From: an uncultured Actinomycetota bacterium
Lineage (GTDB): Bacteria > Actinomycetota > Humimicrobiia > Humimicrobiales > Humimicrobiaceae
Direction: 5' to 3'
Length of the DNA stretch: 64,000 nt
Assembly: GCA_964481885.1 (NCBI GenBank)
Contig: CAYZUS010000009.1
Coordinates: 4,576 to 68,575 of the forward strand
Part shown: in pieces, positions 1 through 64,000 of the stretch
How the letters are laid out: every line of letters starts with the position of its first letter
How positions within the stretch are numbered: position 1 is the first letter of the stretch
Notes under the pieces: model-generated
Seen by the model: only the letters and a program-made list of their open reading frames with translations
Database searches by the model: none
What the model was told of the DNA's origin: nothing
Translations under genes and position numbers: made by a program

Positions 1-74
1 TTGCGCCTGTTTTTCTTCATTTAAAACAAAGATTTGTATTCTCTATTTGTCAGTTAAATATATATATCTTAACT

Positions 75-350
75 CTATTCCTTAATATCCCAATACTCCT
101 CAGCCTCTTCTTCCATTTCAAAAAGGCGGTCATAGTAATCAGGGAATTCATTAAGGTGCGCAAGTGCGATCTTACCAGTCAGTACAGGATCATCATTGGT
201 GACATTTGTTTCAGCGTTGACTCTTCCATGTTCCAGTTCAACATCCATTCCCATCCTGAACTGCTCCACATCAAATTTGCTCCAGTCAATCTCGAGCTTT
301 TCACCAATTGCTTTTGCTTCTTCAGCGGTAAAATGCTTTTTCGCCGACAT
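75..350 (-). CDS. Small conserved hypothetical protein, 91 aa, with an acidic C-terminus
   Basis: Intact ORF. The compact sequence (…DVEQFRMGMDVELEHGR…NEFPDYY…) looks like a conserved small domain-of-unknown-function family. No function can be inferred. Confidence 0.45.
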   Translation of the reverse strand: MSAKKHFTAEEAKAIGEKLEIDWSKFDVEQFRMGMDVELEHGRVNAETNVTNDDPVLTGKIALAHLNEFPDYYDRLFEMEEEAEEYWDIKE

Positions 351-592
351 ATACTTGGCTATCTCCTTACTAGGTTATTGAAATACCATAATTATCATGG
401 TAAATACATTATACTTAAATAATGCTCAAACTTACAATGTTTATAAGCATATTTAATAACATATTTAACAAATAATACAAAATAGGGTAATATCCTATGG
501 ACCAGAGGTATAAATATTAAAAATAGTTTGAGAACAGGACACATATATTAATGAAAACAGCAAATAACGGTTTAGAGGAAAATATGATATAT

Positions 593-1777
593 GACAGCAG
601 AATTTCGATCCGTAAATGCAGCGACTACATAAAAGCAGATGTCATTGATGCAGTAGAAAAGTGCGTTGCCGATTTAGGCGGTTTTGAAAACTTTATCGGC
701 AATGCTTCAAACATTTTGTTAAAACCAAACCTGCTGTCAGCATTGCCGCCTGAACGTGCAGTGACCACACACCCTGTTTTTATTGAGAGCATAATCGAAA
801 TTATAAAAAAAACCGCAAAACATCCGGTTAAGATTACTATTGCAGACAGCCCCGGTGTAGCGATAAAGCATACCAAAAAGGACCTTCAAAAATTATATGA
901 CACCTGTGGTCTTTCATATCTTGGGGAAATAGATGGTGTCACTTTAAACCTGGATACAGATTTTTCCCAGGTCTCTTTTAAAGATGCAAAAGTTTTAAAA
1001 CAGCTTGAGATAATAAAACCGATACTTGATGCGGATGTTATTATAAACATCCCAAAATTCAAGACTCACAGCCTTACAAGAATGTCAGGTGCAGTAAAGA
1101 ATATGTTTGGAATAATACACGGAAGGACAAAGACTCTCCTGCACGCAAAATTCATTGATGTGGAAAAATTCAATGAAATGCTTTTGGATGTCTATTTAAG
1201 CACAACGCCGGCTTTAAATATCATGGATGGAATTCTGGGTCTTGAGGGAGAGGGTCCGGGTGCAAGCGGCAGTGCCCGAAAAACAGGGCTGGTGCTTGCC
1301 GGCACTAACGGTATAGCCATGGATAATGTAGCCGCTCACCTGATGGGTTTTAAGGACAAAACTATTCCACTTATCAGATGCGCCACTGCCAGGGAGCTTG
1401 CTGGTGCAGATTTAAACAAAATTGAAATATGCGGCGGATTGCTTGAAGCATTCGCCATCAGCGATTACAAACTGCCCAGAAATACTCCTGTTGACAGGAT
1501 TTCCAAAAACCGGTTTTTAAACACTTATGTTTTTCCTTTTATAAGAAATACGCTGTCTGTATCGCCATACCAGAACAAGGTCAAATGCACCAACTGCAAC
1601 ACCTGTATTATGGTTTGCCCGGAAAAAGCAATTACAACAAAAACGAAAAATCTTGTATTTGATTACAAAAAATGCATACGCTGTTATTGCTGCAGCGAAT
1701 TATGTCCTGAAGGCGCAATTGATTTAAAATATTCCGGACTTGGTAATGTAATTTTCAGGCAAAAACCGCTAAAATAA
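593..1777 (+). CDS. DUF362-family protein with two C-terminal 4Fe-4S ferredoxin motifs
   Basis: The ORF runs 551..1777. The ATG at 593 is preceded by GAGGAAA, so I use it as the start. It has the DUF362-like N-terminal region (…LLKPNL…THP…ITIADSPG…). Two CxxCxxCxxxCP motifs are present (CTNCNTCIMVCP and CIRCYCCSELCP). Confidence 0.75.
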   Translation, partial: DSRISIRKCSDYIKADVIDAVEKCVADLGGFENFIGNASNILLKPNLLSALPPERAVTTHPVFIESIIEIIKKTAKHPVKITIADSPGVAIKHTKKDLQKLYDTCGLSYLGEIDGVTLNLDTDFSQVSFKDAKVLKQLEIIKPILDADVIINIPKFKTHSLTRMSGAVKNMFGIIHGRTKTLLHAKFIDVEKFNEMLLDVYLSTTPALNIMDGILGLEGEGPGASGSARKTGLVLAGTNGIAMDNVAAHLMGFKDKTIPLIRCATARELAGADLNKIEICGGLLEAFAISDYKLPRNTPVDRISKNRFLNTYVFPFIRNTLSVSPYQNKVKCTNCNTCIMVCPEKAITTKTKNLVFDYKKCIRCYCCSELCPEGAIDLKYSGLGNVIFRQKPLK

Positions 1778-1781
1778 TACA

Positions 1782-3350
1782 ATGCTTTCAAAATTATATA
1801 AAAACATACTTGTAATAGGCGGAAATGCTTCAGGACTTGCTGCAGCCAGCCAGGCTCGAAGGGAAAATCCCGATGCTGATATTACAGTGCTCGAGAGCGG
1901 TGAATATATATCCTATGGGTCCTGCGGATTGCCATATTATGTGTCTGGGATCGTCAGTGATTTAAACAGCCTTTTTACCTATACACCATCCTATTTTGAA
2001 GAAAAAAGAAAAATCAGGATTCTTAAAAATCACAGAGTCGTTTCAATTAATACTTTTAAAAAAGAAGTGACTGCAAACATCTTTTCTGGAAACACGCCCT
2101 CTCCAAATACAGGATCGGGAAGTTTTTTGCCGCAGGGCCAGGAATACAGAAACAGGGATACCCTTTTTACAAACACAGGTTCAGGAAATTTTTCACCTGG
2201 AGGACAGACCGGTAGAAATGAAAACAATTCTCCGGGCAGCAGCAAGAGCTATTACAGTAAGAATTTTGCCTATGACAGGCTTGTAATCTGCAGCGGGGTA
2301 TCGCCACTCAGGCCGGATATTTCCGGCATAAATGCAAAAGGTGTCTTTAGTTTCTGGGATGTAACAGATGCGCTTGCCTTAAAAAAATATATCCAAACGC
2401 AAGGCCCAAAGCAGGCAGTCGTGGTAGGCTGCGGTTCTGTGGGGCTTCTTATGGCAGAGGCTATGGCATGTTGCGGGCTTAAAGTTACACTTGTGGAAAC
2501 AAAAAACCGGGTTTTTGCAGACTATGAAGAAGAAATAACCTCAGTCTTTGAAGAAAAAATCAAAAATTCAGGAATTCAGGTATTAACTTCTTACAGGGTT
2601 AAATCAATTAATCATAACCAGGAGTCCGGTCAGGTCTTTTCAGTATCTGCAGCTCCTGTGAATTCTGCTACGGGCGATACAATAGAAATTGACGCGCAGA
2701 TTGTCATTGTAGCTGTCGGGGTTACACCAAATACCGGCTTTTTGGAATCAGGCGCCATAGAAGTCAATAAAAATAAAGCCATAAAAGTAAACCAAAAACA
2801 ACAAACTTCCCAGACAAATATATTTTCTGCAGGTGACTGCTGCCTTGTAAAAAACCTTGTCACCGGTTCCTGGGATCACATTCCAAGCGCTGGAAACGCA
2901 ATTAAAGCAGGAAGGGTAGCCGGAGCAAATGCCGCGGGTGCAGATGAGATTTTTGAAGGTTCAGTTGCCACCAGAGTAGACAAAATATTCGGCATGGAGA
3001 TAGCCCGAACGGGCATTGGGCTTGCCCAGGCTCTTGATTACAGGTTTAATGCTTTCAAAATAACAGAGAATTTTTCTTCCCACGTAAAATCCCTGCCTGG
3101 TGCTGAAAATATCACTGTGACGCTTATTGCTGATATTGGCACAAGAAGGATATTGGGCGCCCAAATGGCAGGCAAAGACGCCGTGGGGAAAAGGATGGAT
3201 GTCTTTGCTGCTGCAATTACAAATGATATGACTGTAGATAAGGCATATATGCTTGATTTATGCTATGCTCCATTAGTTGCCACGGCACCTGATGCAATAA
3301 CCAGAATGTGCGGAAAAGCAATCAGTGTCCTGAAATCAAAAAGGTTCTAA
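1782..3350 (+). CDS. FAD-dependent pyridine-nucleotide-disulfide oxidoreductase (NADH oxidase / CoA-disulfide reductase family) with an internal low-complexity insertion
   Basis: N-terminal GxGxxG (VIGGNASGLAA). The redox Cys motif SYGSCGLPYY matches the family active site. A second Rossmann motif is VVGCGSVGLL. The C-terminal dimerisation region is conserved. The start lies 4 nt after the upstream stop. Confidence 0.8.
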   Translation: MLSKLYKNILVIGGNASGLAAASQARRENPDADITVLESGEYISYGSCGLPYYVSGIVSDLNSLFTYTPSYFEEKRKIRILKNHRVVSINTFKKEVTANIFSGNTPSPNTGSGSFLPQGQEYRNRDTLFTNTGSGNFSPGGQTGRNENNSPGSSKSYYSKNFAYDRLVICSGVSPLRPDISGINAKGVFSFWDVTDALALKKYIQTQGPKQAVVVGCGSVGLLMAEAMACCGLKVTLVETKNRVFADYEEEITSVFEEKIKNSGIQVLTSYRVKSINHNQESGQVFSVSAAPVNSATGDTIEIDAQIVIVAVGVTPNTGFLESGAIEVNKNKAIKVNQKQQTSQTNIFSAGDCCLVKNLVTGSWDHIPSAGNAIKAGRVAGANAAGADEIFEGSVATRVDKIFGMEIARTGIGLAQALDYRFNAFKITENFSSHVKSLPGAENITVTLIADIGTRRILGAQMAGKDAVGKRMDVFAAAITNDMTVDKAYMLDLCYAPLVATAPDAITRMCGKAISVLKSKRF

Positions 3351-3551
3351 AGTGTGTCTTGCAAATCTCATTTACTTATTAATCTTTCCCGCCAGTAATT
3401 TCCCGCCAGTAATTTTAATATTTACTGCAACCTAAAATCACGCAGCCGGAATACTTTTGTGCCTTATACTCTTTCGAGTTACTTTTGTGCACCGTTTTTT
3501 TTGCATTCCTTCAGAATCCTCATCCTGGATTCATGTGTTGATTTTATAGTC

Positions 3552-3914
3552 CTATATATTTCCAATTCTTGTAACAGTTCCTGAAAATATGCCGCCCTGA
3601 TTTATAATCAGAGACCCGGTTTTAATACTGCCGCTTACAACTCCGGTTTTGTTTATTTCAACAGTTCCGCTGGATTCCATGCTTCCGTCATACTTCCCAA
3701 TGACTTCAGCATCTACCGTGTCTACGCTGGCATTGACGTTGCCTTCCTTTTGTATTGTCAGTTTACCATCAACTTTAAGGGAGCCACTGACATCGCAATC
3801 TATTTCAATAGATTTTGAAATATTGAATTTTCCCTTAATCGACGCAGATTCTCCCATTATCGTCAACAATACTCTGTCTTCTTTGGCTTCCAACTGATCT
3901 TCTTCCAAATACAT
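3552..3914 (-). CDS. Bactofilin (DUF583) family cytoskeletal protein
   Basis: The ORF extends to 4010. The internal Met at 3914 is preceded by AAAGGAAA and gives a 120-aa product. That product is collinear with the paralogues at 16955 and 17637 (…LLTIMGESASIKGKF…VDGKLTIQKEGNVNASVDTVDAEVIGKYDG…). It has a beta-helical repeat pattern of G/V/I/S-rich repeats. Confidence 0.7.
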   Translation of the reverse strand: MYLEEDQLEAKEDRVLLTIMGESASIKGKFNISKSIEIDCDVSGSLKVDGKLTIQKEGNVNASVDTVDAEVIGKYDGSMESSGTVEINKTGVVSGSIKTGSLIINQGGIFSGTVTRIGNI

Positions 3915-4394
3915 TTTTTTCCTTTCAGAACTTTTTGTTAAATTTTGTTTTATTATATTTTGTTTTTGTGTAATTACAGTCTTTTTTATTCTATCAATAA
4001 CTTCCCGCAAAATGCATTTTACGGAAAATCAGCATTCTTTGCTAATCAGACTGCAAAAATCAATGATAAACGATAAATGTTAAGTTAATAACAGATTCTG
4101 TTAAATATGTGTAAAATCTCTCTTTTTAGTATTTTTTATTCCCTCAGATATTAACTCCACCGAAAATTTATTATTTTACATTATCTTAATATTCCACGCA
4201 ATTTCCTTAACACTGAGCCTGTATAGTATTTTTTATAAACGATAATTATTGATTTGATAAAAACACAACCAAAACAATGTTTTATTGTAGAGCTTACATA
4301 ATATTTTGTATAAGTTAATTTGTAATTATTATACTTTTATTATAAATAAATATTACTAATTTAAAGATTTTTAATGTTTTGAAAAGAGGCAGCA

Positions 4395-4874
4395 ATGGAA
4401 GTTTACGGAATAGATAATAATTTTAAGATAAATAACTACAGCGCACAGAATATGCAAAATCCCTATTTAAAAAATCCGGTAGTAACTGGCTCTGTAAAAA
4501 GCGCAAATTATCAAACTAGAGGATCTGACCAGGGCATCAAAATGATGACCGATGTTCTGGAAAAGAAAATCAGTGATTTTCAGGCAATTGATAAAAATAT
4601 GATACTTCCAAGTGAAGATCTGATAAATTTGAGAGACCTTATTACCCAAATCAGTTCTCTCAGGGATAACCTGAACGTAAACAATCTTGGAGATGCTTTA
4701 AGAGAGCTTAAGTCCCTCGGTGATGAAAACTATGCGTCGCGCCAGCAACTATCAAAAGCACAGGAAATGCATAAAAATGAACAATCCTTTGCAATTCGAT
4801 CTTTGGTGTTTTCAATCTATCAAAAAGGATACGAGAAAGAGACCCGTTCCAGAAGCGTCGATGTCTATTATTGA
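4395..4874 (+). CDS. Hypothetical protein (159 aa, predicted coiled-coil)
   Basis: Intact ORF divergent from the bactofilin gene. Its upstream region carries a motif shared with the bactofilin gene at 18557. No recognisable domain. Confidence 0.4.
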   Translation: MEVYGIDNNFKINNYSAQNMQNPYLKNPVVTGSVKSANYQTRGSDQGIKMMTDVLEKKISDFQAIDKNMILPSEDLINLRDLITQISSLRDNLNVNNLGDALRELKSLGDENYASRQQLSKAQEMHKNEQSFAIRSLVFSIYQKGYEKETRSRSVDVYY

Positions 4875-4898
4875 TTTCTTCTATAACCGCGTCGTCTA

Positions 4899-7800
4899 TT
4901 ACCTTTCTTTAAGGTACCTCAAAATCGAGTCAAGTGTTGCTTCAAGTTCACACTCAAGTTTTGAAAGCAGCATTTCCAGATTCTCAGTACTTTTTAACTT
5001 CATATCAGCTTCAATGATTGCGGCATTGTTGTAAATATCAGTAGCGCTGATATTGGCGGCAACGCCCTTGATATCATGTACAAGATTTGCAGCGGCTTCA
5101 ATATTTCCCTGTCTGACCATTTGTCGAATTTCTTTGAAGTCATTCTTATAATTTTCATAAAATTTTATCAATATTTTATCAAAAAGCTCATAATCACCTC
5201 CCAAACGAATCAGAACAGTTTTTACATCAATACCGGAAATAGTAAAATCCGGATTCTTGCCGAGTGCAGGCGCAGTAACCACCAGCGACTTCGGCTCAAT
5301 GTTTTGAAAAGAATCATCTTTTAGTGTAATATTTTTTTTCACCATAACCAAATGAGACATTTTTTGTAACAGCAAGGCAGTATTAAATGGCTTGGCTATA
5401 TGGTCGTTCATACCCACAAGCAAGCTTTTTGTCTGATCTCCGCTCATTGCGCTGGCAGTAACCGCAATGATAGGCAGAGCTTTGGAATCAAAATTCTTTC
5501 TGATTTCAGCAGTTGCATGATACCCGTCCATGACAGGCATCCTGATGTCCATCAGCACGATGTCATATTCACTGTCTTTTACCATATTGACAGCTTCCAG
5601 GCCATTATTTGCGACTTTTACTTTCATACCGGCTCCCCGCAATATTTCCAGTGTGAATTCCTGATTGATTTCATTGTCTTCTACGAGCAAAACTCGAGCC
5701 CCGCGAAGCAGGCTGGTTGCCTCAAGCTCTGATTTGATCCTGATTTCCTTTACAGAGTCCTTCTTCCTGGTTTCACCGAACTCTATAGAAAAGTAAAAAG
5801 TACTCCCCTTTCCCAAAGTACTTTTGGCCCAAATCTTTCCGCCAAGCAATTCAACTAGTCTGCTTATTAATGGCAGGCCGATGCCGACCCCGCCAAATTT
5901 ACGGGTAATTTTTGCATCAGCCTGGTAGAAATTTTCAAACAGGCTTTTTGTCTGTTCCCCAGACATGCCCATTCCGGTATCTTTAACAGAAAACTGCAAA
6001 TATATACGATCTTCCTTTTTATTCAGTAATTTTACTCCAATAACAATTTTACCTTTTTCGGTAAATTTGACTGCATTGGAAATAAGATTTATCAGTATCT
6101 GCATCAAATGTATGGGGTCCCCGATAAGCTTGGCCGGAACATCGCCTTTTACTTCTGAGAGTAACTTCAGGCCCTTATTTTGGCTCTGGTTTATAAACTG
6201 GTTTACAGAAATTTTAAGCACGTCATCAAGAATAAAGGGTATATCTGCTGCAATTGTCTTGCCGGCTTCCACTTCTGAAAAATCAAGGACATCATTGACA
6301 AGCATCAGCAGGTACTTTGCAGATAAATTTATTTTATCGATATAGTTTTTCTGCCTTGGGGTCAAATTTGTATTAAGACAAAGCTGGGCAAAACCAATAA
6401 CACCATTAATCGGAGTCCGGATTTCATGGCTGATGTTTGATAAAAACTCACTTTTGGAATCACTGGCTGCTTTAGCTTTTTCAGCCATATCCCTGCTTAG
6501 TTCCGTCTCATGCAAAAGTTTCTTTTCTGCATTTTTTTGCTCAGTAATATCAATATTTGTTCCAACCCAGCGGTGGGGTCTTCCTTCTAAGTCTCTAATA
6601 GCTTCCCCGCGGGTAGCCACCCAGCGCCAACTTCCATCTTTATGAAGCAGCCTGTTTTCAACTTCGAAATATTTATCCCTTCCGGAAAGGTGGTCCTCCA
6701 TTTTTTTTTCAAAAAGCTTCAGGTCGTCAGAATAAATCAGTTTTTTCCACCATAAAAAACTATCATCTCCCTCATTATCCTTATAACCCAGCATACTTTT
6801 AAATCTTGTTGAAAAAATTATTTTATCGTTTAGCATATCCCAATCCCAGACGCCTGCGCGCGAGCCTTGGATTGCTATATCGAATCTCTCTTCCCTTTTT
6901 CTTAACTCCTCCGCAGCTATCCTGTCATGAGACTCGAGTAAATAACTTTCAGCTTTTTTACGAGAGGTTATGTCTTCAATTGTTGAATAAACCAGGTAAG
7001 GAGATGACTCACCCGGCTTAAACTGCGGAATTGCGTTTATATTTAACCAGGTTTGCTTCTCACTATTTGGCTTAATAATACCAATTACTGTGCCATACAC
7101 GCCTTTTCCTGATTTTAATGCAATTTTCCATGGGCACTCATCCCGGGGCAAATCGCTTAGATCTTCTTTGATCGCCTGCAAGCACTCCACAAGGCTGGCT
7201 TTCTCATCCATCTGCGCCAGACTCAGCCCAAACATTTCTTTTGCAGCTTTGTTGGCCGATATTATCCTGCCGTCAGATCCCCGGTAAATTACACCCTGCA
7301 CCATTGTTTCAAACAACAGTCTGTGCTTTTCTTCGCTGATTTTTAGTTCATCCTGTGTTCTCTTAATTTCATTGATATCAATAATAACAAGATTACATAC
7401 CGGCAAGCCATCTCTGTGTTCGCCTTCTGAAGCATCAATTCGTACCCAAAAATGCTTTCCATTTTCTTTCACTAATCGCAGGCGCAATGTGCTCAGGCCG
7501 TATGTGCCTGGCTCACTCTTTTCAAAAAACTTTTTTATATGCATATAGAAAATTTCATGGTCCTCTTTCAGAATAAAGCTGGACATCGATCTTTTTATTA
7601 TTCTGTCTCTGGAAATATCAAGCAGGATGGACATCATTAAGTTAGCCTCCAGAATCAGCCCTTTATTGCTTAGCAGACAGTAGCCTACCGGCGCCATTTC
7701 ATAAAGGTCAAAATATCGTGCTCGTGATAGCTCCAACTCATTTTGTGCAACACGCAATTCCTCATTTTGCATCTCCAGCTCAATTTGATGAACCTTAAGC

Positions 7801-7931
7801 TCATGAAGCAATTCCTCTTTTTTAAGAATAATAGCAGATCCAAATTTTGCAGCATTATCCAGGCTCAAGCTTACTTCAGCTCGTTGCCGAAGTTTTTCAG
7901 ATACTTTACGCTTGTTATCTTTTGCAGCCAT
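4899..7931 (-). CDS. Hybrid sensor histidine kinase (coiled coil, several PAS domains, HisKA, HATPase_c, two receiver domains and a C-terminal Hpt)
   Basis: H-box SHEIRTPINGVIGF. N/G boxes (…NLISNAVKFT…DTGMGM…GGVGIGL). Two REC domains with the conserved Asp (LLVEDNEIN…; LMDIRMPVMDG). The C-terminal Hpt-like helix has a His (LVHDIKG). Confidence 0.9.
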   Translation of the reverse strand: MAAKDNKRKVSEKLRQRAEVSLSLDNAAKFGSAIILKKEELLHELKVHQIELEMQNEELRVAQNELELSRARYFDLYEMAPVGYCLLSNKGLILEANLMMSILLDISRDRIIKRSMSSFILKEDHEIFYMHIKKFFEKSEPGTYGLSTLRLRLVKENGKHFWVRIDASEGEHRDGLPVCNLVIIDINEIKRTQDELKISEEKHRLLFETMVQGVIYRGSDGRIISANKAAKEMFGLSLAQMDEKASLVECLQAIKEDLSDLPRDECPWKIALKSGKGVYGTVIGIIKPNSEKQTWLNINAIPQFKPGESSPYLVYSTIEDITSRKKAESYLLESHDRIAAEELRKREERFDIAIQGSRAGVWDWDMLNDKIIFSTRFKSMLGYKDNEGDDSFLWWKKLIYSDDLKLFEKKMEDHLSGRDKYFEVENRLLHKDGSWRWVATRGEAIRDLEGRPHRWVGTNIDITEQKNAEKKLLHETELSRDMAEKAKAASDSKSEFLSNISHEIRTPINGVIGFAQLCLNTNLTPRQKNYIDKINLSAKYLLMLVNDVLDFSEVEAGKTIAADIPFILDDVLKISVNQFINQSQNKGLKLLSEVKGDVPAKLIGDPIHLMQILINLISNAVKFTEKGKIVIGVKLLNKKEDRIYLQFSVKDTGMGMSGEQTKSLFENFYQADAKITRKFGGVGIGLPLISRLVELLGGKIWAKSTLGKGSTFYFSIEFGETRKKDSVKEIRIKSELEATSLLRGARVLLVEDNEINQEFTLEILRGAGMKVKVANNGLEAVNMVKDSEYDIVLMDIRMPVMDGYHATAEIRKNFDSKALPIIAVTASAMSGDQTKSLLVGMNDHIAKPFNTALLLQKMSHLVMVKKNITLKDDSFQNIEPKSLVVTAPALGKNPDFTISGIDVKTVLIRLGGDYELFDKILIKFYENYKNDFKEIRQMVRQGNIEAAANLVHDIKGVAANISATDIYNNAAIIEADMKLKSTENLEMLLSKLECELEATLDSILRYLKER

Positions 7932-7933
7932 TA

Positions 7934-10900
7934 TCAGACACCTTCCTGAGATTTAAGAATACCTTTTCCCAACAGACTATAAGTCTCTTCATTATTTTTA
8001 GTGTTGTCAGTGCTATTGTAAGTGACAGCAATTTTATTTTTGCAGATTTTAAAAATATAAACTGAAAAAGTTCGGCCAGTAAGTTCAAAATGTTGATTGC
8101 AGGAAGCAGATTCATCTGTAACAGCGACAATATTACAGATTTTTATGAAGTTTGTTCCAACAAGATCCGGATAAACTTCAGTCAGGCATTTCCCCCGGAC
8201 TTCACTGGCACCCAGGCTCATTTGTTTTTCGAATGCTTTATTAACTTCAGTAAAAACAAAATTCAAAGGTGTACCATTTTTATCTGAAACAATCTCAAAG
8301 ACTGACATTGCAGGAAAAGAATGTTCAAATACTTCTCCGTAAATTCTCTCTATTTCCCCTGCCCGCTCTCGCATCTTTCTATTTTCGGTTATATCCAAAA
8401 ATGCAATAACTGCTCCATCAGCGGAATTCTCCAAATTAAAACAAGGCGAAATACGCATGAGATACCAATTCTCCTTCCTGTTCATAACCTCCACCTCTTT
8501 GGGAATCATGGTGTCCAGTACCTCTTGTGTATCTTGTTGTATTCTGTTGTAGGTCAATAAAGCAGGAGCCATGTCCCCTATATGCCGGCCTATGTCAGAC
8601 TGCACCAGGTTTATTACAGTTCCAATACCAGAAGAAAACCATCTGATTTTAAGCTGATAATCTACAAAAACAAAACAGAGCCCATAGTTGAAAAGCAAAT
8701 TGTTTATGTCGTTTTTTAATCCTGACAAACCAGTTAGCGAGGCCTTTCTCTCTGTGTTGACTATTGATAATTCAAAGTTGGCAGACTGCATTGCCCCTTT
8801 CAAAGTTTCCAAATCATCGTTTGCAGATTGCAAATCATTTCTAACGGATTGGATTTCCTCATTGGAGGATTGGAGTTCTTCGTAGGATGTTTCCATTTCT
8901 TCTTTAGTGTACAGGGGATATTCCTCAGTATTGCGAAGTTTTTCCAAAAGCATCAGGATTTTCGTTTCATTTTCATCGTCAGATACTTTTTGCAGTTTTA
9001 TTCTCGATGCCTTTCCGGAATGTTTTTGATCGGCGTTTGAAACCTTTTCAAATATTACAAGCATGAGGTTTGGTAATTGTTCTGGATTTAAATCCTTTTG
9101 AATTTGCCTGACGCAAAGATTGACAGTTATATTTTCCCCGCTATTTTCAACATTAAGTCCTGTAATGTTTACGGTTTCTTTACAGGTAAAAGATCTGTGC
9201 AAAGCAAGGTATAGCTCTGCCTTCAGGCTTTTATTTAACATATTTGAAATATTCGCGTCGAACTTGCCGGGTATAATTTCCAGAAACATTCCGGGGTGCC
9301 CATATAGATAAAGAATCTCTCCTTTTTCATTAATAATGGCACCGGAAGAATCAAAGTGTTCAAATATCGTCCTTTCTGCAATTTTCTGAAGTGCGAGTTT
9401 ATTTTCATCAGACATTTGCGTGAAGTCAATCATGGTATTCTTACCCGGTATGGCGGAATGCTTTAAATCCCGTAAAGTGTGGTAATAAGTATTTGAGCGT
9501 TCATTGCGTATGTATATTTTGGATCTGGAATCATGTATTCTAAAAAGATCAGTAAAGTTGCTTACATTCTCTGATGTTCCAAGAAAAAGGAAACCATCGG
9601 GATTTAATGAGTAATGAAACTGTGAAATGACTGTTTTTTGCAAAGTCTCGTCCAGATATATTAACACATTACGGCAGCTGATTAAATCCATCCTGGAAAA
9701 TGGCGGATCTTTTACAATACTGTGCTTGGAAAAAATCAGTATATCACGGATTTGCTTGGTTATCCTATAGGAAAATCCATCCGGTTCAATAGTAAAATAT
9801 CTCTTTAGCAGATTTTGAGGCATGTCCTTTGCAATTTCGATCGGGAACACTCTGGTTCGTGCAGTTTCAAGAGCCCGTTCGTCAATATCAGTAGCAAAAA
9901 TCTGTACTTTAAAACTTTTTTTTAAACTCCACATATGCTCACATATGAGCATGGCAATAGAATAAGCTTCTTCACCGGTTGAACACCCCGGTACCCATAT
10001 TCGGACCGGTTCCTCACTGTCTTTGTTGTCAAATAGTCTTGGAATAACAGTGGTCCCAAGGACTTCAAACTCAACCGGGTCCCTAAAAAAACTGGTTACA
10101 CCGATTAAAAAATCATGAAATAATGATTCAATTTCCAACGGGTCTCTTTGCAGAAATTTTACATATCCATCCAAATCTTCGATCCGGTTGATTTCCAGAC
10201 GCCTGGCTATTCGATTGTCGATGTTGCTTTTTTTATAGTGTGAAAAATCATAGCCAACCTGGCTGCGCAGCAAAAGAAAAATCTTCAAATATGAATCCTT
10301 TTCTTTAAAATTCCTTTGTGCATGGTTTTTTACGATTGTTCCATGTTTCCTTCCAAAGTATGATATAAGGCTGTAAGGCATTTCTGCAGGCGAAAGAGCA
10401 TAGTCAGCCAGGCCTGCGGCAATTACGCTTTGCGGCATCCCGGCATTTTCCGCTGATTCAATGCTTTGAGCCATCACCAAGCCGCCTTCTTTCTTTACAG
10501 CCTGCGCTCCAAGTGTTCCGTCCATTCCTGCACCTGAGAGAACGATACAGGCGGCATTATCCCGATACTCCTGGGCCAGGGAACAAAAAACAAAGTCAAT
10601 TGGCAAGTGTGATCCTCTGGTTAATATCGGCTCCAGTAGTTGCAGTGTGCCATTCATGAATGCCAAATCATAGTTTGGTGGAATAATATATATACAATTG
10701 GGTTCAACTATGATCCCGTCTGTTATTTCAAAAACCTTCATCTGAGTATAATTTGCAATTAACCGGCCAAGAATGCTCTGACGGTCGGTGTGCCAGTGCT
10801 GAACAACTATAAATGCCATACCTGTGTCGATATCTGTGGGCATGGCAGAAAAAAAAGCCTCTAATGCTGCCAGGCCACCGGCAGAAGCGCCGATACAAAC

Positions 10901-11041
10901 AACTGGAAACTTTTTCTGTAGGGGGATAACCGACTCATTATCACAGAATGATTTAATTGTTGAATGTATTTCGTTTTGTCCGGCTCCAGGTCCTTTTGAT
11001 TTATCTGAGTCCGGAAAAGTTTTTTCTTTTTTCTTTTTCAA
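7934..11041 (-). CDS. CheB methylesterase - CheR methyltransferase - PAS fusion protein
   Basis: CheB catalytic region (VVCIGASAGGLAALE…). CheR SAM-methyltransferase region (…SFFRDPVEF…IWVPGCSTGEEAYSIAM…). A coiled coil and PAS/PAC repeats follow. Its stop lies 3 nt before the start of the downstream hybrid kinase, so the two are likely co-transcribed. Confidence 0.9.
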   Translation of the reverse strand: MKKKKEKTFPDSDKSKGPGAGQNEIHSTIKSFCDNESVIPLQKKFPVVCIGASAGGLAALEAFFSAMPTDIDTGMAFIVVQHWHTDRQSILGRLIANYTQMKVFEITDGIIVEPNCIYIIPPNYDLAFMNGTLQLLEPILTRGSHLPIDFVFCSLAQEYRDNAACIVLSGAGMDGTLGAQAVKKEGGLVMAQSIESAENAGMPQSVIAAGLADYALSPAEMPYSLISYFGRKHGTIVKNHAQRNFKEKDSYLKIFLLLRSQVGYDFSHYKKSNIDNRIARRLEINRIEDLDGYVKFLQRDPLEIESLFHDFLIGVTSFFRDPVEFEVLGTTVIPRLFDNKDSEEPVRIWVPGCSTGEEAYSIAMLICEHMWSLKKSFKVQIFATDIDERALETARTRVFPIEIAKDMPQNLLKRYFTIEPDGFSYRITKQIRDILIFSKHSIVKDPPFSRMDLISCRNVLIYLDETLQKTVISQFHYSLNPDGFLFLGTSENVSNFTDLFRIHDSRSKIYIRNERSNTYYHTLRDLKHSAIPGKNTMIDFTQMSDENKLALQKIAERTIFEHFDSSGAIINEKGEILYLYGHPGMFLEIIPGKFDANISNMLNKSLKAELYLALHRSFTCKETVNITGLNVENSGENITVNLCVRQIQKDLNPEQLPNLMLVIFEKVSNADQKHSGKASRIKLQKVSDDENETKILMLLEKLRNTEEYPLYTKEEMETSYEELQSSNEEIQSVRNDLQSANDDLETLKGAMQSANFELSIVNTERKASLTGLSGLKNDINNLLFNYGLCFVFVDYQLKIRWFSSGIGTVINLVQSDIGRHIGDMAPALLTYNRIQQDTQEVLDTMIPKEVEVMNRKENWYLMRISPCFNLENSADGAVIAFLDITENRKMRERAGEIERIYGEVFEHSFPAMSVFEIVSDKNGTPLNFVFTEVNKAFEKQMSLGASEVRGKCLTEVYPDLVGTNFIKICNIVAVTDESASCNQHFELTGRTFSVYIFKICKNKIAVTYNSTDNTKNNEETYSLLGKGILKSQEGV

Positions 11042-11905
11042 TCTTTTATGCTCACGGGATTAAAATGACTCGAAAAAATAAGAGTAACCCGTAAAGACTC
11101 CCGCTCTTGTTATTTATTTCATTTTGAGATCTTGGGCAAATTCAACTATATCCAACAATATTTTAATTCTTTTGGCTATGATTAAATTCTTCCAGTATTC
11201 TATAAATAATGGTAACAAAAAATCGTTCTCACTACTGCAGGGGCCCCATCATCAGGATTTTTATGTTAAGAAATACAAAACTATCGTGAATCATAACCCC
11301 TGAAAATGGTATCTGCAACACTCCTCATAATATATTCCATAAATCCTGTAATTACAAATTTTTACCATTGTTGCAGCTTTTATGATTTTGTTAATAATTA
11401 CCCTTTCCGTTACTTTAGTTACTTGATTTTCTATTGCTTTTTTATCATTTGCAAACCGTTCTTGTTTTTTTGGATACTTATTCTGAACTAAACAGTTAAA
11501 TAATCAAGTATAGGGCAATCCTTAAAAGAGAGATTCATCTCGGCCCTCCCGGGAAGTATTGATAGCGAAAGTGGTTTAAATTTAAAAGAAGAAAACGGCA
11601 GGTCAAGACATCGCCCGGTAATATTCAGGACATAAAACTCGTTAATGCCAGAATTAAGTAAAAGATTTTACGTGGATTTTACATTACTACTCTTTATTTT
11701 TACATTGATTTATTAAACTTATTAAATAAATATATTACATATTTTTGATTCAGTGATTACAGTTAAAACAAGCGGTTGGAGCAGTGGGAAAGCTGACTGG
11801 AGAAAAGGCTTGCAAATGTACTGGTCGCAATAATATATAAGTTTAATAAGGTATATTTAGAATTTTTATAAAATTATCAAAAAGTTAATTGAAAAGGGGA
11901 ATCTA

Positions 11906-12106
11906 ATGGAAACAAATTATACCGTAGTAGACACGAATAATCTGCGTCTCAATCTGACAAAATACCTAAAAGACAATAAAGGTAATACCATATTGTTTAC
12001 ACATTACAACAGATTGGTTGGAGAAATATCATTTTATAACGAAGATTCAAGAGTTGAAAAAGAGCTGCAGCTGCTGCAGAGGCTGATCAAGGATCGCTCC
12101 AAATAG
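11906..12106 (+). CDS. Small hypothetical protein (66 aa)
   Basis: The only ORF in a 1.7-kb gap with a good SD (AAAGGGGA, 8 nt upstream). A strong terminator follows 165 nt downstream. No homology is recognisable. Confidence 0.3.
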   Translation: METNYTVVDTNNLRLNLTKYLKDNKGNTILFTHYNRLVGEISFYNEDSRVEKELQLLQRLIKDRSK

Positions 12107-12269
12107 GCAGCAAATCAGTTTGTGACTTTTCAGTGAGCGAGATAACACTTTGGTGTATGCATTGTAAGTTATAATATGCAATCAGAACCTGTCTACTGGC
12201 ACTGACTGGATATTGACCAGGCAAAGAATTGTGATTATGAGGGTCTGCCTGTAAAACTTTTATTTATAT

Positions 12270-12312
12270 AAAAAGCCTGGACAGGCATTAATACTGTTCA
12301 GGCTTTTTATAT
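12270..12312. terminator. Bidirectional intrinsic terminator (long AT-flanked palindrome)
   Basis: tatataaaaAGCCTGGACAGgcattaatACTGTTCAGGCTttttatata. It has an 11-bp stem with an A-run before it and a T-run after it, so it can act on either strand. Confidence 0.55.
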
Positions 12313-12551
12313 AAATCAGGCATTTGAACAGAATTTATTATTTCCCCATTTTCCAGGCTTGAGTTTGCCGCATAATTTCAGCTTGTTTTTAAAAATTGTT
12401 AAAATTTTAATCAGGTGTTATTAAACATTTGTATTATCCGGAGTCAGCGCAATGAAACGCTTTGGTCCAGATTATCTTTCCACCCTATCAGTCATCTGAT
12501 AATAACTATTATGACTAAATCATTAATATATAATATATTTTTTTTAGAAGT

Positions 12552-12643
12552 TTAAAGCAGGAATATTTAATCAGTTAAAGCAGGAATATTTAATTAGTTA
12601 AAGCAGGAATATTTAATCAGTTAAAGCAGGAATATTTAATCAG
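12552..12643. repeat. Four tandem 23-bp direct repeats (TTAAAGCAGGAATATTTAATCAG)
   Basis: Four head-to-tail copies. Three are identical and one has a single C>T change. They lie 95 bp beyond the stop of the OmpR-family regulator gene. Confidence 0.95.
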
Positions 12644-12739
12644 GCAATATTTGGCAACAAAAAACACATAAAGCCTTTTATAGCCCGGGATATTTAAATG
12701 GAAAGAATATATGTCCTGAAAGCAGTGTCTTTATGATTT

Positions 12740-13441
12740 CTATATATTGAACTTGTACCCTATGCCTCGAACGGTTTCAATGAATTTATGCTCTTCGTCA
12801 TGGATTTTTTCCCTTAGCATCCTTATATGCACATCAATGGTACGCGTATCAATAGTGGAGTTAAAATACCAGACTTTATTTAATATTTCATCCCTGGTAA
12901 AGATAATATTGGGATTAGCAAGAAAAAGTGAAAGAAGATAAAATTCTTTTGCAGTTAATTTTATGAATTCCCCATTTCTTATGAGCTGCTTGGAAGAATA
13001 ATCAAATTCATTTTCCCCAAATTTGATTGTTTCTGAATCGTAATTGCTGTTAAATTTCTTTTTGGAAATATTGGCCTTTATTCGGGCCACGAGCTCCCTT
13101 TTTCGAAAAGGTTTTATAATGTAATCATCGGCTCCAAATTCAAATCCTATAACTATGTCGATTTCCTCTTCTCTTCCGCTGATTATCAAAATTGAAATAT
13201 GGTTATATAATGGGTTTTTATAAATATCTTTTAATATATTGATGCCATCCATATCGGGGAGACTTAAATCCAATAAAAGTGCATCGATATGCTGATCTTT
13301 TAAAATACTTAAGCCATCTTTTCCATTATATGCGACCAGCGTGCTGAAACCTTCTTTTTCCAGTAATATTTTTAAAAATTCCGCACTAACGTTGTCGTCC
13401 TCGATAATGAGTATCTTTTGTTTTATATTAGCTTTTGCCAT
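12740..13441 (-). CDS. OmpR/PhoB-family response regulator (REC plus winged-helix trans_reg_C)
   Basis: N-terminal receiver (LIIEDD…LLLDLSLPDMDG…). C-terminal winged helix (…LTAKEFYLLSLF…TRDEILNKVW…RTIDVHIRMLREKI…GYKF). Confidence 0.9.
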   Translation of the reverse strand: MAKANIKQKILIIEDDNVSAEFLKILLEKEGFSTLVAYNGKDGLSILKDQHIDALLLDLSLPDMDGINILKDIYKNPLYNHISILIISGREEEIDIVIGFEFGADDYIIKPFRKRELVARIKANISKKKFNSNYDSETIKFGENEFDYSSKQLIRNGEFIKLTAKEFYLLSLFLANPNIIFTRDEILNKVWYFNSTIDTRTIDVHIRMLREKIHDEEHKFIETVRGIGYKFNI

Positions 13442-13538
13442 TTTGGTAAAAATTCATTTCCTGATTATTAACTGTTGCGCCAAAATAAAAAAACAGCGAG
13501 CGAACCTGATTTCTAGATAGTCAGAGTATAGCAGTAAA

Positions 13539-16500
13539 TCAATTATTAAAAAACCCATTAATTAATTTTTCAATTTTTTTAATGGATTTTCCAAAATTTT
13601 TGTCATCTCCATTTTCGATAAACTTTTCAGCTGTTTTGGCCTCCTTAAAAATAGTCATTGCGCCAATATTACCCGCTGAACCTTTTAACTTGTGCAAATA
13701 AAAACTTGCATCTTTAATTTGGTCCATCTTAATATAACTTTTTATTTCACTCAGTATACTGCCTGCCTGTTCAACAAACATCAGCAAAATTTTTTCGCCA
13801 GTTTTTTTATCAAATCCCATTTTTGTAATAAAACTACCCGGGTTTTTATCAGGCTTTGTATCTTCATTTAATTTGCCGGAGTTTTTTACTGAACCGTTTA
13901 AATGCTGGTCTATTTTATCTTTAAAGGCCACCAAGCCTACGGGTTTGCAAATAAAATCATCCATTCCTGCATCAAGGAACATATTTATGTAAGGTTTGGC
14001 TGTGTGTGCAGTAAGGGCAATTATGGGCACATAATCCTTTTCTGACTTGAGAACTCGTATTTGCCTTGCAGCATCCAGCCCATTCATAACCGGCATCTGA
14101 CAGTCCAAAAACACAAGGTCGTAAGCGTTTTCCTTAAATGTTTTTACGGCTTCAGCTCCGTTTCTGGCCAAATCACAATTGATTCCAATTTTTTTTAGCA
14201 TTTCCAGGAATAAAATCCCGTTGAGTTCATCGTCTTCTGCAAGAAGAACTCTTGGACCATCAATCAAACTGTTGGCAGGATTAGCGTTTTCAAGATACAT
14301 AACTTCCTGAAATACTTTGGTGCCTTCAGTCAGTTTATTTTCTTTAAATTTTTTAAAGCTTAAAGTAAAAGAGACTTTGGTCCCACTATTTTTTTTACTT
14401 TCAAGCAAAATACTTCCCCCCATTGCCTTCACGATTGATTTGGAAATATAAAGACCCAATCCCAGGATTCCATTTGACCGGCCAAAAATATTTTCCTCTT
14501 CCTGTGTAAAAAGGTTAAATACTCTTTTACACAATTTTTCAGTCATTCCTATTCCGCTATCCGAAACTGAACAACAAAGGACAATATCAGAGTCATTCTG
14601 GCTTTCAATAATAATATTTACAGAGATAAAACCTTCAATTGTGAATTTGATGGAGTTATCAATCAGATTTGTAAATATCTGCTGTAACTTTAGAGGATCA
14701 CCGATTAGAAATTCAGGAATACCGGGTTCAGTGAAATTTTTAAACTCTAGACCTTTGTTTTCTATTTTATTTATTGAGTATTCAAACGCATTGTTAACAG
14801 TCTCTCTAAAATCAAATATTTTTTTGTCAATTATTAGTTTGTTGGCTTCTATTTTTTCAACATCAAAAACTCTGTCAACCAGAACCCTGAGTATGTCGGC
14901 GGCGTATCTGACTTTTGATAAACTGTTTAGCTGTTCAGCTGTCAGCTCAGTCAATGAAAATAAGTCCAGATAGCCCTGAATTATGCTTAATGGTGTCTTT
15001 ATTTCATGGCTCACAATATTCAAAAAGATATTTTTTTTATTGTTTGCCAAACGAGCAAGGTTCGTGGCATTCAGGGCTTCTTCTTCAACCCTTAGTCTGA
15101 TAATAGTGTTGGATATAGTAGTGGACAGAATATTCAAAATCGATATTTCATCTTTGGACCAATTTCTTTTTTTACGTACCGAATCAAACCCAAAAAAACC
15201 AAGGGTCTTTGATTTATAAATCAGAGGCACCGCCAGAAGAGACTTAATAGACTGGCTTTTTAACCACTCTTTCTCATTTTCTGCTTCAGGGGGGAGCTCT
15301 TCGATATTATTTATCTTTATGATCTCAAATTTTTTCAGTTTGGGAATCCACCATGGCATGTCTTTTGTTAAACTATCCTGCTGATTATTTTTTTGCGGTT
15401 CAATCTTATCGGCACACCACTCATTTACCTTAGACATGTAAATCTCATCATCCGAAAATAAAAATATATATGCCCTATCCAGCGAAAAAAGCTTTCCGGA
15501 TACTCCAAGAAGATGGTTTATATTTTTATCCAGATTTTTAAAACTAAGATCGGCCATACTGGAAAGCCATTTTGCTAATTTTTTATATGACAGTTCTTCT
15601 TTTTTACTGATATTTCCCGGCTTCATGCTTGTCGTCGGATCAGACATTACTATTAAAAAGCATTTTTCGAGTTTTGTTCCTATTGTTCCGCCCGAAAATG
15701 CGCCAGTGATATTTTTTCCATTTTTACCTTTTATATCTAATACTTCCCCGGTTATTCTGCCTTCCTTTTTCAATTTGGCAATAAATGCTTGTTGCTTTTC
15801 ACTGTCTGCAAACAGGCCCAATTTGGAAGCTGTCTTTCCAGCTATTTCTGATTTTTTGAATCCTGATATTTTTAAAAAAGCTTCATTAACATCAATAATC
15901 TCTTCTGTTTTAATATTGCTTAATATCATCGGCTCCGGGTTATGGTCGAACACTTCTTTAAATTTATCCAGGCTTGCCTGCTGAGCTGTCAGATCCCTGG
16001 ATATTCCATAAAGACAGTCACTATGACCCCATTTGCCATACCACATATGGGTTTTAACCGGTATGGTGCTGCCATCTTTTTTAATTAATGGAATGGTATA
16101 ATAAGTCGTTTCTCCTCTTGTTATTTCACCTATTACTTTTTTGGCATCTTTCCTGATTCCGATTGGATACAAATCCAATAAATCCATTTTTAGCAGTTCA
16201 CTTGTTCTGTACCCTAATTTTATCCTGGCTGCCTGGTTAAAGAAGACTATTCTTCCTTGAGTATCAGCGATTATTATAAAATCATCTGTATTGTTAAAAA
16301 ACTGCAAAAAGTTTTCCTTATTCTTGTCCAGCAAATCCTTAACTTCCATGTTACCTGTAATATCCCTGGCTGAGGCATACATCAGATCATTCCAAAGATA
16401 TAAGCTCCACTCCAGGTATTTGTATGTGCCATCTTTACTTTTACAACGATTAATATAATTTAAAATCTTGTTTTGTTTTTCCAGTTTTAAAATTGCATCG

Positions 16501-16700
16501 TAAGTAACCTGATAATAATCCGGATGTGTCAAATCCAGAAACTTTCTTTGTTCAAGTTCAGAAACTGAATAGCCTAAAACTTTTTCCCAGCCTTTATTTA
16601 CTTTTATAATGCGGCCCTTTAAATCAGCAATACAAAATAAATCCGATGTCGCTTCAAAAAACTGATTTAAGCCAGCTGAATATTCTTTCAATAAATCCAT
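13539..16700 (-). CDS. Hybrid sensor histidine kinase (multiple PAS/GAF domains, HisKA, HATPase_c, receiver and Hpt)
   Basis: H-box VSHEIKTPLSIIQGY. N/G boxes (…NLIDNSIKFT…DSGIGM…GLGLYISK). REC domain (VLLAEDDELN…FLDCQMPVMNG). C-terminal Hpt (…LHKLKGSAGNIGA…). It is followed on the same strand by the response regulator at 12740. Confidence 0.9.
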   Translation of the reverse strand: MDLLKEYSAGLNQFFEATSDLFCIADLKGRIIKVNKGWEKVLGYSVSELEQRKFLDLTHPDYYQVTYDAILKLEKQNKILNYINRCKSKDGTYKYLEWSLYLWNDLMYASARDITGNMEVKDLLDKNKENFLQFFNNTDDFIIIADTQGRIVFFNQAARIKLGYRTSELLKMDLLDLYPIGIRKDAKKVIGEITRGETTYYTIPLIKKDGSTIPVKTHMWYGKWGHSDCLYGISRDLTAQQASLDKFKEVFDHNPEPMILSNIKTEEIIDVNEAFLKISGFKKSEIAGKTASKLGLFADSEKQQAFIAKLKKEGRITGEVLDIKGKNGKNITGAFSGGTIGTKLEKCFLIVMSDPTTSMKPGNISKKEELSYKKLAKWLSSMADLSFKNLDKNINHLLGVSGKLFSLDRAYIFLFSDDEIYMSKVNEWCADKIEPQKNNQQDSLTKDMPWWIPKLKKFEIIKINNIEELPPEAENEKEWLKSQSIKSLLAVPLIYKSKTLGFFGFDSVRKKRNWSKDEISILNILSTTISNTIIRLRVEEEALNATNLARLANNKKNIFLNIVSHEIKTPLSIIQGYLDLFSLTELTAEQLNSLSKVRYAADILRVLVDRVFDVEKIEANKLIIDKKIFDFRETVNNAFEYSINKIENKGLEFKNFTEPGIPEFLIGDPLKLQQIFTNLIDNSIKFTIEGFISVNIIIESQNDSDIVLCCSVSDSGIGMTEKLCKRVFNLFTQEEENIFGRSNGILGLGLYISKSIVKAMGGSILLESKKNSGTKVSFTLSFKKFKENKLTEGTKVFQEVMYLENANPANSLIDGPRVLLAEDDELNGILFLEMLKKIGINCDLARNGAEAVKTFKENAYDLVFLDCQMPVMNGLDAARQIRVLKSEKDYVPIIALTAHTAKPYINMFLDAGMDDFICKPVGLVAFKDKIDQHLNGSVKNSGKLNEDTKPDKNPGSFITKMGFDKKTGEKILLMFVEQAGSILSEIKSYIKMDQIKDASFYLHKLKGSAGNIGAMTIFKEAKTAEKFIENGDDKNFGKSIKKIEKLINGFFNN

Positions 16701-16828
16701 AAGTAAAACCTTTTTACTTTTCTTATATGGTTCGAATAGCCATATAATCGTATAGTTCTTATATGTTTAAATTAAGCATATAAATTTTTTTAAAATGCCC
16801 GTGGATAGGCCGCGTGTCAATAATTCGT

Positions 16829-16948
16829 CTAGCCTGCCGGCACTGCAAATCTTCTTTTGGCCTGCCGGCATTTCAATGTTTCTTTTGATCCACCGGCACT
16901 ATAAATCTTCTTTCGGCCTCTTTTGGCCTGCCAGGTAATTTATCGTTT
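16829..16948. repeat. Degenerate array of about four 28-bp tandem iterons, each containing a TGCCGGCA / CACCGGCA core
   Basis: ctagCCTGCCGGCActgcaaatcttctt / ttggCCTGCCGGCAtttcaatgtttctt / ttgatCCACCGGCActataaatcttctt / ttggCCTGCCAGGtaatttatcgttt. The array lies immediately 3' of bactofilin copy 1. Confidence 0.8.
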
Positions 16949-16954
16949 ATGATC

Positions 16955-17317
16955 TCATTTAATCTTTGCGCTATCGTCTATTCTTACTACACTTCCAGAG
17001 AATATTCCTCCACGATTAATAATCAGGGAATCGGTCTTTACGCTTCCGCTTAAAACACCTGTGTCATTTATTATAACTGCCCCACTGGCTGCCATATTTC
17101 CATCATACTTGCCAATTATTTCCGCATCTACTGTATTTACGTCAGCATTCACATAACCATTTTTTTGTATCGTGAGCTTTCCGTCGATTTCAAGGGTGCC
17201 TCTTACTTCGCAGTCAATTTCCAGTGAGTGCGATACTTTGAATTTGCCCTCAATGGTAGCTGACTCTCCTACGATAGTTAAAAGCACTCTTTCTTTTGAA
17301 TATTCAATTTCTTCCAT
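16955..17317 (-). CDS. Bactofilin family protein (copy 1 of the tandem duplicate)
   Basis: The ORF extends to 17332. The second ATG at 17317 is the likely start because the first ATG, ATGGAGGTAG, itself forms the SD. The product is a 120-aa bactofilin-like beta-helical sequence. Confidence 0.75.
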   Translation of the reverse strand: MEEIEYSKERVLLTIVGESATIEGKFKVSHSLEIDCEVRGTLEIDGKLTIQKNGYVNADVNTVDAEIIGKYDGNMAASGAVIINDTGVLSGSVKTDSLIINRGGIFSGSVVRIDDSAKIK

Positions 17318-17500
17318 TTTTTCTACCTCCATAGAGTTATTGTTTTTTTGTTTTTTACGTTACTGTGCCTATTTAATATATAAGAATATTATTATGATAA
17401 TGTGATGAAATATTAAAGTTCTGTAAATTTTTTTTATTTTTACTTAAAGAATAATACCCCTTTTTAAAACTGCTGCTGAAATTATTTCAGGATATAAGCT

Positions 17501-17628
17501 TCAATAATTCAATGTTTCTATTGGCCTGCCGGCACTTCAATGTTTCTATTGGCACACCGGCATTTCAATGTTTCTATTGGCACACCGGCATTTCAATGTT
17601 TCTATTGGCACGCCAGGTAATTTATCGT
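17501..17628. repeat. About 4.5 tandem 28-bp iterons (TTGGCACACCGGCATTTCAATGTTTCTA), with a palindromic TGCCGGCA in the first unit
   Basis: Units start at 17521, 17549, 17577 and 17605 (partial), plus a partial unit at 17501. They lie between the two duplicated bactofilin genes, 3' of copy 2. Confidence 0.95.
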
Positions 17629-17636
17629 TAATGATC

Positions 17637-17999
17637 TCATTTACTCTTTGCGCTCTCGTCTATTCTTACTACACTTCCAGAGAATATTCCTCCACGATTA
17701 ATAATCAGGGAATCGGTCTTTACGCTTCCGCTTAAAACACCTGTGTCATTTATTATAACTGCCCCACTGGCTGCCATATTTCCATCATACTTGCCAATTA
17801 TTTCCGCATCTACTGTATTTACGTCAGCATTCACATAACCATTTTTTTGTATCGTGAGCTTTCCGTCGATTTCAAGGGTGCCTCTTACTTCGCAGTCAAT
17901 TTCCAGTGAGTGCGATACTTTGAATTTGCCCTCAATGGTAGCTGACTCTCCTACGATAGTTAAAAGCACTCTTTCTTTTGAATATTCAATTTCTTCCAT
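17637..17999 (-). CDS. Bactofilin family protein (copy 2 of the tandem duplicate)
   Basis: Identical to copy 1 apart from C-terminal residues. The same internal-SD start logic applies (ORF to 18014). Confidence 0.75.
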   Translation of the reverse strand: MEEIEYSKERVLLTIVGESATIEGKFKVSHSLEIDCEVRGTLEIDGKLTIQKNGYVNADVNTVDAEIIGKYDGNMAASGAVIINDTGVLSGSVKTDSLIINRGGIFSGSVVRIDESAKSK

Positions 18000-18556
18000 T
18001 TTTTCTACCTCCATAGAGTTATTGTTTTTTTGTTTTTTACGTTACTGTGCCTATTTAATATATAAGAATATTATTATGATAATGTGATGAAATATTAAAG
18101 TTCTGTAAATTTTTTTTATTTTTACTTAAAGAATAATACCCTTTTTAAAACTGCTGCTGAAATTATTTCAGGATATAAGCTTCAATAATTCTTAATATTA
18201 TCCAAAGTGTAAGATACTTCAAAGCTGCCGGGGCGAAAAATAAACCATTAATAATTTCTTTACTAATGCCATTTTTTATCTTCAACACTAGCTGTGTCTC
18301 CTATTTTTCAGGCACTGTGGCTTTGGCAAGCACTGCTTATCATTAAAATTTAACGGCGTTTGCAGATGGCAAAATCTTTACTATATTAAAAAAATATACG
18401 CAAATATAAAAAACAGTCAATTTTTCACGAAAAATATTTTTATTTTACATTTCCTTAATATTCCAACATATATTCTTAATATTCATTTAATATACTGTTC
18501 AACAGGTGATTCTACTAAGAAATATTATTAAAAATCACAATAAAGGAGAAAGTAAA

Positions 18557-19363
18557 ATGTTAAGCGAAGACGAAAAATTGATATTCAGCGACGGAGAAAG
18601 AACAATATTTAATGACGGAGAAAAAACAATATTTAACGAGGTTCAAAGAAAGATGTTTGGTGCGTTGGACAGAACAGTTTTTGGCGAAGTTGAAAGAACC
18701 GTTTTTGGCGAAGTTAACAAAACCGTTTTTACTGAAACTAAGAAACCTGTTTTTACGGAAACCATAACTCCAGTTTTTACGGAACACATAACTCCAGTTT
18801 TTACTGAAACCGCAATTGCTGATCCTTCAAAAGTTAAAGTGCTCTTAACTATTGTAGGAGAGTCTGCATCAATTGATGGAATATTTAAAGTATCTAACTC
18901 ATTGGAAATAGACTGCGAAGTAAAGGGCGTCCTGGAAGTTGACGGAAAGCTCAAGATACAAAAAAATGGTCGTGTCAATGCTGATGTGACAACCGTAGAT
19001 GCTGAAATAATCGGCAAATATGAAGGAAATATGGTAGCCAGCGGAACTGTTATTATAAACGAAACTGGTGTTTTAAGCGGAAATGTCAGGACCGATTCCC
19101 TGATTATTAATAAGGGCGGAGTATTCTCAGGAACTGTGGTAAGAATCAATGAACTAAGCGATGACAAATCAATAATTATGTTAAAAAAGGTTTTTGCTCT
19201 GGAGGAAGCAAAGAAAAAATCACAGGTGGTTTCTGTGTTGGTTAACCCTCTGTTAAAAAATGCAGTATCCGGCAATAATGGCGGAAAAAATAATGGCGGC
19301 AACAATAATGGCGGAAAAAATAATGGCGGAAAAAGCAGTGCAAATGTTTTGTTGTATCAATAA
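18557..19363 (+). CDS. Bactofilin paralogue with repetitive N- and C-terminal tails
   Basis: Start at 18557, preceded by AAAGGAG (the ORF opens at 18506). The N-terminus has about nine tandem 8-9-aa repeats (xT[IV]F[NGT][DE]xx). The central bactofilin core is …KVLLTIVGESASIDGIFKVSNSLEIDCEVKGVLEVDGKLKIQKNGRVNADV…. The C-terminus has NNGGK repeats. Confidence 0.75.
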   Translation: MLSEDEKLIFSDGERTIFNDGEKTIFNEVQRKMFGALDRTVFGEVERTVFGEVNKTVFTETKKPVFTETITPVFTEHITPVFTETAIADPSKVKVLLTIVGESASIDGIFKVSNSLEIDCEVKGVLEVDGKLKIQKNGRVNADVTTVDAEIIGKYEGNMVASGTVIINETGVLSGNVRTDSLIINKGGVFSGTVVRINELSDDKSIIMLKKVFALEEAKKKSQVVSVLVNPLLKNAVSGNNGGKNNGGNNNGGKNNGGKSSANVLLYQ

Positions 19364-19598
19364 GTTGGTTTTTTAAAACATTTTAAAAGTTACACATATA
19401 TAACGTGTTGCCGATTAGTTCTGTTCTTGATTGATTCTTTTACTGTGCTGTTTTAAGACAAATACAGAAAGAAACAGATGGATTTTTATATAGGGCCAAG
19501 ATGAAAAATATATTTGGCTAAATAGCACAGAAAACATTTATGGGCTGATTTGATAGATTGATTTTAAATATTAATTATTTTAAAAACATAAAAAAGTT

Positions 19599-20297
19599 AT
19601 GAATCAAAAAAATATTAATAAAAAAGTTTCCCTGGTTTCAATCGCTGATAATTTGGAAAAAGAAGAATTGCGGCGAAAAATCAAAAGGCAAAACAGGGAA
19701 TACTCTGACAAAAATAAAATGCTTGCCGAAAAAATTAAAGAACTCGAACAACTAAACAACAAACTGACAGAGATCAATCGAATTGACGAGCTTACAGGAC
19801 TATATAATCGACGGTTTTTTTATGAAAAAATAAAAGAAGAAATATTGAAAGCGGGAAGAATAAAATACAATATTGTCCTTGCTTATCTTGATATTGATAA
19901 CTTTAAACACATCAATGACAAATATGGGCACGACAGGGGTGACAAGGTACTAATAGACTTTGGTATTGTGTGTAAAAAACTTTTAAGGGAAGACAATGAT
20001 TTCGTTTTCAGGTTCGGCGGCGACGAGTTTGTCATATTGCTCACAAATTGCAGCAAAAGCGATGCCGGAGAAATCATAAGAAGGATAAATATCGAGTTTA
20101 AAAGCATTGATTCCAATCCATCAGTATCATATGGTTTTGTAATTCTACCGCTGGAAAGTGATGAAAACATTTTGGACAATCTGGATCATTACATTAATTC
20201 GGCTGACAATAATTTGTATGCTTTCAAAAAAAGAACGCTCAGCGTGCCGCAAAAATCAGGTGGGATGGAAATTCAGCAATTAGCGCTGAGCATCTAG
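19599..20297 (+). CDS. GGDEF-domain diguanylate cyclase with an N-terminal coiled coil
   Basis: …DELTGLYNRRFF…LAYLDIDNFKHINDKYGHDRGDKVL…FRFGGDEFVILL… The GGDEF signature and I-site context are present. Confidence 0.85.
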   Translation: MNQKNINKKVSLVSIADNLEKEELRRKIKRQNREYSDKNKMLAEKIKELEQLNNKLTEINRIDELTGLYNRRFFYEKIKEEILKAGRIKYNIVLAYLDIDNFKHINDKYGHDRGDKVLIDFGIVCKKLLREDNDFVFRFGGDEFVILLTNCSKSDAGEIIRRINIEFKSIDSNPSVSYGFVILPLESDENILDNLDHYINSADNNLYAFKKRTLSVPQKSGGMEIQQLALSI

Positions 20298-20663
20298 TAA
20301 ATTGGGTAGCCTTCCTGTAATCTGTTACTGGGTATAACAACCCGGTTTCTTTTGCAGCCTCACTAATAATCTTGTCGTCCTTTGTGTATTTCCATGGGGT
20401 ATAGCTTTTTAACGGCTGAACTGCTCTTTTGACACTCCTAATCCACAATATTTAAATAAATATCGAATAGTTCTTCTGATTTTCACCTTATTTTTATATT
20501 TTACACCACCTTCATACAACTCGCAATTACCCTAATATTCGCCCTATATAATGAGTTTTATAAAGATGCAGTATGGCACAGGTATCTACGGCTTGTCTTA
20601 ATAGTATCCTGGCTGCCTGTATTAAAAACAAGGATTTGAATAATTATCGGAGGGTTTCTGCAG

Positions 20664-21290
20664 ATGAAAATATACAAGTCAAAAATAGATAAAACGATTA
20701 CCACAAGATTTCTTTCATTGATAATGGCCGTACTTATGACTGCTGCATTTCTCTTAATGACAGAAGTGAAACTAAACGATACAGACATATTCTTTAATCC
20801 TATAAGTGTCCTGGGCTCCTCAGAAATAACAAAACTGGAGACTGCAGGAGTTTTGAAGAACATCAACGCAACTGTTACAGACGCCAAGGTGGATTTTAGC
20901 GAATATGAAATTAGCATTTTAAATCTAATTAATTCCAAAAGAAATGAAAACGGGCTGGCTTCTCTAAAGGAAAACCAGATCCTGACAGATGTATCAAGAA
21001 TCAGAAGCAATGACATGTTGAACAGGGATTATTTTTCGCACTATACTCCTGAAGGAACTACAGTATTTAATATATTAAGATCATATGGTGTTAAATGGAA
21101 ACTGGCAGGAGAAAATCTTGCTTTTTCCGAACCGGCAAACCTTGGTTCACCGGAAGCCTTTATGGATGCCTGGATGAATAGCCCGGGGCACGCTGAAAAT
21201 ATTCTAAGAAGTTCATTTAAAGTTATTGGTATAGGCATGACTGAAAATGGCGATAAGAGGGTTGTAACTACAGTTTTCAAGACACAGTAG
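20664..21290 (+). CDS. CAP/SCP (PR-1-like, YkwD-type) domain secreted protein
   Basis: N-terminal TM/signal segment. C-terminal CAP signature (…FSHYTPEGTT…GENLAF…PEAFMDAWMNSPGHAENIL…FKVIGIG…). Confidence 0.8.
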   Translation: MKIYKSKIDKTITTRFLSLIMAVLMTAAFLLMTEVKLNDTDIFFNPISVLGSSEITKLETAGVLKNINATVTDAKVDFSEYEISILNLINSKRNENGLASLKENQILTDVSRIRSNDMLNRDYFSHYTPEGTTVFNILRSYGVKWKLAGENLAFSEPANLGSPEAFMDAWMNSPGHAENILRSSFKVIGIGMTENGDKRVVTTVFKTQ

Positions 21291-22178
21291 AATTTATTTC
21301 AGGTTTATTCCTTCTGCTGCCATGGATTTTTCAGCTTTGATTTTATTGTTTATGACTGCTCAAAAGTATTATTGATTACTTTTTGTTTTTAAATTTTGTT
21401 GCCAAATCTGTGTTTATTATAAGTGGTATTAGGAATCTTTTTTATTTACTTCTTTCCTTTAGCCATTTTAATACTTGCTTAAAACTTTTAATTTGTCCCT
21501 TTAGGTGCTCTATGTCCTCAGCATTTTCTAACTCAGCATCTAATAGTTCATAATCCAATATATCCAATTCTGCTTCAATTTTCCTGATTATTTTACGCAC
21601 CCGGACCCCCTGTTGCGCCACTTGCCCGACACAACCCCTAAGCTCCCGTGTATTGAATTCGAGTTAAACTTTAGTGAAAAGCTCGTTTGAGTTTTTCTAC
21701 AGTCAGGCCTAAACCAAATGTGCTCAATTTTTTACACATGGATTCGATATTCTTTTTATGTACAGGTTCAATAAATTCTTTCTCTATAGCTTTTATTTTA
21801 CCTTTAGCTGCTTTAGCCGGAAACTCAACAACATTACTATTGGTTACTATTATAAATTTAATAATATACTATTTCCGCTTTCCCTTGCTATCTTTATAAT
21901 GATTGTACATTAAAATTTAACCTTGTCAAAAACTATTAAAATGCGTTCTGACATTTTTCATACGCACACCTTAAATCTGACAAGCGGTTTAGCAAACAAC
22001 TGTTTTCATACTTTTTTGTTTCGATATGTCATTGAATACCATGCTTATGACTTTTAAGCTTAGGCACTTCTCATAAAGCATTTAAAAATTCACCTGACAG
22101 GGCCCTTAAAAAAAGTTTGAGAATATAAAATTGATTCAGGATTAATGGCTTTGGAGGTCATTAGTGGATTAATAAATG

Positions 22179-22784
22179 TTATTTCCTGATAATTACTTTT
22201 CTGCCTTCGATTTTTAACCTGCCGGTACAGAAATATTTCACTGCGAGCGGATATAGCTTATGCTCCACGGCATGAATTTTTTCCTCGAGCGTTTCAGCAT
22301 TGTCATCTTCACTTACTTCAACAGCCTGCTGAAGGATTATAGGGCCGCTATCCAGTCCCCCATCAACAAAATGCACTGTAACACCTGAGACCTTTACGCC
22401 ATAATCAAAAGCGTCTTTTATGCCGTGTGAGCCCTTAAACGCCGGGAGAAGCGCCGGGTGTATGTTAACAATCCTGTTTTCAAATTTTGAAACAATATTC
22501 TGGCCCACAAGCAGCATATATCCTGCCAGCACCACCAAATCTATTTTTTCTTCTTCCAGTATGCTGATAATCTGTTCATCATATTGGCTGCGGCTGCTGA
22601 ACTGTGCAGGTTCCAGAAAAACTGCCTTTATGCCAGATTTTTGCGCTCGCAGCAACGAATATGCTCCGCTTTTGTTTGAAAGCACCAGAACGATTTCCCC
22701 ACCCAAGCCATCTTTTTCTGAAAAATCTATTAAAGCCTGGAGATTGGAGCCGAAGCCTGAGGCGAATACAGCGATTCTTTTCAT
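22179..22784 (-). CDS. purN: Phosphoribosylglycinamide formyltransferase
   Basis: IAVFASGFGSNLQALID…NIHPALLPAFKGSHG… is the canonical PurN. It is the last gene of the pur operon. Confidence 0.9.
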   Translation of the reverse strand: MKRIAVFASGFGSNLQALIDFSEKDGLGGEIVLVLSNKSGAYSLLRAQKSGIKAVFLEPAQFSSRSQYDEQIISILEEEKIDLVVLAGYMLLVGQNIVSKFENRIVNIHPALLPAFKGSHGIKDAFDYGVKVSGVTVHFVDGGLDSGPIILQQAVEVSEDDNAETLEEKIHAVEHKLYPLAVKYFCTGRLKIEGRKVIIRK

Positions 22785-22785
22785 C

Positions 22786-23850
22786 TTAAATTATTCTGAC
22801 CTTCCCACTGCCTTTTACTATTTGTCCTATGATAAATGCAGCATCGCCAGATTCTTCTGCTAATGCTACCGCTGTTTTCGCATATTCAGGGCCGATAATA
22901 TAAACCATTCCTATCCCCATATTAAATACCCTGAACATCTCGTCAGCGGCCATATTTCCCTTTGACTGTAAAAACTCAAAAATTTCTGGTATTTCCCAGC
23001 TTCCCCGCCTGATTTGAGCATCTGTGTTGTCCGGGATAACACGGTTTATGTTCTCATAAAATCCGCCGCCGGTAATATGCGCCATCCCGTTTATTTTTAT
23101 CTGTCTGTCTTTAAAGTTTTTTGAAACCTTAAAATAAAGCTTTGTGGGCTCCATAAGTATCTCGCCGAGATTCCTTCCTGAAAGCCCTGCTGTTTTAAAT
23201 TTATAATCCACGGTCAAATCAAGCTTTCTTCCACTGATTATTTCCCTTACAAGCGAATAACCGTTGCTGTGGATCCCGGATGAGGCAAGGCCCAAAATAA
23301 TATCGCCCTCTTTTACAAGTTCTGGCTTTATTATCTGCTGCCTGTCAACTGCGCCTACAACAAAGCCCGCCAGGTCTATGTCTCCATGCTTGTACATGTC
23401 GGGCATCTCGGCAATCTCGCCGCCTATTAATGCCGTCTCACATATCCTGCAGCTTGCCGCAATAGACTCTACTATAGTTTCTATTTTGTGCGGCTCAAGC
23501 TTTCCGCAGGCAATATAGTCAAGAAAAAACAAAGGAGTTGCTCCGCAGCAAAGGATGTCATTTATGCACATTGCAACAAGGTCCTGACCGATATTATCAA
23601 GAAGCCCGGTTGTCCTGGCAAGAAGAAGCTTGGTGCCCACGCCATCGGTAGACGAAACCAGCACCGGCTCTTTAAACCTGTCCTTTTCAAACGAAAAAAG
23701 ACCGGCATAGGATGAGAGGTCGTTTAAGACATTTTTATTAAATGTTGAAAAAACGGGCTTTTTTATAAGCTTTATGGCCTCGGCGGCTGCATTAAGATCA
23801 ACACCGGAATCCTTGTAAGTTATAGGACTTAAATCATCTTTTTTATCCAT
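22786..23850 (-). CDS. purM: Phosphoribosylformylglycinamidine cyclo-ligase (AIR synthetase)
   Basis: YKDSGVDLNAAAEAIKLIK…GVGTKLLLA…AHITGGG… matches PurM/AIRS N- and C-domains. Confidence 0.9.
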   Translation of the reverse strand: MDKKDDLSPITYKDSGVDLNAAAEAIKLIKKPVFSTFNKNVLNDLSSYAGLFSFEKDRFKEPVLVSSTDGVGTKLLLARTTGLLDNIGQDLVAMCINDILCCGATPLFFLDYIACGKLEPHKIETIVESIAASCRICETALIGGEIAEMPDMYKHGDIDLAGFVVGAVDRQQIIKPELVKEGDIILGLASSGIHSNGYSLVREIISGRKLDLTVDYKFKTAGLSGRNLGEILMEPTKLYFKVSKNFKDRQIKINGMAHITGGGFYENINRVIPDNTDAQIRRGSWEIPEIFEFLQSKGNMAADEMFRVFNMGIGMVYIIGPEYAKTAVALAEESGDAAFIIGQIVKGSGKVRII

Positions 23851-24062
23851 GTTACTCCCGAATGTGTTTTTATTTTTAATTTTAATATTTATAAAAAATA
23901 CCTTTATGAGAATAGTAGCCTAATATATTTTTTGATTTGTAACTTTTAATAGTTGGCAACTTTTTTATTAATACAACCTTTTTGTTTTCCAGTTTTTCCA
24001 TTAATTTGATCATATATTTTCCGGGATTTTATAAGTCTGACCTTTTCATTATGAATGCCGTT

Positions 24063-25535
24063 TCAGCTATCCTGTCTCTGTGAAGAACTCTTTTCTTCTT
24101 TATTATGATAATCCTTGCCTTCCATGAAATATTTGTCAGTCTGCACCTCTTCAGAAACTGGCACCGGATAATCCCCGTTAAAGCAGGCAAAGCAGAATTT
24201 ATCCTTCGGCTCGCCTATTGCCTTTACGAGGCCATCTATTGAAAGATACCTTAAGCTGTCTACATTTAAATACTTTCTTATATCTTCAAGGGTCCGGTGG
24301 CTGGCTATAAATTCCTTTTTTGTTGCCATGTCAATGCCATAGTAGCAAGGATGTAATAATGGCGGCGAGCTTATCCGCATGTGTATTTCTTTTGCTCCGG
24401 CAGAGTAAAGCATCTGCACCACTTTTTTTGATGTGTTGCCCCTTACTATCGAATCGTCAACAACAACAAGCCTTTTACCCCTGATGGCATCACTAAGCGG
24501 ATTTAACTTTACCTTTACGCCTACCTCCCGGATTTCCTGCGTTGGCTGTATAAAGGTCCTGCCTACGTACCTGTTTTTAATGAGCCCCTCTCCGTATGGT
24601 ATTTTTGAAGCGGCCGAATAACCGATGGCGGCAGGGGTCCCGGAATCCGGCACCGACATAACCATGTCTGCTTCAACCTGGCTCTCATTTGCAAGCTGCT
24701 GTCCCATTTTATGCCTTATCTCAAAAATATTCGTATTGTAAAGGTAACTGTCCGGCCTTGCAAAATAAATAAGCTCAAAAACACACATGGATATTCTGTC
24801 AACCGGCAGTATCATCTGGGAGCGCAATCCGTCTTTGTCAATGGTTACTATTTCTCCCGGGTCTATCTCCCTTACGTGCTTTGCATCAATGATATCGAGA
24901 GCGCAGGTTTCACTGGCTATTATATAGTCACCGTCCCTGTCACCCAAAACCATTGGCCTGAACCCATGGGGGTCCCGGACCGCAAAAAGTTTGTCCTTGG
25001 TAAGTATCAGCAGGCTGTAGGAGCCCTTTATTTTACCTGTGATTTCTTCGACGGCTTCTTCAAAGCTGCCGGCCTGTGAGCTTTCTATAAGTGAGGCTAT
25101 TACTTCAGTATCTGTGGTAGTCTCAAATCTTATGCCCTTACGCATCTGTTCTTTGCGGATCTCTTCGGTATTAGTAAGGTTTCCATTGTGACCTATTGCA
25201 AAAACTTCGTCCCTGAACATCCGGTACAGCGGCTGTGAGTTTTTCCAGATATTGCGTCCGGTTGTGGAATACCTCGTATGGCCTATGCCAATTTTGCCCT
25301 GGAGCGGCGCCAGGTTTTGTTCTGAAAAGACTTGTGACACGAGCCCCAAATCCTTAAATACCAGCATGTCTTCCCCATCGGAAACCGCAATTCCGGCACT
25401 TTCCTGTCCGCGGTGCTGCAGAGCCTGCAGACCATAAAAAATAAATTCGGCAACATTCCTGTTTTGGGAATAAATGCCGAATACGCCGCATTCATCGTGA
25501 ATTTTTTTTGAACCAAAATAAATTTTTTCTGTCAT
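24063..25535 (-). CDS. purF: Amidophosphoribosyltransferase
   Basis: N-terminal Ntn-hydrolase Cys (…CGVFGIYS…). PRTase motif (…VVVDDSIVRGNTSKKV…). C-terminal Cys ligands. Confidence 0.9.
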   Translation of the reverse strand: MTEKIYFGSKKIHDECGVFGIYSQNRNVAEFIFYGLQALQHRGQESAGIAVSDGEDMLVFKDLGLVSQVFSEQNLAPLQGKIGIGHTRYSTTGRNIWKNSQPLYRMFRDEVFAIGHNGNLTNTEEIRKEQMRKGIRFETTTDTEVIASLIESSQAGSFEEAVEEITGKIKGSYSLLILTKDKLFAVRDPHGFRPMVLGDRDGDYIIASETCALDIIDAKHVREIDPGEIVTIDKDGLRSQMILPVDRISMCVFELIYFARPDSYLYNTNIFEIRHKMGQQLANESQVEADMVMSVPDSGTPAAIGYSAASKIPYGEGLIKNRYVGRTFIQPTQEIREVGVKVKLNPLSDAIRGKRLVVVDDSIVRGNTSKKVVQMLYSAGAKEIHMRISSPPLLHPCYYGIDMATKKEFIASHRTLEDIRKYLNVDSLRYLSIDGLVKAIGEPKDKFCFACFNGDYPVPVSEEVQTDKYFMEGKDYHNKEEKSSSQRQDS

Positions 25536-25694
25536 ATACTGCCAATCAAAGTTAAATATAATATCTGTAAATTAATATTAAGTAATTGCCAGAGTGCCTG
25601 TCTCATTAAATGAATTCAGATAAATCTTCTACAAGCCGCTCTTACCGGTCAAAATAAAGTAATTTATCTTCAGGATAATCTTACCACAAAAAGA

Positions 25695-28600
25695 TTATTT
25701 TATTTCACACCACTTTCTTGCATTCTGGAACATTTTAAGCCAAGGAGATGCGCTGAGCTCTTTTTTTAATCTCTCCGGGAGCCATGGGAGCTGCCAAAGC
25801 AGAAACGCCCTTTCAGGATGTGGCATCATTGCAAGGTGCCTGCCGTCTTCAGAACATATTGCCGTATAGCCGCCCGGGGAGCTGTTCGGGTTAAAAGGAT
25901 AAGCATCTTCACCAGCTGTGCAGCCTTCATCATCAACATATACCATTGGCATGAGCTTGTTGTTTACTGCTTTCTCAAATACTTCCCTGTCAGGGCAGTA
26001 CATGTGCCCCTCTCTGTGCGCGACCCAAACTCCAAAAACGGTATCTTCCATTCCTGAGAGCATTATTGAAGGACTTTTAAGGATTTTGACTGTTGCCCAC
26101 CTTGATTCAAAACGGCCGGATGGATTTGATATAAATCTTGGCTGCTTTATCTCAGGAATACCTTTAAAAGGCACCCGGCCCAGAAGCGATAACAATTGGC
26201 AGCCATTGCACACGCCAAAAGAAAAAGTATCGGGCCTTTCATAGAACTCATCAAACATCTCAGACAGACCGGGATTAAATTTGATTATTCCGGCCCAGCC
26301 CTTAGCGCTGTCAAGCACGTCCGCATAAGAAAATCCTCCGACAAAAACTGCCCCCCTGAAATCTTTTAACGAGACTTGTTTTGCAAGAAGATCAGTCATT
26401 GTAACATCCCAGGTTTCAAAACCAGCCATGTAAAAAGCTGAAGCCATTTCCCTGTCGCCGTTGCTGCCCTCTTCCCTTATTATTGCAACTTTTGGCTTGT
26501 CCTGACGGGCGATGATTTCAGGCCCGGTTATTTCTGGAACAAAAGAAATATTATATTTGGGTCCTTTTCTTATATGCGAGTTTGCCTGTTTTAATGCGTA
26601 TGAAGGGCTCATCTGATGTTTTTCAAGTTCGTCGCTCGTGGATTCCCACCAATTAAGCAGCGTACCCGTTTTAATATTGGCCACTATATTACCGGCGTTT
26701 TTAATTATCAGTTCTTTTTGTTTTAAAGTCTTTCCAAGGATTATATGCGGGAGCCCGAATTTATTAATTATTTCCAGGATATCCATCTGTTGTTCCGGCA
26801 TGTATTCGATTAAAAGACCGAGCTCTTCGGAAAAAAGTTGTCCCAATATTAAGTCTCTTCCAACACCCTCTGCCACAATGTCTATCTCGGCACCGCAATT
26901 TCCTGACATTATCATCTCTGAAATGGCAGTTATAAGCCCACCATCACTTCTGTCATGTCCCGACAAAATCAGATCCCTGGCAATCATCTCCTGGATACCG
27001 TAAAAAGCATTTTTCAGCAATTCCGGGTCATCAGCATCCGGGCACTGATCCCCGGCCTGGCCCAGTGTTTGCGCAAGCGCGCTGCCTCCCAGCCTGTTTT
27101 TACCTCTTGAAATATCCATATATATAAGCAGGCTTTCCCCGGGACATTTTATATCCGGTGTTACGGACTTTCTTATGTCATCAACAGTAACGTAAGCAGA
27201 AACAACAACCTGACCGGGAGATTTGACCATTTCATTTTCCACTCGGGCAGCCATTGATACGCTGTCTTTTCCTCCATCTGCAGCAATGCCCATAAACTTC
27301 ATAAATTCGACAAGCGCATCTGCACAATCCCAGAGCGCAGCGCCCTCGCCGGGAAGTTTGGCGGGCCACATCCAGTTGACCGAACACTTTATATCGGACA
27401 AATCGCTGATTTTTGCCCAGACCATGTTTGTCAGCGCCTCTGCAGCAGACATCCTGGCGCCTGCCTGGGGATTTATCAGCACCTTTAAGGGCTGTTCCCC
27501 AATAGACATTGCTGCACCCGAATTGCCAAAATGGCTCTGAGCAATGATGCTGACATCTGAAACAGGCAGGCCAAGCGGACCGCAGCACTGCTGCCTTGCT
27601 ACAAGGCCCGTAACGCTCCTATCCACTTTCCTGACAAGAAATCCTTTTGAACCTACCGAAGGCAGCCTGAAAACATTTTCGATTGCCTCTTCAATTTTTA
27701 AACCCTCTGGAATTCTTAATGGCTCCAGAAGTATACTTGCTCTTTTAAGGTCAAACTCTTTTTGAGGAATGTTGCCAAGTATCTTTGAAAGTTCAAGGTC
27801 AACGGGGCATGTGTTATCAAGGCTGTCATGGACAACTATTTTACCGTCATTTGTAATTTCTCCAAGCACTTCGCAATTGACTTTTTCCCGAAGGCAGATG
27901 TCCTGAAATTTTTGGAGATTTTGGGGCAATATGAGAAATGCGTCCCTCTCCTGGAATTCAGCCACCCATATCTCAAGAACAGACATTGTGCTGTCCCCAA
28001 CGGCAATTTTGCGTATCTGGATTATTCCTCCAGCCGGGTCCGTTATTTCGGTAAGAACATTACATGGTCCACCGGCTCCCTGGTCGTGAGCCGCAAGCAC
28101 GGGGTTGTCTTCGCCCATTTCAATACAGGCTCGTACCACCCTGTTTAGTTTTTGCTCCATTTCGGCATTGCCCCTCTGTACTGCGTTAAAGTCAAGGTCC
28201 TGCCGATTTTCACCCTGTATAAGGCTTGAGGCAGAACCTCCGCCCAGTCCTATCCTGTATGCCGGCCCACCAACCTGTATTATAAGCATTCCTTTGGATG
28301 GCTGTTGTTTTTTAATATTGCAGTCATCTATCTGTCCGATGCCTCCGGTAAACATTATGGGTTTTACCCACTCTTTTCTCTCACCATTTGGAAGGCGCAT
28401 GCCGAATGTCCTGGTGAAGCCCTGGATCAAAGGTTCTCCAAACTTGTTTCCGTAATCAGAGGCCCCGTTGCTTTCTTCTATTATTATCCTTAAAGGCGAT
28501 GCCAGATTTGGCGGATAGATAAAACTTACATCCTCCCCGCTGATATTATAGCCGTCAATATTGAGATTTCCGGTTGCATAACCTGCGGTTCCTGCAATCA

Positions 28601-29549
28601 CATGGCCGCCCCTACCTGTTCCCTGCACGTCTCTTATTCTTCCTCCTGTGCCGGTCTCCGCTCCGGGGAAAGGCGCAACTCCACTGGGAAAATTATGGGT
28701 CTCAGCCGTAAATATAATATGGCGCCTGACACTTGCAGGATTAAATGCGCAGCAAAATCCGGGTCTTGCCGGGATTATTGTTGAAATATCATAGCCTTTT
28801 ATGGCGCTTGAATTATCGTTAAATGCTATAAGGCTGTTGGAAGGATTAGCCGCCAATGTGGACTTTATGACTTCCATAAGTGTCAAAGGCATCACTATGC
28901 CGTCTATTATGAGCCGCCCCTTGAAAAACCAGTGCCTTGAGTGTTCGCTGTTTGCCTGGCTCAACTGGTAACACTCCACGTTTGTGGGATTTCGCTTAAA
29001 ATCTTCTGTAAACAGCCTGAAATAAAAATCGATATCCCATGCATCAAAACCCAGGCCATATTTTTTATTGATTTCTTCCAGTGCACATGCTCCCTCTGAA
29101 AGAAGGGGAATAATATAGACTTCCTGGGGTTTGATCCCGGTCCGGAAAGATTCAAGCACCAGGCCGTACACCATCTCTGTCATCCTGTCATGGTTTTCAT
29201 CAACAAATTTATCATTATCTGCTGGAGCCAGCGTCTGACCACTGAACAGATACCTTCTGGAACGTTCAAGCCTGGTTATGCTGCTGATACCGCAAGAATG
29301 ACAGATTGCCACGGCATTTGTTGAAAATGCTGTTTCAAAATTAAGCCTGGGGCCAATTTCTGTAATGCATGAGTTTTTTTGAAGTATACTGGTGTCCAAT
29401 AATGATTTTATACTGAAATTTCCGGGTTCAAAAGTCTCGGACAACAGCCACTGAAGTGTTTTAATATCCGATTTATCCAATTCGCAAGAGGTTTCAATAT
29501 TGTAGCAATATTCAAAACTCTTATCGATAAGGCGATAAAAGTGCAGCAA
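25695..29549 (-). CDS. purL: Phosphoribosylformylglycinamidine synthase, single-chain large form
   Basis: A 1284-aa protein with N-terminal, duplicated AIRS-like and C-terminal glutaminase domains (…VAIIREEGSNGDREMA…FSFGVCNGCQLL…HPERAF…). Confidence 0.95.
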   Translation of the reverse strand: MLHFYRLIDKSFEYCYNIETSCELDKSDIKTLQWLLSETFEPGNFSIKSLLDTSILQKNSCITEIGPRLNFETAFSTNAVAICHSCGISSITRLERSRRYLFSGQTLAPADNDKFVDENHDRMTEMVYGLVLESFRTGIKPQEVYIIPLLSEGACALEEINKKYGLGFDAWDIDFYFRLFTEDFKRNPTNVECYQLSQANSEHSRHWFFKGRLIIDGIVMPLTLMEVIKSTLAANPSNSLIAFNDNSSAIKGYDISTIIPARPGFCCAFNPASVRRHIIFTAETHNFPSGVAPFPGAETGTGGRIRDVQGTGRGGHVIAGTAGYATGNLNIDGYNISGEDVSFIYPPNLASPLRIIIEESNGASDYGNKFGEPLIQGFTRTFGMRLPNGERKEWVKPIMFTGGIGQIDDCNIKKQQPSKGMLIIQVGGPAYRIGLGGGSASSLIQGENRQDLDFNAVQRGNAEMEQKLNRVVRACIEMGEDNPVLAAHDQGAGGPCNVLTEITDPAGGIIQIRKIAVGDSTMSVLEIWVAEFQERDAFLILPQNLQKFQDICLREKVNCEVLGEITNDGKIVVHDSLDNTCPVDLELSKILGNIPQKEFDLKRASILLEPLRIPEGLKIEEAIENVFRLPSVGSKGFLVRKVDRSVTGLVARQQCCGPLGLPVSDVSIIAQSHFGNSGAAMSIGEQPLKVLINPQAGARMSAAEALTNMVWAKISDLSDIKCSVNWMWPAKLPGEGAALWDCADALVEFMKFMGIAADGGKDSVSMAARVENEMVKSPGQVVVSAYVTVDDIRKSVTPDIKCPGESLLIYMDISRGKNRLGGSALAQTLGQAGDQCPDADDPELLKNAFYGIQEMIARDLILSGHDRSDGGLITAISEMIMSGNCGAEIDIVAEGVGRDLILGQLFSEELGLLIEYMPEQQMDILEIINKFGLPHIILGKTLKQKELIIKNAGNIVANIKTGTLLNWWESTSDELEKHQMSPSYALKQANSHIRKGPKYNISFVPEITGPEIIARQDKPKVAIIREEGSNGDREMASAFYMAGFETWDVTMTDLLAKQVSLKDFRGAVFVGGFSYADVLDSAKGWAGIIKFNPGLSEMFDEFYERPDTFSFGVCNGCQLLSLLGRVPFKGIPEIKQPRFISNPSGRFESRWATVKILKSPSIMLSGMEDTVFGVWVAHREGHMYCPDREVFEKAVNNKLMPMVYVDDEGCTAGEDAYPFNPNSSPGGYTAICSEDGRHLAMMPHPERAFLLWQLPWLPERLKKELSASPWLKMFQNARKWCEIK

Positions 29550-29612
29550 AATGGCTTTCCTTTCTTTTTTTAAGGCTTGTTTTTCAAGGGTTATCCTCCA
29601 AGGGCAATAAAA

Positions 29613-30914
29613 TCAGGTCTTTATGTAATCGAGCCTTTTTATTATGGTATCTATATGGCCAAGGTGATATTTAACATCGAAAAGACTTTCAAGTTCGTCG
29701 GCGCTTAAGTAACCGGTTATCCTGCCATCCTGCAGAATATTTTCCTTAAAGCTTCCCTCTTCCTCCCAGGCCCTGAGAGCCGCAGCCTGAACAAGTCCGT
29801 AAGCGTCCTCTCTTAACAGGCCCTTATTTATAAGCTCGAGTAAAACGCGCTGGGAAAAAATAATACCGCCGTATTTCATAAGATTGCGCTGCATATTTGC
29901 AGGTATTACGTTTAAATTTTCAACGACAAAGACAGTCTTTTCAAGGATATAGTCCAAAATAATGAAACTGTCGGGAATGATAATTCTTTCTGAAGAAGAG
30001 TGGGAAATATCCCTCTCGTGCCACAGTGCGATGTTTTCAAGCGCCGTAATCGAGTTTGACCGAAGCACTCTTGCAAGGCCGCAGATCCTTTCACAAATGA
30101 TAGGATTTCTTTTATGCGGCATTGCCGATGATCCTTTTTGCCCTTTGACAAAAGGCTCCTCTATTTCTTTTATATCTGTCTTCTGCAGACCCCTGACTTC
30201 AAGAGCTATCTTTTCAAGTGTGGCGCCACAAATTGCAATCGCACATGACATTTCTGCATGCCTGTCCCTCTGAAGTATCTGGGTCGACGCCAAAGAAGGT
30301 TTCAGTCCGAGAAGTGTGCATACTTTTTCTTCCACCTGGGGACTGGTATTTGCATATGTGCCGACGGCCCCCGAAATCTTCCCGTAGCTTATGGTATCCC
30401 TTGCTGATTTAAGCCTTTCAAGATTTCTGTCCATCTCAAATGCCCAGACTGCCATTTTAAGGCCCAGTGTGACAGGCTCAGCATGTATTCCGTGTGTCCG
30501 GCCGACCATTACTGTGCCGGCATATTTTTTTGCCTGATTTATAAGCACGGCCAAAAGCTTTTTTACTTTTTCCAATATGATTTCGACAGAGTCCACCATC
30601 TGCAGGCTGAGGGCCGTATCACCCACATCGGAGGAGGTTAATCCAAAATGAAGATATTTTGAAGAATCGCCAATATAAGATGAGACCTCTGTAAGGAATG
30701 CAATAACATCATGATGAGTTCTTGATTCGATTTCCTCTATATTCTTTATATCAAAACGGGAAAGCTCAACAATGTCCCTGCTTGCTTTGGCGGGAATTAT
30801 TCCAAGTTCAGCCTGAACACAGCTCACGGCTTTTTCAACTTTAAGCCAGTAAGTAAATTTTGAATTTTCCTCCCAGATCCTGCCCATCTCAGGGTTGGTA
30901 TAGCGCGGTATCAT
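29613..30914 (-). CDS. purB: Adenylosuccinate lyase
   Basis: MIPRYTNPEMGRIW…SSAMPHKRNPI…. It has the fumarate-lyase signature and a PurB-type C-terminus. Confidence 0.9.
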   Translation of the reverse strand: MIPRYTNPEMGRIWEENSKFTYWLKVEKAVSCVQAELGIIPAKASRDIVELSRFDIKNIEEIESRTHHDVIAFLTEVSSYIGDSSKYLHFGLTSSDVGDTALSLQMVDSVEIILEKVKKLLAVLINQAKKYAGTVMVGRTHGIHAEPVTLGLKMAVWAFEMDRNLERLKSARDTISYGKISGAVGTYANTSPQVEEKVCTLLGLKPSLASTQILQRDRHAEMSCAIAICGATLEKIALEVRGLQKTDIKEIEEPFVKGQKGSSAMPHKRNPIICERICGLARVLRSNSITALENIALWHERDISHSSSERIIIPDSFIILDYILEKTVFVVENLNVIPANMQRNLMKYGGIIFSQRVLLELINKGLLREDAYGLVQAAALRAWEEEGSFKENILQDGRITGYLSADELESLFDVKYHLGHIDTIIKRLDYIKT

Positions 30915-31247
30915 TTATGGCTCCAGACTGCCGTCTTCCAGTTTGTCCAAAACTTTCTTTTTGAAATCCTTGTAATTTTTGGAGTCTTTCAAGTCAAAAA
31001 GGTCCTCGCCCATATCAAAAAAAACCTGGTCATACTCATCAATGCAGATATCCCCAATGCTTTTAAGCCAGATGTTTTTTATTTCCCAGCTTTTAAAATC
31101 TGAAAGCCAGGCTTTTTCTGAAGCAGGAATACTGTCCTTTATGAATTCACTTAATTTTTCAGATTTCCTGGAAACCTGCAAAAGAAAATTTTCATCTTCG
31201 AAAAGATATGAAAGATTTGCAATACTAAAGTCTAATTCTTTAGTCAT
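30915..31247 (-). CDS. Hypothetical acidic protein (110 aa), translationally coupled to purB
   Basis: Its stop abuts the purB start (30915/30914). No recognisable domain. It does not resemble PurS. Confidence 0.45.
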   Translation of the reverse strand: MTKELDFSIANLSYLFEDENFLLQVSRKSEKLSEFIKDSIPASEKAWLSDFKSWEIKNIWLKSIGDICIDEYDQVFFDMGEDLFDLKDSKNYKDFKKKVLDKLEDGSLEP

Positions 31248-31422
31248 GAATTTACCTCTGATCTAAAATAAAATAATCTTATTGTTAACCTTATCACTTT
31301 ATAAACCGTGCAATTTTTCTTCAGTACAATAAAAAATTTAATCACAAAACAAAAATAATTGCTATAAATTTTATTGAAAAAGAAACCTAATTTACGTCTT
31401 GTTACAAAACCTAAATTACATC

Positions 31423-32343
31423 TTATTCCAGATAGCCCTGCAAGAACTCTTTTACCTGGGCCGCATCCACAACCACATATGAAATACCATCGATTGTAGC
31501 AGTTTTCCCGGGAATGGTTATCCTTTCAAAATCCTTATTGGAAAAAAACAGAATAGTACCCAGAGTTATAAAGTCAATGGTTGAAAAATCAGATTTTGTG
31601 TCTTCGTCCAAAATATTTAACAGCTGTGGTGCCTTGCCGATTATCGAAACATTAAACTTTTGTTTAAAAATTTCATTAATAAGGTATTTCTGTCTGTCGA
31701 CCCTGTCAAAGTCACCCATTGCTGATTTTCTGTCTCTTGCAAATGCAAGAGCCTGCTCGCCATCCATTAAATGTGTGCCGGGCTCAAAGTCTGAACCTGA
31801 AAGCGGGTCATGCATTGGTTCATCTACGGTGATGTATACTCCTCCAAGAGCATCTACCACACTTTTAAAACCTTCAAAATTAACAAGCATTGTTTTTGTT
31901 ATGGGAATACCGGTCAGTTCATATATTTCATTGACCAGCATTTCTTCCCCGCCATAGACATATGCGGCATTTATTTTATTAGTGCCATGATCAGGAAGGT
32001 TAACTTTGGTATCCCTTGGAATCGATATTAAGAGGTCCTTTTTTCCCCAGGGCGCAATATGCAGTATCATTATAGTGTCTGTACGGCCCTTAAAATTCTT
32101 AACGTCGCCTCTCTCATCAACTCCTAAAAAAAGATAGTTTTTTGCGCCTGTCGCAAGTGTGTCGCCTGTATTCTCTTTTGCAGTGGTTTCGTCTCCTGAG
32201 TTGTCTGTTTTTTCCGCGACTTCTGTGGAGTCTCCTCCTGAAGAAGAACCCTTAAGTGATGGAACGATAAACAAAAGTACAATAACCAACCCCAGAATAA
32301 AAACTAAAATAAAAGCTATAAAACAACCTCTGGCTTTACTCAT
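31423..32343 (-). CDS. LytR-CpsA-Psr (LCP) family protein
   Basis: N-terminal TM. LCP core (…LFLGVDERGD…RTDTIMILHI…ISIPRDT…TKTMLVNFEGFKSVVDALGGV…ALAFARDRKS). Confidence 0.85.
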   Translation of the reverse strand: MSKARGCFIAFILVFILGLVIVLLFIVPSLKGSSSGGDSTEVAEKTDNSGDETTAKENTGDTLATGAKNYLFLGVDERGDVKNFKGRTDTIMILHIAPWGKKDLLISIPRDTKVNLPDHGTNKINAAYVYGGEEMLVNEIYELTGIPITKTMLVNFEGFKSVVDALGGVYITVDEPMHDPLSGSDFEPGTHLMDGEQALAFARDRKSAMGDFDRVDRQKYLINEIFKQKFNVSIIGKAPQLLNILDEDTKSDFSTIDFITLGTILFFSNKDFERITIPGKTATIDGISYVVVDAAQVKEFLQGYLE

Positions 32344-32346
32344 GAC

Positions 32347-32991
32347 TTAATTATAGCCTTTGCGGGAGGTGTTTGACAAATAATAGAGCGTATGAAGAAG
32401 TTTTTCGATAGGATCATTTGTCTGAACACTTACATGTCTGGGGACCTTGATAGGTGCGGAAGTATAATTTACGATAACCTTAATTCCTGATATTACCAAC
32501 AGGTCTGTGACCCTTTGAGCTGAATCTTCCGGCACGGCCAGTATTGCAATATCTATAAGATTATCATAAGCAATGTTTTTAATTTCAGAAATATCTTTTA
32601 CTTTCCTGCCAAAAATTGATTTGCCTACGATCTCCGGGTCGTTATCAAAGACATTTTCAATCTTAAAACCAAATTTGCTGAGCAACCTGTAATTTAAAAG
32701 TGCTTTGCCCAGATTGCCGGCCCCGACCAATGCTATATTGGACTTTCCGTTATATCCAAGTATTTTATTAAAAGAGCTGATAAGGTCATCTATATTAAAC
32801 CCCACACCTCTTTTACCCTTAAGCTCAAAGTAAATAAGGTCCCTCCTCACTTCAGCACTGTTGACCTTGGTATGGGCGGAAATCTCCCGGGATGTGACCG
32901 TCCTTTTGCCTGTATCTTTGAGGTTTACTGTATATTTTAAGTATCGCGAAAGCCTTGCTATTATGCCTTCAGAATGAATCTTTGTTTCCAT
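32347..32991 (-). CDS. rex: Redox-sensing transcriptional repressor Rex
   Basis: N-terminal winged helix (…RLSRYLKY…TVTSREIS…). C-terminal Rossmann NADH sensor (…NIALVGAGNLGKALL…). Its stop lies 3 nt before the LCP start. Confidence 0.85.
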   Translation of the reverse strand: METKIHSEGIIARLSRYLKYTVNLKDTGKRTVTSREISAHTKVNSAEVRRDLIYFELKGKRGVGFNIDDLISSFNKILGYNGKSNIALVGAGNLGKALLNYRLLSKFGFKIENVFDNDPEIVGKSIFGRKVKDISEIKNIAYDNLIDIAILAVPEDSAQRVTDLLVISGIKVIVNYTSAPIKVPRHVSVQTNDPIEKLLHTLYYLSNTSRKGYN

Positions 32992-33149
32992 GGATAAAAA
33001 ACTCCCTTAAGTACTAAAAAACACTTTGTAGCAGAATTGTAACAAATATGGACCGGTTTAACAATACTGCTTTAAGATACTTTTTCAAACAGAGTATCGG
33101 AAATTGCACTACAGGCGTTTATATTTTAAACAAGGCCGTTTAAAAACTT

Positions 33150-34112
33150 TTATTTAAAAACATATATGCCATCATCCATATAAAATTCACGTTTGCATGA
33201 GGTGCATACAACTTTTCCGCCGGAATTGATTTCAAGGTTTTCATCTCTGCATGCAGGACAGCAAAAATAGTTTTTAAAATCCTCAAAATTTTCGGTTGCA
33301 CTTTTGAAGTTCAGGCCTGTCAGATCAGTTTGCGCCTGGCCCGCCTGCAGTGTCCCTGCGTTTACTGTTTTAAGAAAAATACTCGGGCCGGTATCTATAA
33401 ATGAAAAAACATTCTGGTATATTCTCTCAAAAAAAAGCAGGACTTTTAAATTAATATGCCTCTTTAAAAACCCCAGCCTGTAGTTGGAGGCACTTACCTG
33501 CTTTAGTATTTTAAATCCGGATTGCCTTAAGAGTGATTTAATAAATCCTGGATGGTAGTCAAGGATTGTGGCACCTATCTGCAGCGGCCTGCTGTCAAAA
33601 GGTGACTGCTTCAATCTGCCAGACATAAATTTTAAAATATTTTTTAAATTACGTTTATTTGCAAACTCAACCAGGAAACAGCCGCCCGGCTTTAGAATCC
33701 TGGAAGCTTCACTTATAAACTTCCCAACATTATCAATATGATGCATTACCCTGACCGTCATGGCCACATCCGCAAAAGACGCCTTGAATGGAAGACTCGT
33801 TACGTCTGCAGCCACATAGGAAACTTTATTCATCTGAGCCGCATCGTAATTTAAGAACTTGCCTACTGCCTCCTTTGCATTTTTTAAATTACTGACTGAG
33901 AAGTCCACAAGAAATATTTTTTCGAAATCTTTATATTCGCTAAAAAGCCTGCCAAAGCCACAGCCCAGGTCAACAAATATCCTGCCGCGCTTTTCAAGGG
34001 GTCCTATAAATTTCTTTATAACAATTCTTTCTGAATTGTCTTCATAAAGTCTTTTATCGTCCTGCCAGAATTGCCTGTAATCATAATTTTCATAATCCGA
34101 TTGCTTTATCAA
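33150..34112 (-). CDS. Class I SAM-dependent methyltransferase with a C-terminal zinc ribbon
   Basis: Motif I (VDLGCGFGRLF) and a Methyltransf_11-like core. The C-terminus has CCPAC…CTSCK (4-Cys ribbon). Confidence 0.75.
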   Translation of the reverse strand: MIKQSDYENYDYRQFWQDDKRLYEDNSERIVIKKFIGPLEKRGRIFVDLGCGFGRLFSEYKDFEKIFLVDFSVSNLKNAKEAVGKFLNYDAAQMNKVSYVAADVTSLPFKASFADVAMTVRVMHHIDNVGKFISEASRILKPGGCFLVEFANKRNLKNILKFMSGRLKQSPFDSRPLQIGATILDYHPGFIKSLLRQSGFKILKQVSASNYRLGFLKRHINLKVLLFFERIYQNVFSFIDTGPSIFLKTVNAGTLQAGQAQTDLTGLNFKSATENFEDFKNYFCCPACRDENLEINSGGKVVCTSCKREFYMDDGIYVFK

Positions 34113-34142
34113 TTATTCTCCTTATAAAAAACCCTCATAAAC

Positions 34143-34180
34143 CAAAAAGTCCTGTACTTTCATACAGGACTTTTATTTAT
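34143..34180. terminator. Bidirectional intrinsic terminator
   Basis: aaaAAGTCCTGTActttcaTACAGGACTTttattt. It has a 10-bp stem with A-rich and T-rich flanks. Confidence 0.5.
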
Positions 34181-34661
34181 ACACGAAGCTACTTCTTTTT
34201 TCCGCCTTTTGCTTTTTCTTTCTTAGCTGGCATTTAAACCTCCTTACAAATTTAAATTATAATTCTAGGTGAAATATTAATTCTAAAAAAAACAAAATGC
34301 AATAAAAATAAGATAAATTTTACTATAATTTATTTGTCCGTTTTTAATTACTTGCTGTAAAAACTTCGATGTTGATTTTTATATTTTTTTGTTCAAAACG
34401 CCCCTGATACAAATTAATTAAACCGATCAGATATTCACATCACTAAGCTATCCGCCGTATATTATAGGTGGCATTAATTATTTTCCTGAAATAATGTTAA
34501 ACATAGTGCGTACCTTAGCCGGATGGATTTCGACCATAACTATATCGCAGCAATATACGTACAAAACTCGACAGAAGGTTTTAATTCACAAAAGCTTTTA
34601 CCGGACTTTCGGAGTTTATGCCTGTACATTGTTTTGGATTTCAGGTTTACTAAATCCAATT

Positions 34662-37640
34662 TCACTTTGACAATATTTCTATTGCCTTGTCAACCAGCCG
34701 AGGATCAAACTGGGTGCCGGCGCATCTTTTAAGCTCTGCGATTGCGTCTTCCCTGCTCATTGCCGGCTTATACACCCGACCGCTTGTCATGACATCGTAA
34801 GCATCGACAATAAGTATAATTCGGGAAATAACAGGTATGGAATCTCCGCTTATTCCCAGTGGATAACCACTGCCATCGAAGTTTTCGTGGCAGGAAAGAA
34901 TGCTCTTGGCAATATGGGAAATCTGCTGTGAGGACTGGGCAATATTATACCCTATCTCAGGATGCCTTTTTATAACTGCCCATTCTTTTTCAGTTAACTT
35001 GCCTTTTTTAAGCAGTATCTTTTCAGGGATGGCAACTTTGCCTATGTCATGAAGTGATGCAAGAAGTGCAAGCTCATCTAATTGATGGGCGGGCAATTTG
35101 ATTGATTTTCCCAGTTTTGTTGCAAAATCATGCATCCTGTCAGCATGCTCCTTGGTTTCGTTGCTTTTTTCATAAAGAGCCTGTTCGAGGGCAAAAATAA
35201 TCGAGCTTGTCAGGCTTTCTTTCTGGGCAAGTTTATTTTTATACATATTGCTTTCCGCATCTATGACAACTGTCTGTATATCCTCATCAGGTCTTTCTTT
35301 TCTTGAAGTACCAATAGAGATACTTACAGGGATCTTTTGGCTGTTTGTCTTGGCACATTCCTTTTTTATCATTCCCACAATCTCTTCAGTATCTGAAATG
35401 GCAGTTTCAGGCAGCAGCAATACAAATTCATCTCCGCCCCAGTGGGCAAGTATGTCGTCAGGGCGGCATACTTTTTTGAATATTTCCGCAGTCTTTTTTA
35501 GTAACTTGTCCCCCTCGGTATGGCCAAAAACATCATTTATTATCTTAAGGCCATTTAAATCACACATTATAAAGCTAATAGGAAGATGTCTTTCTGTATC
35601 AAGTCTTTTTAATTCTTCCTCAAAAAACCTGCGGTTATACAGTCCTGTCATATAGTCATGAAAACCCAAATAGATAATTTCGTCCTCTGCTTTTTTACGT
35701 TCGGTGATATCATTAATACTGGACAGAATAAATGCTTCACTATTGATATGGATGATTTGTGCAGAGAATAGACAAATTATGACTTCTCCATTCTTTTTTC
35801 TAAACTGAAACTCCTTGTCTTTGACTTCAGTACCCTCTTTAAGTGCAGATACCACCATCTCACGGTTTTCATTGTTTACCCACATGTTAAGACTTATTGA
35901 TGAATCAGCAATGGCCTCTTCCCCGGTAAAACCGGAAATAGACGCAAAAGCGTCATTGACTTCAATGAATTTTCCATCTTTTACACTAGTAATGGTGATG
36001 GCATAAGACGAAGTCTTAAAAGCCTTGGAAAACTTCTCGGCACTCTCCCGCAAGGCTTCCTCAGCTTTTTTACGCTTGTTAATGTCAGCGTGTGTTCCAC
36101 TCATCCATAGTGGTTTTTCGTCAGGGGTCCGGGAAATTACTTTTCCCCTGTCATGTACCCAAACCCAGCTTCCATCTTTATGCCTCATTCGGCATTCGAC
36201 GTCATAATAATCTATTTCCTCTGAAAAAACCTTACCCAGCTGCTCATTGGATTTATTAATATCATCGGGATGCGCAAATCTCTCCCATGTCTCTATACTG
36301 ACAGGTGATATTTCAGCGAGCTTATATCCTATAATCTCGGCCCATCGGTCACTAAATACTGTTTCTCCGGTCTGAACGTTCCATTCCCATGTCCCCACAT
36401 TAGTGCCTTCAAGGATATTTACCAATCTAACATTGAGATTATTCAGCTTGAGTTCAGCCGCCTTTTTTAAAGACAGTTGGAGAAGCAGAAAGATGATCAG
36501 CAGCGTTTCGGAGATAATGAAAACTATCGCAGTAATAATCTGCCATTTATATAAATCCCAGGTACTCAGATTTTTGTTAATTACAATGCTCCCGGCAGGA
36601 AGGTCCGCTTCTTTAATTCCCCACCTCTTCATTTCATTCCAGTCAAAATAGTTTTTGTTTTTGCTGGTTACGGCCTGAATTTCAGATGGTTTTTTTCCGC
36701 TTAATATCTGAAGAGCTATCCCTGAAGCATTTTCACTGATGTCTGCATAACTTATCAGATTTCCCCCCAGAATACCCTTGCCTATAAATGTATCGTACAT
36801 CCCATATATTGGCGCCCTGGATACCTTGCTTAACTGCAACACAACTTCCAGCGGAATAAAAGCTTTTCCTTCGCCATCCATATTAAATGAAACAAAAAAC
36901 ACTGCGGTCCGGGCCGGTAGTGAGGCCAATTTCTTTTGTACCTCATCGATACTAAAATCTTCAAGCAAAGTGACTTTAATTTTTTGAGTATATTCCTGGA
37001 GAGCATTTTTTGCTGCATCTTTGTAAAACAGATCCTGTTTGCTTGTCCCTGTGATAACAACGATTTCTTCTACGTCCGGCTGCACTTTCAGGATGATCTC
37101 TATGTTACTTTTTATATCCAGGCTTTTAAAGTTGCCCGTTACATTTGACTTTAAGTCCGCAGCTTTCAGCTTTCCCTCAGTAATACTGCAAAAGACAAAA
37201 GGAAGTCCGGGGAACAACTCATCCCCATATTGAGCAATAAAATCCCAGGATATATCGTCCATAACCATTACCAGATCCAGGTCATACCCGGAGTATTTTT
37301 CCTTCAGCAATTCCATCGTCATTTTTTGAATGGATTCCGATTTAAACCGGTTTACTTCAAGATATTCGCTGTAAAGAGAAATCGAAAAAATGTCAGAATT
37401 TTTCAGGATTTTTGAGATTGTTTGCTCCATTATCATATTGACGGGAAGGAATTGGTTATCGCTATAGAGCAGAAGTACTTTTTTTGGAATCTTTTCGGTC
37501 CTTGCGAAAATAGAAGCGACTGAAAAATGGAATAAAATGGCAAGAAGCAGAAACGCCCCTAGAAATATTGCCGAAAGCTTGATTGCTTTTTTTATTGCCA
37601 TCTCTGTATTTTCCTCGACTCTTATCCTACCCTGCTTCAA
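34662..37640 (-). CDS. Membrane sensor with a periplasmic solute-binding-like domain, PAS domains, a GGDEF domain and an HD-GYP domain
   Basis: N-terminal TM, an extracytoplasmic domain of about 300 aa and a second TM. PAS/PAC repeats follow. GGDEF motif (…FGHTEGDKLL…HWGGDEFVLLL). HD-GYP motif (…HADRMHDFA…LHDIGKVAIP…HENFDGSGYPLG…). Confidence 0.85.
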   Translation of the reverse strand: MKQGRIRVEENTEMAIKKAIKLSAIFLGAFLLLAILFHFSVASIFARTEKIPKKVLLLYSDNQFLPVNMIMEQTISKILKNSDIFSISLYSEYLEVNRFKSESIQKMTMELLKEKYSGYDLDLVMVMDDISWDFIAQYGDELFPGLPFVFCSITEGKLKAADLKSNVTGNFKSLDIKSNIEIILKVQPDVEEIVVITGTSKQDLFYKDAAKNALQEYTQKIKVTLLEDFSIDEVQKKLASLPARTAVFFVSFNMDGEGKAFIPLEVVLQLSKVSRAPIYGMYDTFIGKGILGGNLISYADISENASGIALQILSGKKPSEIQAVTSKNKNYFDWNEMKRWGIKEADLPAGSIVINKNLSTWDLYKWQIITAIVFIISETLLIIFLLLQLSLKKAAELKLNNLNVRLVNILEGTNVGTWEWNVQTGETVFSDRWAEIIGYKLAEISPVSIETWERFAHPDDINKSNEQLGKVFSEEIDYYDVECRMRHKDGSWVWVHDRGKVISRTPDEKPLWMSGTHADINKRKKAEEALRESAEKFSKAFKTSSYAITITSVKDGKFIEVNDAFASISGFTGEEAIADSSISLNMWVNNENREMVVSALKEGTEVKDKEFQFRKKNGEVIICLFSAQIIHINSEAFILSSINDITERKKAEDEIIYLGFHDYMTGLYNRRFFEEELKRLDTERHLPISFIMCDLNGLKIINDVFGHTEGDKLLKKTAEIFKKVCRPDDILAHWGGDEFVLLLPETAISDTEEIVGMIKKECAKTNSQKIPVSISIGTSRKERPDEDIQTVVIDAESNMYKNKLAQKESLTSSIIFALEQALYEKSNETKEHADRMHDFATKLGKSIKLPAHQLDELALLASLHDIGKVAIPEKILLKKGKLTEKEWAVIKRHPEIGYNIAQSSQQISHIAKSILSCHENFDGSGYPLGISGDSIPVISRIILIVDAYDVMTSGRVYKPAMSREDAIAELKRCAGTQFDPRLVDKAIEILSK

Positions 37641-38116
37641 ATGCCCGGCCAGATTATTGACTCTTATAAAAATCCAGCTAGTATTGTTTGTACAGCTTTG
37701 ACATCATGCCCTAATATAGGAGTGCGTATTCTAAACTTTCAGAGCATGCTTTAAGATTCAAGTTTTAAGAGTACGCTTTAAGCTTTCAAAATTTCCCGAA
37801 GCCAAGTAATTCCATACGCAGATTATATCATATAAAATGTGTAAGTTATATTATATATATATTATATATATAATATACACTATACACATCCAAAAATTTC
37901 CAGTTTTAAATAGCAGTTTTACAATCGATGTTCCCAGTTTTATTGATTCTTTATATTCCAAATATATTAATATTTTATTTTAGTATAAAATTTAATAATT
38001 TTTTAGTCAAATTATTTAAAAAAGTATTAAAAAAGTTTTATTAATAATTAAAAACCTTGCAAATAAATTATTAACTGATAGCACAAAAAAATAAAACATT
38101 GGCTATGGACCGATTA

Positions 38117-39433
38117 TTATTTCAGGTATTTCTCGATATTTGCGATATGTTCTTCATAAGTTTTGGCAGGATGAATTTGCCTCTCGCTGTCATGCAGGTA
38201 GTAAAAGTATTCGCTCTTTGTTGGGTTAATTATTGAAGCAATTGCTGCCAGTCCGGGGCTGCAGATTGGAGTCGGCGGCCTGCCCTTGTAAAGATAAGTG
38301 TTGTAGGGCGAGTCAAATTTATAATCCTCAACCTTTATAACGGGCCACCAGTTTCCGGGCTTTCCCAAAGCATACTGGATGGTTGCGTCTATCTCAAAAT
38401 TCATGTCTATCAGCCACCTGTTCCAGATTATGCCCGCAATCAGGGGCATTTCCTCTTCACTGGCCGCCTCTCTTTGGACAATGGATGCAAGAACAATCAG
38501 TGTGTCATTTAGAATGTTATTTTCTGTTGCTTCTGCAAAAAGACCCGCTGTTTTTTCATTAAACAGGTTTTCCATTCTTTTTGTGGTATCTTTTCCTGTA
38601 TAATCCAGATTAAGAAGGTAGGTATCAGGGAATAGGTAGCCTTCTTTGCTGCTGTTAAGAAATTCTGATTTTACTTCATTTGGCCAACCGAGATTTTCCT
38701 GAAGCTTTTCAGCTATTTCTGCTGCTCTTAGTCCTTCCGGTATTACGACCCATTTCTGGTATGGCTTATTGGCAAGGGTATCTGCTAATTGCCAGGCATT
38801 CATTGCCTTTGAAACATTGTATCCGCCAGGCTGAATCTTCTCCTGCCATCCTTCACTTTTTAAAACAAACCCAAATGCCCATTCGTTCCTTATATAACCC
38901 TGTTCTTTTAATTTGGCAATAAGCTCTGTTTCAGTGGTGGCCAGATTTATGACAATTAGTTCTTCCGCAGCAGTCTTTTGGGGAGATGAGAACCGGTAAC
39001 CGGAAGCAAAAATATCAGTATTTCCCTGAGATATCCTCCTGCTGACTTTTTCAAATAAAGCAGGGACTTCTTCAACGGTGTATTTTCCTTCAACTTCCTT
39101 TAATGCCTCTTCTGTTTTGAGTGCGACCAATGCTTCTTCCATGAGCTGATTCTGCCTGGTAAGGATCTTATACTTGTCATTTATACCCCCTGCGTCATAA
39201 AGCTCCGCAAAAGTTTTTCCGTCTTTTTTGAATTCCTGGTTTAAAGTTTCTTCAATTTGCGATATGGCCTCATATGCCCGGGCATTGCTTTCATCTTCAG
39301 TCATTTTATAAAGCAGGACGGTCCACCTGGAAGCCTGCTGGTCAATGTCTGCCTGAGTTGTTGTCCGGCAGCCAGTAAAAACAAGAACCAAAGCCAGAAA
39401 TATTAATATTACCGGTAAAACTTTATTTTTCAT
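38117..39433 (-). CDS. mltG: Endolytic murein transglycosylase MltG (YceG family)
   Basis: Start set at MKNKVLPVILIFLALVLVFTGC, a lipoprotein-type signal. The ORF opens at 39580, but that extension lacks support. C-terminal YceG signature (…SIVQREAA…GIIWNR…PYNTYLYKGRPPTPI…). Confidence 0.85.
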   Translation of the reverse strand: MKNKVLPVILIFLALVLVFTGCRTTTQADIDQQASRWTVLLYKMTEDESNARAYEAISQIEETLNQEFKKDGKTFAELYDAGGINDKYKILTRQNQLMEEALVALKTEEALKEVEGKYTVEEVPALFEKVSRRISQGNTDIFASGYRFSSPQKTAAEELIVINLATTETELIAKLKEQGYIRNEWAFGFVLKSEGWQEKIQPGGYNVSKAMNAWQLADTLANKPYQKWVVIPEGLRAAEIAEKLQENLGWPNEVKSEFLNSSKEGYLFPDTYLLNLDYTGKDTTKRMENLFNEKTAGLFAEATENNILNDTLIVLASIVQREAASEEEMPLIAGIIWNRWLIDMNFEIDATIQYALGKPGNWWPVIKVEDYKFDSPYNTYLYKGRPPTPICSPGLAAIASIINPTKSEYFYYLHDSERQIHPAKTYEEHIANIEKYLK

Positions 39434-39616
39434 TTTTATAACCATTCCCTTAAAGGCACGAAATAATGATGAAAAGCATTTTCTTTTTAGACTTTTAACT
39501 TGCAAGGGAGAATTTATTTTATTTTTTCCTTTTGTCCGGAAAATTTTACCACTAAAAAGCAATTTATAAAAACCTTCCAAAGGCTTTTATACAATTTTCA
39601 GATACTATATTTTACT

Positions 39617-39660
39617 AAAAAAGCCAGCCTGTCATTTTCAGAGAGGCTGGCTGTTTTAAA
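39617..39660. terminator. Bidirectional intrinsic terminator downstream of ssb
   Basis: aaaaAGCCAGCCTgtcattttcagagAGGCTGGCTgtttt. It has a 9-bp stem with an A-run and a T-run. Confidence 0.6.
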
Positions 39661-39858
39661 TTTATAGCCAGGCATTAGATGCTGAATACCTGCCACTGCT
39701 TTCAAAACTCAGGCATTTGTTTTTAGATGGTTTTCCTCATTTTTTAATACTTCACCATATTGTATTTCATAAATCTTAAAGCTTTCTGCTTTTGCCTTAA
39801 AAAAATTCTTATATTAAAGTTTAAGATGCAGAAGCTTGTGAGTTATTGAAAAACCAGC

Positions 39859-40467
39859 TTACCTGCTCATGACTTCCAGTGAATAGTCTGCTGCCAAATC
39901 CTGTGCAATCGACATGCTGTCCGGCTTTTTTCCCTGTTCCTTCTTTTTATTTTTTCCATCCGCCCTGCTCTCACCGCTATCTGTTTTATCTGTGCATTCT
40001 TCGCCAGTTATTCTTTCCGGCCTGCCCTCTAAGCTATTCTCTCCATTTGTCCTGCCTTCATAGTTATTTGTTCCGTTCGGTCTTCCTTCATTATTGTTTG
40101 CTGCGTTTATTCTTCCTTCATAATTATTTGCTTTGTTAAACTCAAGGCTTAGTGCGGCCACATCTGCCGTGATGTTTACAATATTGTATTTTTTGCCATC
40201 CTTGTTTTCCCAGCTCCTTAAGTTCAAATGCCCGCCTACCATTATCCTGTCGCCTTTCTTTAAAGAGCCGGCACAGTTTTCAGCAAGATGATTCCAAACA
40301 GTAATGTTAAAAAAATCCACAACGCTGTTTTCATCACCATTTGCGTCCTTCCACCTTTTGTTTACAGCCAGGCCCATTTCTGTGATGGCCATACCCTCAT
40401 TTGTGTATCTTAATTCCGGATCCCTTGTTAAATTTCCAAGTAAATAGATTTGATTTAAATTAGCCAA
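39859..40467 (-). CDS. ssb: Single-stranded DNA-binding protein with a non-canonical C-terminus
   Basis: N-terminal OB fold (MANLNQIYLLGNLTRDPELRYT…FNITVWN…). The linker has 4x NNYEGRxNG repeats. The protein ends …DYSLEVMSR rather than the acidic DDDIPF tip. Confidence 0.8.
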   Translation of the reverse strand: MANLNQIYLLGNLTRDPELRYTNEGMAITEMGLAVNKRWKDANGDENSVVDFFNITVWNHLAENCAGSLKKGDRIMVGGHLNLRSWENKDGKKYNIVNITADVAALSLEFNKANNYEGRINAANNNEGRPNGTNNYEGRTNGENSLEGRPERITGEECTDKTDSGESRADGKNKKKEQGKKPDSMSIAQDLAADYSLEVMSR

Positions 40468-40512
40468 TTTTTCCTCCCATGTATAATTTTTATTCTTTTA
40501 ATCTCAAAATAA

Positions 40513-40956
40513 TCAGTACCCGAACCTGTAGGACTTGCATAGTCCCAGGGACTCGTCCCAGGGATATACTACTGCTGCTTTTGAAGAAGAAATGATTTCG
40601 CAACTTTTAAAACCTGCAAACTTTAAGAAAGCAAACCCAACTTCTTTTTTTGCAGATACAGTTGCTTTATCATAGCCGATATAAACTTCTGCCAGGCTGC
40701 AATTATTTTGTTCTACAATTCTTTTTGCCAGACTTTCTGCTGAATCAACTTCAAAAAAAAGCAGGTTTTGTGATACTGCAAGGGCCGCCGAATCTGCAGC
40801 TTTTTTTGTTTCTGACCTGGCTATAAAAATTCTGCAAAAGTCACTCAGCACTAAAAAAACAAAGGCAAATAATATAATCAGTGCCAACGAAAGAATTGTT
40901 ATATTTCCTCCCTGACTTTTAAATGATAATCTACAATTCCGGTTTAACTTTTGCAT
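40513..40956 (-). CDS. Putative Tad pseudopilin-like protein (TadE/TadF/TadG-like)
   Basis: N-terminal hydrophobic segment (ITILSLALIILFAFVFLVL). It sits immediately after the tadE-like gene in the Tad cluster. Domain assignment is weak. Confidence 0.45.
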   Translation of the reverse strand: MQKLNRNCRLSFKSQGGNITILSLALIILFAFVFLVLSDFCRIFIARSETKKAADSAALAVSQNLLFFEVDSAESLAKRIVEQNNCSLAEVYIGYDKATVSAKKEVGFAFLKFAGFKSCEIISSSKAAVVYPWDESLGLCKSYRFGY

Positions 40957-41405
40957 TCCATCCTCATTACACAGGTGCTTTCAATCAGTAGGTCTCTTTT
41001 TAAGACTTTGCTGATAAAATTAAAAATGCCTGCATTTTTATAGCTGAGTTTCACGGTGAAAAAATCTCCTGTATTCCTTTCTGCCCCGGAAGAAGGATTT
41101 ATACTGAAATTAAGATTCTCAGCATCAAGATTTGAGCAGATATCATAAACCTGCTCCCTGGCCAGATTTTCTGAATTCGTTGTCGAAACAACCCTTGCAG
41201 CTTCAGAAGCAGCATGCTCAAGAACATTCTTTAAGTATGTGCAGAAACCTAACTGCGACACCGCCAGCACAATTATTATAAGCAACGGCAGAACCAGCAC
41301 AAATTCTACAGATGACTGTCCACAGTCAGGTCTTCTACACCATTTATGATTATTTTCTCTGAAATACTTTAGGTATTTATTTAATTTTAATGTTTTTAAT
41401 GTCAT
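40944..41405 (-). CDS. TadE-like pilus assembly protein
   Basis: N-terminal TadE motif GQSSVEFVLVLPLLIIIVLAV. Confidence 0.65.
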   Translation of the reverse strand: MTLKTLKLNKYLKYFRENNHKWCRRPDCGQSSVEFVLVLPLLIIIVLAVSQLGFCTYLKNVLEHAASEAARVVSTTNSENLAREQVYDICSNLDAENLNFSINPSSGAERNTGDFFTVKLSYKNAGIFNFISKVLKRDLLIESTCVMRMECKS

Positions 41406-41613
41406 TTATATCGGTTCTATAAGTTATGTTTTATGTAATTGATCAGTTCCTGCTGATTATTTAAATTTTTGTTGAATTAATTGTTAAAATTCAGATTGAA
41501 AACTTTTCACTCCTGGCTGTTTTAGCCAATTATTCAGCATAAATTTGTTAATTTTGTCAGGACTCAATATTATCAAGTTGAGCCTGCAATGATGTTTAAT
41601 ATAAATAATGACT

Positions 41614-41648
41614 TAGTAGTAGTAATAATAATAATAATAATAATGATG
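41614..41648. repeat. Trinucleotide microsatellite (TAG)2(TAA)7 in the flp-tadE intergenic region
   Basis: ttagtagtagtaataataataataataatgatg. Confidence 0.9.
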
Positions 41649-41758
41649 TGAGGGTCACTTCAATAAACCGGATATTTGTCGTTCGCCTGTCTTTAGCGCG
41701 GCTCATCAGTTTTTACTGCTGCATGCCGGTTTCTTACTGCAGCCCTCCCAACTGTTTT

Positions 41759-41956
41759 TTAGACAAGCCCTGATATTTTACTGAAAACCTTTGAAATAAG
41801 ATCAATTATCATGGGTTTTCCTACTGCAACGAGAACCGCACTTATAATGCCTGCGATAACCAGCACAAGTGCATATTCTATTGTTGACTGTCCACGTGCG
41901 TTTGACAGTTTAAGTTTTTGGCCGATTTTTAAAATTACTGTATTTATCTTAATCAC
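41759..41956 (-). CDS. flp: Flp/Fap family type IVb pilin
   Basis: Prepilin peptidase motif G-QSTIEYALVLVIAG (Flp motif G/xxxxEY) followed by a hydrophobic helix. 65 aa. Confidence 0.8.
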   Translation of the reverse strand: MIKINTVILKIGQKLKLSNARGQSTIEYALVLVIAGIISAVLVAVGKPMIIDLISKVFSKISGLV

Positions 41957-42114
41957 CTCCTTTTTTTTAATTTTAACCGTCTGTAGATCACCTCCTTTTT
42001 TAATTTACTTGCCTGCAAATCACACCTTCTCCTTCTCCTTTTTCTTTAAATTTAATCATCTGCAGGCAGCATTCTTTTTTTTAAATTTTGTTACCTGCAA
42101 ACCACCTCCTTTCC
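41952..42114. promoter_or_regulatory. Four degenerate tandem copies of a leader element, each carrying a Shine-Dalgarno-like GGAGGTGAT (minus-strand sense) plus an A-rich block, upstream of flp
   Basis: Plus-strand units begin atcacctcc at 41952 and 41988, atcacaccttctcc at 42020 and accacctcc at 42101. Each is followed by a T-run and a (g)cctgca(a/g) block. Only the first precedes a start codon. Confidence 0.5.
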
Positions 42115-42146
42115 AACCTTATACAAATAAATATTTAATCGATGAG

Positions 42147-42971
42147 TTAACCAAAGTTTAAATAACTGCCAGCAATCGAAAAAATGAGGGGACCTCCCAC
42201 AAGCAAAATGAATGCAGGAAGTATCAAAAAGACTAATGGAAAAAGCAGGATAACTGAACTTCTCCTGGATGCTGCCTCATGTTTTTGTGTTGCCTCAAAT
42301 CTGATATATTTTGACTGCAGACTTAATAAATCACTGATTGATGAACCATACTTTTCTGCCTGTATAAGAAGAAAAAGAAAATTCCTGAAATTTCCGGGGT
42401 CAGTTAAATTAACCGTATTATTAAAAGCATCTGTCCTGCCTATTCCAAAATCTATTTCCTTTAGGAATTTTTTTAATGCAGCGCAGATGTTTCCATCGTA
42501 TTTTTCAGATACTATTTTTATTGAGTTATAAATATTCTGCCCTGCGAGTGTTGCGATTTGAAGAAGGTCAATTATGTAGGGCAGATCCTTGTTGAATTCT
42601 TTAATTCTTCGCCTGCTTATATAATTTAATATAAAGTCAGGTACAAAAAATCCGGCAGCCGCAGATACTGCTCCGACTAAAACCATAAACATGATATTTT
42701 GCAAAAAAAATAACGAGAAAAAAGCTGCCAGAAAAGCTGCCAGAAACTTGTAGCCTATCAGGATATTCAAACTCCTTGCCAAACCATCACTGCAGTTATC
42801 CCCGATCCATTCTCTTGAACTGTCGGTTAAAAATGCTCTGTCTGCAATTGACTGGTATTTTTTTAAAATCCGGCCATTTAAAAATATCTTTAAAGCTGCT
42901 CCGGTTTTTTCAGCGAACCTGTTAAAAATATTTACATTTTTTTTCGAATATGTCCTTTTTTTATCAATCAC
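42147..42971 (-). CDS. tadC: Tad pilus inner-membrane platform protein TadC (T2SS-F domain)
   Basis: T2SSF-type polytopic membrane protein. It sits next to tadB and overlaps it by 8 nt. Confidence 0.8.
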   Translation of the reverse strand: MIDKKRTYSKKNVNIFNRFAEKTGAALKIFLNGRILKKYQSIADRAFLTDSSREWIGDNCSDGLARSLNILIGYKFLAAFLAAFFSLFFLQNIMFMVLVGAVSAAAGFFVPDFILNYISRRRIKEFNKDLPYIIDLLQIATLAGQNIYNSIKIVSEKYDGNICAALKKFLKEIDFGIGRTDAFNNTVNLTDPGNFRNFLFLLIQAEKYGSSISDLLSLQSKYIRFEATQKHEAASRRSSVILLFPLVFLILPAFILLVGGPLIFSIAGSYLNFG

Positions 42972-43737
42972 TTAAACCAAGCACCTTCCTGATAATAACA
43001 ATACCAGTAATTTCAAGCAGACTGCCCACAATCAGGCAGGCACTACCCGGCCCACCCGCAAAAAACCGGGTTATTGAAGAATTCATAAAAATAAACATGG
43101 CAATAAGTGCCGCCACAGGTAAAAAGCTGATGATATTTCCCGAATACCTGCTTTGAAGCGTCAGGATCTTTACATTTGAAACCAGTTTCCTGTTTTCATT
43201 TAGCGTTTCTATTATTTTTTCAATAATAAAGATAAGATCACCGCCGATTTTATTATTAAGTTTTAGCGCGGTGCTGAAAATCAGGGATTCTTTGTTTGAA
43301 CATTTTGCGGCAAAATTATCAACGGCTTCATCGAAAGAAACATTCATTTCCAGCTCGTCAGACAGAGTTTTAAGATATAATTTTAAAGGCTCTTTTGCCC
43401 AAGCGCAGTATTCCCTGATAATGCTTCTAATAGATCTGCCTGCCCGCAGCATGACAATGGCACTGGAGAGAAACTCCGCGAGCTGGCTGTTGAGCAGGTC
43501 CTTCTTTTTATTTTTTAAAATATAAAAAATCTCTGAAAAAACAAGAAATATGCAGACTGACATGAAGATGCCAAAGATATAGTTTTTAAAAACCATATAA
43601 AAAAATACGTCCAGAAGTAAAAACATTGCGCCTGCCAGAATTCTTTTACTTTTAATGTTTATGCTGTTTAAATAATCTATTATCTTTATCAACAATCTGC
43701 TTTTTCCTTTATCTTTTTTTATTAAAAAAATCGCCAA
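42964..43737 (-). CDS. tadB: Tad pilus inner-membrane platform protein TadB (T2SS-F domain)
   Basis: T2SSF-type membrane protein (…ESLIFSTALKLNNKIGGDL…). It overlaps tadA by 29 nt. Confidence 0.8.
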   Translation of the reverse strand: MAIFLIKKDKGKSRLLIKIIDYLNSINIKSKRILAGAMFLLLDVFFYMVFKNYIFGIFMSVCIFLVFSEIFYILKNKKKDLLNSQLAEFLSSAIVMLRAGRSIRSIIREYCAWAKEPLKLYLKTLSDELEMNVSFDEAVDNFAAKCSNKESLIFSTALKLNNKIGGDLIFIIEKIIETLNENRKLVSNVKILTLQSRYSGNIISFLPVAALIAMFIFMNSSITRFFAGGPGSACLIVGSLLEITGIVIIRKVLGLSD

Positions 43738-45040
43738 TACTGCCTTCTGGAATAAAATTGTATTTATTCTCCACTCCGGCCCTTGAAAAAATGTCCTTTA
43801 CTTCCAGCGTTGCGCTGTTTCCCAGCCTGTTTTGCGGAGTTGAAATGCTGCATATTTTTGCCAGAGTCCTGCAGCCGGTTGCTTTTTTTTCAAGATGTAT
43901 TATCAGATCAACTGCCGAAGCAATTATTCGCCTTGCTGATACCGGGCTTAGATTTACTGCAGATATCAGCAGTAATGTCTCCAGTCTTGAAACAAGGTCA
44001 AAGGGTGAATTGGCATGAAGGGTTGTCATTGAACCCTCGTGCCCGGTATTCATGGCTGCAAGCACATCAATGGCTTCGTTTCCCCTTATTTCGCCGACCA
44101 TGATCCTGTCAGGCCTCATTCGAAGGGAATTTTTAACAAGACCTCTCAAAGTAATTTCGCCGCGCCCTTCAATATTGGGAGGTCTGCCTTCAAGGCTGAC
44201 AAGATTGGCAGAGTTTATATTAAGCTCAGGAGTTTCTTCAATGGTTATTATCCTTTCGCCTGCCGGAATAAAACTGGAAAGTACATTTAAGAAAGTGGTT
44301 TTACCTGTTGAGGTTGCCCCTGATACTATAATATTGAATTTTCTTTTCACGCATTCTTTTAAAAACTCAGAGATTTCCACGCTTAATGTATTTGCCCTAA
44401 CAAGGTCCTCCATGTCCAGGAGGTTTTTTCTGAATTTTCTGATGGTAACAACAACATTATTTACCGATGCCGGAGATATAACCATGTTTAGCCTCGAACC
44501 GTCAGCCAGCCTTGCGTCAACCATGGGGCAGCTTTCATCTATCCTGAGGCCAATGGAGCTGATTATTTTTTCAAAAACATTTCTTATGTGATGACAGTCC
44601 CTGAATGAAACGTTTGTCTTTTTTAATGTCCCTTCAAACTCTACAAAAACCTCGTTCCAATTGTTAATCATGATTTCTGTTACACGGTTGTCCTTCATAA
44701 GACAGCTTACCGGCCCAAATTCAAAAGCGTCTTCGTATATTTTTCTTACAATATCTGAAATTCTTTTGTCATTTATAATAAGCTTGTCCTCTTCAGTGAT
44801 TTTTTTAACTGCGGTATTTATAAATTCATATTTCCTGCCGGAAGGCATGCCCATCATTTCATTTATATCAGCCGTCTGAATAATCTTTTTGGCAACATAA
44901 TCCGAAACACTGTCACTGTAACTGCTATTGCTGCTATCATTGCTGCTGACATGGTTTCCGTCATTGCTGCCGCCATGAAGGTTGCTTTGGCTTTTTTCAT
45001 CTGTCATGCCCATACTGGTATTTTTATCTGAATGGTTCAT
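43709..45040 (-). CDS. tadA: Tad/Flp pilus secretion ATPase TadA/CpaF
   Basis: Walker A (VSGATSTGKTTFLN). Asp box, Walker B and His box (…TLHANS…) of the VirB11/CpaF family. The N-terminus has an S/N/D-rich low-complexity tail. Confidence 0.9.
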   Translation of the reverse strand: MNHSDKNTSMGMTDEKSQSNLHGGSNDGNHVSSNDSSNSSYSDSVSDYVAKKIIQTADINEMMGMPSGRKYEFINTAVKKITEEDKLIINDKRISDIVRKIYEDAFEFGPVSCLMKDNRVTEIMINNWNEVFVEFEGTLKKTNVSFRDCHHIRNVFEKIISSIGLRIDESCPMVDARLADGSRLNMVISPASVNNVVVTIRKFRKNLLDMEDLVRANTLSVEISEFLKECVKRKFNIIVSGATSTGKTTFLNVLSSFIPAGERIITIEETPELNINSANLVSLEGRPPNIEGRGEITLRGLVKNSLRMRPDRIMVGEIRGNEAIDVLAAMNTGHEGSMTTLHANSPFDLVSRLETLLLISAVNLSPVSARRIIASAVDLIIHLEKKATGCRTLAKICSISTPQNRLGNSATLEVKDIFSRAGVENKYNFIPEGSIGDFFNKKR

Positions 45041-45097
45041 TTAAATCCGTGCTTATAATTTATTTTGTAATATTTCCCATAAATTCGTTTTGCGGCC

Positions 45098-45994
45098 TCA
45101 AAATAATTTTTCAAACAGGCTCTCTGCAAAATCACTTATTGCCTTGGTTATCCTTAAGTTGTAATCAAACATGGGAGCCGGACCCCTTGTCAGATACAAA
45201 AGCTCAATATCCCTGTCATATGGTATAAAACTACTCACCGGGGCCTTAAGCATGCTTATAATCCTGGGAGGCGAAATGACGGGCCTTGAGTTAAACTTGT
45301 TTATTACTACCTCAAACCTGGCCGGCATATTTTCAAGGCATAAATTACTGATAATTACTTCCAGGTTGCTTATTGATATTAAATCTGCCTGTGTTACAAG
45401 CACAAACATGTCTGCATACTCCAGGAAATCTATGCTTTTATCCTGAAGAAGATAAAACGGCGCATCAACAATTATCAGGTCAAATAAACCGGAGAGCGAG
45501 TCAAGTAAAATATTAAGATTTTTACCGGTCATCAGGGGAGCTTTTTCAAATTTTAAAGGAGGAAGAACTATATGAAGGCTGTCCTCAAGGCTAATTACAA
45601 GACGCTTTAAAACATTAAAATCAATCTCTTTAAAATCAAACTCAATGTCACCAATGTCTCTTAAATTGCTCTTGAGCGAAAGGTTAAAAAGAAGCCTTGA
45701 ATCTTTTTTGCCACAGTTAAGGTCAGCCAGAAGGATATTTTTGTTTTTACTTTTTGCATAATAAGCAGCAACAGCATTGGAGAGAAAACTGCACCCGCAG
45801 CCGCCTTTACTGCCTGTAAAAAACAGTATTTTTGAATCTTTTTTCGGTGCAGCCAAGTGCATCGCTTTTTCCCGAGGCTGACCGCCAGGCTCACCATTTT
45901 CCGTCCAGTCATCAGCGCCATAATTATCGTCAGGGTAATAATCATGTTCCCCTTTTTTAAACTTTTCTTTTAAAAGTAAATCATTTTCATCCAT
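45098..45994 (-). CDS. TadZ/CpaE-like ParA/MinD-family pilus assembly ATPase
   Basis: Deviant Walker A region (FFTGSKGGCGCSFLSNAVAAYYA). ParA-like fold. Its position between cpaB and tadA matches tadZ. Confidence 0.75.
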   Translation of the reverse strand: MDENDLLLKEKFKKGEHDYYPDDNYGADDWTENGEPGGQPREKAMHLAAPKKDSKILFFTGSKGGCGCSFLSNAVAAYYAKSKNKNILLADLNCGKKDSRLLFNLSLKSNLRDIGDIEFDFKEIDFNVLKRLVISLEDSLHIVLPPLKFEKAPLMTGKNLNILLDSLSGLFDLIIVDAPFYLLQDKSIDFLEYADMFVLVTQADLISISNLEVIISNLCLENMPARFEVVINKFNSRPVISPPRIISMLKAPVSSFIPYDRDIELLYLTRGPAPMFDYNLRITKAISDFAESLFEKLF

Positions 45995-46137
45995 TGCTGT
46001 TTCCCTTCTTTTGGCAACTTAAAAGCTTTTTACAAAATTTGCATTATTTCCAAATTATTTATTCTTAATCTTTTATTCTTTATTTTTTTGCTTTTTCCTT
46101 TTTTACTGCTCATTTTTTTATTTCTTTTTATATTTCC

Positions 46138-46929
46138 TTACTGTTTTTTATAGTTTTCCGGGATGTTTTTTGGGCAAATAGAAAGGTTTATTGTCCCGGT
46201 CTGAAGTGCCAGAAAAACTGTTTCGACTTCCACTGGCTTTAAATATAAAGTAAGGATACAGTTTCCGGATCTAAAACCTTCTGTTGTGCCCGCCCCAAGA
46301 ATGCTGTCAAATGCCGGCAAATCACTACTTTCGCCGGTGTTCTCCTGCCGGCCTGATAAATCTGTCAGATCATTGCCTGACCTTTTGCCGTCTATAAGAA
46401 TTACCTCTTTGCCCCACATAATAGTCCGGCTTGTAATTGAATCTGTTGTTTTTTCAAATAAGGTCGATATCAAATCGACAGTATCACCAACGCTTAACAG
46501 GGATTTCTCGCCATAGTAATTTACAGGAATTGATACTGCTCTTAAGCCTGCCGGTATATAGGAAGAGAAAGCCAGATAGCTTGAGTCCTTTGCACTTTCC
46601 ACACCCTGGATCTTATCGCTTGATATGATCTCTCCCTTTGCTATGTCCAGTGCTGTCGCCTTTCCGGTAATTTCACTGACATCAGTAATAAATTTTTGAT
46701 TAAAAATATTTCCCGGGATGCTTTTTTTCTCAATCATGTCTTTTGTAATCTGAATGCCGGCTTTTATTTCAACTCTGGATGTGTAGATATCCATGTTTCC
46801 ATCAGCATATTGATTTTCATTTTTAGAACCGGCCAAATACCAGTAGATTAGAAATCCTGCAAATACAAGCATAAGTATTATGGCTATAATAAAGATTTTC
46901 TGCCTGATTATCAGGTTTATCCTGTTCAT
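46138..46929 (-). CDS. cpaB: Flp pilus assembly protein CpaB/RcpC
   Basis: N-terminal TM anchor. SAF-like domain (…GKATALDIAKGEIISSDKI…). It is the first gene of the tad cluster. Confidence 0.8.
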   Translation of the reverse strand: MNRINLIIRQKIFIIAIILMLVFAGFLIYWYLAGSKNENQYADGNMDIYTSRVEIKAGIQITKDMIEKKSIPGNIFNQKFITDVSEITGKATALDIAKGEIISSDKIQGVESAKDSSYLAFSSYIPAGLRAVSIPVNYYGEKSLLSVGDTVDLISTLFEKTTDSITSRTIMWGKEVILIDGKRSGNDLTDLSGRQENTGESSDLPAFDSILGAGTTEGFRSGNCILTLYLKPVEVETVFLALQTGTINLSICPKNIPENYKKQ

Positions 46930-47146
46930 GCTCTCTCTGCCCGCCTTAGGTTTTTATTATTGTTGTTTTATATAATAGCATATTTATTTATTTATGCAAA
47001 TGAATAATAAAAATAAATTATAACTTTTTACTGATTTTTATATCAGCAGGTTTAATAAAATATCAGAGCTGTTAAAATTAGAACAATACATAATTAGCCT
47101 TTTAGGATTAAAACTGCAGAGGCATTTTGAACGGAAGGATTTAAAC

Positions 47147-47908
47147 ATGAAACAATGGTATGAGTTATTGTTTGAGAACTACGGCCAGAAATACGATAGT
47201 GAGGTTTTTGCTCAGGGCACAATTGGCGAGTGCGATTTTATTGAAAATGAATTCAGACATGACAAAACGGTAAAAATACTGGATATTGGTTGTGGAACCG
47301 GGAGGCATGCAATTGAATTATCAAAAAGAGGGTATTCTGTTACAGGAATTGATTTATCCGATTCTCTTCTTGCAAAGGCAAGAGAAAAAGCATGCAGGCA
47401 TAGTCTGAAAATTGATTTTCAAAAGCATGATGCCAGAAATTTACCTTTTAATAATGAGTTTGATGCTGCAATAATGCTCTGCGAGGGCGCTTTCCCTCTG
47501 ATGGAAACTGACGAAATGAATTATGAAATACTAAAAAACGCAACAAATTCATTAAAAAGTCGTGGAAAACTGATATTTACAACATTAAATGGGCTTTTTC
47601 CATTGTATCATTCGATTGAAAAATTCTGTGCTTCAGAATCCGAAGAAGGCAATGCCACCTATAAAAGCAATACTTTTGATTTGATGACATTTCGTGACCA
47701 CAACATTACCGAAGTGGAAGATGATTCCGGAAATAAAAAGGAACTTAAATGCAACGAGAGATACTACATCCCCAGTGAAATTTCCTGGCTGTTAAAAACA
47801 CTTGGATATAAAACAATCGACATTTTTGGTGCGAAACTAGGTGTTTTTTCGAGAAATGACAAGCTGAGCACTGAAGATTTTGAAATGTTAGTGGTTGCTG
47901 AAAAATAA
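47147..47908 (+). CDS. Class I SAM-dependent methyltransferase
   Basis: Motif I ILDIGCGTGRHAIELSKRGYSVTGIDLS. Motifs II/III (…DAAIMLCEGAF…). Confidence 0.8.
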   Translation: MKQWYELLFENYGQKYDSEVFAQGTIGECDFIENEFRHDKTVKILDIGCGTGRHAIELSKRGYSVTGIDLSDSLLAKAREKACRHSLKIDFQKHDARNLPFNNEFDAAIMLCEGAFPLMETDEMNYEILKNATNSLKSRGKLIFTTLNGLFPLYHSIEKFCASESEEGNATYKSNTFDLMTFRDHNITEVEDDSGNKKELKCNERYYIPSEISWLLKTLGYKTIDIFGAKLGVFSRNDKLSTEDFEMLVVAEK

Positions 47909-48048
47909 TTGCACTAAGATTAAAGTCTAAAAAGAAATGCTTTTTATTATTTCATGCCTTAAAAGTAATTGTTTCAAATATAAAGTGAGATAAATCAGGA
48001 CCTTTGTGATAATGGCCCAATAGGAAGCTATTAATGAAAAAAGATATT

Positions 48049-48561
48049 TTACACTTTCACTTTTATGGATGACTTCACTAATTGATTTTTTGGGAATAGA
48101 ATTATGTTATTTCCAGTCATTGTCGCAGATTTTACCAGTATTCCTTCAAATCCGGATTCATGAGCAGCCCTGGCTAAGATGTTTGGTAAACCGATTTCAT
48201 CTGATCTGTATACCGTGCCTGCCAAAAGATCATCTTCTGTCAGATCAAGTATTTTTAAGTTTTCCTGTGAAGTTAAATCAAGAATTAAAGAAAAATTTAT
48301 TTCCAGCTCAAACACCTTAAACAAATTTTCAATTATTATTTCATCATCAACCTTTCTCTTTAGTTCTTCAATGCAGACTTTCTTACTTTCGCTAAGATAC
48401 AAAGAATTAAATTCACCTTTTATATGCCATCTGCCGGATACTTTTTCATTGCCTTCTGTGGAAAGAGGGTCATTGTATTGCCTGGCAATTGCCCTGTAGC
48501 AGGTACAATTGATTCCCTTTGGGCTAATACTCTGGAGTTTTTTCTTAAAGTCTTTATCCAA
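48049..48561 (-). CDS. RES-domain toxin of a RES-Xre toxin-antitoxin pair
   Basis: …CYRAI…GRWHIKGEFNSLYLSESKKVCIEEL…GILVKSA…. The Arg, Glu and Ser positions and the spacing fit a RES domain. It lies immediately downstream of a DUF2384/Xre antitoxin gene. Confidence 0.75.
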   Translation of the reverse strand: MDKDFKKKLQSISPKGINCTCYRAIARQYNDPLSTEGNEKVSGRWHIKGEFNSLYLSESKKVCIEELKRKVDDEIIIENLFKVFELEINFSLILDLTSQENLKILDLTEDDLLAGTVYRSDEIGLPNILARAAHESGFEGILVKSATMTGNNIILFPKNQLVKSSIKVKV

Positions 48562-48575
48562 TTGTCAGCGGATTG

Positions 48576-48941
48576 TTAACTGGCTATGCCTAATTTAAAA
48601 CCATTCAGCAGGTCTATTATTTCTTCAAGGCCTTCTTCTGTGCTTTGCGCTGAAATAATTTGCTTTACAGGTGTTCTGCCATTTAAGGACTTATTAGGCT
48701 TATTTAACCATACTGATATTTTACTTTGCGTTCCAAAAACAGCCAGCAGGATTTTGCAAAGCTCATCAATTCTGTCCAGCACAATTCGCGATTGCGTATT
48801 TGGGTTAACGGTTTTTGTTTCCCAGCGGATTACATTACGCTCACTAACACCCGATATTTGCGCAAATACTCTTTGGGTAAAACCCAATGTGCTTCTTAAT
48901 TCTTTTATATCTTTTTCTTTTTCAAGTGCAGATGTAACCAT
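48576..48941 (-). CDS. Xre-family HTH / DUF2384 antitoxin (MbcA/ParS-like)
   Basis: N-terminal HTH (…LGFTQRVFAQISGVSERNVIRWE…). C-terminal DUF2384-like toxin-binding region (…WLNKPNKSLNGRTPVKQI…GLEEIIDLLNGF…). The gap to the RES gene is 14 nt. Confidence 0.75.
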   Translation of the reverse strand: MVTSALEKEKDIKELRSTLGFTQRVFAQISGVSERNVIRWETKTVNPNTQSRIVLDRIDELCKILLAVFGTQSKISVWLNKPNKSLNGRTPVKQIISAQSTEEGLEEIIDLLNGFKLGIAS

Positions 48942-48970
48942 TTTTAAACCTTACAGTTATTTATAATGTC

Positions 48971-48988
48971 ATGACATTATTTTAGTAT
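48971..48988. promoter_or_regulatory. Perfect 18-bp palindrome (ATAATGTCATGACATTAT) immediately upstream of the antitoxin gene; candidate autoregulatory operator
   Basis: It is self-complementary, lies 30 bp upstream of the antitoxin start, and overlaps a likely -10 region. Confidence 0.55.
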
Positions 48989-49203
48989 TTTCTCCGGCTA
49001 CTGTCAAATATGATTCCGGGAATTCTTTAGATAAGTCATTTCGGGAAAATTTTTATAAATATTCCCTATAGCGATGTCTGATCAGGAACCGGTCCTTATT
49101 ACTAGGGGATTTCAGATTAAAAAATCTGTTTTCTTCTTTTACACCAGGGTCCGCAACTCCATATTTGCAGGAAAGCAAGAAATGCTCTCCTTTGGCGGGA
49201 CCT

Positions 49204-50214
49204 TTACGCACCGCCTAACCCGCTGCTGTAGACAAGCTGGCCGCAGGCGGCATTTATGTCATTTCCAAAATCATACCTTTGTGTAACAGTGATATGCTCC
49301 CTTTCAAGAGCCATTTTAAATTCAATTATTTTTTTGGTTGAAGGGGGCTTCATTTTCAGTTTGCCGTTAAACGGAATGAGGTTTACAAAGCATAGCATAC
49401 CTTTCAGGAGCCCGGCAAGTTCCGTGGCAAGATGCAGTCCATCATTTAGGCCATCAATCATCACATATTCAAACATCACTCTTCTACCGGTTTTATCAGT
49501 GTATTTTTTAACCGCACTGATTAGTTTTGAGATGGGATATTTTTTGCTGAAGGGCATCAGCTGTGCCCTCAATGCATTGTTTGGGGCATTTAAGGAAACT
49601 GCAAGGTTTACCTGAAGATTTTCTCCGGAAAACTTTTCAATCATCACAGGAATCCCGCATGTGGATATTGATATTTTCCTTGCGCCGATATTAAACATGG
49701 ACTTATCATTTAACAGCCTTACAGCAGCGATAACATTATCATAATTTAAAAACGGCTCCCCCATGCCCATAAAAACTATATTTGTTACTTTTTGCTGCAT
49801 TTTTTTAAGGTAATAAGCAAAAAACATTACCTGCTCTGCTATCTCATCTGTGGAAAGATTTCTCTTAAAGCCCAGCTTTGCGGTCCTGCAAAAAATACAA
49901 TTCATTGGGCAGCCTGCCTGGCAGGACACACAAACCGTGTTTCTTGAACCTTTATGCATCAAGAGCACGGTCTCTACATTGAGCCCGTCATGCATCTTAA
50001 GAATTGCTTTAAAAGTGTTTTTCTCCAGGGACTGCACAAAATCAAAGTCAAATTTTATCGGCACCTCATCCTGCAGCTTTTGCCTTAAAGGCAGCGGCAG
50101 GACAGTCACCTCGGACCAGGATGCAACCATGTCGCAGTAAAGCGCTTTCTGGATCTGCTTTATCCTGTAGGGTTTTTCTGATTTAATGATGTCGTTTAGT
50201 TTTTCAAGTTCCAT
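49204..50214 (-). CDS. rlmN: 23S rRNA (adenine2503-C2)-methyltransferase RlmN (radical SAM)
   Basis: Radical-SAM CxxxCxxC (CPMNCIFC). RlmN-type N-terminal region (…YRIKQIQKALY…). GMGEPFLNYDNV. The C-terminal Cys is present. Confidence 0.9.
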   Translation of the reverse strand: MELEKLNDIIKSEKPYRIKQIQKALYCDMVASWSEVTVLPLPLRQKLQDEVPIKFDFDFVQSLEKNTFKAILKMHDGLNVETVLLMHKGSRNTVCVSCQAGCPMNCIFCRTAKLGFKRNLSTDEIAEQVMFFAYYLKKMQQKVTNIVFMGMGEPFLNYDNVIAAVRLLNDKSMFNIGARKISISTCGIPVMIEKFSGENLQVNLAVSLNAPNNALRAQLMPFSKKYPISKLISAVKKYTDKTGRRVMFEYVMIDGLNDGLHLATELAGLLKGMLCFVNLIPFNGKLKMKPPSTKKIIEFKMALEREHITVTQRYDFGNDINAACGQLVYSSGLGGA

Positions 50215-50551
50215 ATTGCCAATACCTTTATTTATATTTATTCTGAAAATCTTTACATTTTGTATTACTGATGAAATTTTACATTACTGATGAAATATTA
50301 TATACAACTTCACTCAGTATATACTAAAACCCATAAAGAAGTGAATCAGATGATATTTCAGACTGATATATTTTTAATATCTACAATAGTTTACCGTAAA
50401 TTAAGTGATTGGAGGATGTTGATATGTCGCAGAAAAATCATAAAATTGTGGACAGCAAACCTCTTCAAATGGTCGAAAGGAACCATATACATATTCCACA
50501 CTTAACTTACTGAACCGCTAAACTAAAGCGTGAGTGGATGATAATGCCGGC

Positions 50552-50995
50552 TTAAGGTAGTTTGTCTACCACCCTACTGATTTCAAGGAAAGCTTTGTTC
50601 AGAACACTTAAATCTTCATCTGCCAGATTCATAATTTTCTTTTTCAGCATATCAAATACTTCCACTTTTTGTTTTTCAAGAAATTGTCTGCCCGGTGAAG
50701 ACAGATTTATTTTAACCACTCGCCTGTCCACTTTATCATGTTCTCTTTCAACAAACCCACACTCTATGAGTTTATCTATTATGGGAGTCATCTGCTGCTT
50801 TGAAGTCGACAGTTCATGCGAAAGTTGGGACATTGACAAATCGCCTTTTTCTTCCAGCATGAACATTACATGAAACTGCAAAGGGCTTATTTTGCTTTTG
50901 GCAAACTGCTCAAATGGTTTAATGAGTTTTTGCTGAAGAACCGGCAGCAATTTGGATAATTCCATTGCAATTGCATCTATATTTTTTTCTTTCAT
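50552..50995 (-). CDS. MarR-family transcriptional regulator
   Basis: Winged-helix MarR core (…ISPLQFHVMFMLEEKGDLSMSQLSHELSTSKQQMTPIIDKLIECGFVEREHDKVDRRVVKINLSSPGRQF…). Confidence 0.85.
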   Translation of the reverse strand: MKEKNIDAIAMELSKLLPVLQQKLIKPFEQFAKSKISPLQFHVMFMLEEKGDLSMSQLSHELSTSKQQMTPIIDKLIECGFVEREHDKVDRRVVKINLSSPGRQFLEKQKVEVFDMLKKKIMNLADEDLSVLNKAFLEISRVVDKLP

Positions 50996-51318
50996 GGAAA
51001 ACTCCTGACTGCTCTTAAAATTATTTTATAATTATTTCTTGACAAACGTTCCATCAATCTGTTATTTTATAAGTAAATATTTATTTACTATCAATATTTA
51101 TATATCATTAATATTAGTTTATATTGTATACTTATTGATAGTTTAATACAAATTAATTAAATATTGCTGACTGATTGGCTAAAATTTACGATTTCAAAGA
51201 AATCCATGCCGGATAAAATAAACTTTTTTACAAGACACTTAGTGATCCGGCAGAAACTGATTATTAAAGCCATTACCGAATAGCTCCCAGAAGGTACTTT
51301 TGGTAAAACAATAGAATT

Positions 51319-52851
51319 ATGAAACAAATAAATAATCGAAAACTTATAACAATTGGCGTGATGATGGGCCTTCTTCTGGCATCGCTTGACCAGACAATTG
51401 TTACCACTGCAATGCCTACAGTTGTTGGAAGTATTGGAGGAATGTCAGTATACAGCTGGGTTTTTTCAGCATATATGCTTTTGGAGACTGCAGGGACACC
51501 GATTTTTGGGAAACTTTCTGACCTTTTTGGAAGAAGGCGTATCTATCTGATTGGTATGGGAATTTTTATACTTGGTTCAGCCCTGTCCGGCATTTCACAG
51601 ACCATGACACAGCTTATTGTTTTCAGGGCAATTCAGGGACTCGGTGCCGGTGCACTAATGCCTCTTGCTCTTACAATCATCAGTGATACTTATCCTCCCG
51701 AGCAAAGAGGTAAAATGCAGGGTCTTCTCGGCGGGTTTTTTGGTGTTGCAAGCATTTTAGGGCCGGTAATCGGTGGATTTTTGACAGAAAACCTGAGTTG
51801 GCGATGGCTATTTTATATTAACATTCCTTTTGGAATTACGGCTGCAATCATCCTTGCAATTGCCTTAAAAGAACCTCTTAGGAAAGAAAAGCCGGCTATA
51901 GATATTTTGGGAGCGGTCCTTCTGTGTGCGGCAACAATTACTTTGCTATTAACAACTATTTGGGGCGGAAACAAATATGCCTGGAATTCGCCCCAGATCA
52001 TAGGGCTTTTTGCTGCAGGTTTTATATTGGCCGCTGTATTTATACTGGTGGAAAGAAAAGCAAAAGAGCCTATCCTTCCACTGTTTTTATTTAAAAGCAG
52101 GACAATAACATTAACCAGCATCATCGTATTTTTAATGGGACTCGGTATGTTTGGAGCAATAAGCTATGTTCCTCTTTTTGTCCAGTCTGTTATCGGGGTT
52201 TCTCCTTTGAATTCAGGATATATGCTGATTCCCATGATGCTTGCTGTTATTTTAGCAAGCATAGGTGGTGGTTTTCTTATCAACAGGATTTCCACAAAAT
52301 TGCTTGTTGTCTGCGCCATGGGACTTATGTCAGCCGGATTCTTTTTCATGTCAAGGATGAGCGTTGCTACTTCGGTGTCACAAGTGATTATTTATATGAT
52401 TATTATTGGGATAGGTATGGGGCTGCTAATGCCAACATTAACCTATGCTGTCCAAAACGCTGCTACAGCACAGCACAGGGGAATTGCCACCTCCACCAAC
52501 ACTTTTTTCAGAGCAATAGGGGGAACGTTTGGCGTCAGCATCCTGGGCGCTTTGATGAATAATAAAATGGCATCAGGAATGCGGGAACTGGCAAAAAAGT
52601 TCGATTATATCCCAAAGGACAAGCTCGAGGTATTTACAAACCCCCAGGTTTTGATGCAGCCTGGGATTAAAGAGCAAATGCCTCCGCAACTGCTTGATGG
52701 TATACTGAATGTATTTTCAAGCGCAATAAATATAATGTTTCTTGTAGGGTTGGTTTTACTGTGTATAGGTTTTGCAGTTGCGCTATTTATTAAAAAAGAC
52801 AAAACAACAGAATCCATTGAAAATACAATCGAAGAAGGTAAGATTTTATAA
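51319..52851 (+). CDS. MFS transporter, DHA2 (EmrB/QacA, 14-TMS) drug:H+ antiporter family
   Basis: Motif A-like (GKLSDLFGRRRIY). About 14 predicted TM helices. The architecture matches DHA2, with motif C in TM5. Confidence 0.9.
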   Translation: MKQINNRKLITIGVMMGLLLASLDQTIVTTAMPTVVGSIGGMSVYSWVFSAYMLLETAGTPIFGKLSDLFGRRRIYLIGMGIFILGSALSGISQTMTQLIVFRAIQGLGAGALMPLALTIISDTYPPEQRGKMQGLLGGFFGVASILGPVIGGFLTENLSWRWLFYINIPFGITAAIILAIALKEPLRKEKPAIDILGAVLLCAATITLLLTTIWGGNKYAWNSPQIIGLFAAGFILAAVFILVERKAKEPILPLFLFKSRTITLTSIIVFLMGLGMFGAISYVPLFVQSVIGVSPLNSGYMLIPMMLAVILASIGGGFLINRISTKLLVVCAMGLMSAGFFFMSRMSVATSVSQVIIYMIIIGIGMGLLMPTLTYAVQNAATAQHRGIATSTNTFFRAIGGTFGVSILGALMNNKMASGMRELAKKFDYIPKDKLEVFTNPQVLMQPGIKEQMPPQLLDGILNVFSSAINIMFLVGLVLLCIGFAVALFIKKDKTTESIENTIEEGKIL

Positions 52852-52944
52852 GAGAGTGTTTATTATTAGATGTAGTTTATTAATCATCATTTAAAAATAT
52901 GACAAAAATATGACCTTTCAGTCATACAGTCAGGGAGGACAATT

Positions 52945-54207
52945 ATGCTAATTACAATTCTGGCAGCCGGCACAAGAGGAGATCTCCAGCCGTATATCGC
53001 ACTGGGGATTGAGATTAAAAAAGCGGGCCATCATGTCCGCATTGCGACATTTGAAAACGATGAGGCCTTTATTAAAAGTTTTGGCCTGGAGTTTTATAAA
53101 GTAAAAGGCGATATTTCCGCTGTTGCATCAGGCGAAGGCACAAAAGGTGCCAGAGAAGCTGATAATCCTCTCAAGTTATTATTAAGCTTTAACAAGCTTA
53201 AGAGCCTTGCATTTGACATGCAAAAGGATTTCTTTAATGCCTGCGACGGTTCAGATGCCATAGTGTACCATCCCGGTGCAGCGATAGGATATTTTGCAGC
53301 ACAGCATTTTAATATCCCAAGCATCCTGGCAACTCCATTCCCAATGACGCCTACAAGAGATTATCCGGCCCTGATTTTCTATAATTTGCCCCGGCTTGGA
53401 AAGGGATATAATATATTGACACATAAAATATTTGAGAAGATTATGTGGTCCGCTTCCGGCGCAAATATTAAAAAATTCTGGAAGGAAGAATTCGGCAGAA
53501 TTCCTGAAGGATTTACATGTCCCTTTGGAATGCAAAACACCGGGCTGCTGCCTACAGTTATTTCATGCAGCAATTATGTTTTTCCAAGGCCATCTGAGTG
53601 GCCGGAGCATATTTATAACACCGGATACTGGTTTCTGGATGAGCAGGCTGACTGGAAGCCTTCAAGTGAGTTAATGGAATTCATGGGCAGAGGGAAACCA
53701 CCGGTTTATATTGGTTTTGGCAGCATAGCAGATCACGCTTTGGCGGCGCAAACAACAGATTTGGTTATTGATGCCCTTAGACGTTCCGGGCTGCGCGGGA
53801 TTCTGGCAACAGGCTGGGGCGGCATGACCAAAATTGAAAATATACCTGAAGAAATTTTCATACTTGAAAGCGCACCGCACTCATGGCTGTTTCCCCAAAT
53901 GTCAGCAGTCGTCCACCACGGAGGTGCAGGAACCACTGCCGCCGGTTTAAGGGCCGGGGTGCCGGGCATCATAATTCCTTTCAGTAATGACCAGTTTGCA
54001 TGGGGCCGCCGCGCTTATGAACTTGGGGTTGCCTCAAAACCTATTCCGAGAAAAACTCTTACAGCAGAAAAACTGGCTGATGCCATTAAATTTGTTTTAA
54101 CTGAAGAAATAAAAGATGCGGCAAAAGATTTGGGGGCAAAGATCCAGAGCGAAAATGGAGCCTCAGCAGCCGCTGAAATCATAATTAACTGTGTTAAAAC
54201 AGAATAG
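52945..54207 (+). CDS. GT1-family UDP-glycosyltransferase (MGT/OleD-like)
   Basis: N-terminal acceptor domain (…GTRGDLQPYIALG…). C-terminal UDP-sugar motif (…HHGGAGTTAAGLRAGVPGIIIPFSNDQFAWGRR…). Confidence 0.85.
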   Translation: MLITILAAGTRGDLQPYIALGIEIKKAGHHVRIATFENDEAFIKSFGLEFYKVKGDISAVASGEGTKGAREADNPLKLLLSFNKLKSLAFDMQKDFFNACDGSDAIVYHPGAAIGYFAAQHFNIPSILATPFPMTPTRDYPALIFYNLPRLGKGYNILTHKIFEKIMWSASGANIKKFWKEEFGRIPEGFTCPFGMQNTGLLPTVISCSNYVFPRPSEWPEHIYNTGYWFLDEQADWKPSSELMEFMGRGKPPVYIGFGSIADHALAAQTTDLVIDALRRSGLRGILATGWGGMTKIENIPEEIFILESAPHSWLFPQMSAVVHHGGAGTTAAGLRAGVPGIIIPFSNDQFAWGRRAYELGVASKPIPRKTLTAEKLADAIKFVLTEEIKDAAKDLGAKIQSENGASAAAEIIINCVKTE

Positions 54208-54259
54208 TCCAAAATAATCCACGAGCTGTAATTATATTGCAGCTCTTTTGGCCCTTTGA

Positions 54260-54835
54260 TTATTTTGGATACCTGGGTGAGTTTTTCCGGCGGCGACGGA
54301 TTAAAATGATTGTTACAATAGCAGCGATTAAAATCAGCAGGCAGGCAGCAATTATCGGTACAATCACTGAAAGAATTGAGACTGATGCAGAGGTTACATC
54401 TTCGGCAATGCTTACCGGAACATTGGCGGCTCCGCCGGTAGAAGCTGTAACGGCCGGACGAATCGCCAGTGATTTAACAGCGTGGACACTGCCAGAAACA
54501 AGCAAACCGGCAATCAGGGCCAGGACTGTATTTACATGGGAAATGTTGGCTGCGCTGGCAGCAAAAACAATGGCGCCTGCAGTCGGCCGCACAAAGCTCT
54601 GCACTATATCATTAACATGGTTTACCGCAGGAACTTTATCGGCCACTATTTCAATGAGCGAGAGAAAGATCAATACTCCAATTACCCACCAGGAAGTCAT
54701 GGCATCCCACGGTGAGCTTAGTTTGATTAAATTGGTATACTTTGCCAGCAGCGAAACTACCAGCAGGGGGATATAAGCATTCAACCCCGCACTTGCCGAA
54801 AGCCCAAATGCCGAAATAATGTTAAAAACCACCAT
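54260..54835 (-). CDS. DUF4126-like polytopic membrane protein
   Basis: Several TM helices with conserved GLNAYIPLL…VADKVP motifs and a basic C-terminus. Confidence 0.6.
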   Translation of the reverse strand: MVVFNIISAFGLSASAGLNAYIPLLVVSLLAKYTNLIKLSSPWDAMTSWWVIGVLIFLSLIEIVADKVPAVNHVNDIVQSFVRPTAGAIVFAASAANISHVNTVLALIAGLLVSGSVHAVKSLAIRPAVTASTGGAANVPVSIAEDVTSASVSILSVIVPIIAACLLILIAAIVTIILIRRRRKNSPRYPK

Positions 54836-54944
54836 TTTGTTTTTTAATCCTTACTAAAAATGCAATCACTTCCGGGTTCCAGAGATTAAATAACTGGACG
54901 GGCCAAAAAAACTGAACTGAAACAAGCATACAGCTGATCCTCAA

Positions 54945-55811
54945 TTATTTAACTGAACCAAAACCAAATGCCAAAGCATAGAATAAATCATAACCAATAT
55001 GGAATATAACCGCTCCCCAGATACTTTTGGTTTTGTAAATAATATATCCTGAAGCCATTCCCAAAGAAAAAACAACAAAAAAGAATATTAAAGACATTCC
55101 AATACCTGACAGATACCTGGCAAACAGATGAGGAATTGAAAATATCAGAGATGTCAGAAATATGGATAAATGGTTTCCCAGAAATTGCTCGAATTTCTTT
55201 AGAAACAATCCCCTGAACCATAGCTCTTCCATAAGACCGTTTAGTACTGAAAAAGCAAATAACCAGGGAAGTATTGATAATATCTTTTGCAGGCTGCTTT
55301 TTTGCAACGCTAACAACAGGCCGGTGACAGTAAAAAAAACAAAAGCCGATAAACCAATTATTATCCATAATTTGAACTTGCCTTTTTGAATATAGAGCGA
55401 GGACAATTTGTCGGCAAAAGCCAGGGTCAAAACCAGTATTGGAACAGCAATTGCTATAAATTGGGAAAATTTATCCAGCATCCACTGTCCCTCGATCACA
55501 GTAATACTTTCGTAGAGGAATTTTACAGGCAGGTCAGTAATAACCCAGTTTAGAAGCATTCCCAGGGATGCAATAAAGAAGGCAAAAGATACCCTCCAAT
55601 AATTTCTTAATGGTTTGATAAAGTAAGCTGAGATTGTCAGTACCAAAAAAAATGCAGATATAATTATCCTGTAAAGAGTGCTGCTGTTTGTGAGGAAGGT
55701 TGAAATAAAATTAAAACCAAATAAAAATATTGAAAGACCACAAATGAAAAATAATATAAAAAGGATTAGTCTGTAAAACTTTGTACTTTTCACAGGATGA
55801 ATTTCTTCCAT
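54945..55811 (-). CDS. CPBP-family (CAAX protease / Abi) intramembrane metalloprotease
   Basis: Motif 1 EELWFRG, motif 2 FSIPHLF, motif 3 FHIGYDLF. A multi-TM N-terminus. Confidence 0.8.
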   Translation of the reverse strand: MEEIHPVKSTKFYRLILFILFFICGLSIFLFGFNFISTFLTNSSTLYRIIISAFFLVLTISAYFIKPLRNYWRVSFAFFIASLGMLLNWVITDLPVKFLYESITVIEGQWMLDKFSQFIAIAVPILVLTLAFADKLSSLYIQKGKFKLWIIIGLSAFVFFTVTGLLLALQKSSLQKILSILPWLFAFSVLNGLMEELWFRGLFLKKFEQFLGNHLSIFLTSLIFSIPHLFARYLSGIGMSLIFFFVVFSLGMASGYIIYKTKSIWGAVIFHIGYDLFYALAFGFGSVK

Positions 55812-56388
55812 TTATGACTCCTCTGACTGTTTCACTGGATTATTTAAAACTATTGATATTTTAAAGGTTTAGAGCAGATGAAGCAATATAATACATGCTG
55901 CGTTTAGAACTGTTTTGCCAAATCTTTTAGCCGGATGGGACTTTAAAAAAGTTAAATTTACTATCGATGCTATTTTACGGCCCGTGTTAAAAAACAAAGC
56001 TTACAAAAAAATAAGCTTAAGGCGGCAACAATAAAAAATGTAATAAGTATTATAAGGGATAATTTTTTAATCATATTTGCAGAATTTTTTTTATTTAAAT
56101 TCCCCTGGTTATGCCAGTAAATTACCTAATGGCGCTAAAATTTAATCTATAGTCCCAATCTGCCAGTAGTTTTAATTTAACAGATTACTTTTAATGATAT
56201 GTTATGATTAATGTTGTAAATAATATTTGTAATAATATTTCAAATAATTTTAAATATTTGTAAGTATTACACACAAAACTGACGATATTATTATGATAAT
56301 GCTTATATCGGTTTAAAAATAGTTATTGATAACTATAATTTTTGCTGAGCGCCATTTTTTAATATGTTTAAATTTAAGGGAGCAATCG

Positions 56389-57819
56389 ATGCAATCTTTA
56401 TATAGTTTAGAGGCACAAACTAAAAAATTACAAAAAATAATACTGTCAGGCAAAAAGACAATGTGCAAGGCAGGTTCGGGAAATATCGCAAAAAAAACCA
56501 GATCTATACAAAAAAACAAAATCAATTTTTTGGTTTCCCTTATCCTGGTATTTGCAATTGCAATGCCGGTATACCTGGCTGCCTGCAGCACGCCGAAGCT
56601 GAGTTTTGGAGAAATAGTGATTTCAGAGGGCGCTGAAAAAAATACCAATATGCCAGTCAACCCTAAATCTGAATTCGACATGAAGGCAAAACAGATCTTT
56701 GCCACTATCAAATACACGGGGGTGACCGGTTCCGACAACTGGAGATTCAAATGGATATATGTAAAAACGGGTGAGATTATTCTGGATAACGGAAAAAAAT
56801 ATAACGAAGGGCTTCCTGAAGGATATTTCCAGGGGATAATAGCATCCAACATTTACATAACTGACGATACAAAAATAGTGCCTGCAGGAAAGTATAAAGT
56901 GGAATTTTACTATAATGGAGAATTAAAAAAAATCACGGATTTTATTGTAAAAGAACCGCAAATGCAGGTATTGGAGGCAGTAACTTCAAATGAGATTGAT
57001 GAAAGAGGCACTCCGGTCAACTCCATGCTGCAGTTTAAAACTACCGATACCGTTTATGCAAGCGTCAAGACAGATTATCTGGTCGCAGGTCATAACCTCA
57101 AGGCACTGTGGAAAAAAAGTGACGCCTCTTTGATAAAAGAGGATTCCATTGATATAAAAGATAACTATTACGAGCCGTCCTATCTGGGATTTAGCCTTGA
57201 ACTTTCAAAATTTGGCGAGAGTGCAAAACCTGCGACCCCCGGAAAATACAGAGTTGAGATATATCTTGATGGCGAACTTGACAAAACACTGGATTTTGAA
57301 GTGGTAAAAGAGTCACCTGCAACTTTTGAAAAAGGCGCAACTTATTCTAATGAAGCATTCGGCTTTAAAATTGCAGTTCCTGATAACTGGACCTATGAAG
57401 AAAAGGCTGAAGCCGAAATGGTTACGCTTACTTTAAGGCCTGCTGTGATCATAGATGCTGCGTTTGGATTTATTGCTACTACTGCAGAACAGTTAAAACC
57501 TTTTGATGCTTTTGCCAAAAAGGATGCTGAAAGTTTCGCAAAAAAAAGCAACTGGACGCTGGTTGATTCCAAATCAAGAGAGTATAAGATTAAAAACGGG
57601 GCTTCCGCAACTGAACTGACGTTCCTTTACCGGGACAGGGATGAAGCACAATATGTAATAGCGTATAGTTTTATTGAAAATAACAGCAATGCTTATATTT
57701 TGCATATCGCTTCAGATGATGCAATTTACGGGGATATGGCACTTTCAGTATATTCAGGAATTCTCGATTCGCTTGTATTTAACAATCCTGACACTGCCAA
57801 GGAAACTACAACAGAGTAA
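56389..57819 (+). CDS. Hypothetical lipoprotein with two internally repeated domains of about 110 aa
   Basis: Start chosen at ATG 56389, preceded by AAGGGAG (the ORF opens at 56326). Lipobox-like signal …LAACS. Internal repeat: GKYKVEFYYNGELKKITDFIVKEP aligns with GKYRVEIYLDGELDKTLDFEVVKE. Confidence 0.55.
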   Translation: MQSLYSLEAQTKKLQKIILSGKKTMCKAGSGNIAKKTRSIQKNKINFLVSLILVFAIAMPVYLAACSTPKLSFGEIVISEGAEKNTNMPVNPKSEFDMKAKQIFATIKYTGVTGSDNWRFKWIYVKTGEIILDNGKKYNEGLPEGYFQGIIASNIYITDDTKIVPAGKYKVEFYYNGELKKITDFIVKEPQMQVLEAVTSNEIDERGTPVNSMLQFKTTDTVYASVKTDYLVAGHNLKALWKKSDASLIKEDSIDIKDNYYEPSYLGFSLELSKFGESAKPATPGKYRVEIYLDGELDKTLDFEVVKESPATFEKGATYSNEAFGFKIAVPDNWTYEEKAEAEMVTLTLRPAVIIDAAFGFIATTAEQLKPFDAFAKKDAESFAKKSNWTLVDSKSREYKIKNGASATELTFLYRDRDEAQYVIAYSFIENNSNAYILHIASDDAIYGDMALSVYSGILDSLVFNNPDTAKETTTE

Positions 57820-58259
57820 AAAACAGCTAAAAACAGTACTGTATTTTCAGCGGACTGCTGACCCGGGGCCTTAAGGGTTGCCTGTGTTTAAAACAGCAGT
57901 TCCACTCTTAAGTATTGCAATTATTGATTATTTATGTTTTTATCTCTAAGAGCATTTAAAGCTAATATATGTGCTTCTTTAATTCACGACCTGCATGTGT
58001 ATTAGCATTTTTATTGCCTAAATCTTTAAAGTTTTTTGGCTTTTACATTAATCATTAATTATTGGCATTATTACTAATTTGACATTATTATTAATGTAAC
58101 AGGTTACAGGTGAAAAGTCAGTTTTTAGGAAATTATTTGTTTAACTCAGGATTATAATTTTCTCAATTTACCCTGACTGGCTTATTATTCACTGGAGGCC
58201 AATTAGTTTAAATACGGTTTTTATTTTAAGAGACTGCCATAAAACCGGAAGGAGGGAAC

Positions 58260-59195
58260 ATGATAAAGATTTTTAAAACGAATGAGGAAAACCAGACCTT
58301 TGAAGTTGATACAATCGAGAGAGGAAGCTGGGTTCATTTATATGATCCTGATTCTGATGAGATTGAAATGGTTTCAGAAAGCACAGGACTTGCCAAGGAT
58401 TATTTAAAAGCCGCACTTGATAAGGAAGAAAGTTCCCGACTTGAAATAGAAGATGAGCAGATACTTGTTATTCTTGACATACCAATAATGGAAGTTGTGG
58501 GTACTGTTGCAAGCTATAGCACCGTGCCTTTGGGCATAGTCTTAAATGAAGAATATATTGTCACTGTTTCATTGGAGGAAAACAACATCATTGACGACTT
58601 TATAGAGCAGAAGATAAAGACTTTTTACACATATAAAAAATCAAGGTTTATACTCCAGATCCTCTTAAGGATTGACAAATATTATTTGAGCTTTTTAAAA
58701 CAGATCGACAAGGCCAGTAAAATAATCGAACAATTGATGCACAAATCTATGAGGAACAAAGAACTTATCGATATGCTTTCCCTTGAAAAAAGCCTTGTTT
58801 TTTTCTCCACATCATTAAAATCCAACCAGGGCACGCTGGAAAAAATGATGAAGCTTAAGATGATGAAAAGATATCCTGAAGACCAGGACCTGCTTGAGGA
58901 TGTTTTGATTGAAAATAACCAGGCTATTGAAATGACAAATATATACAGCAATATTCTCTCGGGAACAATGGATGCATTTGCTTCGCTGATAAATAATAAT
59001 CTTAACATGGTTATGAAGATACTGACTTCGATTACAATTGTAATGTCAATACCTACGATAATAGGATCTTTCTTTGGTATGAACGTACCTATGCCCTGGG
59101 GGGATTTCAGATGGGCCTTTGTAAGCATAATAGGGCTGGCGCTGCTGGTCTCTGGTATTGCAATGACTCTTCTTTATAAGAAAAACCTTTTTTGA
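58260..59195 (+). CDS. corA: CorA-family divalent cation (Mg2+/Co2+) transporter
   Basis: Two C-terminal TM helices with the GMN motif (FFGMNVPMP). CorA-type cytoplasmic N-domain. Confidence 0.85.
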   Translation: MIKIFKTNEENQTFEVDTIERGSWVHLYDPDSDEIEMVSESTGLAKDYLKAALDKEESSRLEIEDEQILVILDIPIMEVVGTVASYSTVPLGIVLNEEYIVTVSLEENNIIDDFIEQKIKTFYTYKKSRFILQILLRIDKYYLSFLKQIDKASKIIEQLMHKSMRNKELIDMLSLEKSLVFFSTSLKSNQGTLEKMMKLKMMKRYPEDQDLLEDVLIENNQAIEMTNIYSNILSGTMDAFASLINNNLNMVMKILTSITIVMSIPTIIGSFFGMNVPMPWGDFRWAFVSIIGLALLVSGIAMTLLYKKNLF

Positions 59196-59250
59196 GCACT
59201 GAAGTTTATGTTGAGGTTTGCGATTTATCTTGAAGCTTGCAGTCTTTGTT

Positions 59251-59285
59251 GCGGTCGACTGCCTGCAGTGACCTTTTTATATTTT
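59251..59285 (+). terminator. Intrinsic terminator after corA
   Basis: GGTCGACTGCctGCAGTGACCtttttat. It has an imperfect 9-bp stem plus a T-run, 55 nt after the stop. Confidence 0.45.
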
Positions 59286-59338
59286 CCCCCTAAAACAATA
59301 ACAAGTTAGTTTTCCAGCTTCTTATTTGGTTTGTAAAT

Positions 59339-59580
59339 TGTGGTTTGGCATTCCATATTGCACTCCCAGGCAAAATTAATAAGCCAGGTTTGTGAATTAT
59401 AGCTTGGCTTGCAAACCATAGCTTAAATTATAGCGTGGCTTGCAACTTATGGTTTTACATGGTATATTTCCATGCTGGAAAAGATTGATATATCAGTTTT
59501 TCGAACTGATTGGATTTGCGAATTATGGCATGGCATAATATATTTCTCTGCTTAAAAAAATTAATAAGTTAGGTTTACAC
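59339..59580. repeat. Nested imperfect direct repeats in the corA-dedA intergenic region
   Basis: A block of about 50 nt (…tggcat(t/g)(c/g)cata…aaattaataag(cc/tt)aggttt…) occurs at 59343-59390 and again at 59524-59576. A 27-nt repeat aattatagc(t/g)tggcttgcaa(a/c)(c/t)(c/t)at(a/g)g occurs twice at 59394-59450. Confidence 0.6.
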
Positions 59581-59657
59581 CGAAAAAACTCCAAAAAAAA
59601 ATAAAGCTTCGGTCTTAAAGAAATAACAAACAAAATAGAAATTAAAAAAGGATACAA

Positions 59658-60335
59658 ATGGAAGCAATTTTACATCTTGATTTAATGGCAATACTGACGA
59701 CAATTTTTAAGGTCGCAGGAATAGGATATATTATAATATTTGCCATAATCTTTGCAGAATCAGGGCTGCTTATAGGCATTTTCTTTCCGGGTGACAGCCT
59801 GCTTTTTGCTGCAGGACTGCTTGCAAGCAGAGGGGTTTTGAATATCTGGATACTTGTTGCCATAACATTTGTCGCTGCAGTTTCAGGAGACAGCGTAGGT
59901 TATTCTTTCGGCCATAAAGTCGGACCAATGCTCTTTAAGAGGGAAAACTCCAGAATCTTTAAAAAAGAAAACCTTTTAAAGGCTGAAAGTTTCTATGAGA
60001 GACACGGCTCAAAGACGATAGTGCTTGCAAGGTTTATCCCCATAATCAGGACTTTTGCTCCTATTGTTGCAGGAGTTGGAAAGATGAAGTACAGGACTTT
60101 TATTGTTTATAACGTTGCGGGTGGCGCGTTATGGGCGCTGTCTGTTCCGCTTATCGGATATTATTTAATAAAAATCCTTCCTGAAAAATATCAGGATGGT
60201 GTGGATAAATACCTTATCCTCATAATACTTCTTATAGTCGTGGTTTCGGCTATCCCGGCATTTCTTGAGTTTATAAAAGCCAGGAAAAAAAAGGCTCATG
60301 AGAAGGAGTCTGCTGTTGAGAAAGAAGATAAATAA
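59658..60335 (+). CDS. DedA/SNARE-associated family membrane protein
   Basis: …FFPGDSLLFAAGLL…VLARFIPIIRTFAPIVAGVGKM…, with the conserved DedA core motifs. Confidence 0.85.
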   Translation: MEAILHLDLMAILTTIFKVAGIGYIIIFAIIFAESGLLIGIFFPGDSLLFAAGLLASRGVLNIWILVAITFVAAVSGDSVGYSFGHKVGPMLFKRENSRIFKKENLLKAESFYERHGSKTIVLARFIPIIRTFAPIVAGVGKMKYRTFIVYNVAGGALWALSVPLIGYYLIKILPEKYQDGVDKYLILIILLIVVVSAIPAFLEFIKARKKKAHEKESAVEKEDK

Positions 60336-60337
60336 TT

Positions 60338-60688
60338 TTAAACTAACTTCAGGCAGTCGCCGGTCTTTAGTGAGCAGGCTCTCACGCTACCTGATTTCAG
60401 CTCTACTGTCCTGGCTGCTCCTTTTATAAATGGTGTTACCCTGAATGGTTTTAAATTTTCAAAAAACCTTATGGCCCTGTTATCAGAATCAAGGAATAAG
60501 ACATCAATAGGGTAACGCATCCAGAACGTGTGGACGCTGCTGCAGTTATCAATAAGAAGTCCCTCACCCTCTTTTAATGGAGCTGAAAACACAAGCCCGA
60601 ATAACTTCCTGATAAATGAATCCGCTTCTTTTATATCACTGGAAATTAAAAAAACACTTCCTTCAGCTGTTATCCTGTATAACTTCAT
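60338..60688 (-). CDS. DUF192-family protein
   Basis: …IDNCSSVHTFWMRYPIDVLFLD… is the characteristic DUF192 core. 116 aa. Confidence 0.65.
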   Translation of the reverse strand: MKLYRITAEGSVFLISSDIKEADSFIRKLFGLVFSAPLKEGEGLLIDNCSSVHTFWMRYPIDVLFLDSDNRAIRFFENLKPFRVTPFIKGAARTVELKSGSVRACSLKTGDCLKLV

Positions 60689-61103
60689 AAAACTAGTTTT
60701 CCTGTTTATGTTTAATCAAAAAAACCATATCCGCTGCTGCAATCCTCTATAACTGTAAATAACTTTTTTTCATGTTTTCTTATAAACTACGTATTTACCG
60801 GATCCTATTTTATAAGCCTGCTGATTGCCAAAACTCTGGTAAAGAGCTCTATAGACAAAGCAAGCATTCTAATTTTCGACCATAATTATATTTCTTTTGC
60901 ATAATTATGTAAATGTCCAAAAAGAATTTTTTTTTGAATATTAGTTTTCGGGAGATTTTTATAAAAGATATGATGATCCGTGCCGGATATTCCGTGGGCA
61001 ATAGCAATATTTTCAGAGATCATCAGCGATGGATTTGGTTATAAAGCAAATGACTATTACTAAGTACACTGAATCAATAAAAGATTCGCATTTGGTTTAG
61101 TGG

Positions 61104-61180
61104 ATGGTCGGGATGGCGGGATTTGAACCCACGACCTCAGCGTCCCGAACGCTGCGCGCTACCAAGCTACGCTACATCCC
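61104..61180 (-). tRNA. tRNA-Pro (anticodon CGG)
   Basis: Minus-strand sequence CGGGATG-TA-GCGT-AGCTTGGTA-GCGC-G-CAGCG-TTCGGGA-CGCTG-AGGTC-GTGGG-TTCAAAT-CCCGC-CATCCCG-A-CCA. It has a 7-bp acceptor, D/AC/T arms and a GTTCAAATC T-loop. Anticodon-loop positions 34-36 are CGG. The 3' CCA is encoded. Confidence 0.85.
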
Positions 61181-61395
61181 GACTTAACATAGGACGTTCT
61201 AATTATATACTATTTTGTATTTTGAGTTAACAGATATTTTTATTTTGTCATTTGATAAATAAAACATATTGACTGTTTTTATTTAAAAACCAGTCCTGGA
61301 ATATAACTTGTGCAGGATTATATAATGCTTTATAAAACATTATATAAAAATACCGCACAAAGACTGTTGACTGAGCACGAATGATATCGGGCCAA

Positions 61396-62784
61396 TCAGG
61401 TGATTGCGTTTATGACTTTCAGGGTATCCTCATAAGTGCTCACTGAAAAAAAGTCATTTTTTACCCTGCTGATTTTATGGACTCCCTTAAATATCCAGGC
61501 AAGATGTTTCCTGAATTCTCTGACAGCCTTTTCTTCACCTTTAAATTCTATGAGCACCTTGATATAGAGCTTTGCAAACCTTTGTTTAAGACCGACTGAG
61601 GGTTTAAAGAATCTGTCAGCTGTAACAGTGAAGCCACTTCCGTCTTTGGGACCTTCGATCCCGAGCGCAGCCAGTATGTCAAAGAAAATCCAGTGATTTC
61701 CCTTTGCGGCCCGTCCGACCATCACGCCGTCACATCCTGTTTCTTCAAGCACCTGTTTTGCCCTTGCAGGACCGTCAATATCGCCGCTTGCAATAACCGG
61801 GATTTTCACCAGATTCTTGACCTTGCTTAAATAACTGTAATCAGCTTCACCTGAAAATCCCTGTTTAACTGTCCTTCCGTGAATTGTTATTGCGCTTGCT
61901 CCGCAGGCTTCGGCAATCTTTGCTACATTTTCAATGTTTATACTGTTTTTATCCCAGCCCAGTCTGACCTTGACCGTCAAAGGCTTTTTAATCCTGCCGG
62001 TCACTGTGGATATTATTTTGGCAATGTTTTGTTCATCAGTTAAAAGAAAACCGCCACTTTTGGCTTTTAATACCTTTGGCACCGGGCATCCCATGTTTAT
62101 GTCCACAATGTCCCCATATTGCTCCACAATTTCTGCTGCTTCACAAAGAATGTCAGGGTCACACCCGAATAACTGCACTGCACATGGTCTCTCGTGTTCT
62201 GTTATTCCGGCAAGCGACAGACTTTCACTGTGTTTATAATGCAGGCCATAAGAGGAAATCATTTCGGTAAAGTTTAAAGCCGATCCGAAAGCAGTCGCAA
62301 ATATCCTGTAGGCGCTATCGCTTATCCCTGCAAGCGGCGCTGAAATCACGGGGTTTTTAATTAACAGACTGCCTATTTTAAAGCAGTGGCGGGGCTGGGA
62401 GTAATTCAGCCTGCCTGTAAAATCTTTATCAGGATTAATTTCACCGGCATCCACAGCAGTTTCCCCGTCTTTACAGGCTCCGGCGGTCTTACGGGATTCA
62501 CATGCTTCTTTGGTCGCACTTGCTTTGCTGGCTCCAATAGCTTCACTGGCTCCACCGGACTTATCAGCTTTAACTGCTTTGCTGACTTCAACGCTTCCGC
62601 CGGCATCCCAAACGGCTCTGGCCGCTCCAACTGCTTCTACTGCTTCAAAATCAATGCTGCATGGATCACAATAGGGTCGGTGATACAGAGTAAACTCTTT
62701 AATGTAGCTTAAGACAACTGATCTTAGCTCAAGCAGCAATTCCCCGGAAAGTTGCCCCTGAATGGTTCTATCTGTTTTTTTCAA
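61396..62784 (-). CDS. tRNA-dihydrouridine synthase (DusB-like) with an N-terminal extension of about 135 aa
   Basis: Dus core starts at about residue 138 (…NPVISAPLAGISDSAYR…VQLFG…DINMGCPVPKV…KVRLGW…). The N-terminus has an Ala/Ser/Gly/Lys-rich low-complexity tract encoded by a relatively GC-rich repetitive segment. The start overlaps the coaX stop by 17 nt. There is no internal Met before the core. Confidence 0.8.
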   Translation of the reverse strand: MKKTDRTIQGQLSGELLLELRSVVLSYIKEFTLYHRPYCDPCSIDFEAVEAVGAARAVWDAGGSVEVSKAVKADKSGGASEAIGASKASATKEACESRKTAGACKDGETAVDAGEINPDKDFTGRLNYSQPRHCFKIGSLLIKNPVISAPLAGISDSAYRIFATAFGSALNFTEMISSYGLHYKHSESLSLAGITEHERPCAVQLFGCDPDILCEAAEIVEQYGDIVDINMGCPVPKVLKAKSGGFLLTDEQNIAKIISTVTGRIKKPLTVKVRLGWDKNSINIENVAKIAEACGASAITIHGRTVKQGFSGEADYSYLSKVKNLVKIPVIASGDIDGPARAKQVLEETGCDGVMVGRAAKGNHWIFFDILAALGIEGPKDGSGFTVTADRFFKPSVGLKQRFAKLYIKVLIEFKGEEKAVREFRKHLAWIFKGVHKISRVKNDFFSVSTYEDTLKVINAIT

Positions 62785-63550
62785 CTAATATCTTTAAACC
62801 TTTCAATGTCAGATCCGGATCATGTATTTTTATAAACCTGCTGTTCAAAACCATAAGAACCGAAAGCCCTCCTGTAGCAATTATTTTTGGCGCATAGTTT
62901 TTATCCTTTGCCTTCATTTCCTCCAATATTTTTTCTGTTATAAAATCCACCTGGCCAAGAGACCCGAACATAATTCCGGATCTTATGCCGTCATATGAAT
63001 TTTTGCCGATAACCGAGGAAGGCCAGCTCAAATCGACTTTGCTTAATTTGGCGGCGTAATTAAAGAGGGCCTCCGAAGAAATTTCAATTCCCGGAGCTAT
63101 CGCCCCGCCGAGATACTCGCCTTTGGCAGAAAGTACATCAAAAGTGGTTGCTGTGCCAAAATCAAGCACAATTGCCGGGCATCCATAGAGTTCTTTTGCG
63201 GCAACAGCATTTACGATCCTGTCTGCCCCAATCTCCTTTGGGTAATCATATTCCGTGAACACAAGGCCTGTTTCTACGGTACTGTCAATCACAAAGGGCT
63301 TTAAGTTAAAATACTGCATGCCCATCCGGCTTATCTCAAATAATATCCTTGGCACCACGCAGGAGACGGCTATTTCTTTTACCTTTCCCGGATCGAAACC
63401 GGATATCTGCAAAAAGCTCAGTATCACTACGGCTATTTCATCTGCAGTTTCACGTCTTGGAGTAAACATCCTCCATGAACGCATCAACGTATCATCTTTG
63501 AAAAGCCCTATTACTGTCTGCGTATTCCCTATATCAATTGCAAGAAGCAT
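62768..63550 (-). CDS. coaX: Type III pantothenate kinase
   Basis: MLLAIDIGNTQTVIGL…VLDFGTATTFDV…. The start is at the Met preceded by GGAGG (the ORF opens at 63574). Confidence 0.85.
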   Translation of the reverse strand: MLLAIDIGNTQTVIGLFKDDTLMRSWRMFTPRRETADEIAVVILSFLQISGFDPGKVKEIAVSCVVPRILFEISRMGMQYFNLKPFVIDSTVETGLVFTEYDYPKEIGADRIVNAVAAKELYGCPAIVLDFGTATTFDVLSAKGEYLGGAIAPGIEISSEALFNYAAKLSKVDLSWPSSVIGKNSYDGIRSGIMFGSLGQVDFITEKILEEMKAKDKNYAPKIIATGGLSVLMVLNSRFIKIHDPDLTLKGLKILVEKNR

Positions 63551-63643
63551 AATTCCTCCAGATTTTTTCATCAAAATATACTATATATTTAAGTTTAATT
63601 TTGCACCAAAGCGGTTCAGTGCCAAAAGAGCTTTACCTGCAAA

Positions 63644-63949
63644 TTACCAGTTTTTATCTTCAGGAAAAATATTGTTATATATCATCTTGGTTCTGGGCTC
63701 CAACAACATTGGTTGCGCATACTGGCACCATTCAGCATAATGTGCTGTTTCCTTATGTGCGGTGATTCCTTCTGCAGATTTATATACTTCTGAAATAACA
63801 AATTTTGCAGGGTCGTCCTGCTGCTGCAACAGGTCAAACCTAATTACTCCCGGCTCTTTTATACTGTTTGAGGCATTTTTTACCGTTGCTTCCCTAAAAG
63901 CTTCAATCATTTCAGGCTTTACGGTGCAAAAAACATGTAATATCAGCAT
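63644..63949 (-). CDS. ABM-domain (antibiotic biosynthesis monooxygenase-like) protein
   Basis: A ferredoxin-like ABM fold of about 100 aa (…ILHVFCTVKPE…AFREA…HKETAHY…). Confidence 0.65.
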   Translation of the reverse strand: MLILHVFCTVKPEMIEAFREATVKNASNSIKEPGVIRFDLLQQQDDPAKFVISEVYKSAEGITAHKETAHYAEWCQYAQPMLLEPRTKMIYNNIFPEDKNW

Positions 63950-64000
63950 TAAATATCTCCTTTTTTTTTTAAAATTGAATAATAATTGGTGAATAATAAA

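Follow-up and report, generated by a model that had tools for sequence, protein, structure and literature searches.

The minus strand between positions 46929 and 40513 of the window (the whole stretch of DNA that was analysed, 64 kb in length) carries eight open reading frames (ORFs) of the Tad/Flp type, all of them intact, which succeed one another in the order cpaB, tadZ, tadA/cpaF, tadB, tadC, flp, tadE and tadG-like; both the set of eight genes and this order, in which flp occupies the middle of the locus and not its head, had been proposed in a preliminary description of this DNA and are borne out by the ORF reading. The flanks are likewise those named in that description: downstream lie ssb and mltG (YceG), and upstream a methyltransferase gene in divergent orientation. 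The features of the region, in the direction of reading, are as follows.

46930..47146, minus strand: divergent intergenic region upstream of cpaB, likely the promoter region of the assembly operon, with sigma-70-like matches that are suggestive only
46138..46929, minus strand: cpaB/rcpC homologue, 263 aa, with an N-terminal transmembrane helix, a SAF/beta-clip domain (D1), an RcpC domain (D2) and apparently no C-terminal hairpin
45098..45994, minus strand: tadZ/cpaE-like gene for a ParA/MinD-family protein, 298 aa, a short form, with Walker A KGGCGCS
43709..45040, minus strand: tadA/cpaF, secretion ATPase, 443 aa, with an intact Walker A (GATSTGKTT) and a His box, both read in the sequence
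42964..43737, minus strand: tadB, platform protein, 257 aa as listed, with one T2SSF domain (8.3e-6)
42147..42971, minus strand: tadC, platform protein, 274 aa, with one T2SSF domain (4.9e-13)
41957..42146, minus strand: tadC-flp spacer, in which the flp 5′ end is repeated in tandem about four times, in degenerate form
41759..41956, minus strand: flp, prepilin, 65 aa from a GTG start, predicted to leave a mature pilin of 43 aa after cleavage at G/QSTIEY
41406..41758, minus strand: flp-tadE spacer, with an (ATT)7(ACT)3 run and, at roughly 41545-41615, an island of about 75 nt that is conserved and contains a modest hairpin
40944..41405, minus strand: tadE, minor pilin, 153 aa (TadE, 2e-13), with the cleavage motif CG/QSSVEF read directly
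40513..40956, minus strand: TadG-N/Rv3654c-like pilin-like protein, 147 aa (PF13400 Tad, 1.8e-8; TIGR03816, 5.6e-8, below its cut-off)
39859..40467, minus strand: ssb (SSB, 2.2e-30; TIGR00621, 5e-36), 45 nt downstream of the tadG-like gene

Among the assembly genes, TadA matches T2SSE (5.5e-54), TIGR03819 (9.8e-90) and the CpaF structures 9E24 and 8RKD, these last at around 1e-82 (4e-82). The platform is split between TadB and TadC, whose single T2SSF domains both exceed the gathering score of 25.2 bits; the real start of tadB is probably located a few codons downstream of the one listed, and the protein is 82% identical from residue 7 on to its orthologue in the nearest genome (L001). TadZ, for its part, has a position in the locus that fits a Tad system, while its ParA/MinD-type match is weak (Pfam CbiA at 7e-5, 23.2 bits against a cut-off of 25.4; TIGR03815 Ssd at 5.6e-7) and its Walker A is deviant; the best match in the PDB is the ParA-family ATPase 3EA0 (1.1e-12, residues 55-274), in which KGGDGGS aligns with KGGCGCS. 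Since the ATPase domain only begins at residue 55, this TadZ would be without an N-terminal receiver-like domain.

CpaB is recognized by the Pfam profiles RcpC (2.5e-8) and SAF (2e-5) and by TIGR03177 (1.5e-18). By sequence it finds no match in the PDB, and RcpC was reached by fold search only, the best PDB fold match of its AlphaFold model (mean pLDDT 69) being the RcpC of Pseudomonas aeruginosa (9GZR, E 1e-9). The RcpC profile match stops at residue 250 of 263, and the last strand of the model spans residues 246-251; in the P. aeruginosa protein, residues 233-303 form the L3 linker and the C-terminal beta-hairpin that contacts RcpA (PMC12307814). As modeled, CpaB appears to be devoid of the secretin-binding C-terminal hairpin, as it would end just past D2, with no room for a linker and hairpin of the P. 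aeruginosa type. If so, a monoderm CpaB/RcpC that finishes right after D2 would constitute a natural test of the “alignment complex” ring in a system without a secretin. Secondary sources make conflicting statements about the occurrence of rcpC in Gram-positive tad loci (PMC8467076 vs PMC3244431); its presence is accepted here because it is found in annotated Micrococcaceae plasmids and in nine loci of the present analysis.

With regard to the pilins, the G/xxxxEY cleavage motif that had been attributed to the pilin is indeed read directly in Flp, as ARG/QSTIEY (ARG/QSTIEYALVLVIAGIISAVLVAV), and the size of the protein is within the range of 50-80 aa for prepilins. The Flp profiles remain under threshold, both Flp_Fap (6.2e-5, 23.1 bits against a gathering score of 32.2) and DUF4244 (1.8e-4, 21.3 bits). 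More generally, Flp_Fap, CbiA, TIGR03819, TIGR03815, TIGR03816 and TIGR03177 all score below their curated cut-offs, and the proteins concerned are therefore taken to be divergent members of their families.

The compactness of the locus, which had been described as a cluster of overlapping genes with no gaps, is only partially confirmed. There are overlaps, restricted to tadA/tadB, tadB/tadC and tadE/tadG, but also spacers of 143 nt (cpaB-tadZ), 57 nt (tadZ-tadA), 190 nt (tadC-flp) and 353 nt (flp-tadE), followed by one of 45 nt between tadG and ssb, in such a way that the two widest spacers in the locus border flp. In three relatives (L086, L087 and L089), a CAP-domain gene on the opposite strand is situated between tadC and flp, and thus flp-tadE-tadG would form a separate transcription unit in them. 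In the present locus there would probably also be two tandem transcription units, cpaB-tadC and then flp-tadE-tadG, the second possibly running on into ssb. Upstream of cpaB, sigma-70-like matches are found on the minus strand at 47046-47017 (10/12) and 47000-46972; however, the promoter and terminator scans gave match counts no higher than in shuffled sequence, and consequently these matches are suggestive only and no promoter is claimed for flp. When the flp-tadE spacer is aligned with those of L001 and L081, a single block is conserved and the rest is divergent. The hairpin of the island has an energy of -12 kcal/mol (z-score -2.4); a terminator or attenuator, or else a tadE promoter, are candidate roles for the island. 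Rfam gave no match in the spacers around flp, a tRNA-Pro being its sole match in the window.

The preliminary description had also noted the lack of a secretin, of TadD and of a prepilin peptidase. A Pfam scan of approximately 47 ORFs of the window, which took in all those of 100 aa or longer and several smaller ones, found neither Peptidase_A24 nor secretin nor TadD, and in eight related genomes none of the three was found in the 8-10 kb around the locus. Neither could a secretin and a peptidase be encoded in the same operon just beyond the window, because the unit is bounded inside it, by the divergent gene upstream and by ssb/mltG downstream. The loss of the secretin is documented in monoderm Tad systems, and a published detection model permits tadV to be away from the locus (PMC6668835), an unlinked tadV being typical of Actinobacteria (PMC4322843, PMC13091076). 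A TadV-type peptidase is nevertheless to be expected in this organism, given that Flp and TadE both keep canonical G/XXXXE[YF] sites, which make sense only with such an enzyme.

On these grounds, the following mechanism may be proposed. The Flp prepilin would enter the membrane, where an unlinked aspartyl peptidase of the TadV type, encoded outside the window, would cut it after the Gly of the motif; the hexameric TadA/CpaF ATPase would then polymerize the 43-aa mature pilin on the TadB/TadC platform, with TadE and the TadG-N/Rv3654c-like protein acting as minor pilins that prime the filament. The short TadZ, ParA/MinD-like and with its deviant Walker A, would position or scaffold the machine, and the membrane-anchored CpaB, as a homologue of the RcpC ‘alignment complex’ ring, would lead the filament across the cell wall. 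Neither secretin nor TadD would be needed, since there is no outer membrane to be crossed. The output of such a pilus is most likely adhesion or biofilm formation, and possibly DNA uptake.

The layout has clear precedents. In Mycobacterium tuberculosis, the cluster Rv3660c-Rv3654c is arranged in the same way from tadZ up to its final pilin-like gene (the tadG-like gene here being in the position called ‘TadF’ in the nomenclature of that species), has no secretin, and its peptidase is outside the cluster (PMC9531140). The best NCBIfam matches of TadA, TadZ and the last protein are TIGR03819, TIGR03815 and TIGR03816, models of the M. tuberculosis-type helicase/secretion neighbourhood, but their equivalog cut-offs are missed (301 vs 373 bits, 29 vs 154 and 33 vs 51, respectively), so that, as judged from these profiles, the three proteins are related to the ‘helicase/secretion neighbourhood’ subfamily but fall outside it. 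The present locus also differs from that of M. tuberculosis in that cpaB heads it, in its shorter TadZ, and in its neighborhood, with ssb, rex and pur genes in place of the helicase/topA region. The T4cP locus of Bifidobacterium (prototype B. breve UCC2003) likewise consists of two tandem clusters, tadZ-tadA-tadB-tadC and then flp-tadE-tadF; tadV is always outside it, and within the genus it is an ancestral locus passed on by vertical descent (PMC13091076). In contrast, no cpaB is reported there, the host belongs to another class, and a role in gut colonization is known there.

The same secretin-less block of cpaB-tadZ(AAA ATPase)-cpaF-tadB-tadC is annotated in a monoderm host in Pseudarthrobacter chlorophenolicus pACHL01 and Arthrobacter sp. 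pYA7-1b, although in these Micrococcaceae plasmids flp heads the locus (in pACHL01, tadE/tadG too) and the genes are plasmid-borne, unlike here; their TadA is 45-51% identical to the present one and groups with proteobacterial sequences in a neighbor-joining (NJ) tree. Micrococcus luteus tad-1/tad-2 also encode the Flp pilus of an actinobacterium, for which tadV is likewise unlinked and the minor pilins are of the G/XXXXE[FS] type; this pilus serves in DNA uptake (PMC4322843), but there the genes are split between two loci, no tadZ is found in the tad clusters, cpaB/tadZ homologues are located elsewhere (PMC8467076), and no linkage to SSB is reported. With the diderm systems, that is, Aggregatibacter flp-rcp-tad, Caulobacter cpa and P. 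aeruginosa rcp/tad, a core of Flp, TadE-type minor pilins, TadA/CpaF, TadB, TadC, RcpC/CpaB and a probable TadZ is shared; the RcpA secretin, RcpB, TadD and a linked TadV are all missing here, and flp is not at the head. Thus, the non-canonical order put forward as a novelty does not stand as such: order and content match those of published actinobacterial loci (PMC9531140, PMC13091076), and the order is non-canonical only with respect to proteobacterial models, since the Arthrobacter-group plasmids also have the secretin-less cpaB-tadZ-cpaF-tadB-tadC. In other words, the odd-seeming order and the missing secretin and linked peptidase are the usual actinobacterial layout.

The host, of Gram-positive type, belongs to the actinobacterial class Candidatus Humimicrobiia, and the proposal that a Tad system without a secretin pointed to a monoderm is thereby upheld; the nearest genome, L001, is a MAG of the Candidatus Humimicrobiales, within the monoderm lineage Actinomycetota, with a TadA 85% identical and its lineage checked, and a Rex protein and a LytR-CpsA-Psr enzyme are also encoded in the window. 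TadA is 85-89% identical to those of L001/L081, 53-63% to those of Actinomycetota MAGs, and 43-51% to those of Proteobacteria; among its best 120 matches every named one is from Actinomycetota, and it groups with Actinomycetota MAGs in an NJ tree that is midpoint-rooted and carries no bootstrap support. The locus is conserved in 9/9 related loci, with the same gene order and the same neighbors, down to 53% TadA identity, and every one of its genes is under purifying selection (dN/dS 0.10-0.25). A horizontally acquired island was rejected, as the GC content of the locus equals that of its flanks and the synteny is deep. Also rejected were an archaeal-type (Epd-like) pilus and a Com or T2SS pseudopilus, in view of the split TadB/TadC platform, TadZ, CpaB and the Flp-size pilin. 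We consider, with a probability of about 0.85, that the locus encodes a functional Tad (type IVc) pilus of actinobacterial type, has been inherited vertically and belongs to a Candidatus Humimicrobiia bacterium. It would then be a block of the core genome and not a mobile “colonisation island”, and the known actinobacterial layout would extend to a basal uncultured class, which has little import beyond annotation.

A different role could be read in the gene that follows, which raises the alternative that the Tad genes are a competence module whose pilus captures DNA, while the linked SSB coats the incoming single strand in the manner of SsbB. The ssb gene comes after the tadG-like gene on the same strand, at a distance of 30-60 nt, in 9/9 loci, a count that includes two loci chosen from the SSB side, and the interval between the two genes shows no terminator-like site. 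Its product is without the canonical acidic C-terminal tip (...DDIPF), and none of 120 homologues of the clade ends in ...PF. In M. luteus natural transformation needs Tad pili, and its authors suggest that the same may hold in other Actinobacteria (PMC4322843). Against this, the whole region is syntenic out to purB/purL, and the Tad-ssb linkage may simply mirror a stable block of the core genome; the OB domain of SSB is 71-80% identical, compared with 40-60% for the Tad proteins, as expected of an essential protein, and neither comEA nor comEC is present in the 64-kb window. The gene after ssb in the relatives is ychF or DUF951, both of which also adjoin the housekeeping rpsF-ssb operon in Firmicutes, and this points to a housekeeping context as the ancestral one. 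This alternative is thus unlikely, albeit the best placed of those considered, and the wider idea that the Tad genes and the tipless SSB of Candidatus Humimicrobiia and allied basal Actinomycetota belong together as a conserved module for DNA uptake (competence), in which the SSB would be a dedicated SsbB-like protein and a hairpin-less CpaB ring the conduit through the cell wall, is a slightly longer shot. Even so, the constant linkage of Tad to an SSB with no acidic tip would be a cheap lead to Tad-dependent competence outside Micrococcus.

The beginning of flp deserves separate attention, as it could be taken as a sign of decay of the locus in this genome, or of a phase-OFF state, the start codon of its pilin having been lost, with perhaps no peptidase at all, such as in the twelve Bifidobacterium species in which tadV is reported missing (PMC13091076). 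The ancestral start, 8 codons upstream (41980-41978), is ATG in L001 and L081 and GTG in L082, but ACG here, and an in-frame TAA sits 9 codons further upstream. The only canonical start is the GTG, which directly abuts a ribosome-binding look-alike, and with ACG at the ancestral position the translation of the pilin could therefore be weak. Furthermore, a repeat unit made up of the ribosome-binding look-alike GGAGGTGA, a start codon and a KFKKKEV coding stub is duplicated in tandem in the tadC-flp spacer, with a period of 32 (Tandem Repeats Finder), which suggests an unstable region; L001 has a similar array (period 34, 6.4 copies), and in L081 and L082 the flp 5′ end is single-copy. However, the same GTG is the furthest-upstream start in L085 too, where a TAG 3 codons before it leaves no other possible, so that this GTG or a nearby codon may be the genuine start, and the ACG could be an assembly error. 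Principally, none of the eight ORFs is disrupted, purifying selection acts on all of them, and Flp, with 90-94% identity in close relatives, 77% in L082 and a dN/dS of 0.11, is the best-conserved protein of the locus, all of which makes decay quite improbable and agrees better with a functional actinobacterial Tad locus.

Finally, a structurally new Tad variant, with a gene order rearranged because assembly would follow another logic, such as one with pilins that need no peptidase, could appeal to the divergence of proteins that score under curated cut-offs, the apparently missing hairpin of CpaB and the window without a peptidase, but it is the most far-fetched of these readings, as order and gene content are those of the published actinobacterial loci (PMC9531140, PMC13091076), tadV is as a rule unlinked in Actinobacteria (PMC4322843), and Flp and TadE retain their canonical sites.

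Positions 40513–46929 carry a Tad pilus locus of the ordinary actinobacterial kind, here in a class newly sampled. Its eight open reading frames, all on the minus strand, were assigned by profile search:

46929–46138, minus strand: CpaB/RcpC, with RcpC and SAF domains (TIGR03177, 1.5e-18)
45994–45098, minus strand: TadZ, ParA/MinD-like
45040–43709, minus strand: TadA/CpaF (T2SSE, 5.5e-54; TIGR03819, 1e-89)
43737–42964, minus strand: TadB, one T2SSF domain
42971–42147, minus strand: TadC, one T2SSF domain
41956–41759, minus strand: Flp prepilin, 65 aa
41405–40944, minus strand: TadE (2e-13)
40956–40513, minus strand: TadG-N/Rv3654c-like protein, 147 aa

Caulobacter CpaF structures match TadA at ~1e-82, and the PDB entry 3EA0 (ParA family) matches TadZ at 1e-12, with the deviant Walker A of TadZ, KGGCGCS, aligning to KGGDGGS; the processing sites of Flp (ARG/QSTIEY) and TadE (CG/QSSVEF) are read straight off the translation. 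The preliminary description, largely correct in its observation and half right in its interpretation, had named ssb/mltG on one side and a methyltransferase on the other, which the profile searches bear out (ssb and mltG/YceG lie downstream, and the methyltransferase gene, upstream, is divergent), but its statement that the cluster has no gaps is wrong: the spacers measure 143 nt (cpaB–tadZ), 57 nt (tadZ–tadA), 190 nt (tadC–flp) and 353 nt (flp–tadE), so flp sits between the two largest.

The reported absence of a secretin, TadD and prepilin peptidase from the locus holds, as the Pfam scan of the ~47 open reading frames covering the 64-kb window found no Peptidase_A24, secretin or TadD; neither an A24 peptidase nor a secretin was found in eight related loci, including L001 (with L081, the closest relative), over 8–10 kb of flank on each side. 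Both ends of the operon lie inside the window, and therefore the contrary case, an operon that runs on to a secretin and peptidase just beyond the window, is excluded. According to Denise et al. (PMC6668835), every Tad adaptation to monoderms came with secretin loss, and their detection model allows tadV to be encoded away from the locus; the tadV gene of Bifidobacterium is “consistently placed outside” the Tad cluster (PMC13091076), and for Angelov et al. (PMC4322843) the lack of tadV in tad loci “seems to be typical” of actinobacteria.

The host is a monoderm actinobacterium, as the missing secretin had been taken to indicate, and this follows from: (i) the best genome match by TadA (85% identical), a Candidatus Humimicrobiales MAG, placed by lineage look-up in the class Candidatus Humimicrobiia, phylum Actinomycetota, kingdom Bacillati; (ii) the named proteins among the top 120 TadA matches, all from Actinomycetota; (iii) a rough NJ tree in which TadA clusters with Actinomycetota sequences, apart from Proteobacteria; (iv) and finally, Rex and a LytR-CpsA-Psr enzyme, also encoded in the window. 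The gene order, initially called non-canonical, deserves that name only when measured by the archetypes of Aggregatibacter and Caulobacter and not by actinobacterial loci, since nothing but cpaB at the head sets it apart from M. tuberculosis and Bifidobacterium, and plasmids from Pseudarthrobacter chlorophenolicus and Arthrobacter sp. carry an annotated cpaB-tadZ-cpaF-tadB-tadC block without secretin. The top NCBIfam matches of three proteins (TIGR03819, TIGR03815 and TIGR03816, models built on the mycobacterial neighbourhood) all fall under the cut-off, which fits a basal, divergent lineage.

In such a pilus, an unlinked TadV would cleave Flp and TadE, and polymerisation would proceed on the TadB/TadC platform, driven by TadA, with the filament primed by TadE and the TadG-like protein; the short TadZ, without a receiver-like domain, would scaffold the machine, and CpaB would form a ring outside the membrane. 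Among PDB structures, the best match to the AlphaFold model of CpaB (mean pLDDT 69) is P. aeruginosa RcpC (9GZR; E 1e-9, both domains), a protein whose residues 233–303 (L3 linker and beta-hairpin) contact the secretin (PMC12307814). The modelled CpaB C-terminus lies 12 residues past the last D2 strand, and a CpaB predicted to be without the L3 linker and beta-hairpin fits a secretin-less system.

A competence (DNA-uptake) function for the locus and its linked SSB, for which Tad-dependent transformation in Micrococcus offers a precedent (PMC4322843), is of low probability. In its favour, ssb (39859–40467, minus strand) follows the Tad locus in nine of nine related loci, two of which were picked from the SSB side, and the clade of this SSB lacks the canonical acidic ...PF tip (0 of 120 homologues), although the OB domain is 71–80% conserved; the SSB of the window has a long repetitive linker of NNYEGR-type repeats and a C-terminus ending in DLAADYSLEVMSR instead of the acidic DDIPF. 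Against it, the ssb of the relatives is adjoined by ychF and DUF951, which, by comparison with the Bacillus region, points to an ancestral housekeeping context. A recently acquired island is ruled out by the conserved neighbourhood, which continues to the methyltransferase, Rex, LytR-CpsA-Psr, PurB and PurL genes, by a GC content matching that of the flanks, and by dN/dS of 0.10–0.25 for all nine genes (against L001). The pilus locus is thus core, vertically inherited and under purifying selection; Flp is its most conserved protein (90–94% identity in close relatives).

Between ssb and the methyltransferase/rex block, 34662–39580 (minus strand) holds mltG/YceG and a 992-aa PAS/GGDEF/HD-GYP/substrate-binding-domain gene; both are without match in L001, L081 and L082 and absent from that interval in the other relatives examined, as if a c-di-GMP signalling gene had been inserted beside the pilus locus in this lineage alone. 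At 47147–48941, a methyltransferase gene and a RES-toxin/Xre-antitoxin pair lie between cpaB and a radical-SAM gene, which in relatives immediately precedes cpaB.

In the clade of the related loci L086, L087 and L089, a CAP (cysteine-rich secretory protein family) gene on the opposite strand (11151–11894, 11328–12071 and 6642–7466, respectively) splits tadC from flp, and therefore flp-tadE-tadG is, judging by gene arrangement, a separate transcription unit there; the CAP-domain gene of the window is elsewhere (20664–21290). The 190-nt tadC–flp spacer of the window probably carries an flp promoter, although a scan for promoter patterns gave no more matches than shuffled sequence did. This spacer (41957–42146, minus strand) consists of ~4 degenerate copies of the flp 5′ end in tandem (period 32), against 6.4 copies in L001 (12773–12990) and one each in L081 and L082; the unit length, 32–34 nt, is not divisible by 3, and every copy has the ribosome-binding look-alike GGAGGTGA. 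As the KKKEV leader codons (AAAAAAAAGGAGGTG) resemble the upstream ribosome-binding site, direct repeats arise at a distance of ~34 nt, an arrangement that would promote slippage during replication. The flp start codon of relatives (ATG in L001 and L081, GTG in L082) is ACG in the window (41978–41980, minus strand), which may reflect an error in the assembly, use of a non-canonical start or reduced translation of the pilin; in frame, the sole canonical start codon is the GTG at 41956, abutting a ribosome-binding look-alike, and since the related locus L085 is likewise restricted, this GTG may be genuine. In the flp–tadE spacer, a ~75-nt island (~41545–41615, minus strand; 13325–13395 in L001, 13270–13340 in L081) is conserved amid divergent sequence and includes a hairpin of modest stability (−12 kcal/mol, z-score −2.4). 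An (ATT)7(ACT)3 microsatellite (~41615–41644) precedes the island; at the corresponding place L001 has a 15-nt repeat in 5.9 copies.

Elsewhere in the window there are four bactofilin genes (3552–4010, 16955–17332, 17637–18014 and 18506–19363), the two 125-aa copies scoring identically against Pfam, a sign that they may have arisen recently by tandem duplication. There is also a dense signalling cluster (4899–16700, minus strand), which encodes a 1035-aa CheB-CheR fusion protein bearing PAS domains, a response regulator of the OmpR type and two ~1000-aa hybrid histidine kinases that contain PAS/GAF as well as Hpt domains.

Follow-up and report, generated by a model that had tools for sequence, protein, structure and literature searches.

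The DNA analysed here is a stretch of 64,000 nucleotides from an uncultured Actinomycetota bacterium, referred to below as the window. Among genomes, a Candidatus Humimicrobiales MAG from a basal class of the Actinomycetota matches it most closely (85% TadA identity), and the G+C content of 38% is in keeping with this class. A profile search together with the list of open reading frames of the 64 kb window revealed a tad operon of the Gram-positive type on the minus strand (Table 1). The pilin gene flp lies between tadC and two genes for TadE-like and TadG-like pseudopilins, after which the SSB gene comes next. The spacer between tadC and flp is 190 nt long, and its first Shine-Dalgarno (SD) sequence is found 33 nt behind the tadC stop codon. 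Between this stop codon and the first SD there is a conserved block, which may serve as a promoter or for processing of the transcript. A scan for sigma-70 promoters and for terminators gave no hit on the flp strand of the tadC-flp spacer. Due to the lack of a terminator-like site between the two genes, read-through from tadC should put the repeats described below into the mRNA.

The product of flp is an Flp-like prepilin of 62–65 codons ending at position 41759, which is predicted to be cleaved at G↓QSTIEY (the arrow marks the cleavage site) after the codon at 41893-41891. The processing motif G↓XXXXEY with a hydrophobic helix behind it is present as RG↓QSTIEYALVLVIAGII, and homologues carry the JGI label "Flp pilus assembly pilin Flp". 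The match to the Pfam family Flp_Fap is weak (E = 6.2e-05) and with 23.1 bits stays below the cut-off of 32.2 bits; DUF4244 also matches the pilin (E = 1.8e-04). The protein thus has the motif and the tad-locus setting of a Flp/Tad prepilin together with a Flp_Fap score below the cut-off.

Table 1 Features of the tad locus and of the flp leader (positions counted from the first letter of the window)
Feature	Position	Strand	Remarks
RcpC/CpaB	46929-46138	minus	
TadZ-like ATPase	45994-45098	minus	
TadA/CpaF	45040-43709	minus	
TadB	43737-42964	minus	
tadC, T2SSF-family platform protein	42147..42971	minus	Pfam T2SSF, E = 4.9e-13
Conserved spacer block GATTAAATATTTATTTGT	42123..42140	minus	Between tadC stop codon and first SD; common to L001, L081, L084 and L110
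Distal extended SD GAAAGGAGGTG	42103..42113	minus	GGAGG at 42109-42105; 11-nt perfect complement of the 16S rRNA 3' tail
Unit 1, TTGCAGG...A8...	42056..42100	minus	3' SD lost (AAAAAAAAGAATG), decayed to GAATG
Unit 2, CTGCAG ATG ATT AAA TTT AAA...	42000..42059	minus	Carries the degenerate SD
Degenerate SD GGAGAAGGAGAAGGTG	42038-42023	minus	Within unit 2; internal hexamer duplication
Penultimate extended SD AAAGGAGGTGATC	41986..41998	minus	GGAGG at 41995-41991; 13-nt perfect complement of the 16S rRNA tail
Proximal extended SD AAAGGAGGTGAT	41952..41963	minus	GGAGG at 41960-41956; 12 nt
flp start codon ATA (inferred)	41945..41947	minus	8 nt past GGAGG; ATA, ATC or ATT in the ingroup loci besides L105
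flp prepilin, from ATA	41759..41947	minus	19-aa leader (I/M)NTVILKIGQKLKLSNARG and 43-aa mature pilin
TadE-like pseudopilin, downstream of flp	41405-40944	minus	Pfam TadE, E = 2e-13
TadG-like pseudopilin, downstream of flp	40956-40513	minus	Pfam Tad, E = 1.8e-08

Upstream of flp, the minus strand carries a tandem array (42114-41952) of four units with a length of 32–47 nt each. A repeat search returned five in-register copies (42115-41926) at spacings of 35, 32, 47 and 35 nt and with 61–73% identity, the fifth copy being the coding start of flp itself with its first 10 codons. With TRF, the two best copies alone were detected (period 32, 2.2 copies), plus (CCTTCT)2.7 inside the degenerate unit. 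In the flp sense, a unit is composed of [C/T]T[G/A]CAG[G/A], an A/T-rich stretch, an A-run and GGAGGTGAT. Three of the SDs are perfect and extended, one is degenerate and one is lost. The motif AAGGAGGTG was found three times in 128 kb (both strands), each time within the 160 nt of the array, compared with 0.38 occurrences expected from shuffled sequences. The tandem leader repeats of the original prediction are therefore borne out above chance, and it is also right in calling this 5' UTR unusual for the gene of a major pilin. GGAGGTG is present seven times in the window, three of these in the array, and complements of the 16S rRNA tail of at least 10 nt occur three times in the leader and nowhere else in the 128 kb; most other genes of the window are preceded by a weak SD or by none.

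The proximal SD is the putative functional ribosome-binding site of flp. Separate from it, the leader holds two further complements of the 16S rRNA tail, namely the distal and the penultimate SD, which perfectly complement GAUCACCUCCUUUCU and precede the proximal SD by 149 and 35 nt, respectively. Neither of them is followed by an in-frame start in the window. Behind the penultimate SD there is no start codon at functional spacing, the sequence being CTA CAG ACG where relatives have TTG..ATG. In P0001, which is 98% identical, the gene coordinates leave a gap of 184 nt as compared with 190 nt in the window, which would fit one GGAGAA hexamer fewer.

For comparison we used one genome (L001), 24 metagenome loci (L081-L104) and 11 loci found by exact-protein look-ups (L105-L115), with Flp identities of 36–94%. 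Thirty related loci come from Ca. Humimicrobiales-like Actinomycetota, with between two and about eight extended SDs each at distances of 30–43 nt. The scan of genome contigs yielded L001 as the one close relative; the other 79 tad loci are distant (≤ 51% TadA identity), mostly from Proteobacteria, and served as negative controls only.

By their layout, the units are segmental duplications of the translation-initiation region of flp. In each of them an SD is separated by a spacer from a start-like codon (ATG, ATA, ATT, GTT or ACG), behind which xxT AAA TTT AAA AAA leads into the next SD. Unit 2 keeps ATG ATT AAA TTT AAA, encoding the ancestral N-terminus MIKFK, which in at least 12 close relatives (MIKFKKKEV) forms an in-frame upstream start. 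In the penultimate unit of the window, ACG stands at the place of the homologous start codon and CTA at the place of the TTG that precedes it in relatives. Tandem flp paralogues are present in many tad loci, and it had been suggested at the outset that the units are the decayed leaders of lost tandem pilin genes, of which the 5' leaders alone are left. This suggestion stands insofar as the units do look like copies of the flp leader and first codons. However, they measure 32–47 nt and abut each other, no remnant of a hydrophobic mature pilin lies between them in 30 loci, and flp is a single gene at this position in every relative. Because both the mature-pilin remnant and the second flp gene are missing, lost tandem pilin genes are ruled out in practice, and we regard this origin of the units as exceedingly improbable.

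The original prediction also stated that the last unit is followed by the ATG of flp. No ATG exists there: the sequence offers a GTG inside the SD and an ATA at +8. The GTG (41956-41954) is the first canonical start codon of the open reading frame and overlaps the last G of GGAGG, leaving a spacing of zero between SD core and start. Since L112 reads GGAGGTT at this place, GTG cannot be the start; L105 has an ATG 5 nt past the core. The two codons from the GTG to the start codon are hypervariable. At the start site itself, the 30 loci have 19 ATA, 5 ATC, 3 ATT and 3 ATG. In 27 of 27 ingroup loci besides L105, an in-frame ATA, ATC or ATT stands at +8 (sometimes +5) past the proximal GGAGG, hence an AUH codon at functional spacing behind an extended SD. 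Near-identical leaders have AGGAGGTGGACATGTTAGTA with ATG in L105 and AGGAGGTGGACATATTAGTA with ATA in L106 at the same site, and the outgroups L102 and L103 have ATG at the start site with a single weak SD ahead. A non-AUG start thus appears to be conserved among the relatives, and AUG can take its place at this site. Reading Met for Ile gives leaders such as MKFLK..., MKLLK... and MNTVILK..., which resemble ordinary Flp signal peptides. Taken together, ATA at 41947-41945 is most likely the start codon of flp. In Staphylococcus aureus, conserved AUA and AUU starts (infC, ccpN, cvfC1) rely on extended SDs and work at about 10–30% of AUG (PMC13009471), and in E. coli AUA, AUC and AUU yield 1–2% of AUG (bioRxiv 10.1101/063800). 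Gene callers misplace the start of these pilins, to the GTG within the SD or to upstream codons, which results in database entries of 40–101 amino acids for one protein.

All 27 non-redundant ingroup leaders that extend far enough upstream contain at least two extended SDs, and this is so down to an Flp identity of 66%. Their core-to-core spacing in these leaders is 30–43 nt with a median of 38 nt. The conserved stretch is an exact complement of 11–15 nt to the 3' tail of 16S rRNA (AGAAAGGAGGTGATC). In length, the distal SD equals or exceeds the proximal one, and it reaches 14–15 nt of perfect complementarity to GAUCACCUCCUUUCU in L094, L099 and L107. Over 29 non-redundant loci and the window, the flp leaders (about 6 kb) contained 47 complements of at least 10 nt compared with one in 322 kb elsewhere, and this single hit is the outermost unit of the array of L001 itself. 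The pattern AAGGAGGTGA-N20-35-AAGGAGGTGA was not found outside the flp clade among 115 loci, including the 79 other tad loci. Loci in which flp comes first also have at least two SDs, located behind a conserved promoter-like element TTTACA-17-TAAATT about 25 nt upstream of the first SD; in L096, L101, L105 and L106 this element lies upstream of both SDs. With no terminator between tadC and flp and the promoter-like element upstream of the SDs, the SDs are expected to be transcribed.

The copy number of the SDs is variable. Within the sub-clade of the window it is 2 in L110, 3 in L084, 4 in L081, 4–5 in the window and about 8 in L115, and L001 has 6.4 copies of a 34-nt unit (TRF) including a fresh duplication of about 100 nt. 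The outer copies are decaying in the window, where the SD of unit 1 is lost and that of unit 2 is degenerate, and likewise in L082 and L115, which carry weak SDs such as GAGGTAAT and GGAGTAAT. Due to this decay of the outer copies, not every copy is under selection; the strongly kept SDs seem to be the proximal one and the one before it, and only these. At least 12 close relatives have an in-frame ATG behind the penultimate SD, and there this SD may represent a second genuine start rather than a start-less stabiliser.

The leader of the window can be read as a chain of upstream open reading frames (uORFs). A possible uORF1 (42100-42056, 14 codons) would begin with TTG, its TGA overlaps the ATG of a possible uORF2 (42059-42000, 19 codons) as ATGA (42059-42056), and uORF3 (42018-41953) terminates within the last SD, where its TGA (41955-41953) precedes ATA by 5 nt. 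Likewise, uORFs in L084 and L081 end at the TGA of the next SD. Such leader ORFs could be translated from each SD, which would prevent folding of the leader, and be coupled to flp by termination and reinitiation in the manner of a bicistronic design, or several in-frame starts could act additively, with their leaders cleaved at G↓Q. Cleavage of the leader at G↓Q is established Flp biology, and therefore any in-frame start yields the same pilin. A canonical start in frame with flp follows the distal SD in L001, L081, L082, L083, L085, L097, L099, L105, L110 and L113, and MIKFKKKEV... is encoded by at least 12 close relatives. Of 27 loci, 19 have no stop codon in the flp frame from one SD to the next, versus 7 and 7 for the other two frames. 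However, this bias shrinks to roughly 9–10 of 15 independent lineages, and behind the upstream SDs of the window, with CTA CAG ACG, there is no in-frame start. The coupling of leader ORFs is opposed by their lack of conservation: among the relatives neither presence, length, frame nor encoded peptide is maintained, and no conserved leader ORF abuts the main start. After the distal SD nothing usable is found in L087, L094 and L107, and other loci have uORFs of 1–17 codons or in-frame ATG, TTG or GTG codons. Furthermore, the TTG of uORF1 is merely 4 nt past GGAGG, a short spacing, and the distance between SDs is not a multiple of three and shifts by 1–2 nt between the near-identical strains L107 and L109. 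We consider translated leader ORFs or additive in-frame starts an improbable explanation of the array. A peptide encoded by the repeats was rejected, because none of the periods (35, 32, 47 and 35 nt) is divisible by three and the uORFs are not conserved.

Repeated GGA-containing elements in a leader had suggested translational control of the CsrA/RsmA type. In such a scenario a CsrA dimer would bridge the repeated GGAs, occlude the proximal SD and repress translation of the pilin, comparable to hag of Bacillus subtilis. Several GGA motifs are indeed present in the leader, one of them overlapping the functional SD. The sequence AAGGAGGU resembles the CsrA SELEX core ARGGAUGU, and a CsrA dimer can span a spacing of 30–43 nt. 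Flagellar clusters are frequent in basal Actinobacteria, Ca. Humimicrobiia included (PMC10746217). In such clusters, fliW-csrA can occur; CsrA of Humimicrobiia is not among the supplements of PMC10746217. Searches with CsrA of B. subtilis and E. coli (tblastn) gave no csrA, neither in the window (64 kb) nor in clade loci amounting to 130 kb. The conserved element extends over the whole complement of the 16S rRNA tail, up to 15 nt and thus beyond GGA, and GGAGG is replaced by GGGGG in six SDs of five lineages, by which pairing with CCUCC is kept via G·U and GGA is lost. Folding of the leader in the window gave z = −1.33 over 251 nt; a sub-window of 170 nt reached z = −2.7, due to a hairpin formed by CTGCAG palindromes that is specific to the window. 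Over 27 leaders the mean folding z was −0.18, with no conserved hairpin that would present the motifs, and the mean unpaired probability of the SDs (0.52) indicated no greater accessibility than that of their surroundings in the leader (0.49); a structured RNA element was rejected for these reasons. Rfam had nothing relevant, either at the gathering threshold for the whole window or at E ≤ 10 for 41650-42250. Thus, the checks for RNA structure and for a csrA homologue that accompanied the original prediction both turned out negative within the DNA available. The conservation of the 16S-tail complement, the GGGGG variants, the lack of hairpins and the lack of csrA in the available DNA speak against CsrA, which leaves this kind of control unsupported and, in our estimate, very improbable.

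A neutral origin has to be considered more seriously. The array could be minisatellite-like debris of replication slippage, to which an A-rich initiation region flanked by SDs would be prone, and in which only the proximal SD, and in relatives also the penultimate SD with its ATG, works and the three upstream copies of the window are idle. This would fit the copy number of 2 to about 8 among close relatives with the recent duplication in L001, the degenerate outer SDs in the window (units 1 and 2), L082 and L115, the different lengths of the A-runs even between the near-identical L107 and L109, and the absence of a conserved uORF or reading frame. On the other hand, slippage debris does not account well for at least two near-perfect extended SDs in each of the 27 non-redundant leaders, nor for a distal SD that is often complementary over 12–15 nt between freely diverging flanks. 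The window itself has perfect stretches of 11 and 13 nt in the copies at 42109 and 41995, within units that are otherwise only 61–73% identical. Perfect SDs within diverged units point to purifying selection on the SD itself. We therefore regard purely neutral debris as rather unlikely.

Among the options raised at the outset, standby ribosome sites appear to fit the evidence best. We propose, at what we consider about even chances, that the upstream copies are STAB-SD-like or standby docking sites for 30S subunits, by which a pilin mRNA with a weak start codon is supplied with ribosomes or protected. In this model, tandem amplification of the translation-initiation region of flp would have made the array, from a unit in which an extended SD and a start codon, set apart by a short spacer, precede about seven A-rich codons (M-x-K-F-K-K-K). 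Such a unit would be about as long as the footprint of one ribosome; roughly 30–40 nt are occupied by a 30S initiation complex. The last copy alone would drive synthesis of the pilin in this genome, the 12-nt proximal SD setting the 30S subunit on the weak AUA start 8 nt downstream. The upstream copies, without a usable in-frame start, would bind 30S subunits as start-less or short-uORF docking sites. Within the tadABC-flp transcript, ribosomes docked there would stay on the leader of the pilin part, shield this part from decay that depends on the 5' end, and feed the weak AUA site. As a consequence, the major pilin could be made in excess over the machinery genes. The sequences establish the repeats, their complementarity to 16S rRNA, their restriction to flp, their conservation and spacing in relatives and the equivalence of ATG and ATA at the start site; the presence of the copies in the mRNA, binding of 30S subunits to them and an increase in mRNA stability or translation are inferred. 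A weak start on a presumably highly expressed gene is counter-intuitive and counts against the docking model, as do the decay of outer copies, the in-frame ATG behind the penultimate SD of close relatives and the predicted accessibility of the SDs, which does not exceed that of the remaining leader.

The ingredients of the docking model are already known, namely STAB-SD-like stabilisers, standby sites and AUH starts directed by extended SDs. A STAB-SD is described for cry3Aa, and extra SDs upstream of cry genes have been reported (PMC12970973); in mycobacteria, katG has a polypurine stabiliser on a processed mRNA (PMC2358910), and in hbs mRNA RNase J1 is blocked by initiating ribosomes (PMC5737220). 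The flp leader resembles these STAB-SD or polypurine elements (cry3Aa of B. thuringiensis, phage SP82, gsiB, aprE and hbs of B. subtilis, mycobacterial katG) in having an SD-like element separate from the functional ribosome-binding site, in a Gram-positive lineage and with very highly expressed genes. The elements of cry3Aa and katG act on a transcript processed from a longer RNA, which matches the position of flp downstream of tadABC. While STAB-SDs are single, two to about eight copies form a regular array of 30–43 nt in the flp leaders, and these copies duplicate the initiation region of the gene itself. Complementarity spans 11–15 nt here as compared with about 9 nt there, and the probable functional start is non-AUG.

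Conserved AUH codons at correct spacing behind a long SD are also found in infC (AUU/AUA) and, in S. aureus, in ccpN (AUA) and cvfC1 (AUU) (PMC13009471). Those genes encode low-level regulators in Bacillota and have no extra upstream SD array, whereas flp encodes a major structural pilin in a basal actinobacterial class. As in the standby sites of tisB and in models of the MS2 coat gene, an unstructured leader that binds ribosomes could raise the local concentration of 30S subunits. Classical standby sites, however, are single-stranded, lack SDs and offset a structured ribosome-binding site, in contrast to the perfect SDs without significant structure found here. Leaders controlled by CsrA (glgC, pgaA, B. 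subtilis hag) similarly hold several GGAs with one overlapping the SD, and the target in hag is a filament subunit like flp. They differ from the flp leader, in which the full complement of the anti-SD is conserved, the GGA core is dispensable, as the GGGGG variants show, hairpin presentation is missing and no csrA was found in the available DNA. In the literature we found no natural tandem or multiple SD arrays beyond the paper on cry genes (PMC12970973), and no description of the combination of a variable array of perfect SDs derived from the own initiation region of a gene, its conservation in an actinobacterial pilin family and a non-AUG start.

We further speculate, and regard this as doubtful, that the array works as a ribosome landing strip: start-less super-SDs at a distance of one 30S footprint would queue subunits before the IF3-sensitive AUA, and the number of repeats (2 to about 8) would be a heritable dial for pilin output. 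If true, the array would be the counterpart, at the level of translation, of phase-variable promoter repeats.

Provided that 30S subunits do bind to the upstream copies, the flp leaders would represent natural and conserved tandem SDs phased at one ribosome footprint. The idea of a single STAB-SD would then be extended to an array, tied to an entire family of pilins with AUA, AUC or AUU as start codon, and a structural protein would join the short list of conserved non-AUG starts. Such an arrangement could explain how a pilin encoded downstream of its machinery genes is expressed in large excess over them in a genome mostly without strong SDs.

In the flp gene, encoding the Tad/Flp prepilin, none of the canonical start codons lies at a functional distance from the Shine-Dalgarno (SD) site; instead, GGAGG is followed after 8 nt by ATA. 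At this position ATA, ATC or ATT is kept in the 27 ingroup loci other than L105, the leader of which carries ATG, in contrast to the ATA of the leader of L106. Since flp is without a canonical start at this spacing, the database gene calls for the pilin family vary in size, ranging from 40 to 101 aa. The coordinates of the features are compiled in the table.

Features in and around the flp leader and the tad locus of the window
Feature	Position	Strand	Remark
Signalling protein, large	34662-37640	minus	periplasmic-binding-like, PAS, GGDEF and HD-GYP-type HD_5 domains
SSB gene	39859-40467	minus	directly after TadE and TadG-like pseudopilin genes
flp-tadE spacer	41406-41758	minus	AT-rich, ~350 nt, unusually long
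(TAA)7 microsatellite	41623-41644	minus	in flp-tadE spacer
116-aa ORF	41811-42161	plus	antisense to flp and repeat array
Probable flp start site	41945-41947	minus	ATA
11-nt inverted repeat	42058-42068 and 42010-42020		91% complementary
Block GATTAAATATTTATTTGT	42123-42140	minus	between tadC stop and first SD
RES-domain toxin and Xre/MbcA/ParS-type antitoxin pair	48049-48941	minus	just upstream of tad locus

The leader of the window folds with z = −2.7, which is owed to an inverted repeat whose arms are the palindromic CTGCAG cores of adjacent repeat units, with the degenerate SD looped out; this inverted repeat is not present in the relatives. In the leaders of the near-identical strains L107, L108 and L109, the lengths of the A-run and the G-run between the two SDs vary, giving SD-to-SD spacings of 41 and 43 nt, and a 42-nt variant is implied by the protein P0055. 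These run-length differences reflect homopolymer slippage and change the reading frame from one SD to the next. On the plus strand, the units (ATCACCTCCTTT) each resemble the 3′ tail of the 16S rRNA. The antisense ORF is of low-complexity sequence, and its frame is open because of the conserved gene on the opposite strand.

Upstream of the first SD, the block GATTAAATATTTATTTGT is kept in L001, the locus of a Ca. Humimicrobiales genome, and in the loci L081, L084 and L110, while the spacer around it varies; an internal promoter and a site of RNase processing are possible roles for this block. The search of the flp-tadE spacer for terminator-like sites found none, and at the equivalent place L001 carries a 15-nt unit in 5.9 copies (8247-8334).

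The large signalling protein is a predicted c-di-GMP turnover protein, and its gene and the pilus operon are a few kb apart. The position of the SSB gene directly 3′ of the TadE/TadG-like genes is shared by the window and every clade locus with enough flank, including L105-L114. Tad-dependent transformation has reportedly been described in Micrococcus luteus. The conserved order of the SSB and TadE/TadG-like genes hints that the Tad pilus is of a competence type serving DNA uptake.
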